Positions 1 to 53,798 of a DNA stretch of 53,798 nucleotides are shown here, piece by piece. The DNA is from a virus (lineage: Duplodnaviria > Caudoviricetes). Numbering within the stretch: the stretch's first letter is position 1; the number at the start of each line of letters is the position of its first letter. The translations under genes and the position numbers were made by a program. The DNA lies in the IMG/VR virus record IMGVR_UViG_3300031576_001304, positions 1-53,798 of that record; one strand, 5' to 3'. The notes beneath the pieces were generated by a model. The model ran no database searches. It worked only from the letters and a program-made list of their open reading frames with translations, and was not told the DNA's origin.

Positions 1-1089
1 TCACTGCACCTTCTCTCCGGCTGTAACCGGATTTGTAACTACCGAAGGTTGCTGCCCCATGTACGATTCCATCTTCGCGGCGGCGCTTTGCAGATCTCGC
101 CGGCTCACGATGTCGTACCGCCTGTAGACGCTCTCGGTTCTGTGCCCAGTGATCGACATGGCCACGTTGCGTGGAATGCCTGCGCGCTCCATGTTCCTCA
201 CTGCGGATCGTCGGAGGTCGTGGAACAGCAAGCCAGGGACTCCCGCGGCGGCGCAGGCCTTACTCCAGCCCTTCAGGTGTGAGCCGATCTGCCGGCCCAT
301 GTAGCTGAAGACCCACGGGCACGCCGACCACTTCTGGTCTCTCAGAGACCTCTGCATCTCCAGCCACGCTTTCATCTCGCCGTAGACCGGGAGTGTTCGC
401 GGCCGTTTGTTCTTGGTCTGGGATCCGGCCAGGCGGATTTCGCCGGCGGCTAGGTCGACTTGGTCCCATCGGAGCGACCGTAGTTCGCCGAGTCGGTTCC
501 CAAGGTGGAATCCGACCACCAAGAGCGGCTTCAGGTGCTGCGGAAGTGCGTCCCGGAGGGCGAGGTATTGCTCGTGTTCCAGGAACCCTTGGCGCGCGTT
601 GTCTTCTGGTAGGTGGGGTATGTGTGGGACGCGGGAGACGAGCGGCGGGTCCTGAGCGGCCCCAAGATTGAATGCACGCCGCAGTGCCGCGAGCTCCCGG
701 TTGATCGTAGCGTTACTGGTGCCCGCCCGCCGCCGGGCGTCGATATACGCCTGAGCCTTCGTACGGCCGAAGTCTGCGGCTCGGATATTGCCGACAGCCG
801 GTAGCAGGTGTTTCGTCACCCGCCATTGCAGCGACTTCAGGCTCCTGCGCTCGTGGCGCTCGTAGTCCTCGATGAGCAAGTTGAGCAACTGGCGGACGGC
901 GACTCTCTCAATACCGCCAACGAATTGTCCGGTGACGATTTCGCCAAACCGACGCTTCAGCAGCCGCAAGGCTTCTTCGCGAGTGGATCCGCCGCTCTCG
1001 TGGAATGACCTCCCGTTTCGGTGGTACTTGATCCACCAAACAGATCCCCGACGGTAGAGGCAGCCAGTTCCGCTTGGGCGCCGCGTCAT
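1..1089 (-). CDS. int: Tyrosine recombinase (phage integrase)
   Basis: Catalytic residues R (GNRLGEL), K (TKNK), HDLRR, TGH and Y (RRY). Start placed at ATG 1089 (MTRRPSGTG), which overlaps the upstream TAA. Confidence 0.95.
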   Translation of the reverse strand: MTRRPSGTGCLYRRGSVWWIKYHRNGRSFHESGGSTREEALRLLKRRFGEIVTGQFVGGIERVAVRQLLNLLIEDYERHERRSLKSLQWRVTKHLLPAVGNIRAADFGRTKAQAYIDARRRAGTSNATINRELAALRRAFNLGAAQDPPLVSRVPHIPHLPEDNARQGFLEHEQYLALRDALPQHLKPLLVVGFHLGNRLGELRSLRWDQVDLAAGEIRLAGSQTKNKRPRTLPVYGEMKAWLEMQRSLRDQKWSACPWVFSYMGRQIGSHLKGWSKACAAAGVPGLLFHDLRRSAVRNMERAGIPRNVAMSITGHRTESVYRRYDIVSRRDLQSAAAKMESYMGQQPSVVTNPVTAGEKVQ

Positions 1090-1367
1090 TACGCTGCCTT
1101 CGCCTCGTCGATGACCCGATCTATGTCTTTTGTGTCCAGAAAGACCCGACCATCGAGCCTGACCGCCGGCAGTTTGCCGGCAGCCACCATGTGGCGCACG
1201 GAATACTCTGACCGCGAGAGGTACTCCGCGGCCTGCGGGACGGTCATTAACCGTGGCTGTCCCGCATCCGGTCGCAGTCTCGCCAGGACTCGCTCGGCGA
1301 CGCGATCCGCCAGGTCGTCGAGCAGCCTGGTCAGGCTGGAATCGCCAAGCCTTGTGCCTTGTGACAC
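1089..1367 (-). CDS. Excisionase-like HTH (HTH_17) DNA-binding protein
   Basis: LMTVPQAAEYLSRS...GKLPAVRLDGRV motif; translationally coupled to the integrase. Confidence 0.85.
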   Translation of the reverse strand: MSQGTRLGDSSLTRLLDDLADRVAERVLARLRPDAGQPRLMTVPQAAEYLSRSEYSVRHMVAAGKLPAVRLDGRVFLDTKDIDRVIDEAKAA

Positions 1368-1630
1368 ATTTCCCCGCTTGCCGGTTTTCGCTTCTTCCCG
1401 TAGTAGCGGTGCTTGATACGCACGCTATCTTGACGGATGGCTCGCGCGATGTCATTGCGACCGTAGACCTCACACAGACGTGCGCACCGCTCGCGCTCTT
1501 CTACGACCTGAAGCACAACGGCCTCAGAAACCAGGGCTCCCAGAACATCAACCAGGAGACTCTTGTCGCCTGTCAAAACACGCGTCTTCAAACCTGCCTT
1601 CTTCATTTGTGAACCCAGGAACCAGGCCAA
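1331..1630 (-). CDS. Hypothetical protein
   Basis: ORF fills the gap between dnaB and xis on the operon strand. Confidence 0.5.
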   Translation of the reverse strand: MAWFLGSQMKKAGLKTRVLTGDKSLLVDVLGALVSEAVVLQVVEERERCARLCEVYGRNDIARAIRQDSVRIKHRYYGKKRKPASGEMCHKAQGLAIPA

Positions 1631-1686
1631 CTGCGATTATTCTATCATCCCAACCACGAATTTGTTAACCCAGAACCGGCAAAAAG

Positions 1687-3054
1687 CTACTCGGCTTCTT
1701 CTGGGACATCCAACTCAGCGCGATTCGCAAACAGCGTGAAGTCGCGCAAGAACACCAGTTTAGCCGTGCCGGTTGGACCGTTCCGTTGCTTTGCCAAGAT
1801 GAGGTCTGCCAAGCCACGCAGGTCTTCCCGGTCTGGCTTGTAGTATTCCTCTCGGAAGATGAACGCCACCACGTCGGCGTCCTGCTCGATGTTCCCCGAC
1901 TCCCTCAAGTCCGAGAGCCTGGGCCGGTGGTCTTCCCTCGTTTCCGGCCCGCGGCTCAACTGCGAAAGGGTGACGATGGGGACGTTCAGGTCCTTCGCCG
2001 CAAGTTTCAGGCCCCTGGTCATGATCCCCAGTTCCTGGTTGCGGTTGTCGGCTCTACGGCCGGTATCCATGAGTTGGAGATAGTCGATGATCGCCAGGTC
2101 CAGGCCCTGCTCCATCTTGAGGCGTCGGAGCTTGGAAAGTATGTCCATCACGGAGCACGTGGCTGAGTCGTCGATATACAACTTCGACTCCACAATGTCC
2201 GTCGCTGCTAGGCTGAGCCGCCTCCTCTCATCCTGGTTCAACATGGCACCCCTCACCTTTTGGGAGTCCACCCGGCCCGCCGCCGTTATCATTCGCACCA
2301 TCAACGTTACGCGTGACATCTCCAGCGAGAAGATCGCAACCGCCTTGCGTTGAGACACTGCGGCGTAGGCGGCGATGTTCAGTGCCATGGCGGTTTTCCC
2401 CGCACCTGGACGCGCTGCAATGATCGACAACTCCCCAGGCTGAAAGCCTCCTGTCAATTCGTCGAACGTGCGGAACCCGGACCGCACTCCATTGGAAACG
2501 GTTCCCTGATCGAGCAAGCCTTGGAGACCGCCGGGGTAGTTCTCGATGATGGACATGGCTGAAAGCAGGTCACTGCCAGGCAATTCCTGACTGATACCCA
2601 GGATTCTGTCGCTCGCCTCCTGGACCAGCACATCTCCCTGCCGCTGGTCCATGAGGGCTTCGTTGAGGATGTTGTTGGCAGCGAATGCCAGGCGCCTCTT
2701 GATGGCCTTGTCCTTAATGAGGCGGATGTAGCTGTCGAGGTTGTACAGGCGCGGTAGGCCGTCGTCGAGCGTAACGAGGTAGGAGAGGCCGCCAACGGTT
2801 TCCAGCTTTCTCTGTGTCAGCAGTTCGTTAGAGACCGTGATACGGTCGATCCTCTCGCCCCGCTCGCAAAGGACCTGCATCACCGAGAAGATTCGCCGGT
2901 GCGCCTCCGTGGTGAAGTCGTCCGGCCCCAGGCCACCGGCGACCACGGGGAAGTTGGTGTCGTCGAGCAGAACCGATCCGAGCACGAGCTTCTCGGCTTC
3001 CAGGTTCGATGGGAGCCCGCGCTCAAGGGCTACATTCTGCATCGTTGTCTCCAT
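1687..3054 (-). CDS. dnaB: Replicative DNA helicase DnaB
   Basis: Walker A ARPGAGKT, FSLEM, IIDYLQLM, LSQLSR, LRESGNIEQDAD, KQRNGPTG; full length, no intein. Confidence 0.97.
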   Translation of the reverse strand: METTMQNVALERGLPSNLEAEKLVLGSVLLDDTNFPVVAGGLGPDDFTTEAHRRIFSVMQVLCERGERIDRITVSNELLTQRKLETVGGLSYLVTLDDGLPRLYNLDSYIRLIKDKAIKRRLAFAANNILNEALMDQRQGDVLVQEASDRILGISQELPGSDLLSAMSIIENYPGGLQGLLDQGTVSNGVRSGFRTFDELTGGFQPGELSIIAARPGAGKTAMALNIAAYAAVSQRKAVAIFSLEMSRVTLMVRMITAAGRVDSQKVRGAMLNQDERRRLSLAATDIVESKLYIDDSATCSVMDILSKLRRLKMEQGLDLAIIDYLQLMDTGRRADNRNQELGIMTRGLKLAAKDLNVPIVTLSQLSRGPETREDHRPRLSDLRESGNIEQDADVVAFIFREEYYKPDREDLRGLADLILAKQRNGPTGTAKLVFLRDFTLFANRAELDVPEEAE

Positions 3055-4189
3055 TCAGCTTCAGCGTGAAGGCGGGGGTGATCTTGGCGATAACCCGAAG
3101 AGCCTCGGGCATTCCGGCGCGCTTCTTGGCCTTGGCGAACGACTTCAGCTTCGCGCTGCTTACCGTCAGGGAGCCGAGCGGAATATCCCAGTCCGGCGAG
3201 ACGGTTGGCAAATCACCGAACCCGAACAGCCGTAGAACCTTGTCCATTGCGAACTCCGTTCGCTCACCCGGCACGAGCTCAGCCGCCATTCCGCCTCCCA
3301 AGTCCACCTTGCCGGCGTTCTGGAGGTAGGTTCTCAGTGCGTCTTCCGCCTTCGACACCCAGGACTTCCCGGCCTTCAGGCGAAGCGCCAGGGCGCGCGC
3401 GTCTTCGGTCGTCTGCAATGGGCCGATGTCCAGGGTTCCCTTGGCGACGTCGGCCCGCAGCGGGCACGTGAACGTGCAGAAACCGCACAATCCGGCGTTG
3501 GGGTTGACAGGCATCTCTTCGGCGCGTCCGAAGGCATCGATGATCGACCCGATGTGTCGACGTGCGGCAATGACTTGGGCTTGCATCCATTCCATGTCCC
3601 CGCGCTGGAAGCTCACGCTCTTGGGTGCCCTGGCGCGGATGAACTCCCAGTCGAACCGGACGGCTTCCACCCAGGGGAAGTGGGCGAAAACCAACGTGGC
3701 GTAGTGGAGCGCCTCGTACTCGTCCATCGCACCCCACCCAGTCTTGTAGTCGTCTATCACGGCTTCGGCGCCGTGGACCGACAGCAGGTCGATGGTGCCG
3801 TGTGCAAGGGCCGCCTCCGGCCTCTCCCCAGGAGTTCCGCCGATGCGCATGTCCAGTGGACGGAACTGCTCATCGACGGAGAGGAACAACTCGGCGGCGA
3901 AGACCTTCCTCGGGTCGATCGAGAAGGTCTCCATATCGTCGAGCACGAGGGGGAGCGCCCACTCGCCGATCTGCAAGGCTTCGAGCCTGCCCATGATCCA
4001 TTCCTGGTCGGAGTGTTTTCCGGTGGCGATCAGGTGATCGACATAACCACGTCGGTAGCGGTGGAAGTCGGTGCCGGCTTCCGCCGGCCGACTTTGAGTG
4101 GTGAGCGCACCACCGGAAAGATGCGACAGTGCGAAGAACCGCGGACAGCCCGCGGCCTTCGCCAGCGACTTTGAGACAGAGAGATTCAT
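3023..4189 (-). CDS. PD-(D/E)XK exonuclease, Cas4/RecB-like, probable Fe-S cluster
   Basis: GTIDLL...IDDYKTG core; N-terminal CPR plus C-terminal CGFCTFTC; ATGA overlap at 4186-4189. Confidence 0.8.
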   Translation of the reverse strand: MNLSVSKSLAKAAGCPRFFALSHLSGGALTTQSRPAEAGTDFHRYRRGYVDHLIATGKHSDQEWIMGRLEALQIGEWALPLVLDDMETFSIDPRKVFAAELFLSVDEQFRPLDMRIGGTPGERPEAALAHGTIDLLSVHGAEAVIDDYKTGWGAMDEYEALHYATLVFAHFPWVEAVRFDWEFIRARAPKSVSFQRGDMEWMQAQVIAARRHIGSIIDAFGRAEEMPVNPNAGLCGFCTFTCPLRADVAKGTLDIGPLQTTEDARALALRLKAGKSWVSKAEDALRTYLQNAGKVDLGGGMAAELVPGERTEFAMDKVLRLFGFGDLPTVSPDWDIPLGSLTVSSAKLKSFAKAKKRAGMPEALRVIAKITPAFTLKLNGDNDAECSP

Positions 4190-5442
4190 GCTCCCGCTCC
4201 GTTCTTGTCCGCTGCATCCTTGGCTGCTAGGAGTGCGCCTTCCTTGGTCCCCTGGAAGGTGGCGAGCCACGCCTCCGAGTCCACCGGCTTGATGCCTTGC
4301 CCGCGGAACAAGCACGCCTGAAGCACGCTCAGTTCGAGGGGCGTGAAATCCGCAGGTGTCAGCCCGCGCTTCGGCCCGTTCGATCCGATGATCTCCGGCA
4401 CCCAGTCTTCGCGGTCTTCGTGCGCCGAAGCCTCGGCGATCTTCTCAACCAGATCGCGAACGACCTGCTTCACGTCCTTCCGGTTGAGCAGCAAACAGCC
4501 CGCTACGTTCTCGACGGCGTGCGCCTTGAGAATCTCCGCGCCAGCGTCCTTCGAGCCGGTCAGTTCCTCCAGTTGCCACAGGAGATCCGACAGTACCTCG
4601 GCGGCGGCGTTCCGGTCCGTCATCCGCGCCCAGGCCGCCCTGACGCTCTCGGTGGCGTCGTCGCCGTTCTGCTGGCCGTTCACGGCCCCGTTCTGTTGTG
4701 GCGCCTGGCGCGGTGTCCCCTTGAGCCAGTCCGCGAACACCTGGAAGTCGGTCGCCTTGGGCTGGTCGATCACTTTCGGCATCTGTGGGCACCGGGTCTT
4801 GTCCAGCACGAACTCGTTGTGCTCGGTCATCGTTCCGACGAGATCGAATTCGTACTCCAACCCGTCTCGCTGCACCGGTGCCAGTCCGACCTTGACGCGC
4901 TTCGTCTTCTTCACGCCGTGCTGGTTCACGAACTCCTCGGTGGTGTACTCGTTTTTGGTCCGCATCGTACAGATGACGTGCAACGGCGAAGCCAGCATCC
5001 GATCCACCATCCGGCGCTCGTTGGGCTGCCAGTCCTTCCACCCACCGAATTTGTCGCCGCTTTTCTTGCTGCGGGTGTCGACGAACTCCAGGGCGCCATC
5101 CTTTCCCATCCAGAAGTGGCTCAGCGAGTCGCAGAAGAACACGACATAACCGGCGATCTCGGCGGCGGCCAGGGACTCCAGGAAGACCTCGTGTGAGAAG
5201 CTGTCCGGTTCCAGGACATCGAAATCGAATGTGTACACGTTGTCGGCCAGGCCCCCGTCCGGTGGGGCGTACTTCGACAGGGCGCCGTGCTCGGTGTCCA
5301 CTCCGCAAATACCGCCGTCCTTGCCGGCCAGCAGCCGGGCAATCCTGAGTAGCGTCAGGCTCTTTCCGCTGCCGGCCGGCCCGACCAGCGCAACGCGGGC
5401 GCGGGCATCGTTCTTGACAGCTTTCCTAAATGCAATCTGCAT
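4186..5442 (-). CDS. AAA_24 / Sak4-like recombination ATPase
   Basis: GPAGSGKS, DTEHG, DSLSHFW, QRDGLEYEFD, KTRC; paired with the exonuclease. Confidence 0.85.
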   Translation of the reverse strand: MQIAFRKAVKNDARARVALVGPAGSGKSLTLLRIARLLAGKDGGICGVDTEHGALSKYAPPDGGLADNVYTFDFDVLEPDSFSHEVFLESLAAAEIAGYVVFFCDSLSHFWMGKDGALEFVDTRSKKSGDKFGGWKDWQPNERRMVDRMLASPLHVICTMRTKNEYTTEEFVNQHGVKKTKRVKVGLAPVQRDGLEYEFDLVGTMTEHNEFVLDKTRCPQMPKVIDQPKATDFQVFADWLKGTPRQAPQQNGAVNGQQNGDDATESVRAAWARMTDRNAAAEVLSDLLWQLEELTGSKDAGAEILKAHAVENVAGCLLLNRKDVKQVVRDLVEKIAEASAHEDREDWVPEIIGSNGPKRGLTPADFTPLELSVLQACLFRGQGIKPVDSEAWLATFQGTKEGALLAAKDAADKNGAGA

Positions 5443-5494
5443 GTTTTGGTTCTCCTTAGCGGGGCAAATTGAATCGTTGGTGGGGGTTGGCGGG

Positions 5495-5809
5495 CTATTT
5501 TAGCCTGGGGCAGCGAGGTTTGTGAACCCGCATTTCGCGGGCGCTGAAGTCTTGCCCGCAGTACGGACACGGACGAAACACTTTCTTCGGGCCAGAATAC
5601 GTTCTTCGTGTCCTAGCCGAGATACTCCCCTTCAAAGACATGGTGAGATCCTTCGGGAAATAGTTCAATACCATTTCCCGGCCATGGGGTGTTCTCCAAA
5701 GCTTCTTGATTACCTTCACGGCTGCGCCGAGGGTCGCGAGCTCCTCTGAAGTGACACGGGGAACGTCGCTTGCTGCTTTCGGTCCTCGCACTGTATGGCA
5801 GGTTGGCAC
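5495..5809 (-). CDS. Hypothetical protein with C-terminal C2HC zinc finger; start uncertain
   Basis: CPYC-x11-H-x3-C near the C-terminus. Confidence 0.5.
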   Translation of the reverse strand: MPTCHTVRGPKAASDVPRVTSEELATLGAAVKVIKKLWRTPHGREMVLNYFPKDLTMSLKGSISARTRRTYSGPKKVFRPCPYCGQDFSAREMRVHKPRCPRLK

Positions 5810-5863
5810 GACAGGTGCTGCCGTGTCAACCTACCCCAATGGAGTGCCGGGATACGCGCGTCC

Positions 5864-6790
5864 CTACTCCTCGTCGAAGGTGATACAGCGGTTGGCGCCC
5901 TCGACCACCAGCGTGTCCAGGGTGGCCTTGATGTCCGACAGGCTGCTCTGGACTCCCGCGCGAAGGGATTCGTTGCTTCTGAGCTTGTCCGCATCGAGGC
6001 CTTCGAGCAGACTCACCGCTTGGTCAACGAGTCCTTTCAACTGCTGGTCGTCTGTGATGTTTCGGGCGTCGAAGGTTCGCAGGAATTCGGCCAAGTTTTC
6101 GACCGTGGTCTTGTGGAAGGTCTTTTTCTTGCCGTCCGCTCCCGGCTCCAGGCGCTCCACCATGTGGGTAACCAGCTCCTGCATCGTGGCGCGGAGAAGC
6201 TGCTGGATTTCGTTCGTTGCCTCGGCGACCTTCGCGGCCATCTTGTCGCGCTCGGCCTCGAAAAAAGCGGCGCTGATCTCGCGCAGTTTTCCGGGCGTAG
6301 TGAACGTCACGTACTGCCACTCCAGTGTGAACGCCGACCGGACCTTCCCCTCGGACGGATAGTCATCCGGGTTGTACAGATCCTGGAGCTTTGCGGCGGC
6401 TTCCTGCTTCCGCTGCTCGTACGCGGCCAGGAAGTCGTCCACGAGCTTCTGCCGGCTGACGTTGTAGTCGTGCAGGGTGTTCTCCACGTTTGGGACCAGC
6501 GTCATTGGCAGCAGGAAGATTCCCGACTTCATCATCGACGGCAAGCAGAGTTTGTACAGGTACGTGCGGATCTCTCCGTCGAGCTTGCGGATGGCCCTCA
6601 ACTCCGGCGAGTCGAGCAATTGCTTGGACGCCGCGATCCACGCCTTGTCCGCGTCCACATCGACCTGGGACGCCGAGATCTTGCGGCGATTTCCGATGGC
6701 TCCGAATGTGACCGTGAGGCTCACGGCGCGGTCAAAGATGCTGCCTTGGGGTTGGGTGTCCGGGGACACCGGTAGTGTCGTAGCTTCCAT
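5864..6790 (-). CDS. DUF3150-like helical protein
   Basis: Strong RBS (AAAGGAG); ASKQLLD, LCLP, GIFLLP and YNPDDYP pattern typical of this phage/ICE family. Confidence 0.6.
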   Translation of the reverse strand: MEATTLPVSPDTQPQGSIFDRAVSLTVTFGAIGNRRKISASQVDVDADKAWIAASKQLLDSPELRAIRKLDGEIRTYLYKLCLPSMMKSGIFLLPMTLVPNVENTLHDYNVSRQKLVDDFLAAYEQRKQEAAAKLQDLYNPDDYPSEGKVRSAFTLEWQYVTFTTPGKLREISAAFFEAERDKMAAKVAEATNEIQQLLRATMQELVTHMVERLEPGADGKKKTFHKTTVENLAEFLRTFDARNITDDQQLKGLVDQAVSLLEGLDADKLRSNESLRAGVQSSLSDIKATLDTLVVEGANRCITFDEE

Positions 6791-6816
6791 TGACTCTCCT
6801 TTTCTGGGGTTGGTTT

Positions 6817-7035
6817 TTAGGAATTCGGAAGGCGCTCGTCCCGCGCGGCAATCTGCCGGCGGTAGGCTTCCGGGCTGAGGCCCAGTAATTCAGCAGCGAG
6901 CACGTTGGACAGCGCGCCCATGGCTCCCATGGAAAACTCCATGAGAGACTCGCTATCAACTTTGCGCCAGTAGGCGTACTCGGCGACGAGCAGGTCGCCA
7001 AGCTCGCGCCTGATCCGGGTCTCTTCGGCGCTCAT
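6817..7035 (-). CDS. Hypothetical protein (MSAEETRIRRELG...)
   Basis: ATGA overlap with the upstream gene; RBS GAGGGAG. Confidence 0.6.
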   Translation of the reverse strand: MSAEETRIRRELGDLLVAEYAYWRKVDSESLMEFSMGAMGALSNVLAAELLGLSPEAYRRQIAARDERLPNS

Positions 7036-7238
7036 TGATTCTCCCTCGCGTGCTCGTGCTGGTGGGTGTGGTGCAGCGCGTACGGCCGCTTCTGGCGCGT
7101 CGTCTGGCCGCCGGCCAGCCGTGCCATGAATTGCAAGAAGGCTTCCGCGTTCTGGTGGTTGGCGGCGCTGACCTTGCCGGTCGTCGTCTTGATTGTCCCG
7201 TCCTCGGTAATCTCGATCTCCAGGGTGTCGTTGTTCAT
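7032..7238 (-). CDS. DUF2997-like small protein with His-rich tail
   Basis: LEIEITEDGTIKTTT...G pattern; same operon as DUF1257 and the Ycf46-like ATPase. Confidence 0.6.
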   Translation of the reverse strand: MNNDTLEIEITEDGTIKTTTGKVSAANHQNAEAFLQFMARLAGGQTTRQKRPYALHHTHQHEHARENQ

Positions 7239-7465
7239 GCTCTCCCTCGCTTTTTTGCCAACAACTTCTCTTCTCGCGCAACGCGGGCGGCGATCTTGGC
7301 TCCAGTTTCGAAGATGCAATCGTACGGTACCGTGTAGCCCGTTCGCCTGCCCTTCTCCCGGATGAACAGGGAGTGGGTTCCGAGTTCGATTGAGAGATGG
7401 CGCTCTCGGTAGGTGGCCTCCGTCTCGAAGCGCGCCCGTGTTTTCCGAACGGCGATCCGGCTCAT
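7235..7465 (-). CDS. Hypothetical protein (MSRIAVRK...)
   Basis: ATGA overlaps on both sides; RBS GGAG. Confidence 0.65.
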   Translation of the reverse strand: MSRIAVRKTRARFETEATYRERHLSIELGTHSLFIREKGRRTGYTVPYDCIFETGAKIAARVAREEKLLAKKRGRA

Positions 7466-7659
7466 GCCGCTTTCTCCCTCCGGCAGTCGTGGACAACGGC
7501 CCCTAACTTCACTAACCGGCCAACCTGGATGTCCGCGTCTCCGTCGTCCAGGCCTGCCATGATCGGCCGCCAGTCGCCGGTCTTGTTGCTCTCGAACTGG
7601 AAGCAGCCAGGCTCTTTCAGGTCGGGCCGCAACCGGAATGCTCCGCTCGGCGCTTTCAT
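7462..7659 (-). CDS. Hypothetical protein (MKAPSGAF...)
   Basis: RBS AGGAGG; ATGA overlaps. Confidence 0.65.
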   Translation of the reverse strand: MKAPSGAFRLRPDLKEPGCFQFESNKTGDWRPIMAGLDDGDADIQVGRLVKLGAVVHDCRREKAA

Positions 7660-7979
7660 GCTGTCCTCCTGAGCGCCTGGTCGATTGACCAAGCCAGCGC
7701 AGCGGCTTGTTTCTCAACCACCGCACACGCCTTGATCTCGGTTGTCGCTTGCTCGTTCGAGCAGGCTGGGCAGAACCACACGTCACCGACTCGCTTGGCG
7801 CAATCCGAACAAAACCACTGCCTGCAACCCCCGCAACGGAACTGAGTGCAGCCGTCACAGAGCCGGGCCCCACAGACCGAGCAGGCCCATGTCTCGTAGC
7901 CGGTTTCCTCGTCCACGGGTTCACCGTAGTGTCGCGCCCCGCAGTCGCACGTTCCGAGGTACATCATTCCAGAGTCCAT
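7656..7979 (-). CDS. Cys-rich zinc-binding protein
   Basis: CxC plus five CxxC motifs. Confidence 0.65.
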   Translation of the reverse strand: MDSGMMYLGTCDCGARHYGEPVDEETGYETWACSVCGARLCDGCTQFRCGGCRQWFCSDCAKRVGDVWFCPACSNEQATTEIKACAVVEKQAAALAWSIDQALRRTA

Positions 7980-8266
7980 TCGGCGACCGCCTCGCGGGCC
8001 TTGAGAATCAGGATGTCCAGGAATTCCTCTGTGTTCCCTGTGAGCTTGGACTTGACGCGCTCGCTAGGCGCGGCGATTCCTGCGACCATCTGAGCGAACT
8101 CCTTGGCCTTGTCCTTGACGCAGAACCGGATGTGGAGCGACGCGACGAATGTGCCGAGTACGGCCACCAAGCTCCACGTCGAGAACAAGACGATGAGCAC
8201 TCCGACCACGAACAGCGCGTGGTTGAGTTTGGTGATCGTGATTCCCGGCGGGTCGGGTTGCATCAT
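7964..8266 (-). CDS. Hypothetical membrane protein
   Basis: Long hydrophobic stretch (ALFVVGVLIVLFSTWSLVAVLGTFVASL); RBS AGGAGG. Confidence 0.65.
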   Translation of the reverse strand: MMQPDPPGITITKLNHALFVVGVLIVLFSTWSLVAVLGTFVASLHIRFCVKDKAKEFAQMVAGIAAPSERVKSKLTGNTEEFLDILILKAREAVAEWTLE

Positions 8267-8267
8267 T

Positions 8268-8612
8268 TCAGAACCTCCTCTGCGCCATCATCTGGCGCTC
8301 ACTGACCTTCTTGACGTTCCAGCCAAACCGCTTCGATGCGGCCAGGACTATCTGCGTCGAATAGGCCCGCTTGACGGCGTTCACGTGCTCGGGGGCGGCC
8401 CCGTTCGGTCCGCCGATCACTACCGTGCCATCCGTTTTGACCCGGATCGAGACCCGGTTGCCGTAGTGATCCGCCACGAGCGACGCGTCGAACTGTCGCG
8501 CATACTCCGGAGTGCCGACCGCGAACCCCAGGTTTTCCAGCGCAGCCCGGAGCATGTCGAGGTTCGGGTTCTTCAGGTCGAGCGTCGTTTCAATCTTGTT
8601 CCAGCACGGCAT
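8268..8612 (-). CDS. DUF1257 / Ycf35-like protein
   Basis: TTLDLKNPNLDMLRAALENLGF...RAYS...ASKRFGWNV pattern; linked to the Ycf46-like ATPase. Confidence 0.65.
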   Translation of the reverse strand: MPCWNKIETTLDLKNPNLDMLRAALENLGFAVGTPEYARQFDASLVADHYGNRVSIRVKTDGTVVIGGPNGAAPEHVNAVKRAYSTQIVLAASKRFGWNVKKVSERQMMAQRRF

Positions 8613-9363
8613 CGAAGACCTCCTTGGGAAATGAAAAACTCATCCAAGGGGCGTACAGCGCCCCGTTGATCTTGCAGATACTCAACACAAGCGGGTCTAT
8701 GTCCTGACCGTGCAGCCTCAGGCTGTAGTTGCTCGCGTGGAGCAACATCCGACCCGTGCCGATGCACGGATCACAGACCGTCTTCGCGCGGTGGTCGCCG
8801 TCGCCGAACGTCATCTGAACCATGCACTCGACGACGTTGTGGGGCGTTGGGTAGAACCCCGTGTTGTTCCACTTGTTCGACTTACGCTCCGAGAGCATGG
8901 TTCCAAGGTGGTCGTAGGGTGCGACGACGACCGGGCCGACGTTGAACTGCCGGTAGAGCTTCTCTTCGGTGTCATGGTCCATTCCGCGGTCCTCGTCGGA
9001 TACGGCCAGCGCGAAGGCCAACCAATCGACCAGACGGCGGAAACTCTCGAACGAGCCGTAGCGGTGCTCGATGATCGAGACCGCGCCATCGAGTTGCTTC
9101 ATGGCCTCGTGGTCGGGGCCGTCGAGGAACCGAATCTGCGGGATTGGCTCGTCGAGCAGACGGCCGGCTTCGCGTGTACGGAAGTAGTAACCCCACCTGT
9201 CCGGCACGTCCGGGTGCCGAGCGTGAATCTCAATCACGTACCAGAGCAACCACCCGCGGTAACGCCACGGCGCGACGGCGTCACCCAGGCGCGGGAGCCG
9301 GCCTGTTTGGGTGGTGAAGGCGATCAGGTCTGGTGTGGGTGGGGGCGCGGGAAGCGCGCTCAC
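8590..9363 (-). CDS. N6-methyltransferase-like SAM-binding protein lacking the NPPY motif
   Basis: GFYPTP (motif X), DPCIGTGRML (motif I), GQDID (motif II); ends before motif IV. Confidence 0.7.
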   Translation of the reverse strand: MSALPAPPPTPDLIAFTTQTGRLPRLGDAVAPWRYRGWLLWYVIEIHARHPDVPDRWGYYFRTREAGRLLDEPIPQIRFLDGPDHEAMKQLDGAVSIIEHRYGSFESFRRLVDWLAFALAVSDEDRGMDHDTEEKLYRQFNVGPVVVAPYDHLGTMLSERKSNKWNNTGFYPTPHNVVECMVQMTFGDGDHRAKTVCDPCIGTGRMLLHASNYSLRLHGQDIDPLVLSICKINGALYAPWMSFSFPKEVFDAVLEQD

Positions 9364-9560
9364 TCGTCGCGCGGAGACTGCATGCGCCGTTCCTGTATCT
9401 CGGTTTTGGCGATCAGTTCGCCGCGGAATTGAATGGCGAGCTCGCGGATTTCCAGGCAGTCGTCGCGCAAGGCGGCGAGGAACACGTCTTCCGATTCATG
9501 GAAGTGGTGATCCGCGAAGGCGCGCGTGTAGGTCAGCAGGGCACGGACACGATTTCTCAT
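9360..9560 (-). CDS. Hypothetical protein
   Basis: ATGA coupling; RBS GGAGG. Confidence 0.6.
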   Translation of the reverse strand: MRNRVRALLTYTRAFADHHFHESEDVFLAALRDDCLEIRELAIQFRGELIAKTEIQERRMQSPRDE

Positions 9561-9563
9561 TCG

Positions 9564-11027
9564 TCAATCCTCCACGCTGATCGTTCTCGCGGTCGTTGAG
9601 ACGCCCGCGGTCTTGTCGTACCGGTAGACTCCCGGATTACTTGCGCTGATGAAGCGCCCGTTCGCCTGCTGGCGCAGCCGGTCGATCTGATCGGCTGCGC
9701 TCCTGGACACCGGGACGATGTAGGTTGCCGCTTCCTGCAAACTGGACTTGAGCCGGTACGCCAGGTCACAGCACTGCCGGATCTCCGCGCCGGTCCATCC
9801 CTCGTCGTTGGGGACCTCGTCGCCGCGGCCGAACTTCTTGCAGTAGATCCGCCAGATCGACTCGCGCTCTTCGGCGGTCGGAAGGTCGAAGAAGAACGTC
9901 CCGAACGTAAAGCGCCTTCTCAGTTCCGGCGGAAGGACGCCAATCGAGTTACACGTCGCGATGAACAGCGACCGCCCCTGACTGACGGCCTGAACGACCT
10001 TCAAGCTCTGCCTGAGACGCGCTCCGGACTCGCCGACCAGGGAGCCCTTCATCCCGGCCAGATCGAAGGCAATCGTCGGAATGCCGGCCGTGTTCCCAGT
10101 GGCTTTCGCGATGGCCGATTTCGCGGCTCCGGGCGGGCCTATGAAGATGACGCCCTTCGCTTCGTTGTCCTGCATCCACGAGAGCAGCGTCCCGGTCATT
10201 TCAGTTGAGACGCCGGATAGGTCAGTACCCGTGCCGGCGAACTGCTTCTCGATCTCATCGAGGAAAACCACGGCCCGCGGCGGCTCCGCGCCGTTCAAGA
10301 TGCGGCCCATGAACGTCTTCGCGTTCTCGCAGCCTCCGATTTGATCGAACGTCTCACCGCCGCGCCAGACCGAGAGGCCAGGAGTCGCCTCGATCATCTT
10401 CCGCTTGCGCTCCCACAGGGCGTCGAAGTCCAGCCCGTCGCGCGTGATCGACATTGCCGCGACCTGCTCGGCCGGGAAAGCTGCGAGACCACAGAGCGCA
10501 TCAACGGCCCGCACCGTTACGTCGTCGGCTGGCGGCTTCAAGTCGGCCGCTTTATACGTTTCCTTGACTATCACGACCAATTCATCGTTCGTCGGAAGCG
10601 GTTCGTCGAGCAGAAGCACGTCCTGGGCGATTTCTGCCGGGAGCGTCAGATCGGGCGCGAGTAGGACCAGGGTCCGCATGTTCTGCTTGAACTCGTCGCG
10701 GAGATTCCAGACGGCCTGGGATACGCCTTGCTCTCCGACCACGCGGTGAATGTTCTCGAAGAACACCAGCGCCTTTCCGGGGAGCTGCCCGCAGAGCCCG
10801 AGTGCCTCGACCGGGTTCGTGGTCGTCGTCGGATCGACGTTGAGGTTGGAGACCGCCTGTTGTCCGGCCGTGTTCATCCCGGCCAATCCGGTGACGATGT
10901 TCCAGCGCAGCATGGGCGTACCGTTGAAGCTCTTGGCGATGGTTGCGATGGTCGCCGCGGGATCGGCTGTGCGCACCGCGATCAGTGGAGTGCTCACCCG
11001 GCGGGCGGCTTTGAATTGTTGAATCAT
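9564..11027 (-). CDS. Ycf46-like AAA+ ATPase with permuted Walker B/Walker A order
   Basis: Ycf46-type N-domain; VVFLDEIEK lies before GPPGAAKS; also SLVGES, FIATCN, LPPELRRRF, FFFDLP, GWTGAEI. Confidence 0.85.
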   Translation of the reverse strand: MIQQFKAARRVSTPLIAVRTADPAATIATIAKSFNGTPMLRWNIVTGLAGMNTAGQQAVSNLNVDPTTTTNPVEALGLCGQLPGKALVFFENIHRVVGEQGVSQAVWNLRDEFKQNMRTLVLLAPDLTLPAEIAQDVLLLDEPLPTNDELVVIVKETYKAADLKPPADDVTVRAVDALCGLAAFPAEQVAAMSITRDGLDFDALWERKRKMIEATPGLSVWRGGETFDQIGGCENAKTFMGRILNGAEPPRAVVFLDEIEKQFAGTGTDLSGVSTEMTGTLLSWMQDNEAKGVIFIGPPGAAKSAIAKATGNTAGIPTIAFDLAGMKGSLVGESGARLRQSLKVVQAVSQGRSLFIATCNSIGVLPPELRRRFTFGTFFFDLPTAEERESIWRIYCKKFGRGDEVPNDEGWTGAEIRQCCDLAYRLKSSLQEAATYIVPVSRSAADQIDRLRQQANGRFISASNPGVYRYDKTAGVSTTARTISVED

Positions 11028-11179
11028 CTCGCCTCCTTCTCCGAGAACTCAACCCAGGCCCGCGCGAGCTCGACAGCTTCTTTGTGTGGGCACGGCCCGG
11101 TGATCGTGATGGCCCTCCGGTACACGCCGTGAACGATGGTCAGGTTCAGGACGGCGTCGTAGGTCACGGTGATCTTCAC
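11024..11179 (-). CDS. Small hypothetical protein (MKITVTYD...)
   Basis: GTGA and ATGA overlaps. Confidence 0.55.
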   Translation of the reverse strand: MKITVTYDAVLNLTIVHGVYRRAITITGPCPHKEAVELARAWVEFSEKEAR

Positions 11180-11325
11180 GCGACCACCTTCTCGACCGTG
11201 AGCCAATATCTCCACCGGCGACCTTCGATGAATGGCTCGACGGCCGTCACGCGCCAGAGAGAACCATCTACCGCGGTAAGCACATCGCCGATTGCCTTCG
11301 GAGCCGAGTGGACTATCTTTCTCAC
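11176..11325 (-). CDS. Small hypothetical protein, 49 aa (MRKIVHSAPKAIGDVL...), not in the ORF track
   Basis: GTGA overlaps at both ends; RBS GAGGTGG. Confidence 0.55.
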   Translation of the reverse strand: MRKIVHSAPKAIGDVLTAVDGSLWRVTAVEPFIEGRRWRYWLTVEKVVA

Positions 11326-11501
11326 GCGACCACCTCAACGACGCTCAGGTCCGGCGCTTGGATGACACCGGCAATGAGTAGATCAAGTACAGTCTCGTGC
11401 GCGAGCGCCTCGGCCTCGGCTGGCGAGTCGGCATCGAACACTTCCGCGTAGCGCTGAGCGCCGTCGTCTTCGTAGACCCCAATGACCAGATACTTGTTCA
11501 C
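11322..11501 (-). CDS. Small acidic hypothetical protein (MNKYLVIG...)
   Basis: RBS AAGGAGG; GTGA overlaps. Confidence 0.6.
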   Translation of the reverse strand: MNKYLVIGVYEDDGAQRYAEVFDADSPAEAEALAHETVLDLLIAGVIQAPDLSVVEVVA

Positions 11502-11932
11502 AGCGCCTCCTTGAAATACCCGTACACGCACCGCGTGCCGCCTCTCGATGGATCATGGGTGTCCCGGATCACTCCGTCGATCACGACGGTAAGGTGACGC
11601 GAGAGCGCGACGATCAAGCGGCCCGTGGGAAGCTCGTCGCCTCGAAGGTGTACCTGGCAGCCGGTTCCGATGCCCATGGTCGGAGTGAATCGCCAACCGA
11701 TCCGATCCAAATACCGCCGATAGGTCTGCTTGAAGACGCCGTTCCGGGCTGAGGAGCGCCGGCCACGCCGTTGCCTGCTGCTGCGCTCGTTCGCAGCGAG
11801 ACCGTTGATTGCGTCGTAGACTTCCCGGTAGGGCTTGCCTGTTGCTATGGCGATCGCTCTCGTGACGCAATCGCCAGCTTTTCCGGCGTGCCCGGCCTCT
11901 GCTCTACCGCCGTCGTCGCAAACGAAGTTCAC
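11498..11932 (-). CDS. Phage protein, possible papain/C39-like Cys-His-Asp fold
   Basis: GDCVTRAIAIATG...HLTVVIDG...DTHD; RBS GGAGG before GTG 11932. Confidence 0.65.
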   Translation of the reverse strand: MNFVCDDGGRAEAGHAGKAGDCVTRAIAIATGKPYREVYDAINGLAANERSSRQRRGRRSSARNGVFKQTYRRYLDRIGWRFTPTMGIGTGCQVHLRGDELPTGRLIVALSRHLTVVIDGVIRDTHDPSRGGTRCVYGYFKEAL

Positions 11933-12111
11933 AGCGCCTCCGCGACGAACCGAACCGACATCCGCATTCCGCGGAACGTGCCGAACATCTCCGTGTCGAG
12001 GATTTCCAGGATTCGCCAGCGGCGCTTCTGACCGTCGATCCAGACATCCGTTTGGTGCGGAATATGGTCGTCCATCTTCCGGGTGACCGTGAAAACCTTG
12101 GTCTGTGACAT
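11929..12111 (-). CDS. Hypothetical protein
   Basis: RBS GGGAG; GTGA overlap; first gene after the long leader. Confidence 0.6.
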   Translation of the reverse strand: MSQTKVFTVTRKMDDHIPHQTDVWIDGQKRRWRILEILDTEMFGTFRGMRMSVRFVAEAL

Positions 12112-12561
12112 TGATGTACTCCCAGGTTGGTGATTCCCTCTGTGTTTTGTCCGGGCTTGGGACCGGCACCGTCAGGTGGCCACATTAAGGGGCGGGATTT
12201 GTGCCGCCCCCAATTTCCGATGCTCCAGGTGGTCACTGTCCGATTCCTCAACGCCTGCTGCGATTCCCCGGTTCATGACTCTCGTACTCCGGTCCTCCCA
12301 CGGTTCGGGCGGTTAGCCCATCCGAGCGGCGCCTTCATGCGGCTCCGACCTTCCCTGGTTGCTGCCGCGCGTGGAGCGCGGAGGGACTTCCCGTTCGTGG
12401 TACTCTCCCTGTCCCCTGGTGTCTGCGTCAGCCGCTCCTCTAATCCGGCTCTGGCTCTCGCCGTCATCGCCTTCATCGCCCGTTCAGCCTTGGCCGTCGT
12501 GCTTTCAGCCGATTGCAGGGGCCGGTCTTGCGGTCCGCCCGATCTTGTTCGACCAGGTCCA

Positions 12562-12580
12562 GCTATTCAGTTGTAAAACC
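12562..12580 (-). promoter_or_regulatory. boxA-like antitermination motif
   Basis: Minus-strand GGTTTTACAACTGAATAGC resembles rRNA-leader boxA regions (...TTTGAAAACTGAATA). Confidence 0.4.
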
Positions 12581-12641
12581 TCTCTGCGTTTACCTGGGCT
12601 TGAGACCAGCACCCCGGAGGGTGGCCGCATTACTGGAGCCC

Positions 12642-13064
12642 TTAGGCTCCGAAAACCTGGAAGGTGAGGCCCTTGCCCGTGACTGCCTGCCGAACCTTGG
12701 CGGCCAGTGTGGTCGGGGTGGCCTGGATCTCCGCGACCTCAAGTGGTCGTGCCAACCGCTTCCGGTACACCCGCACTCGGTAGTCCGAGAGGATCTCTAT
12801 GTCGTTCTCCCTCCCCTTCGGGTTCACGCAATCGTCGCCCTCGACGAACTCGATTTCGGCGGCCAGGAGGCGCGCCCGAACTTCCGATAGCTCGTCGCCG
12901 CCGATTCGTCGGGCTGCCTGGTAGAGGCCTGCGCAGGACGGGCAGGACTTCATGTGGTTGGAAATTGCCTGTAGTGTGTTCGGGTGAAACCCACGTTGGC
13001 CGGTAGCGGCCAAGTGATGGATTAGGACGGCGCTTACGTGCCGCCCGACCGTTTTCTTTTCCAT
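12642..13064 (-). CDS. Hypothetical protein with HxxxCxxC zinc motif, probably leaderless
   Basis: HMKSCPSC; ATG 13064 lies 5 nt after a -10 box. Confidence 0.6.
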   Translation of the reverse strand: MEKKTVGRHVSAVLIHHLAATGQRGFHPNTLQAISNHMKSCPSCAGLYQAARRIGGDELSEVRARLLAAEIEFVEGDDCVNPKGRENDIEILSDYRVRVYRKRLARPLEVAEIQATPTTLAAKVRQAVTGKGLTFQVFGA

Positions 13065-13069
13065 GATTG

Positions 13070-13098
13070 ATTGTGACACATATACTGCTGTTGTGCAC
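13070..13098 (-). promoter_or_regulatory. Leftward sigma70-like promoter
   Basis: GTGCAC-17 nt-CACAAT in the AT-rich divergent region. Confidence 0.5.
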
Positions 13099-13253
13099 GA
13101 GTGTTTATGGAAAAAATAATCAGTTTGTTTTAAGTGGTTTACGGAGACTGTTTCGCTGTTTACTTGGCTTTCCGTTGATTCCTGGTTGCGGCCTTATAAG
13201 TATATTTGTTGTTAGTGGTTTACAGAGGACGAAAAAACTCTTGAAACTCGCCG

Positions 13254-13283
13254 TTGACCAACAGCTACAGACGTGTATAGAAT
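13254..13283 (+). promoter_or_regulatory. Rightward sigma70-like promoter
   Basis: TTGACC-18 nt-TAGAAT. Confidence 0.55.
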
Positions 13284-13310
13284 GATTATGGGTCGCCACA
13301 GACCGGACGT

Positions 13311-13766
13311 TTGGCGGTTCAGAAATACTTGGTTCCGGGGCCAATCAAACCCCGGTCCGGCAACTGTTGGGGGTGGAGTCTGCAACCAGGCGGGATTCAG
13401 GTAAAGAACGTGGACGGTACGCCGGCGTTTGAGGCTGACGACGATCTCGCGCGGCAGATTCTTCGCTCAAAGCACGGCCGGATTCGCAGGGACGGCCGCA
13501 ACGGTCGGCACATCCAGCTTCTGGTAAACGTCGGCGAAGTCACCGATGGGGAGGCGCCGGTCAAGCCGCTCACCATGTCAGACCTTCGCCGCGGGATGAA
13601 GTACGTGTTCCGTCAATCGCTCGGAGACGGCAGGTACGTGTATACCCTGCGTGATCTGCCGGGTATCGGCATTCGCTTTGTCGGCGAGCCGATGCGGGCA
13701 ACAGAGCGCGCCGCTGATGCGCGGGGCATCTTCACGGAAGTTCTCCGGTCGGTCTGCGCGGCTTGA
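13311..13766 (+). CDS. Hypothetical protein; start uncertain
   Basis: First rightward ORF; TTGA overlap with the next gene. Confidence 0.6.
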   Translation: MAVQKYLVPGPIKPRSGNCWGWSLQPGGIQVKNVDGTPAFEADDDLARQILRSKHGRIRRDGRNGRHIQLLVNVGEVTDGEAPVKPLTMSDLRRGMKYVFRQSLGDGRYVYTLRDLPGIGIRFVGEPMRATERAADARGIFTEVLRSVCAA

Positions 13767-14137
13767 AGCCAGCACGAGACCGGCTTTACTTGGCCTGGAT
13801 CAGAACGCTGCCGTGCGTCGCGTGTCGCCGGTGGCCGACAGAGTACAACCCGACTGAGGCGGCACACACGGGACCGCATGGCCTCGGTCAGAAGTCTTCC
13901 GACTACAGCGCCATTCCGCTGTGCGCTGAGTGTCACCGGACCGGGCCCCATGCGTACCACCGCAGCCTGCGGCGGTTCAACGAACACTTCGGCCTGGACG
14001 TACAAGGCATCGTCGGTTTCCTGGGCGCGGCCTACCGCGATCCAGCAAGGAGGTCACAGATTGCGTATTGTCCTTCCTCTGTTTTCTGTGGGCGAGTCGG
14101 CGCTAGCTGCGATGGCCGACCCGTCGCCGTCGCCTGA
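13763..14137 (+). CDS. DUF968 / Ref-like HNH-fold protein
   Basis: YLAWIRTLPCVAC...AAH...IPLCAECH. Confidence 0.75.
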   Translation: MKPARDRLYLAWIRTLPCVACRRWPTEYNPTEAAHTGPHGLGQKSSDYSAIPLCAECHRTGPHAYHRSLRRFNEHFGLDVQGIVGFLGAAYRDPARRSQIAYCPSSVFCGRVGASCDGRPVAVA

Positions 14138-14378
14138 GGACGTTGCGATAACAGCCGAGCGCATCCGACTGGTTCGCGAGAGCCTGAACGCCCTGACGCG
14201 GGTTCAGCGGGCAACCGTCACGGCTTTTTACATAGACGAGCTTTCACCCGACAGCGTGTGTGATCGCATGGGGTTCAGTAAGACGCGCCTGTATCGTGTG
14301 CTCGCAGAATCCCGATTTCGCATCGAGGCGCGCCTTCGAGCGCGTGGTATCAGTTCGGCCTGGTGCCTGGCGGCGTAA
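14061..14378 (+). CDS. Sigma-70 region 4-only HTH protein
   Basis: DPSPSPED...LNALTRVQR...FYIDELS..SVCDRMGFSKTRL; AAGGAGG before TTG 14061. Confidence 0.65.
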   Translation: MRIVLPLFSVGESALAAMADPSPSPEDVAITAERIRLVRESLNALTRVQRATVTAFYIDELSPDSVCDRMGFSKTRLYRVLAESRFRIEARLRARGISSAWCLAA

Positions 14379-14870
14379 TCACCACAGGCTGAGGTTTTGT
14401 GGGGCCCGAGCCGGTGGAGTGTTGCCCCTGTCTTCGATGGTGTCCCCGTCCTGTGTGATCTGGAGTACGCGGTAGCCCATCAGTACAACGACCGGCGCCA
14501 GCAGGTAATGCCGGTGGCACCCATGGAAGTCGCCTTCTGAGCACATCATGGCGGTCAGGGTCGTCGGTGGTAGCACGTAGCGCAGGAAGTCGCGCACGCC
14601 GGCCGGCGGCAGTGGATCTTTACCGCCGAGCTTTCCCATGTGCAGGTAGTCGATGTCCGCCGACTGGCAGGACAGCCTTAGTGCGTCTCTGTCGAACCAG
14701 GGGAATCGGTAGCTGCGTGGTGACGTGCGAACGTCCCAAAGCGCTTTGATCTCATGGCGCTTCAGGAGACCCAGAAACTTCTCGACCCGGTGGTTAGAGT
14801 GACCGATCATCCAGAGCGTCTTCCCCGGACTCCCCAGGATTTCCCCGTTTTGCGTTGACAGCGGGTGCAT
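14379..14870 (-). CDS. DUF488 family protein
   Basis: IGHSNH, DVRTSPRS, LGG, MCSE...CHR motifs; probable leaderless ATG at 14870. Confidence 0.85.
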   Translation of the reverse strand: MHPLSTQNGEILGSPGKTLWMIGHSNHRVEKFLGLLKRHEIKALWDVRTSPRSYRFPWFDRDALRLSCQSADIDYLHMGKLGGKDPLPPAGVRDFLRYVLPPTTLTAMMCSEGDFHGCHRHYLLAPVVVLMGYRVLQITQDGDTIEDRGNTPPARAPQNLSLW

Positions 14871-14876
14871 AACTTC

Positions 14877-14905
14877 AGTGTACACTACAACTGGTGTAGT
14901 GTCAA
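14877..14905 (-). promoter_or_regulatory. Strong sigma70 promoter with overlapping palindromic operator
   Basis: TTGACA-17 nt-TACACT, 6 nt before the ATG; ACACTACA-N5-TGTAGTGT inverted repeat at 14882-14902. Confidence 0.75.
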
Positions 14906-15039
14906 TCAAATAGCCGCGATGGTTCAAGTGGGTTTTCTCTCGCGGCTCGGTTGTGTATTGAGACAACCGCGGTTATGGAAAACGGCGTTTCGGGCTCCGT
15001 CGGGTGATAATCGGTGGATAATGCACCCCAAGAATTTTA

Positions 15040-15288
15040 TCAAGAATGTTTTGCTGAGCAGTGGTCGGTCTTGAGTCCCATCCGCGCGTCCTCGACCAAA
15101 TGTTGGATGATCTGGGCGGTGATCATGCCGGGCGACGAAATCTTGTCGGCCCTGACGACTTCTTCGTAGCCGCACTCTCTCGCGGCCGGCTCGACGATGT
15201 GGTGCAGGAGTTGATCGGCCTGCTTGCGCGTGGGTGTCCCTTCGTCTCCAATTGGGCTGATAACGAAGCAGGTTTTCAAGTTTATCAC
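15040..15288 (-). pseudogene. Truncated nucleoside 2-deoxyribosyltransferase-like protein
   Basis: CFVISPIG...VRAD...GMITAQIIQHL, but the expected ADL..D...NPNV.YELG half is missing. Confidence 0.6.
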
Positions 15289-15317
15289 CCCCAGGCGTTT
15301 ATTCTACAACGAGTTTC

Positions 15318-15386
15318 GCGGTGAAGCACGTGGGTGCGCCCCGGCGTCCAACCGGGGAGGCCGGTTCGACTCCGGTAGCCGCTCCA
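15318..15386 (+). tRNA. Degenerate tRNA-Gly(UCC)-like RNA, 69 nt, encoded CCA
   Basis: Acceptor GCGGU/GCCGC + U + CCA; D stem GCAC/GUGC; anticodon stem CCCCGG/CCGGGG with loop CGUCCAA; T arm GCCGG-UUCGACU-CCGGU. Confidence 0.8.
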
Positions 15387-15717
15387 ACGATTCGTGAAAT
15401 CCAGCCACGCCGAAGGTTTGGCGCTTGGATTGACGGGCGTCGCGAATCCAGCAATCACCATGCCGGAGTTTGGCACGTGAATTGACGGCGCCGTGCGCGA
15501 AAAAAATCTGTGGAAAAGTCAAAGCGATACAAAGACCTGGGCGTTTTCGGGTTTTTCGGCGCTAAGCTATTGAAAGTAAGGGGGCGTGGTCGGTGGGTGA
15601 TTGTATTGACCAGTGCTCTGTAATCGCGCTACGGGGCAATACGCGAGAAATGCCCTAAGTGATTTGTGTTGAATTGGTTACGTGGCAACAGTTTGGCACT
15701 TGGCGTGATTACCTGTC

Positions 15718-17025
15718 ATGTTCGTCGGCGCAATCGAGTCTGAGTTCCGCCAGTGGTTCGCGCTCAACCGCCAGGCCTTCGCTGGCCGGACGTTGTTCGT
15801 CGGCTGCTCGGGCAACTTCACTATTGAGCAGCTTCTGGGGCCGGTCGCCGGCGCCGTTCACTCGAACGATGTCTCGATCTACTCGCATTTCCTGGGCAAC
15901 CACCTGGCCGGGCAGCCGTTCAACTGCCGGATCAAGGACCCGGCCTGGGAGTGGCTCTCGGTCTTCCTCGACGAGAACCCCGGCGCCTGCATCGTCCTGC
16001 TGTTCGAGCTTCTGAAGTGGGAGCGCCAGAAGACGCTCTTTGAGCAGCGCATCTATCGGGAGATCCTCGATACCTGGGAGTGCCGGTTTGAAAAGACCGC
16101 CGAGCGCGTCGAGCAGGCGAAGGCGCTGTGCCGGGTGAGCAGTTACCGTAGCTCGGACATCTTCGACTTCGCGGAGGCCGCCCGGGAGATCAACCCCGCC
16201 GGCGTGTTCCTGGCGTTCTTGCCGTTCTACAGGGGCGGGTACGAGCGGCTGTATAAACGCCTCGACCAAATCCTGGATTGGGACCGGCCGCGCTACGAGG
16301 TCATTGACGCGGTGCGCAAGGCCGCCATCGTCGAGCGCGTTCGGCGCTTCGATCACGTCGTTATCGACGACGTGGAACACGCTGGCGACCCGGCGGTCAT
16401 GCTCAAGCGGAAGTCGCCGACGAAGTCGATGTGGCTGTACTCAAACCTAGATCTGGACCGGGTTCTGGTTCAGCGGCATGCCAACTCAGAGCCGACATAC
16501 TATCCGATCCTGACGGACGACGACGCGGACCGGTTAACGCCGGAGTCGGTCGTCACGATCAAGCGAGTCAAGGCCGCTGAGATCAACTACTACCGCAACC
16601 GCTACCTGGCGAAGGGGATCGAGTTCGCGGACGGCCAGTGGAGCCTCCTGTTTTTCGCTGACGGCAAACTGTTCGGGTTCGCGATCGCGTCGCTATCAAA
16701 GTTTGGCGGCGCGGGGTTGTACGTCATGAGCGACTTCGTGGTTCCATTGACGAAGACGAAGCGCCTGTCGAAATTGCTGCTCCTGCTCATGCAGGGCTCG
16801 CACTTCCGCGACGTGTGCCAGGAGTTTACGTTGTCGCGCGTTCCGGTGCTCAGTACCACGGCGTTTACGGACAAACCGATCAGCATGAAGTACCGGGGCA
16901 TCTGGGAGTTGGCGAAGCGCGGCAGTGACGCCTCGGGCAAGAAGTTCCTGAACTATCAGACGGCCACTGGCCTGCACGATGACGCGGAGGCGATTCGACG
17001 GTGGATGACGCAGTACCGACGGTAG
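15718..17025 (+). CDS. Adenine methyltransferase-like domain fused to a GNAT/Mom-like domain (antirestriction DNA-modification protein)
   Basis: N-term FVGCSGNFTIE, HSNDVS, FLPFYRGGYE; C-term LLFFADGKLFGF, SDF, RLSKLLL, TTAFT, SMKYRG in GNAT-like order. Confidence 0.7.
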   Translation: MFVGAIESEFRQWFALNRQAFAGRTLFVGCSGNFTIEQLLGPVAGAVHSNDVSIYSHFLGNHLAGQPFNCRIKDPAWEWLSVFLDENPGACIVLLFELLKWERQKTLFEQRIYREILDTWECRFEKTAERVEQAKALCRVSSYRSSDIFDFAEAAREINPAGVFLAFLPFYRGGYERLYKRLDQILDWDRPRYEVIDAVRKAAIVERVRRFDHVVIDDVEHAGDPAVMLKRKSPTKSMWLYSNLDLDRVLVQRHANSEPTYYPILTDDDADRLTPESVVTIKRVKAAEINYYRNRYLAKGIEFADGQWSLLFFADGKLFGFAIASLSKFGGAGLYVMSDFVVPLTKTKRLSKLLLLLMQGSHFRDVCQEFTLSRVPVLSTTAFTDKPISMKYRGIWELAKRGSDASGKKFLNYQTATGLHDDAEAIRRWMTQYRR

Positions 17026-17813
17026 GCGAGATCCAGGAGCGGCTGGAGGCCCTGAACGCGGCACTGGCCGGCGTTATGCCGTTCCGCCTGGCGCTGTTCG
17101 CGCCCGGCGACCTTACACTGCTGGAGAAGAACGCCCGGTTCATGCGGAACGACACCTTCGCGCAGCTCGTGTCGAACGTGAAGCGCGACGGCGCACTGGC
17201 GAGCGTCCCGCTGGTCTACGCGCCGCCCGGCGGGAAGCCCGTAGTGCTATCTGGCAATAACCGGGTCATGGCGGCCAAGTCAGCCGGGCTCGCTCAGATC
17301 CTGTGCCTGGTCGTCGACCGCGAGATGGACCCACAGGAGCTTGTGTCCGTGCAGCTCTCGCACAACTCCCTGGTGGGGCAGGACGATCTCCCGACCCTGA
17401 AGGAACTGTACGACTCAATCGACGACCTGGCGCTGAAGGCCTACAGCGGCCTCGACGAGGATGTTCGCAGACAGCTTGAGGCGATCAAGTTCGAGGCAAT
17501 CGGGGAGCCGCGGCTCCTGTTCCGGAGGGTCACGTTCCTGTTTCTACCGGCCGAGGCGGACGAGATCCGCCGGCTGGTCAAGGAGGTTGAGAAAGCCCTC
17601 GATGACGAAGACGCCTTTCTGTTCCAACTGCGAGACTACGAGGAATTCTTCAACCTGGTCGCCGACTGTAAAGAGAAACTGAACATCAGGAACAGCGCCG
17701 TGGCTCTTCTGGAGTTGCTGCGTCGAGGCCGACAGACCTTGGGCGACGAGGCCGCGCCCGCCGGAGGAGAAGCAATGAAATGGCCCGCCCCTCCAAGCTC
17801 GACGAGCGACTGA
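17001..17813 (+). CDS. ParB/Srx N-terminal domain protein
   Basis: KNARFM...LVSNVKRDG...VLSGNNRVMAA...QLSHNSLVGQDD. Confidence 0.8.
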   Translation: MDDAVPTVGEIQERLEALNAALAGVMPFRLALFAPGDLTLLEKNARFMRNDTFAQLVSNVKRDGALASVPLVYAPPGGKPVVLSGNNRVMAAKSAGLAQILCLVVDREMDPQELVSVQLSHNSLVGQDDLPTLKELYDSIDDLALKAYSGLDEDVRRQLEAIKFEAIGEPRLLFRRVTFLFLPAEADEIRRLVKEVEKALDDEDAFLFQLRDYEEFFNLVADCKEKLNIRNSAVALLELLRRGRQTLGDEAAPAGGEAMKWPAPPSSTSD

Positions 17814-18286
17814 TACAGGAGTTTGTTCACCACGTTCGCCTGGGTACGGAGATCGACACTTGCTGCACGTTGGCCGGGATTGGACGCGAGACGTTCTACC
17901 GCTGGAAACGTCGAGTCGCCGCGGGCAAAGGCGACAACCTCCAGCGCAAACTATTCAGCGAGCTTGAACTCGCCATCGCAGACTACGAGGCGCTTCTTCA
18001 GCGCCTTATTCTCAAGGCCGGCGAGAAACAGTGGTATGCGCTGGCTTGGCTTGCCGAGAGGCGGTTCCCAAAGAAGTACGGCAGAAAACGGCCATACGCC
18101 GATGATCCTGACGGATCGCAGCAGCGCGTCGTGGGTGCCAGGTTCTCGCTGTTCGGTCAGCCCGCATGGGATACACCTACACGCCAACCCGATCCGGGCT
18201 CGTCTACGACCGATGGATTGACGGCTACAGACCGTACCCCGGCCAGCGACGATTCCACGAGCTCCGGTCCAGGTACAAGGGGCTGA
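17780..18286 (+). CDS. Terminase small subunit (HTH)
   Basis: MARPSKL...LAGIGRETFYRW...AWLAERRFPKKYGR; directly precedes TerL. Confidence 0.75.
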   Translation: MARPSKLDERLIQEFVHHVRLGTEIDTCCTLAGIGRETFYRWKRRVAAGKGDNLQRKLFSELELAIADYEALLQRLILKAGEKQWYALAWLAERRFPKKYGRKRPYADDPDGSQQRVVGARFSLFGQPAWDTPTRQPDPGSSTTDGLTATDRTPASDDSTSSGPGTRG

Positions 18287-19542
18287 GTGGACCAATCGGG
18301 ACCGGGAAGACCAAGGCTGCCTGCTACGAGGGGATCAAGCTCTCTTACGCGAACTCCGGTTGCGTCGGTCTGATCGGTGCACGGACGTACCGGATGCTGG
18401 CCGACGTCACGAAGCGGACGTTCCTGGAGATTCTCCGGGAAGAGCAGATACCTTACGACGACCGGCCGTCCGACAACAAGGTGACCTTGACCGAGCCGGG
18501 GTCCGAAGTCGTCTTCCGGTCCCTTGAGAACCCGGACTCGCTGCGTGGTCCGAACCTGGCATGGTTCGGGTGCGACGAGCTCAGCTACGCCAGCAAGGAC
18601 GCCTGGAGAGTGCTTGAGGGTCGCCTGAGAGAGCCGAAGGCGGTGTTGCTCTGCGGCTTCGGGGGGTGGACTCCGAAGGGCTTCAACTGGGTCTACGACA
18701 AGTTCGTCAGCCCAGAGAAGCCAGCCGGCTACGAAGCGGTGATTGCTTCGCCGGCCGAGAACCGGGCGATCCTCGACAAAGACCCGGACTTCTACGAGCG
18801 ACTGAAGGGCTCGTACGACGAGCGGTTCTACCGCCAGGAGGTCCTGGGTGAGTACCTGTCGCTTACGAGCGGTACCGCGTATTACGCCTTCGAACGTACG
18901 GGCAACTGCGCCGAGGTAGGGTTTGATCGGCGAGCGCCGCTCTGCTGGTCCATGGACTTCAACGTCAACCCGATGTGCTCCGTGCTGTCCCAGGTTGTCG
19001 ATGGCCGGGTGCTGGTTCTGGATGAGATCGTTCTGCCGGACTCCAACACACACGAGGCGTGCGAAGAGTTCCTGGTGCGCGCTGAGCAGTATCGCGTGAT
19101 CCTGCGTGGCGATCAGTTCGGCAGCGTTAAGCTGACCGTCCACGTCTACGGCGATGCCAGCGGGTCTTCTCGGAGCACCGCGGGCCGGTCTGACTGGCAG
19201 ATCGTGCGCGAGTTCTTCGGTCGGCACTCTGACAAGTTCCAGGCCGTGTTTCGCGTTACATCGTCGAATCCCATGGTGCGGGATCGTGTGAACGCGGTTA
19301 ACGCGATGCTTCGGAACTACGCCGGTAAACGGCGGCTGCTGGTCGGGACCAGGTGCAAGGAGTTAGTCCGGGATCTGGAGCGCGTCCTGTGGCGGCAAGA
19401 CACGAGCGGCAACGTGCTGTCACAGCTTGACAAGTCCGATCCGGCTCGAACCCACATATCGGACGGCTTGGGTTACATGATTGACCGCGAGTTCGGGCTG
19501 CGGGTTAAGGGCGGGCCGCGAACAGAAAGTTTGGGGGTGTGA
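18166..19542 (+). CDS. terL: Terminase large subunit
   Basis: Walker A GPIGTGKT, LRGPNL, Walker B WFGCDE, TPKG, nuclease SMDFN, GDASG, HISDGLGY. Confidence 0.93.
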   Translation: MGYTYTPTRSGLVYDRWIDGYRPYPGQRRFHELRSRYKGLSGPIGTGKTKAACYEGIKLSYANSGCVGLIGARTYRMLADVTKRTFLEILREEQIPYDDRPSDNKVTLTEPGSEVVFRSLENPDSLRGPNLAWFGCDELSYASKDAWRVLEGRLREPKAVLLCGFGGWTPKGFNWVYDKFVSPEKPAGYEAVIASPAENRAILDKDPDFYERLKGSYDERFYRQEVLGEYLSLTSGTAYYAFERTGNCAEVGFDRRAPLCWSMDFNVNPMCSVLSQVVDGRVLVLDEIVLPDSNTHEACEEFLVRAEQYRVILRGDQFGSVKLTVHVYGDASGSSRSTAGRSDWQIVREFFGRHSDKFQAVFRVTSSNPMVRDRVNAVNAMLRNYAGKRRLLVGTRCKELVRDLERVLWRQDTSGNVLSQLDKSDPARTHISDGLGYMIDREFGLRVKGGPRTESLGV

Positions 19543-19546
19543 GTCC

Positions 19547-20077
19547 ATGCAAGCGAAGTCACTTGGCAAAATCACGCCGAAAAACGGTAGCATCACCGGA
19601 GCCACAAACGCCACTCCCATCGTCATCACGTCAACGGCCCACGGCCTGGCGACCGGCGACTACGTGGATGTGTCTAGTGTCGGCGGAAACACTGCCGCAA
19701 ATGGCTTCTGGCCGATCACGGTCGTTGACGCAAACAGTTTCAGTCTGAACGGCTCGGTCGGGAACGGCGCGTACACGTCTGGCGGGACATTCATCCGCGT
19801 CGAGCGCATCACGACAGACGCCACGATCAAGGCTACCTCGATTCGCTTCCAGGTTGTGATAGGAGAAGCCGGACGCGCCTTCGTTGGTCTGGTCGGCATG
19901 AACAAGACCACCCATGCTGGCGTGCTGAAGCAGCTCTGGCCCACGGGTGGCGGTGGTGGAGTAGCGGACATGTTCGAGATCGACGACAGCGACGGCAACT
20001 CTCTAACCCTCGCCGACTTCTACGTTGCGGTGAACACCGCCTCCGAGGGCGTGATCGTGGCGTACATGCAACGGTGA
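19547..20077 (+). CDS. Probable virion protein with E1-FCCH-like beta-barrel module
   Basis: ITGATNATPIVITSTAHGL...GNGAYTSGG module shared with tail proteins. Confidence 0.7.
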   Translation: MQAKSLGKITPKNGSITGATNATPIVITSTAHGLATGDYVDVSSVGGNTAANGFWPITVVDANSFSLNGSVGNGAYTSGGTFIRVERITTDATIKATSIRFQVVIGEAGRAFVGLVGMNKTTHAGVLKQLWPTGGGGGVADMFEIDDSDGNSLTLADFYVAVNTASEGVIVAYMQR

Positions 20078-20081
20078 TATC

Positions 20082-20645
20082 ATGGCGGCGCAGTGCCCGG
20101 CAGTTCCAAGAGTCACTCCGATCTGGCCTAAGGCTACTCCGGCCATTTCGGTTGGCTACAAACGTCAGACTCGGTGGTGGCCGAGAGGCGAGTTGGCCGT
20201 CAACGCCTTGCCTGCCTGCACCCGGTGCGACGGTCGCGGCGAACTTCGATACTCGCGTCCGTGTAATTGCGTCGCCAGATACTCATTCCGTAAGTGCCTG
20301 GAGCGGTTCAGGGAGGCCGCCTGGTCTGTAGAGTCACCTGATCGCAAAATCTCCCGGATACGCCCCGGCAGGGGGTGGGGCAGGCCAAACGAGGAATACA
20401 GTGCCGATTTTCTGTTGGTGGCACGTCGTCACCTTGACGACACGCACTACCAGGTGTTCCTGTTGCACTTCATCATGGAACTGCCGTGGAGCGTCTGTTG
20501 CCAGAAGGTTCTCCTGAGCAGGGGCCGGTTCTTCCACGCCATTTACAAGATTGAGCAGCTCCTCGGGCGAGCGTTTTTCGATCTTCGTCCCTATCGGGTC
20601 TACCCTGTCTGGGATTACTTCGGCTCGTCGAGGCCCGTTTCGTGA
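20082..20645 (+). CDS. Zn-ribbon plus sigma4-like HTH protein, possible late-gene regulator
   Basis: CTRCDGRG...PCNC followed by a helical C-terminus (YQVFLLHF...FFHAIYKIE). Confidence 0.55.
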   Translation: MAAQCPAVPRVTPIWPKATPAISVGYKRQTRWWPRGELAVNALPACTRCDGRGELRYSRPCNCVARYSFRKCLERFREAAWSVESPDRKISRIRPGRGWGRPNEEYSADFLLVARRHLDDTHYQVFLLHFIMELPWSVCCQKVLLSRGRFFHAIYKIEQLLGRAFFDLRPYRVYPVWDYFGSSRPVS

Positions 20646-20899
20646 GCCACGTTCCGATTGTGCTCCAACTTGTCCTCTCAATCGGCGGGGCGGTGGCGGC
20701 CGTGTTATCCGCATTCTTGACCATGCGGGTCAAGCTGGAAATTGCGAGCCTGCGCGCGGATCTGGCCGAGCGCCGAGAGCGAGACCGAGAGGAGCTACGG
20801 AACTGGATCAACGGGTCGTTTCTTCGGTCAGCCGTTGCCGAGGCGCAACTTCAAGCCTTGGGGGAGCGCCTGAAAGCAGTGGAGGATTCCATTGCCTGA
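20642..20899 (+). CDS. Single-TM coiled-coil protein, possibly holin-like
   Basis: N-terminal TM helix followed by a charged coiled coil. Confidence 0.55.
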   Translation: MSHVPIVLQLVLSIGGAVAAVLSAFLTMRVKLEIASLRADLAERRERDREELRNWINGSFLRSAVAEAQLQALGERLKAVEDSIA

Positions 20900-22367
20900 T
20901 GTCTCTTTGCCCATCAATCAGCTCGACGCACGCCACCCGTCGCTCACCGAGGGCCTACTGGAAGCCTGGGACTCAATTGATCTTCTGGCGTCTGGCGGTC
21001 ACCAGATCAAGGCGGCGGCATCGCGCTTTCTCTGGAAGCGTGAAAAGGAACTGTCCGAGGTCTACCAGGCACGTCTGTCGGCCTTCACGTACCAGGACAT
21101 TCTCGGGACGGCGACCGGCTGGTATGAGGCCGCAATGTTTGCGGACGACCCGGATATATTCATCAAACCCGACACCGAAGAGTTCTACGTAGCTTTTCTC
21201 GAAAACTGCGACCGTGCCAGAACGAGCCTGGCGCACCTGTTCCGCAAGGTGTTCCTGGATCTTATGCGTTTCGGGTGCTCGTGGATTCTGACCGATCTGC
21301 CAAGGCCGGACGGGGCCCCCGTGACCTTGGCAGAGCAGAGGGCGGCGGGGGCGCTGGACCCGTACCTGGTGCTCTACGATCCGAGGCAAGTCATCAACTG
21401 GGACACGGACCAGCACGGCAACATCACATGGGTGGTTGCCGCTGCGTCTACCGAGCAGCGCGGCTTTGCCGCTGAGCCGGTTGTTGTGGATCGCTGGTAC
21501 TACTTCGACCGTAACGAGTACAGGGTGTACGAGGCGCGGCGCGAGAAGCGAGACGAGAAGGCGACAACAGCAACGCTGGTTGATTCCGGTCGTCATGCCC
21601 TGTCCCGTGTTGGCCGAGTCCCGCTACGCCGGCTGTGTGTGCCATCAGAATTGTGGATCGGCAACCGAGCTCTGTTGCCGGCCGTGGCGCACCTGAATTT
21701 ACAGAACGCTCACAACTGGGGGCTGCATCGGTCGTGCCTTCCGGTCTTGTACGTCAAGGGCGATTTCGAGCATCCGCCATCTATCTCGGAAGTGTCGTAC
21801 CTGCACATCTCGGAGAAAGGCGAGATCGGATACGTCGAGCCGTCCGGTTCCACCTATCAGGTTGCGGCTGATGAGATTGGCCGGCTCCGCGAGGAAACCT
21901 ACCGGCAGATGTACCTCCAGGCGCAGGGCCGTTCAACGGAGGCCACGCCTGCGGCGCAAAGCGGAGTGTCGAAGGAATTGGACATGGCGCCAGCCCGCGA
22001 CATCCTGAACGGGTTCGGCGACATCCTTCTGGCCGGAATGCGGCAGGTGCTCGAAGACGTAGCCGCCGCCCGCGGCGATAACCTGACGTTCGACCTGCGC
22101 GGGTTCACGTTCGACGATCAGAACGTGGACACCGAGATTCGGAGCGCCCAACACGCCCTGGACCTGGCCATTCCGAGCGAGACGCTGGAGCGCGAGATCC
22201 AAAAACGGGCGGCGCGTTGCTTGCTCAAAGATGCCCGGCCCGAGCTCGTCGAGAAAGTGGAGGCCGAGATCGACGGTGCATTGACACGCCGGGAGACACA
22301 GATTGAGGACGAGGAGCGCCAAGCAGGGCGGTTCCGGGAATCGCTCGGACAAGGGGTGAACGAATGA
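20892..22367 (+). CDS. Portal protein (DUF4055-like)
   Basis: Size and position; YQARL, WILTDLP, PYLVLY..QVINW, SGVSKELD. Confidence 0.85.
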   Translation: MPDVSLPINQLDARHPSLTEGLLEAWDSIDLLASGGHQIKAAASRFLWKREKELSEVYQARLSAFTYQDILGTATGWYEAAMFADDPDIFIKPDTEEFYVAFLENCDRARTSLAHLFRKVFLDLMRFGCSWILTDLPRPDGAPVTLAEQRAAGALDPYLVLYDPRQVINWDTDQHGNITWVVAAASTEQRGFAAEPVVVDRWYYFDRNEYRVYEARREKRDEKATTATLVDSGRHALSRVGRVPLRRLCVPSELWIGNRALLPAVAHLNLQNAHNWGLHRSCLPVLYVKGDFEHPPSISEVSYLHISEKGEIGYVEPSGSTYQVAADEIGRLREETYRQMYLQAQGRSTEATPAAQSGVSKELDMAPARDILNGFGDILLAGMRQVLEDVAAARGDNLTFDLRGFTFDDQNVDTEIRSAQHALDLAIPSETLEREIQKRAARCLLKDARPELVEKVEAEIDGALTRRETQIEDEERQAGRFRESLGQGVNE

Positions 22368-22525
22368 AAGAAGCAGTTCTGTTTCTATTGCGGTACGTCG
22401 AGAGGTTTGGTGATACGCCACACAGCGCACAGGCCACAAGGTTTCTCGATGGCTTGGCCTTGGATGAAGGGCAGCCGGAAGAACCAGTGAGGTTCGGCGC
22501 CGGGGAGATCGGACCAAATGCCTGA
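22364..22525 (+). CDS. Small hypothetical protein, 53 aa (MKEAVLFLLRY...)
   Basis: ATGA overlap with the portal stop; fills the gap to the scaffold gene. Confidence 0.45.
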   Translation: MKEAVLFLLRYVERFGDTPHSAQATRFLDGLALDEGQPEEPVRFGAGEIGPNA

Positions 22526-23165
22526 GCCCAACCAGGATGACAAAGCGGCGGCGGAAGCCGCGTCGCAGGCCGCCATTCTGAAACTCATCACCGACACGGT
22601 CGCCACGGCCATAGGTGCCGCCGAAAAGCGCTACGCCAAACAGATAAAGGCTATCGAAGACAAGCTGCCGTTGCCAACTTCTGCGCCAGCGCCGGATCCC
22701 GAGTCTGGCGACAAGACCAAGCCAGACCCGCAGACGGCCAAGCTACTCAAGCAGGTCGAGGCACTGACGACAAAGCTGGAGGCGACCGAGAAGGCGCGCG
22801 TCGACACTGAGCTCAAGGCCGAAGAGAAAGACCGGCACTCGCAGATCCGCAGCGCCCTGTCGCGGTTCCAGTTTGCCGGCGAACGGGCAGCCGAGGCCGC
22901 GTTCCTGATCTTCCGGGATCAGGTCCGCCGCTCCGATGACGGTTCTCTTGTCGGCGGCGATGATGCTCCACTCTCACAGTTCTTCGACGAGGCGATGAAG
23001 TCGCACGAGTACCTTCTGGCTCCAAAGCAGACCGGTGGAGCCGGAGCTGTCGGCGGGTCTTCATCGAGAAGCAAGAGCATCACACTTGATGAGATCAAGC
23101 CTGGTATGACCAAGGAGCAAGAGGCGGCCGCCGTTGCTTCGATCAGCCATGTGCTCGGACGTTAA
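22518..23165 (+). CDS. Capsid scaffolding protein
   Basis: Coiled coil with C-terminal YLL...GGAG motif; directly upstream of the capsid gene. Confidence 0.75.
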   Translation: MPEPNQDDKAAAEAASQAAILKLITDTVATAIGAAEKRYAKQIKAIEDKLPLPTSAPAPDPESGDKTKPDPQTAKLLKQVEALTTKLEATEKARVDTELKAEEKDRHSQIRSALSRFQFAGERAAEAAFLIFRDQVRRSDDGSLVGGDDAPLSQFFDEAMKSHEYLLAPKQTGGAGAVGGSSSRSKSITLDEIKPGMTKEQEAAAVASISHVLGR

Positions 23166-23190
23166 TTAAGGCGGCCAAAAGGAGAAACTC

Positions 23191-24090
23191 ATGGCGAATG
23201 AAATTACTTCCGCGAACGTCGCCCAGGCCATTGTCAAACTGGTCGCAGCGCGCGCGCTCCCCGCCCTTGTCAACAACCTGGTCATGGGCAACCTGGTCAA
23301 TCGGGACTTCGAGGCGACACTGGCGCAGGCCGGCGACACCGTGAACGTGCCGATTGCTCCGGCGATGACCGCCAACAACATCGCCGAGGCGGGAACGGTC
23401 ACAAACCAGAACCCAAGCTTGGGCAACGCGCAGATCGTGCTGAACACGCACGCCGAAGCGACGTTCCAGATTCCCGACGTGACAAAGATCCTGGCGCTCC
23501 CCGATCTGATGGCGATTTACATGCGCCCGGCGATCAACGCCTTGGCCGAGAAAGTCGAGGGTGACCTGCTCGGCTTGTACGCGAACCTGACGGCGAACGC
23601 GGCGGTCGGTACCGGCAATACGGCGCTGACCGAAGCCGTTATCGACAACGCGGAGACGGCCTTGTTCAAGGCCAAAGTTCCGGCGCCGGAACCAAAATTC
23701 CTGGTGCTGAGTTCGGACGCCTACGCACAGGTGCGTCAACTCGCGCGCTTCACCGAGTCGCAGACCCTCGGCAGTGGAGCCGCGATTGCCAGCGGCGCGG
23801 TCGGAACGCTGAAGGGCTTCAGCGTGTTCCGTTCTCAGGGGGTGAAGAAGGTTTCGACCACGACCTACAACCTGGCGTTCGCTCGTGACTCCTTTGGTTT
23901 GGTCATCCGGCGCCTGCCGCAGCCCCTTCCCGGAACTGGCGCCATCGCCGAGTATGCCGAAGAGGGCGGGTTTGGCGTGCGCGTCATCATGAGCTACCAG
24001 CCCAACACGTTGGCACAGCAGTTCACGGTGGACGTGCTTTATGGAGCCGCCGTGTTGCGTAACGTGTTCGGGGTCCAGGTTCTCAACTAG
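23191..24090 (+). CDS. Major capsid protein (HK97 fold, P22-coat-like)
   Basis: VNRDFE...GDTVNVP, VGTLKGF, VDVLYGA; strong RBS AAAAGGAG. Confidence 0.9.
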   Translation: MANEITSANVAQAIVKLVAARALPALVNNLVMGNLVNRDFEATLAQAGDTVNVPIAPAMTANNIAEAGTVTNQNPSLGNAQIVLNTHAEATFQIPDVTKILALPDLMAIYMRPAINALAEKVEGDLLGLYANLTANAAVGTGNTALTEAVIDNAETALFKAKVPAPEPKFLVLSSDAYAQVRQLARFTESQTLGSGAAIASGAVGTLKGFSVFRSQGVKKVSTTTYNLAFARDSFGLVIRRLPQPLPGTGAIAEYAEEGGFGVRVIMSYQPNTLAQQFTVDVLYGAAVLRNVFGVQVLN

Positions 24091-24105
24091 GCAGGGGGGC
24101 CCTCT

Positions 24106-24441
24106 GTGACCATATCTGAGTACTGGGCCGGCGTCCGCGAATCGGCCGTCGGCCTACCAGAAGAAACCTGGCTCATCTCGCTAGACAACAGGGAGAAAGG
24201 TTCCACGTCTGGTCGGGTCGTTCAAGCTACCCGCGACACGGCGGCGAAGCTCATCTTCGAGCGTACGCATCGTGTTGCAACCGAAAACGAGATCCGCGCG
24301 TACCTGTCCGAGCAGGAAAAGGTTCGCGAGGGGATCCTGGAGGCGGAATACCAGAGGAAGCAGCACTTCGCGCTTCCGAAGGAATTGGCCGGCTTGGTTG
24401 AGGCGGTGGTCCGCCAATCCCAGACCGAGAGAAAGAAATAG
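24106..24441 (+). CDS. Hypothetical protein
   Basis: ORF in the head module. Confidence 0.7.
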   Translation: MTISEYWAGVRESAVGLPEETWLISLDNREKGSTSGRVVQATRDTAAKLIFERTHRVATENEIRAYLSEQEKVREGILEAEYQRKQHFALPKELAGLVEAVVRQSQTERKK

Positions 24442-24456
24442 GGGCAAAAAAAACAA

Positions 24457-24819
24457 ATGGCTGCCATCACAGCGGTTCAAGCCAAGGTCACCAAGACTGC
24501 GGCTTTCAATGGAGCGAGTTTGGACATCTCCGGCATCACCGGCGATTGGACGCTGGTCCTCAAAGTGGACAAGCTTACCGCCGGCAAGAAGGCGCGGTTC
24601 ACGTTCGAGGATTCGGTCGATGCGTTCACCGCCAAGATCGCCGGCCCGTCGTTCAGCGTCAAGGGCGAGGTCGCACCCGAGGCGGACAGGACGTTCAGTG
24701 TCAAGAAGGCGGACTTCCCGTCGCTACGGTTCGGGACCGGTAGCGCCGTGCTGCGGTTGGCGTTGACCGAAATCGACGCGAGCTCGTCTGTCGATTACGA
24801 GGCTTGGCTGGAGCAGTAG
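24457..24819 (+). CDS. Probable virion beta-sandwich protein
   Basis: Beta-rich composition; position after the capsid gene. Confidence 0.7.
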   Translation: MAAITAVQAKVTKTAAFNGASLDISGITGDWTLVLKVDKLTAGKKARFTFEDSVDAFTAKIAGPSFSVKGEVAPEADRTFSVKKADFPSLRFGTGSAVLRLALTEIDASSSVDYEAWLEQ

Positions 24820-24823
24820 ACAC

Positions 24824-24850
24824 GGCGGGACGACAAATCCCGCCCAAAAA
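24824..24850. terminator. Hairpin, possible terminator
   Basis: GGCGGGA-N7-TCCCGCC followed by CAAAAA. Confidence 0.4.
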
Positions 24851-24859
24851 GCTCACACG

Positions 24860-25969
24860 ATGGCGCTTCAGTCTGTTACCGGGGCCTTCTACCCGGACTT
24901 CCCGAACCTGAACGTGACAATGGGAGCGGCGGCGTCCTCTTCTCTTCTTCTGGACGCCGCCGGCGAGAAGGTCGCCTTCATATTTCGTGCTCCCAAGACC
25001 GGCACGCTGAGTGCAGTTACGTTCTTGACTGGCACGGTTACCACCGGCCAGACAATGAAGGTGTCATTCCAGGACGTTAGCGCGGCGGACGGAAACCCGG
25101 ACGGAGTTGTCGATCAGTTTCGCACCGTTTCCATTGCAGATACGGATGATGACGTCGCAAAGACCACCGGGATTATATCCAGCGACGGAACTGACGGCGG
25201 CACCAAGAGGAGCGTGACCAAGGGTGATCTCCTCGCCGTAGTAGTCGAGTTCGATTCCACGCCGGGGAACCTCAATCTTAAATTGTGGCGCACGGTTTCG
25301 ACACAACAATACGATCTCCACCAATGCTACGTGCGCCACTTCACTGCATCATGGGCATCGGCGGGCGGGCTCCTGCCGGCATTCGCTGTCCAGTACGACG
25401 ACAGCAGCTACGGCTACATCGCCGGGTCAATGCCCGCTGTTACCGTGGGAGATGCGTCGGCATTCCTCGTTAACACCGGCTCAAACCCTGACGAAATATC
25501 GCTCCTTTTCTCGCTCCCGTTTCCTTGTAAAGCGGACGGCGTGCGATGCTCCCTGGACGCGGACGGGGACGCGGACGTGGTGCTGTACGATTCAGACGGC
25601 TCAACCGTTCTTGCGAGCGTGACGCTAGACAAGGACATCCGGGCGTCTACGTCGGCCGATGTTTGTGTTGTCCCGTTTTCAGCGGAGGTCAGCCTGGCGA
25701 AGGATACCAACTACCGCTTGGCGATCAAGCCAACCACCACAACAAATGTCGGCATACCCAGGATTACCTTCTTCAGTAACGCTGCAATGGCGCAGGCCGG
25801 TGGAGGCGTGAACATCAACTGGTCGCAGCGTGTCGACGCAGGTTCCTGGTCCAACAACAACACCATTCGACCCTGTATCTCGCTGCGCATATCCGCGCTC
25901 GATGATGGCGTGGGCGGTGGCGGTGGCCTGCTGGTGCACCCCGGCATGGCCGGTGGCATGAGGGGGTGA
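24860..25969 (+). CDS. Virion-associated beta-rich protein
   Basis: Ser/Thr/Gly-rich, 369 aa, in the structural module. Confidence 0.7.
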   Translation: MALQSVTGAFYPDFPNLNVTMGAAASSSLLLDAAGEKVAFIFRAPKTGTLSAVTFLTGTVTTGQTMKVSFQDVSAADGNPDGVVDQFRTVSIADTDDDVAKTTGIISSDGTDGGTKRSVTKGDLLAVVVEFDSTPGNLNLKLWRTVSTQQYDLHQCYVRHFTASWASAGGLLPAFAVQYDDSSYGYIAGSMPAVTVGDASAFLVNTGSNPDEISLLFSLPFPCKADGVRCSLDADGDADVVLYDSDGSTVLASVTLDKDIRASTSADVCVVPFSAEVSLAKDTNYRLAIKPTTTTNVGIPRITFFSNAAMAQAGGGVNINWSQRVDAGSWSNNNTIRPCISLRISALDDGVGGGGGLLVHPGMAGGMRG

Positions 25970-25970
25970 C

Positions 25971-26729
25971 GTGAAAGAGATCGTCAAGAAGGGGGCAACC
26001 TCTCATACGCTCCTGTTGTTCATTCAGGACAGTTCGTCTGCCACGGGAGCCGGCAAGACTGGGATTGTGTTCAATTCCGCTGGCCTGACTTGCTACTACG
26101 TGCGCCCGGCGGCTAACCCGGTAGCCGTGACCCTCGCCACGCAGACCGTTACTGGAGCGTACTCCTCGGGCGGGTTTGTCGAGATCGACGCAACGAACAT
26201 GCCAGGGTTCTACAGATTCGACATTCCAGATGCGGCCGTGGCTGCCGGGGCCTCAAAGGTGGGCGTCTTGTTCAAGGGCGCAACCAACATGGCTCCGCTG
26301 CCCCTGGAGATTCAGCTTGTGGACTTCGACCCGAACGACGCTGCCGGGCTTGGGTTGAGCCGTCTGGATGCGGCAATCACGACCCGCAGCTCGCACTCAG
26401 CCGCTGACGTGTGGACATCAGCGACACGAACGCTCACGGCGTTCGGGTTCTCTGTGACAGTCGGTACAAACAACGACAAGACCGGCTACTCTCTAACGGC
26501 GGCGGAAGAGACGGCCATCGCCGACGCACTCTTGAAGCGGGATATGTCTGTTGTGTCGGGCGAGGCTTCGCGTTCGCCGCTGAATGCCCTGAGAGCCTTG
26601 CGGAACAAGGCCAGCATCTCCGGAACCACTTTGACGGTGACCAAAGAGGATGATACGGCGTCTGCGTGGACGGCGACAATAACAACTGACGCCGCCGCGC
26701 AACCGATCACCGCGGTTGACCCGGCATGA
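25971..26729 (+). CDS. Virion-associated protein
   Basis: EIDATNMPGFYRFD, ADVWTSATRTLT and DKTGYSL patterns typical of phage structural accessory proteins. Confidence 0.7.
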   Translation: MKEIVKKGATSHTLLLFIQDSSSATGAGKTGIVFNSAGLTCYYVRPAANPVAVTLATQTVTGAYSSGGFVEIDATNMPGFYRFDIPDAAVAAGASKVGVLFKGATNMAPLPLEIQLVDFDPNDAAGLGLSRLDAAITTRSSHSAADVWTSATRTLTAFGFSVTVGTNNDKTGYSLTAAEETAIADALLKRDMSVVSGEASRSPLNALRALRNKASISGTTLTVTKEDDTASAWTATITTDAAAQPITAVDPA

Positions 26730-26860
26730 GGTTCTTCCGGTTCTTGTTCCGGTGGGGCAGCGTTCAAATTGTTGCCACATCGGAAGAGCGCACGGCGAGG
26801 GTGCCGGCCGAGTCGAGGGCTGCGTTCGTTTCCGTTGAATCGAGGACCGCGAAAGCATGA
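26726..26860 (+). CDS. Small hypothetical protein, 44 aa (MRFFRFLFRWG...)
   Basis: ATGA overlaps at both ends. Confidence 0.55.
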   Translation: MRFFRFLFRWGSVQIVATSEERTARVPAESRAAFVSVESRTAKA

Positions 26861-27132
26861 GCGTGCTTGCGAAATATTCCAAAGATCCGGACAGCACGCT
26901 CGATTTCTCGATTGACTGGGCTGATTGGATCGGGACAGACACGATCTCGCTCAGCAAGTGGATCATTCCTGGCGACCTGACCATCACCAATCAGTCCAAC
27001 AGTTCGACCAAGGCCACGGTTTGGCTCAAAGGCGGCGTTGCCGGCAAGACCTACTACGTGGTGAACCGCATCACGACATCCGGCGGGCGCGTCGACGACC
27101 GGACTCTCGAAATCCGCGCGGAGCACAAATGA
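26857..27132 (+). CDS. Phage fibre-tail adaptor-like protein
   Basis: KDPDSTLDFSIDW...TVWLKGG...Y.V.NRITTSGGR. Confidence 0.7.
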   Translation: MSVLAKYSKDPDSTLDFSIDWADWIGTDTISLSKWIIPGDLTITNQSNSSTKATVWLKGGVAGKTYYVVNRITTSGGRVDDRTLEIRAEHK

Positions 27133-28058
27133 GCCTTTTCACGGATAACGACGTGGTAACTCGCGCCTCCCTGGTCACCATTGACCCAGAACTGCCTGAC
27201 GTGTCGACCGCCGAGGACATCTCGATTGAGGGCGGCGCAATCAGTACAGCCTGGAACGAGGCCGCCAGCGCATTGTCTGCCGCTGTCCAGCGGTTCGGCG
27301 AACCAGCAGTGCCCGTGTACCCATACGCCTCGTTCGGCGTCAACCAGCCGCGCGTTCGGTTGTCGCAGCTCGTCACCACATCGTTCAATCGGGGGCGCGT
27401 GACTCCGCTGGTCTCGTGGATGCAGGCCGTCGCAATCGAGGCGTTCTATGCCGCGGCGGTGAACCGACGTGTGTCAGATCGGTACAGCGGAAAACTGTCG
27501 CATTTTTCCGTCCTTCGAAAACGTCGATGGCTGGACCTGTGGGCCGCCGGCCTGCCCGTGGTCGAGCGTCCGCTGCCGTGCCCCGGCGCAATTCACGAGC
27601 CGCTGCTCGGGACATTCTCGGCGTCCAACGTCTCTGACGTTTCCGGCGGCGCAACGGCCGAGACCGCCTACGACGTTGCGATTACCTGGGTGGACGGGTC
27701 AAAGTACGCCTCGGCGACATCAAAGGGAAACGCGGAGTCGGGGCCGGGTGCTGTTGTCAACTTCACGGTCCCATTAAACAGGCTTCTAAGTGTCAGCATC
27801 GCCGGATTGACCGCGCCGGATGGGACCCTGAAGGGCGGCACGGCAGAGGGGACATACTCGCCACTCAAAGCAACGGCATGGAACGTCTACGTGGGCACGC
27901 CAGGCGGCGTGCTCTACCTCCAGAACTCCTCGCCGGTGGCGGTCGCCACGACCAGCTACACGTTGACTGGGGCCCCGACTCTCAGCGGTGCCGCTCTTGA
28001 GCCGGGCCAGTATCCGGACAGCAACATCGCCCTCCAGGTCCACCTGAACCGTGCCTGA
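27129..28058 (+). CDS. Head-tail connector/neck-like protein with beta-rich C-terminus
   Basis: ATGA start at 27129 (MSLFTD); position. Confidence 0.6.
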   Translation: MSLFTDNDVVTRASLVTIDPELPDVSTAEDISIEGGAISTAWNEAASALSAAVQRFGEPAVPVYPYASFGVNQPRVRLSQLVTTSFNRGRVTPLVSWMQAVAIEAFYAAAVNRRVSDRYSGKLSHFSVLRKRRWLDLWAAGLPVVERPLPCPGAIHEPLLGTFSASNVSDVSGGATAETAYDVAITWVDGSKYASATSKGNAESGPGAVVNFTVPLNRLLSVSIAGLTAPDGTLKGGTAEGTYSPLKATAWNVYVGTPGGVLYLQNSSPVAVATTSYTLTGAPTLSGAALEPGQYPDSNIALQVHLNRA

Positions 28059-28890
28059 TGAGCGCCGTGTAATCACAGAACAGATCGCGCGTATCGTTAA
28101 CCTGACGGGCAAGTTCGAGCGGCAGGTTGAGGGGATACTCGCCTCCGCTCAGGCGCGCGTGGTAGGCCAACTACAGCGGCGACTGGTCATCGAGGACGGG
28201 CAGATCCAGCGCACGCCTGGCAACCAGCAGGTACTACGCCGGATCGACCGGATGTTCAGCGACTCCATGGAGCGGGCCGGCTACGGCCGGTTGACTGAAG
28301 AGTTCGTCCAGACGTTCGATGGGGCGCTACCGCAGTTCCAGGAGATGCTGGAGGCGATCAGCGTCCGGCTGAAGACGCCGCTTCAGGTTCAGTTCGCCCC
28401 TCGGGACATTGACCTGTTCACGACACAGAAGATCAGCGCAGCTTCGCAGCTCGAAACCGTGGTAGACGGCATAGCGGCGGCAGCCAAGAGAAGGGCGCTG
28501 TTCTCTGTCGGGGCGCTGGAGTTCGGCGACATGGTAGAGCAAATAGCGACGGCCTTCGGCCGAACTGTTTCCGAGGCGTCCGGCCTGGCGGCGACCTCTC
28601 AGTCGATGTTCTTTCGGACCGTGGCCGACAGGGGCTACCAACAGATCGAAAAGGGCCTGAAGCCCGGCTCGGTGAAGTACAGCTACGAGGGGCCGCGCGA
28701 CAAGCTGACGCGTCCATTCTGCCGGCGGTTGCTTGAACGCACCAGCAAAGAGCCGATGACCCGCTCTCAGATCGACGCACTGGACAACGGCAGCCTGCCC
28801 AATGCGTTCATCACCGGTGGCGGGTGGAGCTGCCGCCACCAGTGGGTCGTTGCGGAGATGACGCAGGCGGGACAGGGATTGGCAACTTAA
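28051..28890 (+). CDS. Minor head / head morphogenesis protein (Mu gpF/SPP1 gp7-like)
   Basis: GPRDKLTRPFC...GGWSCRHQW. Confidence 0.75.
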   Translation: MPDERRVITEQIARIVNLTGKFERQVEGILASAQARVVGQLQRRLVIEDGQIQRTPGNQQVLRRIDRMFSDSMERAGYGRLTEEFVQTFDGALPQFQEMLEAISVRLKTPLQVQFAPRDIDLFTTQKISAASQLETVVDGIAAAAKRRALFSVGALEFGDMVEQIATAFGRTVSEASGLAATSQSMFFRTVADRGYQQIEKGLKPGSVKYSYEGPRDKLTRPFCRRLLERTSKEPMTRSQIDALDNGSLPNAFITGGGWSCRHQWVVAEMTQAGQGLAT

Positions 28891-28978
28891 TCGAATCGGC
28901 CTGCCCTGGAGGAAATGAACCGCCGCTGTTCGTGCTGCACGAGCGCCGGGTAACCGGCGAAAAGGAGGGTTTCCTAAA

Positions 28979-29188
28979 ATGACCGACCTAAAGCTCACTC
29001 TCGGGGCGAAACTGCCAGGCGAAGACCTGGTTGTCGCGGTTCTCGGATTCGTTGCCCGCTTTCGGGAAACGATGGATCCGGACGTCCGCACCGAATGGGA
29101 CCGGATTGCGTTGGCCGACTACAAGGCATGGCGCAAGCTCTGGGTGAACGCCGGGCTGCTTCCCGATGTGGACGTTCCGGACAAGTAA
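28979..29188 (+). CDS. Hypothetical protein
   Basis: RBS AAAAGGAGG. Confidence 0.6.
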   Translation: MTDLKLTLGAKLPGEDLVVAVLGFVARFRETMDPDVRTEWDRIALADYKAWRKLWVNAGLLPDVDVPDK

Positions 29189-29621
29189 GGGCGGCGACCC
29201 GGCGGCGAACATTATCCGCCTGCGTGCTTCTGTCGAGCCGACACGCGAGGACAAACTTTACGCCGGCGAGCGCCAGAAGGCTCGAATCCTCGGGCGGACA
29301 TCCATGGGAGTAGACGTGGACGGGAATGCGTTTGCTCCCTACTCCAAGAAGTACGCCGCGAAGAAGCGCGCTCTCGGCCGGCCTGGTGTTGTGGATCTCA
29401 GGGGGCGGAACGCTCCGCACCTGCTTCAGTCCATCGTGGCAAAAGCCCGTAGTGATGATCTCGTTCTTGGGGTCTATGGCGACAAGGCGCGCATCGGACA
29501 GATCCACAACGAGGGCGCCGGCCGGCTCCCGAAGAGGCGATGGTTCGCGGCTTCGCGGAGCGACTTGTCTGCAATGATCCGTGACGTTGGTGCTCGAATC
29601 AAAGCGAGGTTGAAGACTTGA
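29166..29621 (+). CDS. Virion morphogenesis / tail completion protein (Mu gpG-like)
   Basis: G.DVDG..FAPYS..Y...K, IHNEGAGRLPKRRWF. Confidence 0.75.
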   Translation: MWTFRTSKGGDPAANIIRLRASVEPTREDKLYAGERQKARILGRTSMGVDVDGNAFAPYSKKYAAKKRALGRPGVVDLRGRNAPHLLQSIVAKARSDDLVLGVYGDKARIGQIHNEGAGRLPKRRWFAASRSDLSAMIRDVGARIKARLKT

Positions 29622-30151
29622 GCCAGATATCCAAGAAAGTCCGCGACGCAGTGCGCTCTCGGCTGTCGGATTCTACTAACGGGTTCAACGCGAAGCTCTC
29701 TGCCGTAGCAAGCCAATACGGACTCACGCCGTTCACTGTTGACTGGACGACCAGCAGCAAGCAGCTTTTCGAGGCCCGCGCGCACCCGTCCGATCTGGAG
29801 AAGTCCACTCCTTCGAAGTACCCGCTGGTGACGCTGTACGTCTTGCGCGCGCGGAACACCCGCGAGAACAAGCCGCAACTTTTCAGCGGGTTTATCGACG
29901 TGGTGCTCGACTTCCACGTCACCGCCAGAGGCGTCGTGGCGTCAGCGTTGAAAACGCTCCAGGACACCGCCGACGCAATCGAGGACGCGGTGTTCGCGTC
30001 ACTGGATCCGTTCAGCTGGACCGGGGCCTACACTCCGCCCGTGGCGCTGGTCGGCGGCCCGGACCTGGAGCGCGAGCCGGTCGAGATGGACGGCGAGAAC
30101 TGGCGCCAGACGTTGAGTTTTATGTTGACCTTCCAGGTCGATACGAACTGA
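29618..30151 (+). CDS. Tail terminator-like protein
   Basis: Size; YPLVTLY motif; position before the tail tube gene. Confidence 0.55.
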   Translation: MSQISKKVRDAVRSRLSDSTNGFNAKLSAVASQYGLTPFTVDWTTSSKQLFEARAHPSDLEKSTPSKYPLVTLYVLRARNTRENKPQLFSGFIDVVLDFHVTARGVVASALKTLQDTADAIEDAVFASLDPFSWTGAYTPPVALVGGPDLEREPVEMDGENWRQTLSFMLTFQVDTN

Positions 30152-30153
30152 GG

Positions 30154-30453
30154 GTGTCCCCAATGGAATCTGCTGTTTATCGTTTTGTGGGTGTGTCAAG
30201 CGAGGTCGGCGCTCATCGTCTTGACCGCTTCGGCCAGCGCGTGACACTATCTGCGTCCGAAGCCGATAACGCCATCGCCGGCGGCGCGGCGCTGATCCCA
30301 GAGGGCGATTTCGAAGAGATCGGGCTCACCGATCAAGAGATCGACCTGTACGCCTATGTGGGCCAGCAGATGACGGCGCCGGAGGTCTTTCGGCGGAAGC
30401 TGGAGGCGGCCCGCGACGCCTTCCGACAGGCGCACTACGCGGGGAAGGAGTGA
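30154..30453 (+). CDS. Hypothetical protein
   Basis: ORF between the neck and tube genes. Confidence 0.6.
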   Translation: MSPMESAVYRFVGVSSEVGAHRLDRFGQRVTLSASEADNAIAGGAALIPEGDFEEIGLTDQEIDLYAYVGQQMTAPEVFRRKLEAARDAFRQAHYAGKE

Positions 30454-30456
30454 CGC

Positions 30457-31692
30457 ATGGCTTTCTCTCTCTCGCGCAATGAGCGCATCTTTCTTCAGAT
30501 CCAGAGCGCCTTCGGAACAATCCCGAACACGAGCGGGACCGCGACTGTGGCGGGGGCGAACGCCTGCCGCTTCATTAAGGCCGGGCTGAACCCGGCCGTG
30601 GTGTTGTTGACTCGTCCCGACAAGACCGGCGTTCGGACGCCAACCCAGGGCATCGCCGGACGCAAAAACGGGTCATGGGCGGTCGAGATGTCCCTGGCAG
30701 CCAACGGCGCTGCCGGCGTGAAACCAGACTGCGACCCGATCCTTCAGGCGCTCATCGGCCAAGCGGCAACTATCGGATCGGGGACAATCCCGGCGATTAC
30801 GGGCGCGTCAAACGCGACGCCGATTGTCGTCACGTCGACCGCGCACGGCCTGGCGAACGGCGACCTCATCACCATCACTGGCGTCGTAGGAAACACCGCG
30901 GCGAACGGTGTTTGGGTGGTCGCAAACGTCGCGGCCAACACGTTCGAGTTGGTGGGCTCGGTCGGGAACGGCGCGTACACGTCTGGCGGCACGGGTTCTA
31001 AGGTCAATGTCAAGTACGCCATCAGTGACGCCATTCTGAGCTTCTGCCTGTGGGCCTTCCGCACGCCAGCGGCACTACAGCAGCGCGTCGGCTTCGGCTG
31101 CGTCGCTCAAGAGGCGACCTTCAATCTCGGCCAGGATGTCGCAACGTGGACAGCAAACGGTGAGGGCCTGTGGGTGCTCGACTCCGACAACTTCTCCTCG
31201 GCCGATTCCACGCAGAAGGGTGGGCTGACGACGTTCCCGGTCGAGCCGGCGTCCCCGGTGACCAACGGCGGCATCATCGCAGGCTTCACCGGTCGAGCCG
31301 TTCTCGACGGCAAGACGCTGGCGAACATCAAGAACGCAACGTTGCGCATCCAGACCGGCAACGTGACCGTGAAGGACAGCTTCGGCAGCTACTACCCGGA
31401 CTCGGCCGAGGGCGACGAGCGCAACGTCACGGTCGATTTCACGGTGGACGATCAGGACGACACGGCAACGAAGAACCTCTACACAAAGGCGCTGGACAAA
31501 ACCGCTATCGAGATTATCCTCAACATCGGAACCGTTGTGGGAAGCGTGTTCGTGTTCTACCTGAAGGGCGTCCAGCTCCCCGTGGGCACTCTCGACGACG
31601 GACAACGCCGCTTCCAGCGGTCGTATTCAGGCGCGAAGGCGCACGGTTCCTCACTTACATCGCTTGACGAAGTCGCCCTCTGGGTGGCCTAA
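30457..31692 (+). CDS. Major tail tube protein with inserted FCCH-like module
   Basis: Beta-rich; precedes the chaperone and tape measure genes; module at about aa 110-180. Confidence 0.75.
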   Translation: MAFSLSRNERIFLQIQSAFGTIPNTSGTATVAGANACRFIKAGLNPAVVLLTRPDKTGVRTPTQGIAGRKNGSWAVEMSLAANGAAGVKPDCDPILQALIGQAATIGSGTIPAITGASNATPIVVTSTAHGLANGDLITITGVVGNTAANGVWVVANVAANTFELVGSVGNGAYTSGGTGSKVNVKYAISDAILSFCLWAFRTPAALQQRVGFGCVAQEATFNLGQDVATWTANGEGLWVLDSDNFSSADSTQKGGLTTFPVEPASPVTNGGIIAGFTGRAVLDGKTLANIKNATLRIQTGNVTVKDSFGSYYPDSAEGDERNVTVDFTVDDQDDTATKNLYTKALDKTAIEIILNIGTVVGSVFVFYLKGVQLPVGTLDDGQRRFQRSYSGAKAHGSSLTSLDEVALWVA

Positions 31693-31747
31693 AAACTCTG
31701 CCTCCTGTGCAAATTGGTGGTGGTTTAACCTCCCGCTACCAACCCCT

Positions 31748-31788
31748 CGGGCCGCGCGTTGGCCACACTTCACGCGGCCCGCTTTTTT
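31748..31788 (+). terminator. Intrinsic terminator, copy 1
   Basis: CGGGCCGCG...CGCGGCCCG then CTTTTTT. Confidence 0.7.
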
Positions 31789-31812
31789 CCCAACGAAACA
31801 AAAGGAACCTCC

Positions 31813-31953
31813 ATGAAAACCATGAAACGAATCGTCCTGTTTCTCGTAGTGATTTGCTGTGCCCTGCCGGCCGATCCTCTGGGTGGCCTAAAATTCTGCC
31901 CGAGCTGTGACGTGCCGATCATAATTTGGCCCATACCTCCGTCCTTCGGGTAA
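31813..31953 (+). CDS. 46-aa secreted peptide with CxxC and Pro-rich tail
   Basis: RBS AAAAGGA; signal MKTMKRIVLFLVVICCAL. Confidence 0.55.
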   Translation: MKTMKRIVLFLVVICCALPADPLGGLKFCPSCDVPIIIWPIPPSFG

Positions 31954-31980
31954 GCCTGCCTCCTGTGCAAATTGGTCCTT

Positions 31981-32021
31981 CGGGCCGCGCGTTGGCCACA
32001 CTTCACGCGGCCCGCTTTTTT
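31981..32021 (+). terminator. Intrinsic terminator, copy 2
   Basis: Identical hairpin plus T6. Confidence 0.7.
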
Positions 32022-32045
32022 CCCAACGAAACAAAAGGAACCTCC

Positions 32046-32630
32046 ATGAAAACCATGAAACGAATCGTCCTGTTTCTCGTAGTGATTTGCTGCGCCCTGG
32101 CACAAACCGATCAAGTGTTCGATGTTGCGTATTGGGCGAGCCACCCGCCGGAGGTTCGAGCCCTCAAGGACTCGGGCAGCGAGGCAGCCTGTCAGGATCT
32201 CGCAGTGCGCGGCTTCACCGTTGACGTACCAATCATGTGTTGGGGCTGGTCGCCGTATCTCGTCATGAAGATGCGCGATCTCTACGGCTACACATGGGTT
32301 CCGAGCGCACTTCAGCCGAACATCAAGATAGCACCTGGCCTGTCTATGCCTGGCGTCGAGCCTTATGACCCGCGCAACCCACCGCCAGGCTCGATCAAAG
32401 TCTCAACGCGCACCGAGGACTACCCGCCGTTTGATCCTCCCAAGCCGCCGGCCACGCCGATCGCTTCTGCGCCAGTGGGAGCGCATTCTTTCGGCAGCAT
32501 CTACCTGGCGAACCGAGGCGACGACCTGCCGGACGGCTCCACGTGGAAGGACGAGCGCGGCGAGTTTCGTAAGCGGATAATTCAGACTCCGTTCGGTCGC
32601 AGCCAGTACTGGGAGAAGGTGCAGAACTGA
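32046..32630 (+). CDS. Secreted Pro-rich hypothetical protein (moron-like)
   Basis: Signal peptide ending ...CCALA-Q. Confidence 0.7.
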   Translation: MKTMKRIVLFLVVICCALAQTDQVFDVAYWASHPPEVRALKDSGSEAACQDLAVRGFTVDVPIMCWGWSPYLVMKMRDLYGYTWVPSALQPNIKIAPGLSMPGVEPYDPRNPPPGSIKVSTRTEDYPPFDPPKPPATPIASAPVGAHSFGSIYLANRGDDLPDGSTWKDERGEFRKRIIQTPFGRSQYWEKVQN

Positions 32631-32670
32631 TGCTTCTTTGGGCCGTGATTCTCAACCCGCGGAGGCCGCT

Positions 32671-33201
32671 ATGAAGTTTTTCTCACGTGTTCGGATCAAT
32701 TCCGCCCTGCCCGGCTTCGAAGACGTGTTTTTCACGTTGAACAAGATGACAGAGGGGCGCCGGATTAACCTGCGCCTATCTGTGGCCGATGGCACGGCAG
32801 GAGTTCGGCAAATCCTTGCCGAGAAGCAGGCGCTCAACACAGAGTCGGACGTAGCCAAGATCGCCGACCTTCTGGATCGCCTGACGCGGATCATCGAAGA
32901 CGAGATCAACCCTGCGTGGGTGCGGTGGGGCCTTCATGCCGTTGATGGCCTGGAGATCGACGGCGAGCCGGCCACGGTTGAGTCGCTGATCCAGACCGGG
33001 CCGCCGGAACTCTACGCCGAGATCCTGACAGCGATCCGACACGCGGCCGGCCTGTCGGAGGACGACCAGGGAAACTCCGCATCGCCTACCACTTCTGGCG
33101 CACGGGTGGATGGGCGAACGAGCGCTACCAGTGCACCACCTGCCGACGCTCCGGGTTCTACCTTGCCAGAAACTGCCGCAAGTACTACCCAGAACTCGTA
33201 G
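32671..33201 (+). CDS. Tail assembly chaperone (gpG-like)
   Basis: RBS GGAGG; lies between the tube and tape measure genes; contains a slippery site. Confidence 0.8.
   Translation: MKFFSRVRINSALPGFEDVFFTLNKMTEGRRINLRLSVADGTAGVRQILAEKQALNTESDVAKIADLLDRLTRIIEDEINPAWVRWGLHAVDGLEIDGEPATVESLIQTGPPELYAEILTAIRHAAGLSEDDQGNSASPTTSGARVDGRTSATSAPPADAPGSTLPETAASTTQNS
33069..33075 (+). other. -1 programmed ribosomal frameshift site G GGA AAC
   Basis: X XXY YYZ heptamer in the correct frame; the -1 frame is open to 33509. Confidence 0.85.
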
Positions 33202-33509
33202 ACGAGCGGCGCAAAATCTGCTGGAGCGCCGAGTACCGGACACACAAGGGTACGGTCTACAGCGTCGAGTCGGTTTCTTCGTCCGAGTGTCCGGTGTCGC
33301 TCATCACGCCGCGATCAATCGAGATCGTGCACGTCTTTTCTCGCGCGCGGCGCGCGCATGAAGCCTCGGGCGCGGCGCTGTTCGGTCCTGACCTGAGCCG
33401 GTGGCCGGGGTGGGCCGCTGACGCCGCGGTCGTGATCGAAGAGGAGAGGATCCGAGAGCATAATGCCAGAGTCGAAGCCGAGCTTGCCGAACTCGACGCC
33501 GCAAGATAA
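33069..33509 (+). CDS. Frameshifted C-terminal part of tail chaperone gpGT
   Basis: Open -1 frame KLRIAYHFW...CTTC...C...CPVSLI...DAAR. Confidence 0.75.
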   Translation, partial: GKLRIAYHFWRTGGWANERYQCTTCRRSGFYLARNCRKYYPELVDERRKICWSAEYRTHKGTVYSVESVSSSECPVSLITPRSIEIVHVFSRARRAHEASGAALFGPDLSRWPGWAADAAVVIEEERIREHNARVEAELAELDAAR

Positions 33510-33536
33510 ATCTGCCGGCTGCACCAGTGAATACTA

Positions 33537-36500
33537 ATGCCAGGTAACTCATACGAGCTCGTCTTCAAGATCCAGACCACGGGCCAGAAAGAACTGGACC
33601 GCGTGGCGGGTGCGGTTTCACGCATCGGCTCCGAGGTCAAAAGTCAACTGCCTGGAGTCACTGGGCTGGAGGCGCAGTTCCGTAAAGTCTCCAGCGAGGC
33701 CAACAACACCAGCGCTGCCCTGTCGGGCGTCGGTGCGTCTGTGCGTAGATCGCTACAAGACCCGATTGGTGCGGCAACGGCATCCATCGAGGGCTTGCTG
33801 GCTGGCTTCGGTAAGGTCGGGATTGTTGGTGCCGCGCTCGGCATCGGTCTTGGCTTCATCGGAAAGAAGGCATTCGATCTCGTATCTGCGTTTGGGACAG
33901 CGGCAGAAGAGGCGGTCAACCTTGCCGACCGACTCGGTATTTCAGTCCGAGAGGCCGAGCAGCTTCATGCAGCCGCCCACATCGCCAACGTCAATATCGG
34001 TGTCCTGGAAAGCTCTACCAGGCTTCTCGCCGAGGCGCTGTCGGATACCGCTGGCGGTGGAGAGAAGACCAGCCGCGCACTTGAGCGGCTCGGTATCAGC
34101 ACGACGACCGCGACCGGAGGGCAGCGCGAGATGGGCGCCGTTCTGCTGGAGGCGCTGTCTCGGTTGTCGCAGGTTGAGAACACCGCTGATCGCGTGCGCT
34201 TGGCGAACGAGTCCCTGGGGCGGGCAGCGAAAGAACTCCTGCCACTCATCAAAAACTACAAGGAACTCCGTGCGGCGGTTGCTTCTCTGGGTGTTGGGCT
34301 GGACGAAGACCTGACGCGTAGACTGGCCGGCCTTGACGACCAGATCGACAAACTCGAAATCGCCTGGGGGCAGTTCAAAAAATCGCTGGCCGGAAAGATT
34401 GCGCCTATCGTCCTTCCGGTAGTTGTCAGCATGACCGAGAGCCTGTCCGGGAAAAAGGGCCAGCCAACCAAGGGCCCGCCCCAGGGCCAGCTTAGCTCTG
34501 GTGAGGGGATGGGTCGTGCCGTTAACATCGGCGGCATTCTCCGTGCTCTTGCCGGCCAGCGAGGGGATGGGGGTGGTCGGGGCGCAATCGTATCTGGCGA
34601 TATTGCGGCGCTTCGAGCCTGGGACGCGGCATCCGAGCTTGACACTAGCAGTATTCTGTCCTCCAGTATCAGCGCCGCAACTCGGCCTGCGTTAGACGCG
34701 GCGAACGCTCAGATCCGCGCAGACTTGGACCGCGGCAAGAAATTGGCCGCGGCGTTTAAGCTGGCGCGGGCCTCGACCGATGACGCGCTCAAGAAGCGTC
34801 TTGAGGTCGTCAAGGGCCAACTCGCAGAGCTCGATACTGTCCTCTCTGGGGATCTGGGCGCTTCGGCGTTCGGCAGGAAGAAGGCAGAGTTCGACCAGTT
34901 GACGGTAGAGGCCGCCAAGATCGAGGCCCAAATCAAGGCCGCCTCGGAGCGTCAGTCTCTCATTGCGCGCCTTCCTGACATGGTGAAGCAGTCGCGACAG
35001 GCCGGATTGACTGCCCTGGAGCGCCTGAACGATGAGCACCTGGCGCTCATCGAAAAGCTCGGTCCCGGCTTTGACAAGCGCGTTGCTGACATCTTCCGCA
35101 ACATGCGACAGGTCGAGATCCAGAAGATTATCACGGACGGACGAAAACAACTCGCCAACACGGTAAAGGAGTCCGAGCAGGAGGCAAATAAACTCCTGGA
35201 GTGGAGCGCGAAGCAGTTCAGCGAGCGCCTCGGCAAGGGGGTTGAGGAAGACCTGCGGGCGGTTCAGTCTCTCTCCGCGACACTGGATGTTTTCGCCAAT
35301 GCCGAGCGTGATCGGCTTACGCGGCGTGCGGGTCTGGCTATTCGCGCCGGTGAACTGACGGCGGCTCCCGGTGGAGAACAGGCGGCGGCAGAGCAGGTTT
35401 ACCGCATCCGCCTTCAACTCGCCGAGGATCTGTACCAGGCGGCTAAACGGCAATCCGATCTTGAAGTAGACGCCGCGCAGCGCAACTTGGAATTGACGAC
35501 CGCACGCGCGCAGTACGAGCAAAACATCGACGAGGCACGGATCGACAATGAGCTTAAGCTCCTGGAGATCAGGCGTAAGTATCTCGACGAGTACCGCGAA
35601 ACCGCTGGTCGGGTATTCGACGCGTTGACGGCGCGCGGCGGTGGCGGGTTGCGCGACTTCCTTGGCGGCCAACTGAAGATCCTGGAGCGCCAGATCTTCG
35701 TCAACGCTTCTGCCGGCATCTTCCAAATGGCGGGCGGTGCGCTCGGCAAGATCGGCGCCGCAAGCGGTTTGGGCGGGCTTCTGTCGGGCACAATCTTCGA
35801 CCCGAAGAACGCCGCGCCGGTGGACCGTAACACCGCGTCCCTGAACCGGAACCGCACCAGTCTGGACAAACTGACTGGTGTCATCGCCGGCTTCGGGATT
35901 CCCGGCCAGGCGTTCTCCGGCTCTGGTCCAGGCGGCCTGATCTTCGGTGACCTGCCGCTAAACTCCGGCCTGGCCGGAACAAACAACCGCAGGTTGATGG
36001 GGTTGCTCGGGATTACTCCATCCGGCGGGTCAACGCAGCGTGGCGCGTTCCAGCAATTCCTGGGCGGACTGTCTGCGCCTCTTGGTGGTAACCCTCTCGG
36101 AGCGATCTTCTCGCCAAGCGGAACGTCAGTTCAGACCGGGCCTGGCCGGGCGACCACATACACCGGGGCCGAGCGGGTTGGGGCGGCGGTCGGAACCGGA
36201 GCTACGGTAGCCGCTGGCACCTTAGGCGTGATCGGCGGTATCCGGCAGGGCGGCGCACGTGGAACCACCCAGGCCATCGGGAGCGCCGCGGCTACCGCCG
36301 CTGCTCTTGATCAAGAGCCAGTCAGCAAGGCCGTTCTCACGGCCGTTGCGTTTGGCGCGAGCCTCGTTAGCGCACTGCTCGGCGATCCGAAGCAGGAGCG
36401 CGACGAGGCAATCGCCATGGCGCTCCAGCGCGCCAGATTCCAGGACCCTACCACTATCAACAGGTTCGCTGACCTTTCCGGTGTCGAGCTTGACTACGAT

Positions 36501-36674
36501 TACCGAGGCCGGCTTCGACCGATCGAGCGCCCGTTGGTGGTCAACATCTCGGCGATGGACGCCAAGAGTTTCATGGACCGCAGGGTTGATATTGCCGATG
36601 CCGTCAATGCGGCGGTGCGTGGCGGTGGTCACCCGATGCTGGACACGATGAAGGAAGTTGTCATAGGCGCGTGA
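33537..36674 (+). CDS. Tape measure protein
   Basis: 1045 aa, Ala/Gly/Leu-rich helical protein after the chaperones. Confidence 0.9.
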   Translation: MPGNSYELVFKIQTTGQKELDRVAGAVSRIGSEVKSQLPGVTGLEAQFRKVSSEANNTSAALSGVGASVRRSLQDPIGAATASIEGLLAGFGKVGIVGAALGIGLGFIGKKAFDLVSAFGTAAEEAVNLADRLGISVREAEQLHAAAHIANVNIGVLESSTRLLAEALSDTAGGGEKTSRALERLGISTTTATGGQREMGAVLLEALSRLSQVENTADRVRLANESLGRAAKELLPLIKNYKELRAAVASLGVGLDEDLTRRLAGLDDQIDKLEIAWGQFKKSLAGKIAPIVLPVVVSMTESLSGKKGQPTKGPPQGQLSSGEGMGRAVNIGGILRALAGQRGDGGGRGAIVSGDIAALRAWDAASELDTSSILSSSISAATRPALDAANAQIRADLDRGKKLAAAFKLARASTDDALKKRLEVVKGQLAELDTVLSGDLGASAFGRKKAEFDQLTVEAAKIEAQIKAASERQSLIARLPDMVKQSRQAGLTALERLNDEHLALIEKLGPGFDKRVADIFRNMRQVEIQKIITDGRKQLANTVKESEQEANKLLEWSAKQFSERLGKGVEEDLRAVQSLSATLDVFANAERDRLTRRAGLAIRAGELTAAPGGEQAAAEQVYRIRLQLAEDLYQAAKRQSDLEVDAAQRNLELTTARAQYEQNIDEARIDNELKLLEIRRKYLDEYRETAGRVFDALTARGGGGLRDFLGGQLKILERQIFVNASAGIFQMAGGALGKIGAASGLGGLLSGTIFDPKNAAPVDRNTASLNRNRTSLDKLTGVIAGFGIPGQAFSGSGPGGLIFGDLPLNSGLAGTNNRRLMGLLGITPSGGSTQRGAFQQFLGGLSAPLGGNPLGAIFSPSGTSVQTGPGRATTYTGAERVGAAVGTGATVAAGTLGVIGGIRQGGARGTTQAIGSAAATAAALDQEPVSKAVLTAVAFGASLVSALLGDPKQERDEAIAMALQRARFQDPTTINRFADLSGVELDYDYRGRLRPIERPLVVNISAMDAKSFMDRRVDIADAVNAAVRGGGHPMLDTMKEVVIGA

Positions 36675-36693
36675 CGCCTTAAGGAGCACGGCA

Positions 36694-37131
36694 ATGGTTA
36701 TTGCACGAATCGTCTGTGTGCTGTTTGTTTCGGCGCTGGCATTCGGTCAGCAGACCCGCGTTCGAGAAGGCAACATCGAGGGCCGTCCGTCACAGCGCGG
36801 CAAGGTGTGGGTCGTAGTACCCAACGGCTTCGTGATGATGGCCGACCTCGACACCAGCTTGGTGTTGGACCTGTCGGGTCCGGTGCCGATTTTGCGCGCC
36901 ACGTTGGGAAAACAGGCTCGGTTCGTGGCGCAGGCCTTCAGTCCGACTGCCGCGACCGCCAGCTTCACGCTGTCCGATACTGTGATCGCTGGCAGCCTGC
37001 ACGTCTACCGCAACGGCCTACTCATGGCAGATGGGATCGACTACTCGGCGGCGGGCGCAGTGGTAACGTTCCTGCCTGTTCAGCTTCCGCAAGGTGGGGA
37101 CGTGATTCAGTTTCGCTACTCAAGCCCGTAA
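36694..37131 (+). CDS. Signal-peptide protein with a tail-fibre-like beta module
   Basis: N-terminal signal ...SALAFG-Q; FTLS...SLHVYRNGLL...DY motif. Confidence 0.65.
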   Translation: MVIARIVCVLFVSALAFGQQTRVREGNIEGRPSQRGKVWVVVPNGFVMMADLDTSLVLDLSGPVPILRATLGKQARFVAQAFSPTAATASFTLSDTVIAGSLHVYRNGLLMADGIDYSAAGAVVTFLPVQLPQGGDVIQFRYSSP

Positions 37132-37134
37132 GCC

Positions 37135-37491
37135 ATGGCCAGCTTCCCGACTCTCCAGAGCGGCAAGGTAACGATGCTTCCCGCAGTGCGCGAGAAGCGC
37201 CACGGTACGGAGGTCGTGCGGTTCGTCAACGACACCGAACAGCGCTGGAAGCGCCACGTAGCGCTGTCATCGTTCGAGCTTCGCTTTCGGGACATCGACG
37301 GCTACGACCTGGGAAACATCCTGGACTTCTACAGGTCGATGAAGGGCCGCTTCGACTCTACCTGGGACTTGACCCTGGCCGCCGTCACGTACCAGTACAT
37401 GGTGTTTGACCAGGACGAACTTGCCTGGACCGAGGCGAAGCCTGACAGGTTTTCGCTGACCGTGCGCTGCAAGCAGGTTCGCCAGAACTAA
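37135..37491 (+). CDS. Distal tail (Dit/DUF2460-like) protein
   Basis: EQRW...F...L...DFY..MKGRF pattern; follows the tape measure gene. Confidence 0.65.
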   Translation: MASFPTLQSGKVTMLPAVREKRHGTEVVRFVNDTEQRWKRHVALSSFELRFRDIDGYDLGNILDFYRSMKGRFDSTWDLTLAAVTYQYMVFDQDELAWTEAKPDRFSLTVRCKQVRQN

Positions 37492-37501
37492 CGGGGGTCC
37501 A

Positions 37502-37912
37502 ATGAGACAACTTCTGTTGCTGTGCTCTGTTGCTGTGCTCTGTGGCGCGGCGCTGTCCGCGCAAGAAGCGTTTCGTTTCGCCGGTCCGATCATGTACGAC
37601 CCGGAAAACTGCATCCTCACATGGAAGGTCGAGCGTGGGACGATGAGCGGCGAGAAGTTCAGGCGTGTCGGCAAGCCTGTCAAGCTGTCTGTGCGGTTGC
37701 ACGACGCCACTATGACGGACGGCAAGCAAACCCACAGACTCAGCGATTCCGAACAACAGGAGAGGCACGCTATCCTGAAGCAGGTCCTTTCAGGGTACGC
37801 GGCCGAGTCCACGCAGTGGTTCTTCGACCCGAAGGTCCGCGAACGATACTGGGACCATGAGCGTGAGAAGGACGCGGCGCCTGCGGCCGTGAAGTCCGGC
37901 CGCGCGGACTGA
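37502..37912 (+). CDS. Secreted hypothetical protein (moron-like)
   Basis: Signal MRQLLLLCSVAVLCGAALSA-Q. Confidence 0.65.
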   Translation: MRQLLLLCSVAVLCGAALSAQEAFRFAGPIMYDPENCILTWKVERGTMSGEKFRRVGKPVKLSVRLHDATMTDGKQTHRLSDSEQQERHAILKQVLSGYAAESTQWFFDPKVRERYWDHEREKDAAPAAVKSGRAD

Positions 37913-38703
37913 TGCCCTACTTCCCTCAACTGAACAGCACCGGTCTGATCGCGCAGCGGCCGTACGCGATCACCCAGGAAACGCTGACCACGCTTCAGGA
38001 CCAGCCAACCGGCCGGCGCTACGCTAAGGCCTGGCGGACAAACCCGCTGGCGCGGTGGACGCTGAACAACTCCCACCTGACGGACGCCGAGCTTGTCACG
38101 CTTGAAGCGTTCTTCGACCAGCAGGCCGGGCGCTACGGCGAGTGGTCGTACCTGGACCCTGGTGGGAACCTGGTTCAGTACAGTGGGGACTTCGCGCAGG
38201 CAGCCTGGGTCAAGTCGAACGTCACCGTGGGGGCGGCGCAAACAGATCCATTTGGAGGCACCCGCGCCACGGCACTGACTGGATCAGTTGCCGGGGCCTA
38301 CATCGACACAGCGCTAACACCAACTGCCGTCAACGGGTTTGTTATGTGCGCGTCCGTTTGGGTCAAAGCGCCAAGCGGCTCGCCGGTGGCAAGCATCGGC
38401 TTCGATGACGGTGGGAACATCTTCACGGAGTTTACGCTCACAGCGGGTGAGTGGCGGCGCATTCACCACCCCCGCACGATCACGTCAGCGGGCACGATCC
38501 GGGTCCGAATCGGTATTGGCGCAACCACGCTGCACGTCTTCGGTGCGCAGTGCGTCCCTATGCGCGGGCCGGGAGCGTATGCGCGGAGCCCGCAGAACTA
38601 CGGCTATCACGCGAAGTGCCGGTTCGACATGGACTCGCTCGGTGTCCGATACCTTGGGCCGAACCAGAACGCCGTTGCGGTGTCCATCCTTGAGTACGCA
38701 TGA
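37912..38703 (+). CDS. Second Dit-like tail protein with carbohydrate-binding-like insert
   Basis: LEAFFDQQAGRY..W.YLDP; ASVWVK...EWRR module; CRFD.D. Confidence 0.65.
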   Translation: MPYFPQLNSTGLIAQRPYAITQETLTTLQDQPTGRRYAKAWRTNPLARWTLNNSHLTDAELVTLEAFFDQQAGRYGEWSYLDPGGNLVQYSGDFAQAAWVKSNVTVGAAQTDPFGGTRATALTGSVAGAYIDTALTPTAVNGFVMCASVWVKAPSGSPVASIGFDDGGNIFTEFTLTAGEWRRIHHPRTITSAGTIRVRIGIGATTLHVFGAQCVPMRGPGAYARSPQNYGYHAKCRFDMDSLGVRYLGPNQNAVAVSILEYA

Positions 38704-38955
38704 ACAAGATGGCCCGGTCGAGCATCTCGCGGGTGGCTGTCACGTATCGACGCTCGCCCGATTCGTGCCATCCATGGGGAAAGTGGTCTCCGGGTCTATA
38801 GTTCAGGCCAGCAGACAACAAGGCGGCCAGTTGGATCACACCTGTATCCATATCTAACCCTTTCGTTTTTAGGGAATCTACCGACCCCGCAAGACTGAGG
38901 GCCAACCGGAACCAACGGATCAACGCCCTGGCTCCGTTCTAAGCCTTTGAAAACT

Positions 38956-39036
38956 CTACCTTTTGGCGATCCCGTAGATCGTGAACGCCAGTATGAGCGT
39001 GAGCATGACTAATCCGATGCTGTACCAGACAGTCAT
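38956..39036 (-). CDS. 26-aa single-TM peptide MTVWYSIGLVMLTLILAFTIYGIAKR
   Basis: GAGG RBS; hydrophobic core with basic C-terminus; antisense to the tail operon. Confidence 0.45.
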   Translation of the reverse strand: MTVWYSIGLVMLTLILAFTIYGIAKR

Positions 39037-39080
39037 GTACCTCATAGTACTACGGTAAACACCTTAGACGCAACCGAAAA

Positions 39081-42000
39081 ATGCCAGTCGGAACAGTCAA
39101 CACCGCAAAAGAGCTCGCTCAAACCTACCAACCCCTCCTGTTGGCCGTGTTCACCTTCACGGATGGGACCGTTCTGCGGCTCTCCACCCATGGCCTTCGC
39201 ACGACTGACGGTGGCTTCCAGTACGCTGGCAACGACTACCTGCCTCGAATCCTCAATCACGACATCGCCGCGATCCAGGCACTATCTGACGGCGGTATCG
39301 ACACCCCACCAACAGTCACACTCCGACTCAACGATGGCGATCAATTCCTCTGGACAAACTACGAGAAGACCGTCGGCTTCAAGGGCGCAAAGCTCACGCT
39401 GACGTTCGTGTTCTGGAATGTCGGGGCGAACGACTTCAGTAGCGATTCCGTCACGAAATTCCTTGGGACGTGTTCCGCTCCACAAATAGACGAGACAACA
39501 ATCACTGTTGCCGCCGCATCGCTGATGCAGATGCAGCAGGTAATGCTGCCGACCGTCCGGGTGCAGAAGCGCTGCACCTGGGTGTACCCGACGAAGAAGG
39601 CCCAGAGGGTTGCCGGTGCCGTCGACGAGGACTCCTGGTTCTGGGAATGTGGACACTCTCCCGACGTGACCGACGCGGACGGTGCCGGCGGGACTGCCGC
39701 GGCGCGAGGCAACTACGACGGCGCCGCGAAGACAATCACCGGAGCCACAAACGCCTCACCCATCGTCATCACGTCAACGGCCCACGGCTACTCCACCGGC
39801 GATCAGGTTTATATCGCCGGCGTGACCGGGAACACCGCAGCAAATGGCACGTGGGTCATCACCGTGACAGCCGCGACAACCTTCACGCTCAACGGCTCTA
39901 CGGGGAACGGGGCTTACATCAGCGGCGGGACATCCGACAAGCTGTTCGTCGCCTGCAACTACACGAAAGATCACTGCATCTCGCGCGGCATGTACGAGAA
40001 GGACTCTGCGCTACGCGTGACCGGGCGCTTCGGTGGCATCCAGTGGGACCCTCCTAAGAGCTTCAGAAGCCGGGGCTACGTCTCCGGCAAGTGGGAGGAG
40101 GGGTTCAACTCCTCGAATGAGGCCAAGTACAGCGATGTTGTTCCGTTTGTCTACGGGACCTCGTGGGTCGAGCCCATTGCTGCAAACGTCACTGGCGACG
40201 CCAACTCGACCAGGTTCGAGTGTGTTCTCTGCTACGGCGAGGTCGATGACGTTCTGCGGGTGGTCGTCAACGATGTCGAGATCCCGTCGGCAACCACGAT
40301 GACCCACGGATCCCTGTCGGTCACCGACCCGCTCTTTGCATGGTATCTGGTGAATCGTGGGGACCGTGACGGAGCGCCCAACACTCTGCCGATGTACGAC
40401 TCCAAGGGTGACCCATACGGCTCACTGGCAACCATCGTTTGTGTTGTCCCGCGGCGATTGTCTGATTCACAGAACGTCCCGCGTGTCAGGGTGTTGGTCA
40501 AGGGGCCCAAGATCCGCAAGTACACGGCTCCGAGCACGTATTCGAAGGTCGGCGCCCCGGACAACCTGAATCCCGCCTGGATTCTCATGGACGTTCTGAT
40601 CTGGTCGGGCTGGACCTACGCGGACCTGGACATTCAGAGTTTCATCGACGCGGCGGCGAAGTGCGACGCCACGGTGACGTTCAAGGACCAGGACGCGGCG
40701 AACAACACCCACGCCCGCTATATGGCGTCCCTGGTGCTGCGTCAGCGCCGGCCAGCCGCCGAGCTCATCCGCGGCTTGCGGAATGCGATGAAAGGCGTGC
40801 TGGTGCCGAACTCCGACGCCAGCGGCAAGCTGAAGCTGGTCATCAAAGAGACACTGGCGAGCCAGCAGCCGGCGACCATCTCCGGCTCGAATTACAGCAC
40901 GGCGGTTTCATCGAAACTGGTCACCGCCGGGGCAGCCAACGGCTACGTCGCCTACAAGTTCGACGAGTCGAACATCATCCGGCGCGACAGCCTCTCCACT
41001 CTCAAGGTTTCTCAGCGCCCAAACACAGACACGCCGAACCGTGTCGCGCTGACGTTCCAGGACTTCCATAACAACTTCGCCTTCGACTCGCTCACTGTAG
41101 TTGACACCGAGGCGTTGACCAGGGCCAACAACCAGGACATTTCTGGTAGCTTCCCGCTGGAGGGGATCAACAACTTCGACCAGGCGCGACGGGTGATCGG
41201 CACATGGCTTGCCGAGTCACTCAGGGGAAACGCGCGCAACAACCCCCTGGGGGACGCCGGCGGGACGCTGCATTTCGAGTTCGAGACGACTTTCAAGGCC
41301 GTGCATCTCCAGGTCGGGCAGCTCTGCCTGCTGGATTACCCGGCCTACGGGATCTCGAATCAACTGGTCCGCCTCCAGCGCCTTCAGCCGGCGGCCAACT
41401 TCGAGACTTGCCGCGTCACGGCCACATGGCACAGCGACGACTGGTATGTGGATACCTACGGCCAGGAGGATGCTCCGCGGTACTCTGGATTTCACCGCAA
41501 CCGCCTTGCCCGGCCGCCCATGGCGCTACGCGGCCAGACCGGTACAGGTGGACTTGCAAAGACCGATCCGCTGTGGGGCCGCGAAAGGTTCTATGCGCTT
41601 GCGTCTTCCAAGGATGACGAAGGCGTCTTCCGCTTCACGGCTTCGGTGAACCCGCCGGTCAACGTGTTCCCGTCGTCGTTCCGCCCGCCTTTCGTTCCGA
41701 ACGAAGGAACCAGCGCCAGCACGGGCGGGCAGCTTGCGGGCAACCAGGACTACTGGCTGGCCCTGTGCGCACTCAACTCCGGCGGTGAGATCACGGTGCC
41801 GTCCACCACCTGCCGGATTCGTGTTCCGGCAGGAACCAGCACGAACACGATCACCGTTTCCGATTTGGACTGGGATGCGGCCACGACGCAGTACGCGCTG
41901 TACGCCGGGACAGACCCGTACAGACTCCACTACCAGAGCACGATCGCCGGAACGCCGGCATCCATCACGTTCAACGGTCCCGTTGCGCTGGACCTTGGCA

Positions 42001-43343
42001 AGCCCATTCCCGACCCGGAGTTCGACACGCTGGTACTGAGAGTCAAGCGCGCTCGCAACCTGGGCGTGTTCGGAATCGAGATGACCGGGGCTGGCGCTGC
42101 GACAATCACCGTGGCAAACGCCTACTGGGACACGAACCAATGGGCGGGGTTCGACTGTTCCGTGATCGGTTACGATACCGGCTCGGGCGATGCGCCGCCG
42201 GTGTGGAATTTCCGCGTGTCATCGAACACGTCGGATACCCTGACGGTGGACACGACGAACTATGACCCGGCGCCCAACGCGGTGATGACGTTCGGAGCCG
42301 GGATGCGCTACTTGCTTGTAATGCGAACCAAGCCAGACACGTTCAGCGCGAACACCATCGGAGACTCCCGATTCGATAACTCCCTGGCGCTGTACGGAGC
42401 CTTCTATGTGACGGCCGCGACGAACGCCACGCCGATTCAGATCACCACGTCCGCCGCTCACGGATTCTCGACCAACGACAAGGTGAGAATCGACTACGTG
42501 GAGGGCAACGCTGCGGCCAATGGGGTTTGGACGGTCACTGTCGTAAACACGACCCAGTTCACCCTGAACGGTTCGGTTGGAAATGGCGCGTACACCGACT
42601 TTGGCACGGCGCGGAAGCTCACTCGTGGACTGGAAGCGAATGACGCTGTGGGCAAGTTGGCCCGAATTATTGCCGGCAAGGGTGCGGGCCAGATTCGAAA
42701 GATCGAATCTCACACGCCAACCGTTCTCACGATCGAGGGGACCTGGGATGTGACGCCGGATGCGACCTCGCGCTTCGTCACCGAGGAGCCGGACTGGTTG
42801 ACAGAGGCGTACTCGACCGCCATGAACATTGACAATTTCTCGCCGGCCTCCGTCCCGTCTTTCCCAGTGGATCTGACCGGGTTCGGGGAAATCCCGCTGT
42901 TAATGCAGGTGTTACCGATTGACGGCGGCGGCAACGAGACGCCGGAGAGCGCCTGCCAGATCCGAGAATTCTACCTGTTCCGGCAGGTCGGCCTCGCAAC
43001 CGACGATTTTCAAAGCGCGCTCAAGCTCGACGTTGAGGGCACACTGGCAATCGCCAGTGATGTAGCACCGCGACTGGAAATCAACACCGCATCGGTGGCC
43101 AGGAAGGTCAAGGCCATCGTGAAACAGGCACCCACAGGCGCCGCCCTGGTCGTCAAGATCCTGCTCGGATCAACCGAATGGATCAGCCTCACGATTCCAG
43201 CCGCGTCCTTGTCCGTGACCGCGACGGCGGGTCAACTGAGCTCATCGCCGGAGATCCCGGCCGGAACCAATGTCCGTTTGGATATCACGGCCGTTGGCAC
43301 GACGTTCCCTGGTTCCGACCTCTCGGTAATGGTGTATCTGTGA
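39081..43343 (+). CDS. Tail tip / hub-central fibre protein
   Basis: 1420 aa; VPFVYG, NPAWILMD, SFIDAAAKCD, FETT..AVHLQVG; two FCCH-like modules. Confidence 0.85.
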   Translation: MPVGTVNTAKELAQTYQPLLLAVFTFTDGTVLRLSTHGLRTTDGGFQYAGNDYLPRILNHDIAAIQALSDGGIDTPPTVTLRLNDGDQFLWTNYEKTVGFKGAKLTLTFVFWNVGANDFSSDSVTKFLGTCSAPQIDETTITVAAASLMQMQQVMLPTVRVQKRCTWVYPTKKAQRVAGAVDEDSWFWECGHSPDVTDADGAGGTAAARGNYDGAAKTITGATNASPIVITSTAHGYSTGDQVYIAGVTGNTAANGTWVITVTAATTFTLNGSTGNGAYISGGTSDKLFVACNYTKDHCISRGMYEKDSALRVTGRFGGIQWDPPKSFRSRGYVSGKWEEGFNSSNEAKYSDVVPFVYGTSWVEPIAANVTGDANSTRFECVLCYGEVDDVLRVVVNDVEIPSATTMTHGSLSVTDPLFAWYLVNRGDRDGAPNTLPMYDSKGDPYGSLATIVCVVPRRLSDSQNVPRVRVLVKGPKIRKYTAPSTYSKVGAPDNLNPAWILMDVLIWSGWTYADLDIQSFIDAAAKCDATVTFKDQDAANNTHARYMASLVLRQRRPAAELIRGLRNAMKGVLVPNSDASGKLKLVIKETLASQQPATISGSNYSTAVSSKLVTAGAANGYVAYKFDESNIIRRDSLSTLKVSQRPNTDTPNRVALTFQDFHNNFAFDSLTVVDTEALTRANNQDISGSFPLEGINNFDQARRVIGTWLAESLRGNARNNPLGDAGGTLHFEFETTFKAVHLQVGQLCLLDYPAYGISNQLVRLQRLQPAANFETCRVTATWHSDDWYVDTYGQEDAPRYSGFHRNRLARPPMALRGQTGTGGLAKTDPLWGRERFYALASSKDDEGVFRFTASVNPPVNVFPSSFRPPFVPNEGTSASTGGQLAGNQDYWLALCALNSGGEITVPSTTCRIRVPAGTSTNTITVSDLDWDAATTQYALYAGTDPYRLHYQSTIAGTPASITFNGPVALDLGKPIPDPEFDTLVLRVKRARNLGVFGIEMTGAGAATITVANAYWDTNQWAGFDCSVIGYDTGSGDAPPVWNFRVSSNTSDTLTVDTTNYDPAPNAVMTFGAGMRYLLVMRTKPDTFSANTIGDSRFDNSLALYGAFYVTAATNATPIQITTSAAHGFSTNDKVRIDYVEGNAAANGVWTVTVVNTTQFTLNGSVGNGAYTDFGTARKLTRGLEANDAVGKLARIIAGKGAGQIRKIESHTPTVLTIEGTWDVTPDATSRFVTEEPDWLTEAYSTAMNIDNFSPASVPSFPVDLTGFGEIPLLMQVLPIDGGGNETPESACQIREFYLFRQVGLATDDFQSALKLDVEGTLAIASDVAPRLEINTASVARKVKAIVKQAPTGAALVVKILLGSTEWISLTIPAASLSVTATAGQLSSSPEIPAGTNVRLDITAVGTTFPGSDLSVMVYL

Positions 43344-43543
43344 CGCGACGCAAGCTGATGTTGGCGCTTCCCGCCGTGGCCGCTGCCCGCGCAACCAACG
43401 AACGTGTCCCAATAGACGCTCGCGATCTTAACGACTTCAGCAAAGAGTACAACCTGTACATAACAGCCATGAACCGGTTCGTTGTAGACCAGCGCCAGTG
43501 GCGTCGTGTCGCGAGGGCCTGGCGGGTGCTTGTCGGTGGATGA
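43340..43543 (+). CDS. Small protein with twin-arginine-like signal
   Basis: GTGA overlap; MTRRKLMLALPAVAAARA. Confidence 0.55.
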   Translation: MTRRKLMLALPAVAAARATNERVPIDARDLNDFSKEYNLYITAMNRFVVDQRQWRRVARAWRVLVGG

Positions 43544-43609
43544 CTTTTCTTTAATAACGGCCTGATTCTTCAGGTTTTAGCCTAACCAAACGGAGATACA
43601 CAAACAAAA

Positions 43610-44278
43610 ATGAGACAAGTCCTTTCTGTTTTCCTCGCGCTTCTGGCCATGCCTGGGCTCGCCTTTGGCAGTACCACGTACGTCCAGAGCATCAACAACC
43701 AGTCCTCGGTGACCATCACCGGGAGCACGCACAACCTGGGGAGCGACAAATTCGGCGTCCGGGTGTACGACTCGAACGGCGTCCTCAAGGCGACCGACTT
43801 CTTCGAATACACGATCAATTCCTCGACGTACGATGTCTCGATCACCTTCGACTCGTCACACACTGGCGAAGTGAAGCTGACCGGAAACTTCGCTTCGGAT
43901 ACCAGCAACGTGTGGGACTGGAAGGTCACCAAGACCACCGGAAGCGGCGTTGACAAGGCGTTTGTGTGCGGAAGTTGCACCGATTCGGACTTCGCCCGAC
44001 GCACGGTCAGCTCAAAGGCATACGTTGCCTTGGGCATGTACACCTACACACACAACTCCAGTACCGCGGAAGGCACACTACGTGTATACCTGCTGGACAA
44101 CAAGCTGGTGTTCGGACTCAGCGGATCCTCGTCTCAAGTGGATGGCTCGACCAGCGGGGCACACGCGAAGGTCGAGTACAGCGTGAGCAGCTTCCCAACT
44201 GGCGCAGTTCAGTTGGCCTCCGTGACCTACGACGCGCAGAACCGCCTCGGCACAGTGACCGACCTGCGGCCCTGGTAA
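43610..44278 (+). CDS. Secreted Ser/Thr-rich beta protein
   Basis: Signal MRQVLSVFLALLAMPGLAFG; preceded by an AT-rich spacer. Confidence 0.75.
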   Translation: MRQVLSVFLALLAMPGLAFGSTTYVQSINNQSSVTITGSTHNLGSDKFGVRVYDSNGVLKATDFFEYTINSSTYDVSITFDSSHTGEVKLTGNFASDTSNVWDWKVTKTTGSGVDKAFVCGSCTDSDFARRTVSSKAYVALGMYTYTHNSSTAEGTLRVYLLDNKLVFGLSGSSSQVDGSTSGAHAKVEYSVSSFPTGAVQLASVTYDAQNRLGTVTDLRPW

Positions 44279-44288
44279 CCTCTGCTTC

Positions 44289-44312
44289 GGGGCCCTCCCA
44301 AGCGAGGGCCCC
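44289..44312. terminator. GC-rich hairpin with no U-tract
   Basis: GGGGCCCTC-N6-GAGGGCCCC. Confidence 0.4.
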
Positions 44313-44320
44313 ACATTCGC

Positions 44321-47293
44321 GTGTCAGAGACGATCTACAAGCTCCAACCGCACCGCACGATCCAACTGCGCGGGTTCGACCGCCGGGGTGCGTCGGCAGC
44401 GATCTGCGAAGCCAGCGCGACCGGCTTCAAAACCTACGGCGTGTTCCGCGACATGGCCGATTTCGCCGTTGTTGTTCTCTGGGACGCCGACAATTTCTTC
44501 GAGCACTACTCGATGGAGTACCTGCCCGACTTCGACTTCGGCGGCATCGTGCTGGAGTTTGACCTGGCCTACGGGACCGGGCTTCAGCCAATCGACTCGC
44601 CGAAATACAACTGGATCGACTGGGCAACGTTGGATGTCATCAAGAGCGATGGCTCGACAGCACAGGTGAAGCTGTGGGACTACGCGACGCTCCAGGCAGG
44701 GACGTTCTCTGTTGCCTCTGGCACTATCACGGTTCAGGACAACGGCCTGGTGGCATTTGACCGGGTCACGCTGTGGCTTCAGAACATCGCCTTCGACTAC
44801 ATCGTGCCCGACCCGCCCACCGGAGTCACGGCGACCACGGTCGCCGAGAACATCCGTGACCAGATAAACACGGCGAACTGGCCGAGCCTGGGTCCGACGC
44901 TGGCGGTCATGGCGTCAACGTCGGGCGCGGCGATCACGCTGAAGGCCGCCCGGTACGGCACCGTCAACACCAGCGGGACCACGGTGACGTGGGTGAGCGG
45001 TGACAAGTTTACGGGGGTGGCGGCAAGCTCGACGATCTACATCAACGGAGTGGCGTACACCGTCTCGACGCTCGACTCGCAAACGCAGATCACGTTGACG
45101 GCAACCGCAGGCACGCAGACCGGGGTGAAGTATCTCGCCGAGCGCGGCGGCGACGACGGCAACATGGTCACGCTGTACGGGATATGGAAAAACAACAACC
45201 TCAAGTTCGACGCGGCGACGCTGGCGCTGGCCGGCGGAAGCTCAAACGTGACCTGGCGCGTCAAGATCGACTTCACGGCGCGGGGGATCGACTCTATCCG
45301 GCAGTGCTGGCTGACTCTTGCGCCGAGGCTCGCGGACTCAACCGTTTACGCCGACACCGAATGGACAGCCACGTTCTCCAACTGGAGCGTCACTGATCCC
45401 AACACAAAGCGGCCGCTGAAGGTCGCCGAGCCTGGCTCAACGTGGATCGGTAACCGAGACGCCTGGGCCGCCTACACGGGTTCGGGCTGGACGGAAGAGA
45501 GCGGGTTCTACTGGCGCGGCTTCTCGCGCCGGAGCAAGACTGCCAACGATAAAGTCACCGTGGAGTACCACTGCCAGTACTCACACGACCTGTACGTCGG
45601 AACCAGCCTGTACACGGATCGTGGAATTGTTGGCGTGAAGCTCGACGGTGACTCAGAGACGGATCTTGACTGCTACCTGAGCGCCGAGCCCGCTGTTGTG
45701 ACGCGGCGCAAGGTGCGCTCAGCCGTGGCGGCCGGGAAGCACACGGTAGAGCTTCGTGTCAAGGGAACCAAGCACGCCTCCAGCACGGATTACTACTTCT
45801 ACTTCGATCACCTGGTGGCGGCAAAGACCGGCGATGTCCCGGACCCGACGGCGACGACAACGACCGTTTCCCCGGCGACGGACTATGACACAGACCACAG
45901 CTACAAGCTGACGCCTCAGCGTTTGGTCTGGAACCTGGACCGCCTCGGACTACGCGGGACCGTGAACCACTACGTGGGCGTCTTCTGGTGGAATCAGCGG
46001 AAACGCGTCGGGGGTTCTTGGAACACATGGACAATCACGTTTGGTGGAACCTGGGTGGACGGGGATTCGGCCTTCGTGACCATCGGCGGAACCACGATGG
46101 GAAAGAGTGTCTTTCCGGCTGACACTATAGACACCATCGCCGACCATTTCGTTTACTTCATCAACGAGACGTTCATCGGTGTGTGGGCCGAGCGGGATGG
46201 TGCCGGGAAGCTCAAGGTCAACGTCCGCACGCCGATGTGGACATTCACGAAATCCACCAGTAAGACCAGCACGAACGGGACGATCAGCGAGTCGGGAAGC
46301 CTGGCGGCAGGGACCGAGGGAACGTGGGAGATCGACACGGCGGCGTCGAACCCGATCAACTTCCCGACGCGCAAGTGGCACGCTGACTTCTTCGCCGAGA
46401 TCGACGTGAAAAACTGGGGCTGCGTGGCCGCGCTTTCGATGGAGCTTGTAGACCCGCCTGACTCTGCCGGCTCGCCGATGATCGCCAGATTCAATGATGG
46501 CACCCGTGTTCTCACGGCTACCGGGTTCGGTGGTCTGAACAGCGCGCACTGTGCGTTCATCTCGCGCGTGGCCGACTTTCAGAAGGCGGCCTACAAGGAA
46601 CTGGCGAAGCTGATGAACGACGCGACGCTTACGCCGTGGCTTCAGTTTGGCGAGTTCGTCTGGTGGTTCTTCGCTGGTGGTTCGCCGGCGTCGATGGCCT
46701 TCTATGACGCGGACACGAAGGCGGCTGCAAACACCGCCCTGGGCCGGGACCTGTACGTGTTCGCGGCGCCGACCAGCGACCCGAGCGTGAACAGCTACGC
46801 GGACGCGAACTGGCTCCGCGGCCGAATCAAAACGCATATCGACACGATCAGGAACCACGTTCTGGCGACCTACTCGGGCGCGAAGTTCGAGTTGCTCTGG
46901 CCCTACGATGTCAACTACCCGACGCAGAACAGCTTCGGGATCGGCGGGCAACTGAACCGCTACGTCAATCTGCCGAGCGAGTTCGAGACAAAAAGCGGCT
47001 CCGGCCTGGACCGAATGAAGATGGAGGCCCTGAGCTTCGGCAGCCAGGAGCGCAACCACAACAAGACGCGGGAGACGGTGACGTTTCCTTACACGTCTCC
47101 TCTGACCTGGCCCAAGGCGGACACGGCGTTCCTGGTGGCGATCTTCAACGGCGGCTGTCCATGGGAGAGAGATTACCTGTATGCTGTGGCGCAGTCGGCG
47201 CCGCTCGTCAATCTGTGGGCGTTTGACCACACCTGCCTGATGTCCTGGCCGCTGCCGTTACCCGTGGCGTTGTCTCGGGCCACATTCATCTGA
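44321..47293 (+). CDS. Large tail-associated protein with C-terminal TIM-barrel (glycoside-hydrolase-like / non-contractile tail sheath type)
   Basis: G.FRDMADFAV..W, ALSMEL, LQFGEFVWW, FYDADT, LWAFD. Confidence 0.6.
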   Translation: MSETIYKLQPHRTIQLRGFDRRGASAAICEASATGFKTYGVFRDMADFAVVVLWDADNFFEHYSMEYLPDFDFGGIVLEFDLAYGTGLQPIDSPKYNWIDWATLDVIKSDGSTAQVKLWDYATLQAGTFSVASGTITVQDNGLVAFDRVTLWLQNIAFDYIVPDPPTGVTATTVAENIRDQINTANWPSLGPTLAVMASTSGAAITLKAARYGTVNTSGTTVTWVSGDKFTGVAASSTIYINGVAYTVSTLDSQTQITLTATAGTQTGVKYLAERGGDDGNMVTLYGIWKNNNLKFDAATLALAGGSSNVTWRVKIDFTARGIDSIRQCWLTLAPRLADSTVYADTEWTATFSNWSVTDPNTKRPLKVAEPGSTWIGNRDAWAAYTGSGWTEESGFYWRGFSRRSKTANDKVTVEYHCQYSHDLYVGTSLYTDRGIVGVKLDGDSETDLDCYLSAEPAVVTRRKVRSAVAAGKHTVELRVKGTKHASSTDYYFYFDHLVAAKTGDVPDPTATTTTVSPATDYDTDHSYKLTPQRLVWNLDRLGLRGTVNHYVGVFWWNQRKRVGGSWNTWTITFGGTWVDGDSAFVTIGGTTMGKSVFPADTIDTIADHFVYFINETFIGVWAERDGAGKLKVNVRTPMWTFTKSTSKTSTNGTISESGSLAAGTEGTWEIDTAASNPINFPTRKWHADFFAEIDVKNWGCVAALSMELVDPPDSAGSPMIARFNDGTRVLTATGFGGLNSAHCAFISRVADFQKAAYKELAKLMNDATLTPWLQFGEFVWWFFAGGSPASMAFYDADTKAAANTALGRDLYVFAAPTSDPSVNSYADANWLRGRIKTHIDTIRNHVLATYSGAKFELLWPYDVNYPTQNSFGIGGQLNRYVNLPSEFETKSGSGLDRMKMEALSFGSQERNHNKTRETVTFPYTSPLTWPKADTAFLVAIFNGGCPWERDYLYAVAQSAPLVNLWAFDHTCLMSWPLPLPVALSRATFI

Positions 47294-47308
47294 TTCTGGG
47301 AGGAAGCC

Positions 47309-48442
47309 TTGCGCAAAGGAAAACAGACCTGTCCGGTGTGTGGAAAAGAAGGCGTCTGGAGGCTCGACTACCGTTGCTGTTCGAGCGAGTGCAGCCAGGT
47401 GCTCCGCTCGAGGCCTGCACGTGGCGCCAACCCGCACCCACGCCTCCGAACGCTCCTGGCCCGCGCGAAGCAACGTCTGACCGTGCGCAACATCTCCGAG
47501 CGCCTGGACTGCTCCGAGAAAACCGTCCGAAAAGATCTGGCAGCCCTGAAATCCGTGGGCTACAGCGTCAACGTCGCCGAAGACTTGGCCGAGTTCGCTC
47601 CTGTTCGGCCCGGAAGCTCCGAGCCGCTCATTGTCCACTCGATGGCCGACTACAAGACCGGGATGCGCGTCTTCGGCGCCTGTGGAGACAATCACCTGGG
47701 CAGCAAACACGAGCGCCGCGACGTGCTCAACGCGATCTACGACGTATACGCCGACGAGGGCGTGACAGAAGTCTTCAACACCGGCAACTGGATCGAAGGC
47801 GAAGCCGGAAGGCTGAACTTCCACGACATCAAAGTCTTCGGAATGGACGATCAGCTCGACTATTGGATCGAGAACTACCCTCAGCGGCCGGGTATCACAA
47901 CGCACTTCGTTGCCGGTGACGATCATGAGGGCTGGTATCAGAAGCGCGAGCGCGTCGAGATCGGCCGGTACGCCATGCTCCGTGCTCGGGCCGCCGGCCG
48001 GAACGACCTGGTTTACCTCGGCTACATGGAGGCCGACGTAGAACTCAAAGCCAAGCGCGGCTCCCGAATGATGAAAGTCATGCACCCCGGAGGCGGGAGC
48101 GCCTACGCGCTCAGCTACGCACCGCAGAAGATCGTCGAAGCGCTCCAGGGGGGCGAGAAGCCGAACATAATCCTGATCGGGCACTATCACAAGTTCGACC
48201 TGTGCTTCCCGCGAGAGGTCTGGTGCCTTCAGACCGGCTGTACGGTCGACCAGAGCGTCTTCATGCGGAAGTGCAAGATCCAGGCGCACGTGGGCGGCTG
48301 CCTGGTGTGGATCAACCAGGCCGAAGACGGGCGGATCACCCGGTTCCGTGCGGAGTTCCTGCCGTTCTACGACCGCGGGTTCTACCGGACGCCGCAGCGC
48401 CGGGAGTTCACGCCTGTCGTGAGCCTGCCAGTGGCCGCCTGA
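47309..48442 (+). CDS. HTH plus calcineurin-like metallophosphoesterase
   Basis: CxxC; HTH (ISERLDCSEKTVRKDL); GDNHLGS, GNWIEG, GDDHE, HPGGG, GHYH. Confidence 0.85.
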   Translation: MRKGKQTCPVCGKEGVWRLDYRCCSSECSQVLRSRPARGANPHPRLRTLLARAKQRLTVRNISERLDCSEKTVRKDLAALKSVGYSVNVAEDLAEFAPVRPGSSEPLIVHSMADYKTGMRVFGACGDNHLGSKHERRDVLNAIYDVYADEGVTEVFNTGNWIEGEAGRLNFHDIKVFGMDDQLDYWIENYPQRPGITTHFVAGDDHEGWYQKRERVEIGRYAMLRARAAGRNDLVYLGYMEADVELKAKRGSRMMKVMHPGGGSAYALSYAPQKIVEALQGGEKPNIILIGHYHKFDLCFPREVWCLQTGCTVDQSVFMRKCKIQAHVGGCLVWINQAEDGRITRFRAEFLPFYDRGFYRTPQRREFTPVVSLPVAA

Positions 48443-48882
48443 TGCGCTCTATTCGTGTCGAGGTCTCCCGAAAACTTCTCGACCAGTTCAAGCGGGAGGC
48501 GAAACTCGCCTTCCCGCGGGAGAAGTTTGCCTACCTGGTTGGGCACGACTGCTGCTCGGACGTCTATGTCGAGGATCTGTACTTCCCCGATGGTGTCGAT
48601 GCCTGCTGCACAGAGGACACGGTCAACGTTAGGCCGCACTGGATCATCGAGGCCCGCGCCCATGCCAGCGACATCGAAGCCGAAGTCCTCGGCGACATCC
48701 ACAGCCACCCCTTCAGGCACGGTACCGGGGATCCGGACCGCTCGCCGAGCGAGCACGACATCGACCGCGCCTGGGGGAGCATCTACGGAATCTGCCTGGT
48801 CCACCAGGACAGGAACAAGCGGCTGCGCTCCAGCATCAGGTTCTGGGCTGCGCAGCCGCCAGTTGAGGTGATGGTGAAATGA
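48442..48882 (+). CDS. JAB/MPN+ (JAMM) metalloprotease
   Basis: E (FPREK)...HSHP...SPSEHD matches E-xn-HxH-xn-S-xx-D. Confidence 0.85.
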   Translation: MRSIRVEVSRKLLDQFKREAKLAFPREKFAYLVGHDCCSDVYVEDLYFPDGVDACCTEDTVNVRPHWIIEARAHASDIEAEVLGDIHSHPFRHGTGDPDRSPSEHDIDRAWGSIYGICLVHQDRNKRLRSSIRFWAAQPPVEVMVK

Positions 48883-48925
48883 AGAAACCGAAAGCACGAT
48901 TCCAGTTGAAAGATTAAGTAAACGC

Positions 48926-48946
48926 GGGGCCGGCAACTCCGGCCCC
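48926..48946. terminator. Hairpin between convergent transcription units
   Basis: GGGGCCGG-CAACT-CCGGCCCC. Confidence 0.5.
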
Positions 48947-48957
48947 AACCCTCCGAA

Positions 48958-49152
48958 CTATTCTCTCCTCATTACGAGTCCCCACAAAGCCGCCTTCATC
49001 ACCGCGACGTATTCCGCCATTTCTAACAGCCTTCTTCTGCAATTCAGGCACGTGACCACGTGGCGCTCCAGCCTCTCCCCGTCATTCACCCGCACCCTCC
49101 CCAGGCAATATATCGCCATCTCGTCATCCGTGAAGTGGTCAGCGCTCCCCAT
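48958..49152 (-). CDS. Stand-alone zf-HC2 (ZAS anti-sigma-like) protein
   Basis: H..D..M..Y..G.......LERHVVTCLNC. Confidence 0.75.
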   Translation of the reverse strand: MGSADHFTDDEMAIYCLGRVRVNDGERLERHVVTCLNCRRRLLEMAEYVAVMKAALWGLVMRRE

Positions 49153-49218
49153 GAAAAGAGCGGTGTTTAGATTCCAGAAAACCTCTCGTGGAAAAGGGAG
49201 TACCGCGAGTACCGTTTT

Positions 49219-50220
49219 TCATCCAGACCCGCCGATGATTTTGTCCATGTCGGAGCGCGTAACCCTCGCCATTTCGCCGTGGCGCGCCGTGGCGCGGTCT
49301 GGCGGCTTCGCGAGGATGTCGAGGGAGTTGGAACGTGGCTTGGCTTCGCCTGAACGATTTGCGCGCTGCTGGAAGTGGTTCTTCGCTACCGTGACGAACC
49401 AGGGCCAGCCCTTCGGACCGTTCGTCTTCCCCGGCTTGTAGCCGTCGAAGTACTTTCGCCGGAAGAGTTCGACGATTTCGCTCACTGGCGCTCCAGCCGC
49501 CGACGTTTCAATTGCGTGGAGGACTCCAGCAGGCGGATCTCCGAACTCTGAGTTCGAGAATTTCCGCAACGCTTCCGCCAATTCTTTCCGGTCAGAGTCA
49601 ATCAATCCGGCCTCCCTCTCGCGCCCTGAAGTACCTAGCTTTACGTTGACTGATTGATCTACGCCTTCGACTACGCCTACGCCTTCGATTAGGGACTGAC
49701 TTTGGCGCGCCGTGGCGGACTTTGGCGGGCTATGGCGCGCCGTGGTCTGACCAAGGACCGACGAGGTCTGTCCGTGGGCAGCCTCGGGACCGTCTTCGGA
49801 CCGACCGTGGACATACTTCTGGCCGTCCTCGATCTCCGGCTGGCCTTCTGGTTGACCATGGATAGACGCCGGCGGCCTTTCGACGGACACCGGCCTGTCT
49901 CCGGGCGGCGGGAACTTGCTGCTGTACCTGGCCCGCTGGTTGAAGTCGGTGTATTCCAGGTATCGTTTCCCGTTGTGGGTGTAAACCAAGAGAAGCCCCT
50001 GCTGCGCGCACTCGTTCAGGAACTCCCCGATCTGTTCCCCGGAGTACAGGTCTGGCCGTAAGGGATAAACCTGCGTCCTGAGCAGGGTGGTGTTGGCGAA
50101 GTACCGCCCGTAGTCGTCGACCACCGACATCAGGCGGCGGTAGAACAGTTCCGCCTCCATCGAGAGCCCGTTGACGCGCTCCGATGTTAGGATCCCTTCC
50201 CTCAAAATTCTGTTCGGCAT
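49219..50220 (-). CDS. Phage replication initiator / replisome organiser
   Basis: MPNRILREGILTS...LMSVVDDYGR N-domain; low-complexity linker with DNA repeats. Confidence 0.75.
   Translation of the reverse strand: MPNRILREGILTSERVNGLSMEAELFYRRLMSVVDDYGRYFANTTLLRTQVYPLRPDLYSGEQIGEFLNECAQQGLLLVYTHNGKRYLEYTDFNQRARYSSKFPPPGDRPVSVERPPASIHGQPEGQPEIEDGQKYVHGRSEDGPEAAHGQTSSVLGQTTARHSPPKSATARQSQSLIEGVGVVEGVDQSVNVKLGTSGREREAGLIDSDRKELAEALRKFSNSEFGDPPAGVLHAIETSAAGAPVSEIVELFRRKYFDGYKPGKTNGPKGWPWFVTVAKNHFQQRANRSGEAKPRSNSLDILAKPPDRATARHGEMARVTRSDMDKIIGGSG
49659..49745. repeat. Iteron-like repeats inside the rep gene (candidate origin)
   Basis: CTACGCCTTCGA at 49659 and 49677; TGGCGCGCCGTGG at 49703, 49733 and also 49280. 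Confidence 0.5.
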
Positions 50221-50223
50221 TAG

Positions 50224-50349
50224 TTAGTCTTCTCCAACTCTTCGGCGTAGACTCGTATAGGCGCCTTCAAAGCCGGTGTTCGCATCCGCGCACGTTGTTG
50301 ACGCGGGTAGGCAAGCGTTGCCGTGCTGTTGAAGGCGCCAGGTAACCAT
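50224..50349 (-). CDS. Small hypothetical protein
   Basis: RBS GGAGGAG. Confidence 0.4.
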   Translation of the reverse strand: MVTWRLQQHGNACLPASTTCADANTGFEGAYTSLRRRVGED

Positions 50350-50362
50350 CAAAACTCCTCCA

Positions 50363-50731
50363 TCAAAACTCCTCGAAGTTCCACCCGCCGCCGTCGCGCT
50401 TCGGGCGTGGGCTGGCTGCAATGAACCGAAACGGGAACTGCTCGGCTGCGACCTTGATCTTCACCCTGGCGTCGTCTTCCCAAAAGCCCTTCACCTCGTG
50501 GACCTCCAGGGACCCATCCGCCGCCACTACCAGAAAATCGGGCGTGTAGAACGTCGCCTTCGCCAGCCGCAGCTTGATCCCCTCAAAGTCGAACCATTGG
50601 ATCTCTCCACATCGGCGCCTGACCTCCAGGTGCTCGGCATACGCTCGCTCCGTCCCGTTCATCACGCCCGGCTCGTGTCGCGGACGGGCCTTGGCGATCA
50701 GCTTCCCGTTTCCGTCGAGAGCGAGGATCAT
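50363..50731 (-). CDS. DUF1064-like PD-(D/E)XK endonuclease
   Basis: E..YA..L, YTPDF, HEVKG. Confidence 0.8.
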   Translation of the reverse strand: MILALDGNGKLIAKARPRHEPGVMNGTERAYAEHLEVRRRCGEIQWFDFEGIKLRLAKATFYTPDFLVVAADGSLEVHEVKGFWEDDARVKIKVAAEQFPFRFIAASPRPKRDGGGWNFEEF

Positions 50732-51417
50732 GCGGCGTTCTCCGATCCGAACAGAACGCCTTGAGCCAAGCGCTTAACCGCAAGTTCGCAGTAACGCTCC
50801 TCAATCTCGACGCCGACGACGGGCACACCGAGAGCCTTGCAGGCGACCAGCGTAGTGCCGGACCCCGCGAAAGGATCGAGTACGGACGATCCGCCGAACC
50901 ACTTTACAAGCCAGCGCACGTGCTCAAGTTTTCGCACCGATGGGTGCCGGAGCGCCCTTACGTTCTTCACGTTCTCGGTGCCCCTTAAGTGGCCGCGCTT
51001 AAAATCGGTGCGCGTGGCAATAACACGGCCAGGCATAACTCTGGCGCCCGGCAAGGACTTCGGCGGCTCTCCGAAGACGTAGGCGACATCGGCGTCGCGC
51101 AACACGCGGCCGGCGTAACCGACCAGCGCATACTCCAGGTAACAGGTGCGCAAGTATGGCCAGACCGACGGGACAGCACGAAGGAATCGCGGATCTGACA
51201 TACACCCCAAGTGGACCACTGCGCGCTTCGCCTGGTGAAGTTGTTCGAGCACGCTGGCCAGTAGACCATGGGCGTCGATGCCTGGAAACACGTGCTCGCA
51301 GTTCGGCCAGACCGGATCGGTGATGATCGATTCGCACGGATCGAGTGCCGGGCAAACCTCCCGAGCATCCCCGTGGAACAGCGTAATTCCGGGCTCCCTG
51401 TAGTATGCCTGGATCAT
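50728..51417 (-). CDS. N4/N6 DNA methyltransferase (beta class) with DPVW motif IV
   Basis: LFHGD, IITDPVW, HP..R, VLDPFAGSGTT, GVEIEERY. Confidence 0.8.
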   Translation of the reverse strand: MIQAYYREPGITLFHGDAREVCPALDPCESIITDPVWPNCEHVFPGIDAHGLLASVLEQLHQAKRAVVHLGCMSDPRFLRAVPSVWPYLRTCYLEYALVGYAGRVLRDADVAYVFGEPPKSLPGARVMPGRVIATRTDFKRGHLRGTENVKNVRALRHPSVRKLEHVRWLVKWFGGSSVLDPFAGSGTTLVACKALGVPVVGVEIEERYCELAVKRLAQGVLFGSENAA

Positions 51418-51791
51418 TTCAGCACATCCGGCATCTGCCGCCATGCGACGCCATCGAGCATGGCGCCTGATGCTTTCTTGCCGACGAACCGCCCGGTTTT
51501 GGGGTCGGTCTCTTTGTCCTGGTTGTGAAGCCGATTGTGCTCCGCTCTGGTTATGGCCTCAAGATTCTCCAGCCGGTTGTCACGCTTGTCTTCATTCTTG
51601 TGGTGAAGGACGTAGCCACTTGGAACTGTCCGGCCGGCAGCCCACCAGATCAAGCGGTGAAGATAGGTCCATCCATTGCGGTCGGATAGCGGGTGAAGTT
51701 TGCCGACGCGAACTTTCACGTAGCCCTCGCGGTGCTCGCCAACGCCTGAAGACCACCGATAGTGGAGCGATCCAGGGTTACCTTTGGGCAC
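51414..51791 (-). CDS. HNH endonuclease
   Basis: HRLIW...LHHKNEDKRDNRLENL...EHNRLH. Confidence 0.85.
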   Translation of the reverse strand: MPKGNPGSLHYRWSSGVGEHREGYVKVRVGKLHPLSDRNGWTYLHRLIWWAAGRTVPSGYVLHHKNEDKRDNRLENLEAITRAEHNRLHNQDKETDPKTGRFVGKKASGAMLDGVAWRQMPDVLK

Positions 51792-52626
51792 GCGGCATCT
51801 CCCTAACTTGCAGGTCGCCTGGCCATTGTCCGAACGGAAGCTTGCGACCGCGGTCTGTGATCTGTTTCATGAAGAACGCGGTCCCCGCCGTCTGGCAGGC
51901 ATCGCGGGCAGCACGGAACCAATCGGGATGCGATGGCTTCGCCCCGGCCCCACTCTCGCCGCCGGCGATGAGCCAGCTCAGGTACGGCCACTCTACGCCT
52001 CCTTGGGCTAACGGTGATCCCGCCACCGGCAGCCACGGCCTGAAGTCCACCGGCCCCCACGCTGGCTCGTAGCTCACCCCGAGCACCCGCGCCCCGAGCG
52101 CCCGCAGCCTCAGAAGCTCACGGATGCGCCAGATATTCTCGATGCGCCCGATATTCTCGGGGCCGGTTACGCTGGTGAGAAGCCAGAAGTTGTTTGGAAT
52201 CCACGTGTACCGACGCCAGAACTCAACCATACGCGCCGGACGCTTCGTCAGGATGATATAGACATGCGGGGAATCTATCATGCCTGGCAGGAACTCAGTG
52301 AGCCACATCAGCGGCAGGCTCGCCGTAAACGTGTCCCCCATGTCGTTCAGGAAGATCACGCGAGGGTAACCATTCAGCCACGGCTTGTCGGGGCGATCCG
52401 TGCCGGTGAGATCCGGCCAGCGAAGAGCTTCTTGTAAGCGCTCGGGGAAGACCGCGGGCTGCTCGAAGGTGACGGGCCAGCCCTTCTTTCCGCCCCATCG
52501 TTCAGTGAGTCTTCCGGCGTAGCAGCGCTTCACTCCGGCTTTCGGGTTCCACAACTCACAGCCGTCGCAGCCCATCTGGAGATTCAGCGTCGAGTCACAC
52601 CATTCAATCTCAGTCTTGATTGCCAT
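51778..52626 (-). CDS. DUF5131 / Gp37Gp68 family protein
   Basis: TEIEWCD.T.N, GCDGC...CYA, FLNDMGD, ILTKRP, SYEP, GGESG, FFMKQ. Confidence 0.9.
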   Translation of the reverse strand: MAIKTEIEWCDSTLNLQMGCDGCELWNPKAGVKRCYAGRLTERWGGKKGWPVTFEQPAVFPERLQEALRWPDLTGTDRPDKPWLNGYPRVIFLNDMGDTFTASLPLMWLTEFLPGMIDSPHVYIILTKRPARMVEFWRRYTWIPNNFWLLTSVTGPENIGRIENIWRIRELLRLRALGARVLGVSYEPAWGPVDFRPWLPVAGSPLAQGGVEWPYLSWLIAGGESGAGAKPSHPDWFRAARDACQTAGTAFFMKQITDRGRKLPFGQWPGDLQVREMPRAQR

Positions 52627-52834
52627 GTAGCTCCTCTTCCGGGCAGAGCACAGCCGCGCCGAAGATTCGACGGAAACACGCGCAGCAGACCGGAGCCGTG
52701 AAGTTGTGCCGGTCCAGGAAGACGCCTGGTCGCGGTTCGTCGGGTGGAATTTCCTCACCGACTTGGTGGGTCGCCCGCCCACCGCATATCGAGCATGGTC
52801 CGCCTGCTGATCTTGAAACGAAGTGGCCGTTCAT
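52610..52834 (-). CDS. Small zinc-binding protein (MNGHFVSR...)
   Basis: CSIC...CCAC; ATGA overlap. Confidence 0.6.
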   Translation of the reverse strand: MNGHFVSRSAGGPCSICGGRATHQVGEEIPPDEPRPGVFLDRHNFTAPVCCACFRRIFGAAVLCPEEELHGNQD

Positions 52835-53178
52835 TGGCCGCCCTTGTCTTGTAACGGCCTGCCTCCGTAACGCTCCTCTTTGACCATCGCTCGGAGGAAC
52901 ACCAGGTAGTTGATCGCGTCCGTGATCCGGCCCTCGATCGGTTCGCTGGTGACGACGCCCGTCCGACAGAACTTCTCGATCGCCATGCCGTGCTTGCGAA
53001 AGAACACGAGCCAAGCCTGGAACTTCGTGACGCCGGCGGTCTCGGCCGCGTTCTTGAAATTCCCGAGCGTGTCCCCGCTCTGGTCCTCGCCGGAGTAATC
53101 CGGCACCTTGCGCATCATCTCCGTCAAGCAGTCGGAGAACTGTCCATCGGCGACCTGCTGTAGTTGAAAGCTGTTCAC
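52831..53178 (-). CDS. Nucleotide-modification-associated all-helical (MazG-like/DUF1599-like) protein
   Basis: K..DYS...D.LGNF, K.......E.IE.RI.D.INY. Confidence 0.65.
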   Translation of the reverse strand: MNSFQLQQVADGQFSDCLTEMMRKVPDYSGEDQSGDTLGNFKNAAETAGVTKFQAWLVFFRKHGMAIEKFCRTGVVTSEPIEGRITDAINYLVFLRAMVKEERYGGRPLQDKGGQ

Positions 53179-53798
53179 GCCGCCTCCGTTCGCTTCGTCC
53201 ACTGATCCTCGCGGCCGTCCTTGTGCGTCTCGACCCACCGAAGCATGTACTGCTGGAGACCCTTGAACCACAGCCTTTTGTCATCCGAGGTCAAGCCGTG
53301 CCGCTCGGCCTTGCTGACGTGCTCTTTCGTCTGCGAACGCTTCCCATTGCCCATGTACTCGTCGATTTCTCCGGTGAGTGTCACCATGGGAAGGTAGATC
53401 CACCAGGGCGTCAGGGCGATGGCCAGCTTGTCGGCGACGCAGAGCTTCGAGTAATGCGTGTTGTACTTCTTTGCCAGATAACGCGAATGGCACAGGGTGA
53501 ACCAGAGCCACCCACGGCTGTCCGGGCACGTCTCAAAGCGCCGATCGAGCAGGCGGCCAATCCTTGTGCCGTCGAACAGCTTGTGCATGATCCTGGCGCC
53601 GGTCCAGGGGTGCTCTTCACCCTCCGGGCCGTCCATGTTGGGCTTGCCGAGGTAGCCGATATCGTGGACGAAGAACGCCACCCACAGCCGCGGGTCCGAG
53701 GGAAAGACGTACAGTTTCCACCACGCCCGCGCCACGAACCAGGGATGGATAGCGAACTGGTGCGCGCCAAACAGCACACTTCGGGTTCCCATCTTCAT
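53175..53798 (-). CDS. HD-domain-like phosphohydrolase
   Basis: H...HDIGY...H...HS...ADK. Confidence 0.65.
   Translation of the reverse strand: MKMGTRSVLFGAHQFAIHPWFVARAWWKLYVFPSDPRLWVAFFVHDIGYLGKPNMDGPEGEEHPWTGARIMHKLFDGTRIGRLLDRRFETCPDSRGWLWFTLCHSRYLAKKYNTHYSKLCVADKLAIALTPWWIYLPMVTLTGEIDEYMGNGKRSQTKEHVSKAERHGLTSDDKRLWFKGLQQYMLRWVETHKDGREDQWTKRTEAA

Follow-up and report, generated by a model that had tools for sequence, protein, structure and literature searches.

The minus strand of positions 9564-11027 in the window, the 53,798-nt stretch of DNA analyzed here at its full length, encodes a AAA protein in which the Walker B motif precedes Walker A along the chain. Taking the evidence together, we consider it very likely that this protein is a Ycf46-like phage AAA ATPase that carries an internal block swap, has kept its fold, traces back to a single origin and is most likely active; ATP hydrolysis, the hexamer and the substrate are inferred. 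The window corresponds to a provirus, 97% complete, that encodes terminase, portal, capsid and tape-measure proteins as well as DnaB and a Sak4-like protein, and the provirus carrying the swapped ATPase gene belongs to Acidobacteriota. This kind of rewiring of the classic AAA fold, found in a very large soil-phage family, seems not to have been described before. Biochemical and genetic data are absent for all members, swapped or canonical, and biochemical function is predicted only.

Motif order and domain organization

The gene is an open frame of 487 codons plus a stop and reads as a tandem AAA protein with a pseudo-ATPase D1 followed by a rewired, putatively active D2 whose ATPase activity is unproven (all coordinates in this section are on the minus strand). 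The N-terminal AAA-like domain (aa 1-215; 10383-11027) follows the canonical order and is collinear with canonical relatives, and its motifs are degenerate, with TADPAAT at the P-loop site and FFENIH at the Walker B site. The following segment (aa 216-250; 10278-10382) contains the GG loop, helix α0 (residues 234-244) and a linker, NGAEPPR, that now runs into the Walker B strand. This strand (residues 252-256, followed by Asp257 and Glu258) opens block B (aa 251-290; 10158-10277), which continues through the pore-loop-2 region into helix α3 (residues 273-287, ..SWMQD) and precedes Walker A; the Walker B motif VVFLDE (aa 253-258; 10254-10271) lies within VVFLDEIEK. Block A (aa 291-352; 9972-10157) comprises β1 (291-296), the P-loop, α1, β2 (318-321), pore loop 1 and α2 (333-349). 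Within it, Walker A (GPPGAAKS, aa 297-304; 10116-10139) is assigned from sequence and family conservation, and pore loop 1 (KGSLVGES, aa 327-334; 10026-10049) has its counterpart in the alignable K[YW]VGES loop that p97 and VAT carry. Helix α2 is joined straight to β4 and the sensor-1 residue Asn360 (SLFIATCN, aa 353-360; 9948-9971). An RRR triplet (aa 370-372; 9912-9920) marks the arginine-finger region by family conservation, and the helical lid and C-terminal tail (YIVPVSRSAADQIDRLR.., aa 383-487; 9567-9881) complete the chain, the tail being common to canonical relatives.

Read from the 487-residue translation, the chain thus runs GG..PPR, AVVFLDEIEK..SGVS..LLSWMQDNEAK, GVIFIGPPGAAKS..FDL..SLVGES..SQGRS, LFIATCN and LPPELRRRF. 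Walker B (253-258) is followed by Walker A (297-304), pore loop 1 (327-334) and sensor 1 (360), whereas classical AAA proteins run from Walker A through pore loop 1 and Walker B to sensor 1. A first-pass annotation of the sequence had placed Walker B ahead of Walker A, with all motifs in one open frame and Ala in place of the Gly before the P-loop Lys; each of these points holds, down to the nucleotide positions of both Walker motifs.

Both exchanged blocks have recognizable counterparts in canonical proteins. In a phmmer search against the PDB, the pieces 319-379, 380-429 and 425-500 of VAT D2 (5vc7) match query residues 289-349, 251-298 and 354-422, respectively, and are therefore out of order. 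Aligning the family profile to that of 109 canonical relatives with hhalign yields a main match (probability 100, E = 4e-49) that spans query positions 2-467 and template positions 20-529 but skips both Walker-B blocks, and a second match (probability 97.9, E = 4.3e-13) that pairs query positions ~250-293 with the canonical Walker-B block at ~352-398, which comes after Walker A in canonical proteins. These out-of-order profile and PDB matches indicate that the swap exceeds chance; two out-of-order local hits are also what the annotation had predicted for an alignment to Ycf46-type proteins. Helix α0 and everything from β4 onward are collinear with canonical relatives in the hhalign alignment, which bears out its further claim that two internal blocks are exchanged while the flanks stay in place. 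The pattern is therefore not that of a whole-domain circular permutation with new termini.

The Pfam AAA model PF00004 scores 52.8 bits, where its gathering threshold is 21.2 (E = 7.3e-14); the match falls into two stretches, the better of which (aa 293-347) covers profile positions 1-55 only, and the phrog match is split into four stretches. Since such order-dependent profiles catch only fragments, proteins of this kind can be mislabelled as partial or degenerate. The sensor-1 Asn, the second region of homology with its arginine fingers and the helical lid of classical AAA proteins are all present, the lid aligning to that of p97 D2 up to residue 459.

The closest canonical counterparts are Ycf46-like AAA ATPases of phages and bacteria, cyanobacterial Ycf46 among them, whose COG label is 'SpoVK/Ycf46/Vps4 family'. 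RHph_I4 gp084 (Rhizobium phage), HJ05_65 (Aeromonas phage), Corndog gp96 (Mycobacterium phage) and Javan368_0002 share the overall architecture at 22-28% identity but have the canonical order, as do all 109 relatives of RHph_I4 gp084. Canonical Ycf46-like and swapped proteins have in common the pseudo-AAA N-terminal domain, one active AAA domain, the lid and a VP[LV]S..I..LR tail, and the swapped protein also shares with the canonical phage proteins a DEI[ED]K..SGVS..W/HMQ[ED] signature, the SLVG[EQ]S pore loop and LPPEL..R. Homology to Ycf46-like tandem AAA proteins thus extends over the full length, including the degenerate N-terminal AAA domain and the C-terminal tail, but collinearity does not: the block from Walker A to α2 precedes the Walker B-α3 block in canonical relatives, and the two are exchanged in the swapped family. 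The P-loop differs as well, reading G.PG.GKS throughout the canonical set (109/109) and G.PG.[AGS]KS in the swapped family.

Conservation of the swapped order

The order is not confined to the window. Walker B precedes Walker A in all 120 listed homologs from 90% clusters (58-69% identity), in all 150 best representatives of 50% clusters (43-62% identity) and in gp103 of the cultured Tunturiibacter phage Tunturi_3 (43% identity), whose genome is complete; homologs sharing the order, sought as a check on the initial claim, are therefore plentiful. A regular expression detected the order in 114 of the 120, and the six exceptions are artefacts of the expression, five judged from printed sequences and the sixth (P0097) from motif positions only. 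Among the 150 representatives, 146 line up column by column, their motifs invariant, and the remaining four are longer and carry inteins with the order unchanged. The 77 IMG/VR loci and 111 extra ORFs that entered the alignments have the swapped order too. The family is broad: of the 7054 representatives of 50% clusters found at E ≤ 1e-3, 1320 reach E ≤ 1e-30 (motif order is known for the best 150 of the 7054), 221 IMG/VR stretches carry it, and prophage copies occur in many Acidobacteriota genome assemblies.

This distribution leaves next to no room for the idea that a misjoined contig in a single record created the order. The only sequencing run containing the stretch is probably the source sample itself, which offers contigs only and no raw reads across the junctions. 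A 16.5-kb contig from a second assembler nevertheless spans 9400-11200 with 0 differences and no joints, although it probably derives from the same sample and so is not independent. The same order in 270/270 listed homologs from many independent assemblies, together with the complete genome of a cultured phage, an open frame and invariant motifs, means that an assembly artefact is already refuted in practice; the family members do not all go back to one faulty reference.

Conservation extends to the individual catalytic residues, which are invariant or nearly so across 370 distinct family rows. The Walker B glutamate (Glu258), the P-loop lysine (Lys303), the pore-loop-1 glycine (Gly332), the sensor-1 asparagine (Asn360) and Arg372 are each identical in 370/370 rows. 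Asp257 is Asp in 368 and Glu in the other two, position 304 is Ser in 345 and Thr in 25, and Arg371 is retained in 349/370. Set against the P-loop consensus GxxxxGK[ST], GPPGAAKS thus has the invariant Lys303 and Ser/Thr304 but Ala for the Gly before Lys. Position 302 is Ala in 229 rows, Gly in 115, Ser in 17 and Cys in 4, and this departure from consensus, with Ala or Ser at the site in some two thirds of the family, could change how the nucleotide is handled.

Under the preferred reading, a block swap with the fold kept, the exchange would be maintained by strong purifying selection on every catalytic residue. Such selection implies, by inference, that the protein is most likely an active, ring-forming, ATP-driven protein remodeller. 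One may instead suppose that the DEIEK block lies outside the active site, in another sheet or in a pseudo-ATPase or a nucleotide binder that does not hydrolyze, and is kept, for example, for pore-loop or partner contacts. The off-consensus P-loop is compatible with this, as is the merely piecewise match of the Pfam AAA model. We regard it as improbable, however, since Asp257 and Glu258 are as invariant as Lys303, Asn360 and Arg372, no other acidic pair follows a hydrophobic strand within the domain, and the standard Gly persists at position 302 in close to a third of the rows. Inteins interrupt the P-loop in two proteins and the sensor-1 motif in two proteins; as general background, inteins typically occupy essential catalytic sites.

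Predicted fold and covariation

AlphaFold2 models the 487-residue protein as a confident AAA fold (pLDDT 95.9, pTM 0.90), modelling being one of the checks that the first-pass annotation had named, with strands at 252-256, 291-296, 318-321 and 353-359 and helices at 273-287, 303-314 and 333-349. Over residues 1-459 the model matches a p97 chain comprising D1 and D2 (7lmz_C) with Z = 18.5 and 391 residues aligned. Against p97 D2 alone (3cf0_A), 201 of the 244 model residues in 216-459 align (Z = 16.3, rmsd 2.5 Å), and the ~43 residues left unaligned match block B in size. A single-sequence model from the Atlas (pLDDT 0.83) resembles cyanobacterial Ycf46 clusters with a TM score of 0.79. Type II classical AAA unfoldases (p97/VCP/Cdc48, VAT, Rix7/NVL and AFG2) are the best structural matches across both domains (Foldseek E = 2.6e-13) and the best PDB sequence matches for the block from the P-loop to α2 (E = 3e-9). 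The swapped protein has their pore-loop and arginine-finger layout, but at ~15-17% identity it differs in its catalytically dead D1, in the connectivity of its core and in the absence of an N-terminal substrate or adaptor domain.

Covariation provides a second view of the fold. From 362 sequences (Neff 235; 31,125 pairs, without phylogeny correction), the top covarying pair is Ala252-Ser349, which links the start of the Walker B strand to the end of α2, positions that adjoin in the chain of canonical proteins. Arg251-Gln350, Val254-Phe355 and Ile259-Ala357 rank 20, 22 and 23, and Val254-Ser353 also covaries. Among ten strand-strand blocks, the four strongest (b3'-b4', b1'-b5', b1'-b4' and b3'-b2') are exactly the neighbor pairs of a 5-1-4-3-2 sheet, a result expected by chance once in 210, and within these blocks the offsets stay constant, the pattern of parallel strands. 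The b3'-b4' block alone scores above the 95th percentile for random blocks (5.04 versus 4.36), and AlphaFold drew on related alignment information, so the covariation and the model are not fully independent.

By covariation, in the absence of atomic coordinates, the DEIEK strand occupies its canonical position, flanked by the sensor-1 strand and β2. The annotation had treated a DEIEK strand away from the active site as grounds for abandoning its claim, and the signals of Ile259 with Ala357 and of Val254 with Phe355 and Ser353 instead set this strand beside sensor 1. Distances from Asp257 and Glu258 to the P-loop are unmeasured for want of coordinates, and to that extent a position outside the active site retains some support. 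On this placement the fold looks conserved, with three helix-to-strand connections rewired. In the proposed arrangement, the adjacent units β1-P-loop-α1-β2-pore loop 1-α2 and β3 (Walker B)-pore loop 2-α3 would have been exchanged, and the strand order 5-1-4-3-2 would be retained with the Asp-Glu pair beside sensor 1 and the P-loop. Only three loops would need reconnection, all on the side of the sheet opposite the active site: α0 would lead into β3 rather than β1, α3 into β1 rather than β4, and α2 into β4 rather than β3.

Covariation cannot distinguish contacts within a chain from contacts between chains, and block B might in principle complete the sheet of a neighboring protomer, the rewiring then serving obligate oligomerization. 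The short linkers around block B, with three residues to β1, fit such three-dimensional domain swapping. We judge it very unlikely, since the AlphaFold2 and Atlas models, both of high confidence, build the closed domain from a single chain and the linkers have the same lengths as in canonical relatives; adjacent strands lie ~5 Å apart, so closure inside one chain should, on geometric grounds, require no long linker. A complex prediction with three copies of residues 216-487 and three ATP molecules scored 0.01 against a mark of 0.42 and lacked controls, and it provides no evidence either way on the oligomer.

Origin, precedents and gene neighborhood

On the preferred reading, the gene encodes a classical AAA ATPase of phages or prophages, Ycf46-like in type, with a pseudo-ATPase N-terminal AAA domain followed by one catalytic AAA domain, and the swap would have arisen once, in the ancestor of a very large clade found mainly in Acidobacteriota phages and prophages. 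A FastTree phylogeny of 70 rows separates 39 swapped from 31 canonical proteins by one branch with an SH-like support of 100. Canonical proteins are thinly sampled in this tree, coming from one subfamily and three phage proteins, and misalignment of the block itself may contribute to the separation. The route of origin is inferred: by the classical path, the A-B unit would first be duplicated in tandem and the outer copies then lost. No duplication intermediate (A-B-A-B) occurs among the 270 listed proteins, which leave out roughly 6,900 lower-ranked hits. Three proteins with a second Walker A match were considered as A-B-A intermediates and rejected. In P0025 and P0033 the match is a chance G..G..K[ST] in the GG loop and α0, and in P0097 the extra match falls at residue 57, in the N-terminal domain, as judged by position only.

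Altered motif order with a preserved fold has natural precedent among P-loop NTPases in the circularly permuted GTPases YlqF/RbgA and YjeQ/RsgA. There, the whole domain is permuted to G4-G5-G1-G2-G3, and the P-loop still lies ahead of the Walker-B-like G3. The swapped ATPase, in contrast, keeps its termini, exchanges an internal pair of blocks and puts Walker B before Walker A. Sequence-permuted DNA methyltransferases, reportedly treated by Bujnicki in 2002, are said to be a precedent for motif-order permutation in a Rossmann-like α/β fold; they belong to another superfamily with other chemistry than a AAA ATPase. To our knowledge, every profile or textbook definition assumes that Walker A comes first and Walker B second, an order taken to be universal among P-loop NTPases.

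A full-text literature search, with most subscription journals outside its scope, returned no description of an AAA or P-loop ATPase whose Walker B motif precedes Walker A. Passages on 'permuted' proteins in two retrieved papers deal with FHA domains and methylases (10.64898/2026.10.19.760177 and PMC10853773), and the main text of the Tunturi phage paper contains 0 occurrences of ATPase, AAA or Walker (PMC11924767). Two defense-type annotations were also set aside: IetA (PADLOC) matches only partially (E = 1.5e-7, aa 351-425), as does IteA (NCBIfam; 23.8 bits against a cutoff of 510).

We lean somewhat toward regarding this very large family as the first natural P-loop ASCE ATPases with the Walker B strand before Walker A, a non-circular internal permutation in which the 5-1-4-3-2 sheet and a working active site would be preserved. 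If true, three adjacent helix-to-strand connections can be rewired without loss of the AAA+ core, the order of motifs along the chain is no constraint of the fold, and a single swap event became fixed and then radiated through Acidobacteriota phages. A conserved natural exception of this kind, in an enzyme fold that ranks among the oldest, would exemplify non-circular permutation cleanly and would offer a natural template for rewiring experiments. Tunturi_3 on Tunturiibacter psychrotolerans is a cultured system that allows function to be tested, and canonical and swapped orthologs in the same gene module can be compared directly.

Judged by gene content, the swapped ATPase gene and its canonical relatives share one module, AAA-DUF1257-DUF2997. 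The module, whose DUF1257 member is of the ycf35 type, occurs in canonical RHph_I4 (084, 086 and 087), canonical HJ05, swapped Tunturi_3 and many viral contigs. The abundant family is part of this conserved, uncharacterized early-gene module, which also includes a DUF3150-like gene, and early-infection cooperation with the neighboring DUF1257 and DUF2997 proteins may be inferred. In the window these partners are present only as divergent versions, downstream of the ATPase gene on the minus strand. The 114-residue product of 8268-8612 belongs to cluster c5 (HMM E = 9e-34) and is probably DUF1257-like; it has no direct Pfam match, and c5 aligns to the DUF1257 cluster c3 with an hhalign probability of 92. 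An ORF at 7032-7496, whose start codon is uncertain, contains a probable DUF2997-like protein of cluster c6 (HMM E = 1.6e-30), which aligns to the DUF2997 cluster c4 with a probability of 91. Further downstream, also on the minus strand, lies a 308-residue gene of cluster c1 (5864-6790; E = 2e-124 for the window copy) that is weakly DUF3150-like, the Pfam match (E = 3.7e-4) being under the cutoff. Cluster c1 is the most conserved neighbor of the swapped ATPase, present at 63 of 81 loci; at 58 of the 63 it follows the ATPase gene in the same orientation.

Motif order in the ATPase and its relatives

The minus-strand ORF at 9564-11027 is open and encodes a 487-residue AAA ATPase whose sequence runs, in successive pieces, ..GGETFDQIGGCENAKTFMGRILNGAEPPR / AVVFLDEIEKQFAGTGTDLSGVSTEMTGTLLSWMQDNEAK / GVIFIGPPGAAKSAIAKATGNTAGIPTIAFDLAGMKGSLVGESGARLRQSLKVVQAVSQGRS / LFIATCNSIGVLPPELRRRF.. 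Its Walker B motif (VVFLDE, residues 253-258, nt 10254-10271, minus strand) lies ahead of Walker A (GPPGAAKS, residues 297-304, nt 10116-10139, minus strand), exactly where the first-pass annotation had placed both. Each of the three breakpoints coincides with the beginning of a β-strand: PPR/A(VVFL), EAK/G(VIFIG), and GRS/L(FIATCN). The Pfam AAA profile scores above its cutoff (52.8 versus 21.2 bits) and is split into two stretches, the best of which covers profile positions 1-55 only; the best PHROG family, phrog_8638, matches in four stretches.

Searching PDB sequences with phmmer maps residues 319-379, 380-429, and 425-500 of the D2 domain of VAT, an archaeal unfoldase (5vc7 chain), onto query residues 289-349, 251-298, and 354-422. 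These pieces are contiguous in VAT but out of order on the query, so the middle canonical piece precedes the first one in the window protein. Canonical order, with Walker A before Walker B, is found in Corndog gp96, Aeromonas phage HJ05_65, Rhizobium phage RHph_I4 gp084, and Streptococcus satellite Javan368_0002 (22-28% identity to the window protein by tblastn), whose motifs read ..PKG-hhh-G.PG.GK[ST]..VG.SE..-hhhhDE[IV][DE]K..SGVS..W/HMQE-hhhhATAN..LPPE. All four have the N-terminal domain and the C-terminal VP[LV]S..I..LR tail in common with the window protein. Among 120 gathered relatives of RHph_I4 gp084, the 109 of 520-600 residues were used, and the canonical order holds in 109/109. Profile-profile comparison of the swapped family with the canonical one gives a main match (prob 100, E 4e-49, query 2-467, template 20-529) that leaves the query block 252-290 and the template Walker B block each unpaired. 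A second match (prob 97.9, E 4.3e-13, query ~250-293, template ~352-398) pairs query PRAVVFLDEIEK..SWMQDNEAKGV with template APCVVMLDEVDKAF..THMQETSAPLF. The two out-of-order hits anticipated for such an alignment are thereby obtained.

The swapped order is widespread. A word-indexed protein search scored 8000 candidates, 2811 of them at E<=1e-3; all 120 homologs listed (58-69% identity) carry Walker B before Walker A. A regular expression detected the order in 114 of these, and the six exceptions proved to be artefacts of the expression, as judged by the printed sequence for five of them and by motif positions for P0097. Exhaustive phmmer of 1.84 billion 50%-cluster representatives returned 7054 matches at E<=1e-3 (3877 at E<=1e-10, 1320 at E<=1e-30). 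The best 150 of these 7054 are all swapped (43-62% identity, all >418 bits); 146 align column for column, and the remaining four contain inteins with the order kept. Tunturi_3, a cultured Tunturiibacter phage with a complete genome sequence, also encodes a swapped homolog (gp103, 43% identity), so the expectation that homologs would share the arrangement is borne out by 120/120 and 150/150 listed proteins and by this phage. Relatives are encoded in 221 IMG/VR stretches and at 54 loci in GTDB species genomes; nearly all of these genomes are assemblies of Acidobacteriota (Terriglobia, Bryobacterales), and several have more than one copy. A second assembler's 16.5-kb contig spans window 9400-11200 with zero differences and zero joints, although this comparison involves contigs only, probably from the source sample. 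Judged at the level of sequence, the swapped order is a family trait and not an assembly error.

One Acidobacteriota assembly contains five full copies and one fragment of the swapped gene on six contigs (L087, L088, L089, L091, L121; partial L140), which points to several related prophages in a single genome or bin.

Predicted fold and position of the DEIEK strand

AlphaFold2, run on the window protein with a 150-sequence alignment of swapped members, yields a confident AAA fold (mean pLDDT 95.9, pTM 0.90), as the proposed monomer check had foreseen. Up to block A (residues 291-352, Walker A to α2), the catalytic domain is predicted to contain H234-244 (α0), E252-256, a short H259-262, and H273-287; from there it continues with E291-296, H303-314, E318-321, H333-349, E353-359, H367-372, E377-379, and a helical lid. 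The full model superposes on type II AAA unfoldases (Foldseek, VIA-align), with p97 (7lmz_C) giving Z 18.5 over 391 residues (model 1-459, chain 212-763) and Cdc48, AFG2, Rix7, and NVL scoring similarly. Because the whole model superposes in this way, the N-terminal 215 residues are predicted to form a D1-like AAA domain in canonical order. Its motifs are degenerate, with TADPAAT at the place of the P-loop and FFENIH at that of Walker B. The catalytic domain matches p97 D2 (3cf0_A) with Z 16.3 and an rmsd of 2.5 Å over 201 residues within model 216-459. The ~43 residues left unaligned equal block B (residues 251-290: Walker B strand, pore loop 2, α3) in size; in the model, a gap of this kind is as expected of a sequence-order-dependent aligner when the rest of the domain is in place. 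An ESM Atlas single-sequence model of the same sequence has pLDDT 0.83, and beyond the family the Atlas structures closest to it belong to cyanobacterial Ycf46 clusters (TM 0.79, 427 aligned). The Atlas tags the aligned part of several neighbors as Pfam PF30482 (residues 1-476 of the window protein), an entry absent from the Pfam copy searched; the N-terminal domain may thus already have a Pfam entry.

As the model comes without coordinates, the position of the DEIEK strand was inferred from covariation. Mean-field direct-coupling analysis, uncorrected for phylogeny, used 362 non-identical family sequences (Neff 235, columns 216-470) and 31,125 pairs at a separation of at least 6. The top coupling overall is A252-S349, and R251-Q350 ranks 20; both join the start of the Walker B strand to the end of α2, positions that are direct chain neighbors in canonical proteins. 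The Walker B strand and the residue after DE couple with the sensor-1 strand (V254-F355, rank 22; I259-A357, rank 23; V254-S353, rank 52), S274/E276/M277 with 324-335 (pore loop 2 with pore loop 1), and T280, W284, and N288 with L338, R339, and Q346 (α3 with α2). When each of ten strand-strand blocks is scored by the sum of its top three couplings, the four highest, b3'-b4' (5.04), b1'-b5' (3.36), b1'-b4' (2.99), and b3'-b2' (2.70), are exactly the four neighbor pairs of the canonical 5-1-4-3-2 sheet, a result expected once in 210 under random ranking. Offsets within these blocks are constant, as for parallel strands; only b3'-b4' exceeds the 95th percentile of random blocks (4.36). With the caveats that no coordinates are available, that phylogeny is uncorrected, and that AlphaFold relies on a signal of the same kind, this evidence favors conservation of the core in three dimensions, with new connections confined to three loops along the sheet's N-terminal edge. 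Here α0 would run to β3 through the 7-residue linker NGAEPPR, and α3 to β1 and α2 to β4 through 3-residue linkers each; the linker lengths equal those in canonical relatives. As the strands concerned adjoin in the sheet and each helix keeps its own face, the rewiring would on geometric grounds need only small loop displacements.

Conserved residues and origin of the swap

Residue counts were taken from 370 distinct aligned family sequences. E258, K303, the pore-loop G332, the sensor-1 N360, and R372 are invariant (370/370 each), while D257 is Asp in 368 and Glu in 2, K261 is kept in 367, G297 and G300 in 369 each, R371 in 349, and position 304 is Ser in 345 and Thr in 25. The first-pass remark that Ala replaces the Gly before the P-loop Lys is true of the window protein, but position 302 varies across the family (Ala 229, Gly 115, Ser 17, Cys 4), which makes Ala there a variable family feature. 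Position 302 (window nt 10122-10124) covaries with GG-loop residue 233 (nt 10329-10331) in the fifth strongest coupling, Cys pairing with Ala (141 rows) and Leu with Gly (64 rows), which suggests that changes in the nucleotide pocket compensate one another. Inteins tend to occupy essential catalytic motifs. The four among the best 150 representatives (653-896 residues; the window protein has none) lie in the P-loop at two different positions, after GPPG or between K and S (P0130, P0225), and in sensor 1 between T and C of ATCN (P0123, P0193), a placement therefore consistent with both sites being functional.

In a FastTree phylogeny of 39 swapped and 31 canonical proteins, one branch divides the groups with SH-like support 100, and a single event suffices to explain the split. 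Canonical proteins are narrowly sampled in this tree, the long branches of Corndog and Javan368 come together, and part of the split may stem from the misaligned block. In formal terms, the internal A-B unit is circularly permuted. The classical path to such a state, which has not been shown here, would be a tandem duplication giving A-B-A-B, after which the first A and the last B were lost. A P[KR][GA] pattern stands ahead of block B (PPRA) and again ahead of block A (EAKG), in agreement with duplication but without proving it; no intermediate occurs among 270 listed proteins.

In the full text searched, which covers few subscription journals, no AAA or P-loop ATPase is described whose Walker B motif precedes Walker A. 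Passages checked as possible precedents concern other domains, and the ATPase goes unmentioned in the main text of the paper on the Tunturi phages (supplements were outside this scope). To our knowledge, the known permuted P-loop proteins are circularly permuted GTPases; unlike the present family, these still have the P-loop before the Walker B-like motif and gain new termini. As inferred from sequence and a predicted fold, the swap amounts to a genuine non-circular permutation of the AAA core, one that is both ancient and abundant.

Gene neighborhood and likely role

Recorded in IMG/VR as a provirus with an estimated completeness of 97%, the window carries a DnaB-like helicase (1687-3054), a Sak4-like ATPase (4186-5442), amidoligase-like and ParB-like genes, large terminase (18166-19542), portal (20892-22367), major head protein (23191-24090), and tape-measure protein (33537-36674). 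The swapped ATPase gene lies in the minus-strand early or replication block. Its start codon shares ATGA with the stop of an upstream 104-residue ORF (11024-11027), and an ORF at 9360-9560 begins 3 nt past its stop (9560-9564), a layout typical of translational coupling, with the coding status of both small ORFs unverified.

Neighbors were compared at 81 loci (the window and 80 viral contigs). The commonest is a weakly DUF3150-like protein of ~310 residues, present at 63/81 loci and downstream on the same strand in 58/63; the window copy lies at 5864-6790 (minus strand, HMM E 2e-124). Its Tunturi_3 homolog, gp96 (9621-10649 of locus L001, HMM E 2e-97), is labeled 'HNH endonuclease' in GenBank; a Pfam scan of the window copy gave no HNH signal. 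DUF1257 proteins (clusters c3 and c7) occur at 28/81 loci, or 42 with the related cluster c5, a member of which lies at 8268-8612 (minus strand). DUF2997 proteins (c4) occur at 17/81, and the window has a match to the related c6 at 7032-7496 (minus strand). The order AAA-DUF1257-DUF2997 is annotated in canonical RHph_I4 (gp084, 086, 087) and recovered by HMM in HJ05 (65, 67, 68) and Tunturi_3 (gp103, 102, 101). Given this common order, the swapped ATPase belongs to the functional module in which its canonical relatives are found. In cyanobacteria, DUF1257 (the ycf35 family) clusters with DUF2997, as described in PMC4284462.

None of these proteins has a known function. Our best inference, not shown, is that the ATPase forms an ATP-driven ring and, early in infection, unfolds or remodels some protein substrate. 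This inference draws on its p97-like architecture, its arginine fingers, and the conservation of both pore loops (SLVGES and the SGVS loop); the ring possibly acts jointly with the DUF1257 and DUF2997 proteins, again by inference. Identity with the defence ATPase IetA/IteA was rejected, the matches being only partial. Between the ATPase and the DUF1257-like gene, a 257-residue ORF (8590-9363, minus strand) has a partial N6_Mtase match (Pfam E 7e-8) and PADLOC MTase and mad2 matches; it appears to have been inserted into the AAA-DUF1257-DUF2997 module, which is conserved in other respects.

Follow-up and report, generated by a model that had tools for sequence, protein, structure and literature searches.

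The window, i.e. the whole stretch of 53,798 nucleotides that was analyzed, is a complete virus record (IMG/VR IMGVR_UViG_3300031576_001304; Caudoviricetes) with a GC content of about 61%. Its leftward arm carries an integrase, a DnaB-like helicase and other early genes, and its rightward arm carries the terminase, the portal protein and structural genes. A compact tRNA-Gly-like element lies in a divergent intergenic region, with a DUF488 gene on the opposite strand on one side and, on its own strand, a gene for a Dam-like/GNAT fusion protein followed by a ParB-like gene on the other (Table 1). A simple scan of positions 14900-15800 found no sigma-70-like promoter and no intrinsic terminator. 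No RNA dataset is listed as containing the region, and only DNA runs of one cave-metagenome sample, which is probably the source, contain it. A megablast search of positions 14000-17500 against isolate phages returned no match.

Table 1. Features of the window discussed in the text
Position	Strand	Feature	Details
1-1473		Integrase	phrog_1; about 14 kb from the element
14379..14966	-	DUF488 protein	Pfam PF04343, 53.8 bits
15289-15717		Divergent intergenic region
15318..15386	+	Compact tRNA-Gly-like RNA gene	69 nt; anticodon UCC
15318-15324	+	Acceptor 5' strand	GCGGUGA
15325	+	Linker	single A where U8 and N9 normally sit
15326-15337	+	D arm	stem GCAC/GUGC, 4-nt loop GUGG
15345..15351	+	Anticodon loop	CGUCCAA (G33, U34, C35, C36, A37); G33 replaces the near-universal U33
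15383	+	Discriminator	U73
15384-15386	+	Encoded CCA end
15387..15717	+	Spacer between RNA gene and enzyme gene	331 nt
15718..17025	+	Fusion enzyme, proposed user of the glycyl-tRNA-like RNA	435 aa; PF22555 (phage Dam-like domain 1), 159.5 bits; PF22559 (phage GNAT-like domain), 134.7 bits
17001..17813	+	ParB-like protein	phrog_7405 and ParB-like PHROGs
18166-19542		Terminase

A reduced tRNA-Gly-like element

The remaining parts of the element are a 6-bp anticodon stem (CCCCGG/CCGGGG), a 2-nt variable region (AG), a canonical T arm (GCCGG/UUCGACU/CCGGU) and a 6-nt 3' acceptor strand (AGCCGC). The latter gives the pairs G1-C72, C2-G71, G3-C70, G4-C69, U5.G68 and G6.A67 and leaves the acceptor/T junction one base short. 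The observation made in the earlier note is confirmed: the intact acceptor pairs 1 to 3, U73, C35/C36 and CCA, and the G at position 33, missing U8, 4-nt D loop, 6-bp anticodon stem and short junction with a G.A mismatch, are all present in the sequence. The 2-nt variable region was not mentioned there. A canonical tRNA has U33 in a 7-nt anticodon loop, a U8 plus N9 linker, a D loop of seven or more nucleotides and a variable region of 4-5 nt, and the element departs from this set in its G33, single-base linker, D loop and variable region.

Standard finders do not call the element. ARAGORN found no tRNA in the entire window, Rfam returned nothing at gathering scores, and the only permissive Rfam hit was tRNA-Sec with 24.4 bits against a cut-off of 47. 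The MFE fold of the sequence alone is not a cloverleaf (z = -0.96), so that thermodynamics alone says nothing and any case for function has to come from comparison. We built covariance models from related elements (models R1-R3). Model R3, constructed from 42 related elements without the window, scored this site at 53.9 bits (E 1e-9; full length 1-68), whereas the next best of 49 listed sites in the window (both strands, filters off) scored 17.1 bits.

Occurrence and conservation of related elements

The PF22555+PF22559 fusion family is large, with at least 394 proteins at E <= 1e-5, and some sources annotate it as a methyltransferase. A tblastn search of isolate phages with the fusion enzyme hit 15 records, all Gordonia or Mycobacterium phages with 26-30% identity. 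We examined three of them and found an element in each: Mycobacterium phage Jeon carries an annotated tRNA-Gly(tcc) that abuts the homologue, whereas Gordonia phage Jollymon and phage Clawz carry unannotated tRNA-like elements at the same place. R3 ranked each of these as the top hit of its locus (27.9-33.5 bits). A scan of IMG/VR with the single protein gave one locus, without an element. We then collected 80 IMG/VR loci with 1.5-kb flanks. In these loci and four others (L001-L004; 84 in all) ARAGORN made eight calls, seven of which are Gly and the eighth a miscall of the same element. Model R2, run over the window and the 84 loci, gave 24 matches at E <= 3e-4 (the window and 23 loci), all on the strand of the enzyme. 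Searching the whole contigs of 50 of the 57 loci without a hit added seven same-strand tRNA-Gly(-like) genes, of which five lie 2.4-4.3 kb upstream and two lie far away, and one unrelated tRNA-Lys at a contig end; the other seven loci were searched only within the fetched region. With one locus (L082) added by R3, the total is 31 of 80 contigs. The general Rfam tRNA model, run over 40 contigs, missed the compact elements and mostly found tRNAs at contig ends.

In 80 bacterial genome loci from many phyla, taken with 5-kb flanks, R3 gave 22 matches in 21 loci. One match is a tRNA-Glu and one (locus L181) is a canonical tRNA-Gly with U33 on the opposite strand; another locus (L186) was added by a further R3 search, leaving 21 of 80 loci with a same-strand element. 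One of these is from Nevskia soli (L155), which has the closest relative of the enzyme (56% identity). Its element lies 230 nt upstream and shares the compact design of the window element, namely a one-base linker, a GCAC/GUGC D stem, G33 and a 6-nt 3' acceptor strand, while its other stem sequences differ. The element is not universal: most enzyme loci lack a detectable one, only three of nine near-complete viral genomes with the enzyme have it, and neither R3 nor an acceptor-stem pattern search found it in any Streptomyces, Kitasatospora or Streptantibioticus locus. It can therefore only be an accessory. Elements sit either directly upstream of the enzyme gene or directly downstream of the ParB-like gene, and in many loci they end only about 18-25 nt before the start codon. 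A tblastn homologue of the ParB-like protein lies directly downstream of the enzyme on the same strand in 80 of 84 loci. DUF488 was found in five of five related contigs tested, just upstream of the element.

Conservation was analyzed in 26 elements found through the neighbouring enzyme gene (set A5; 22 clusters at 85% identity). The four helices are 91.6% paired, and 20 of 22 pairs show changes on both sides. The covariation score is 0.728, compared with an average of 0.179 for shuffles (0 of 500 reached the observed value) and 0.10-0.12 for slid partners. The alignment was fitted to the model, which favours pairing; even so, both controls are far below the observed score. A larger set of 42 elements (A7) behaves in the same way, although its G33 frequency is inflated because half of that set was found with a G33 pattern. 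In A5, G1-C72, C2-G71, U73 and C35C36 are each found in 26 of 26 elements, G3-C70 in 24, A37 in 22 and an encoded CCA in 19. In contrast, position 33 is G in 17, U in 6, A in 2 and C in 1, position 34 takes all four bases (A 13, U 7, C 3, G 3), and the D arm and variable region shrink. Six of the 26 elements thus keep U33 and look like ordinary tRNA-Gly, for example those of loci L046 and L092. As a control, R3 was run over five host genomes that carry the enzyme: all 16 tRNA-Gly genes recovered have U33 and anticodon UCC, GCC or CCC, none has ACC, and all 36 tRNA genes in those loci have U33.

G1C72, C2G71, C35, C36 and U73 are the determinants of bacterial alpha2beta2 GlyRS, with purine 4 and pyrimidine 69 preferred (PMC10464925), and all of these, including G4-C69, are present in the window element. 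That G3-C70 is a further determinant is the claim of the earlier note and is not taken from that paper. The earlier note had proposed a chargeable but ribosome-excluded RNA and had specified in advance that random degeneration of homologues, including the identity bases, would speak against it; comparison of the homologues showed the opposite, and its interpretation is supported. Chargeability and ribosome exclusion are nevertheless inferences, since aminoacylation, EF-Tu binding and expression were not measured here, and GlyRS is reported to need the arms and the whole L shape (PMC10464925), so that a reduced D arm might impair charging. The note did not recognize the likely purpose of the element, a link to the adjacent GNAT enzyme.

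We also performed a reverse search, in which 2.9 million IMG/VR contigs were scanned for G33 elements. A strict pattern for the compact type hit nine contigs, all of which are enzyme contigs; since the pattern was derived from them, this mainly shows that there are no extra carriers. A looser pattern, requiring G33-NCC-A, a T loop and a CGC-U-CCA end, gave 56 stretches, in which R2 gave 55 matches. The fusion enzyme lies beside the element in eight stretches, two of them new (L119, and L123 with two tandem elements). In seven stretches (L122, L129, L138, L140, L142, L146 and L152), true Mom-family proteins (PF25680, 143-182 bits against a cut-off of 27.1) lie directly before the element, and in L150 a stand-alone PF22559 GNAT follows it directly. 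In L111 (and in L131, judging from an ORF of the same length and position), a DUF488 gene is followed by the element and then by a protein matching the MprF C-terminal aminoacyl-tRNA transferase domain (LPG_synthase_C, PF09924). This is a third aminoacyl-tRNA-using fold beside this kind of RNA, but the match is modest (31.3 bits against a cut-off of 27.5), and the function of the phage protein is unknown. Of the remaining stretches, some are ordinary tRNA clusters, such as L109 and L136, and many have neighbours that could not be assigned (10 ORFs from nine stretches were tested), while the rest were not examined. Neighbours in L114, L144, L149, L108, L117 and L118 have no Pfam family, those in L114 and L144 are unrelated to Mom and to each other, and that in L151 gave only a sub-threshold match. 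A tblastn search of isolate phages placed the best relative of these Mom proteins in the cultured Psychrobacter phage vB_PmaS_Y8A, where the gene order is a ParB/sulfiredoxin-domain gene, the Mom homologue, two tandem unannotated elements (37.5 and 30.2 bits) and the terminase.

The neighbouring fusion enzyme

The AF2 model of the fusion enzyme is confident (pLDDT 88.6). By VIA-align, residues 1-245 match the Dam fold, superposing best on E. coli Dam (2g1p_A: Z 13.3, rmsd 4.3, 187 residues aligned), with T4 Dam and DpnM at Z 11.6-11.8. The catalytic motif of these methyltransferases is (D/N/S)PP(Y/F), typically DPPY. The candidate position reads FLPFY in the window and FLP(T/F)Y in the family consensus, but because the equivalence was placed by eye and not from a residue-level structural alignment, this leaves undecided whether the domain still methylates. 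Residues 273-419 match a GNAT fold, with many Foldseek hits to GNATs at probability 1.00. The highest-ranked GNAT among those compared by VIA-align is the Mu Mom crystal structure (8bv8_A: Z 11.0, rmsd 3.2, 139 residues aligned), although this ties with a generic acetyltransferase (1y9k_B, Z 10.8), and others reach 10.1.

At the sequence level the enzyme shows no relationship to Mom. The window protein matches only PF22555 and PF22559, whereas Mu Mom matches PF25680, and hhalign of the enzyme profile (A1) against Mom gave a probability of 0.3%; the same value was obtained against the MprF-like protein of L111. PDB sequence searches with the protein and with profile A1 found nothing meaningful, including no hit to any methyltransferase. 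NCBIfam gave nothing for the enzyme, the ParB-like protein, the DUF488 protein or the phrog_3634 gene. No claim is made that the proteins bind each other, and no complex was modelled.

Proposed role and alternative explanations

Mom is experimentally shown to transfer glycine from Gly-tRNA-Gly to N6-adenine of double-stranded DNA, and it needs the tRNA-Gly body, since it rejects tRNA-Ala mischarged with glycine (PMC13219725; preprint 10.1101/2023.03.24.534169). With moderate confidence, we favour the view that the element is a phage-encoded tRNA-Gly derivative that no longer decodes and serves as a dedicated glycine carrier. In this view, the RNA is transcribed with its CCA end already in place and is charged by the U73-type GlyRS of the host, because the acceptor and anticodon determinants are kept. 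G33, the reduced D arm, the 2-nt variable region and the shortened acceptor/T junction would keep it out of ribosomal decoding, so that its glycine would not be drained into protein synthesis. The neighbouring enzyme would bind DNA and flip a base with its Dam-like domain, and its GNAT domain would transfer the glycyl group from the 3' end of the RNA onto the DNA, most likely onto N6 of adenine as Mu Mom does, with the ParB-like protein helping on DNA. The outcome would be hypermodified, restriction-resistant phage DNA. Our analysis demonstrates a real, structured and conserved RNA family in which GlyRS determinants are selectively kept while decoding features are lost, and its genetic linkage to three kinds of GNAT-type transferase, including true Mom; for the window, every step beyond the existence of the gene and this selective pattern is inferred, and the DNA product was not examined.

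Among the closest known systems is phage Mu Mom, a GNAT-fold enzyme that uses glycine from charged tRNA-Gly for anti-restriction. Mu, however, uses host tRNA-Gly, all three isoacceptors of which work, and the window enzyme has a Dam-like domain in place of the HTH-like insertion of Mom, and its chemistry is untested. Literature searches, which did not extend to subscription journals or supplementary files, and term searches in the main text of the Mom paper, whose supplements (a similarity network and homologue figures) might mention neighbouring tRNA genes, found no phage-encoded tRNA or tRNA-like partner for Mom and nothing on PF22555 or PF22559. The non-proteogenic tRNA-Gly isoacceptors of Staphylococcus aureus, used by FmhB, FemA and FemB, are also dedicated glycine donors: they are charged by the normal GlyRS, interact poorly with EF-Tu and the ribosome, and are preferred by a GNAT-fold transferase, thus partitioning Gly-tRNA between translation and another pathway (PMC7826273). 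They are cellular, their acceptor is a peptidoglycan precursor, and the lineage is described as present only in staphylococci, so common descent is unlikely and the resemblance is functional. Membership of the window element in that lineage was not assessed. The elements described here are structurally reduced and mostly lack U33, a feature that we did not check in the staphylococcal tRNAs. Both systems are precedents for the concept.

tRNA-dependent DNA modification has so far been shown for one enzyme, Mu Mom. If phages also supply their own glycine-carrier RNA, this would be the first viral counterpart of the staphylococcal tRNAs and a natural example of a tRNA shaped by selection for charging but against decoding, useful for separating GlyRS, EF-Tu and ribosome determinants. 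The linked RNA would act as a genomic flag predicting that the widespread, uncharacterized PF22555+PF22559 family transfers glycine to DNA. Because tRNA finders miss these genes, they are unannotated even in isolate genomes such as Jollymon, Clawz and Y8A. A broader possibility, which we consider about as likely as not, is that phages of many lineages encode a distinct class of non-decoding, GlyRS-chargeable carrier tRNAs, typically with G33, often with anticodon ACC and with a reduced D arm, whose sole job is to channel activated glycine into DNA hypermodification. At least three unrelated transferase families would use them (Mom, the Dam-like/GNAT fusion with its ParB-like partner, and an MprF-like protein), and the fusion would then be a second, independently evolved family of DNA-aminoacylating enzymes.

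Two alternatives appear unlikely to a similar degree. The first is an oddly shaped but working tRNA-Gly(UCC) that supplements translation of GGA and GGG codons. Phages often carry tRNAs, and some enzyme-linked elements (L046, L063, L088 and L092) are canonical enough for ARAGORN and keep U33. GGA plus GGG make up 39% of glycine codons in 20 large ORFs of the window, but glycine codon usage is unremarkable. This reading does not fit G33 in the window element, non-U33 in 20 of 26 relatives, the free position 34 beside fixed C35 and C36, the commonest anticodon ACC (13 of 26), or the failure of tRNA finders. The window holds no other tRNA, and codon supply leaves the tight, same-strand linkage to GNAT transferases, rather than to a tRNA cluster, unexplained. 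The second is a cis-acting RNA signal, such as an RNase P processing site or punctuation mark for the late operon, or a regulatory tRNA mimic that ties enzyme expression to GlyRS or glycine status. The element does flank the two-gene operon, often closely. However, processing needs only an acceptor/T minihelix and not invariant C35C36 and A37 or a glycine-specific acceptor stem, and the distance (331 nt in the window, 2-4 kb in several contigs) and the side both vary.

A decoy is less likely still, whether for an anticodon nuclease, as the earlier note had alternatively suggested, or for GNAT toxins that acetylate Gly-tRNA-Gly, such as TacT (cited in PMC13219725). Keeping tRNA shape and identity while losing decoding is what a decoy would need, but a nuclease decoy should conserve the anticodon loop that the nuclease reads, whereas positions 32-34 vary and the loop is often closed to 5 nt. 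We are aware of no glycine-specific anticodon nuclease, although none was sought. A decoy predicts neither the invariant U73 plus CCA nor the repeated placement beside Mom, PF22559 and MprF-like transferases with a ParB-like gene, and the suggestion gains no support. A dead remnant, either a decaying tRNA pseudogene or the tRNA-derived part of an attP site, might be suspected because tRNA finders fail on the element, the phage has an integrase and some related contigs end in tRNA genes, but it is very unlikely, since the integrase is distant, the whole cloverleaf and not just a 3' fragment is present, compensatory changes keep 90% or more of pairs across 22 sequence clusters, and the element recurs beside the same genes in unrelated phage lineages.

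Companion genes of the tRNA-Gly-like element

A gene encoding a DUF488 protein (PF04343) recurs immediately upstream of the tRNA-Gly-like element, and this holds whether the downstream transferase is the Dam-like/GNAT fusion or the MprF-like protein. It may represent a fourth component of the module, although its role is unknown. The MprF-like protein, found in viral locus L111, is a phage protein that matches the MprF C-terminal aminoacyl-tRNA transferase domain (PF09924) and lies directly after a G33 tRNA-Gly-like element, and it could be a third kind of tRNA-dependent modification enzyme in phages. More G33-type elements (loci L108, L114, L144, L149 and L151) have neighbors with no confident Pfam family, the neighbor in L151 giving only a sub-threshold match. 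The L114 and L144 neighbors are unrelated to Mom and to each other. There may be further partner families. In loci L116 and L130, a B12-binding radical SAM protein lies just upstream of a tRNA-Gly(UCC) with the loop CUUCCGG (G37); our data did not show whether the two are linked. The phage studied here also encodes a conventional DNA methyltransferase (phrog_67) and an HNH/DUF968 protein, so it may carry more than one DNA-modification function.

Locations of additional features
Source	Coordinates	Strand	Feature
Window	14379-14966	-	DUF488 gene
Viral locus L111	2969-3490		DUF488 gene
Contigs of loci L007, L012, L020, L057			DUF488 gene
Viral locus L111	3517-4485		MprF-like protein
Psychrobacter phage vB_PmaS_Y8A (L235)	3219-3286 and 3291-3359		Tandem tRNA-Gly-like elements
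Locus L123	1443-1508 and 1516-1581		Tandem tRNA-Gly-like elements
Gordonia phage Jollymon (L002)	2821-2894		tRNA-Gly-like gene
Gordonia phage Clawz (L004)	2823-2896		tRNA-Gly-like gene
L116	372-1934		B12-binding radical SAM protein
L130	9834-11396		B12-binding radical SAM protein
L114	4432-4506		G33-type element
L144	2035-2104		G33-type element
L149	6015-6086		G33-type element
L108	10936-11001		G33-type element
L151	5449-5521		G33-type element
Window	15428-15495		Repeated motif in spacer
Window	50728-51444	-	DNA methyltransferase (phrog_67)
Window	13763-14137	+	HNH/DUF968 protein
Nevskia soli contig (L155)	4702-4770		Closest relative of the window element

Tandem, unannotated and structurally divergent elements

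Tandem pairs of tRNA-Gly-like elements lie next to a Mom homologue in Psychrobacter phage vB_PmaS_Y8A, where the pair is not annotated in the GenBank record, and next to a fusion enzyme in locus L123. The tRNA-Gly-like genes in Gordonia phages Jollymon and Clawz, with anticodons CCC and UCC, are unannotated and have a non-canonical 8-nt T loop; they lie directly upstream of the gene annotated as “methyltransferase” or “hypothetical protein”. The spacer between the window element and the enzyme gene holds two copies of an ATTGACGG-like motif about 50 nt apart, which were seen by eye, without statistical evaluation, and could be a promoter or an operator. The closest relative of the window element, found in Nevskia soli, has lost both the GG of the D loop (AGAU) and the canonical T loop (UGUAAUU), and the D-loop/T-loop elbow contact may have been given up on both sides.
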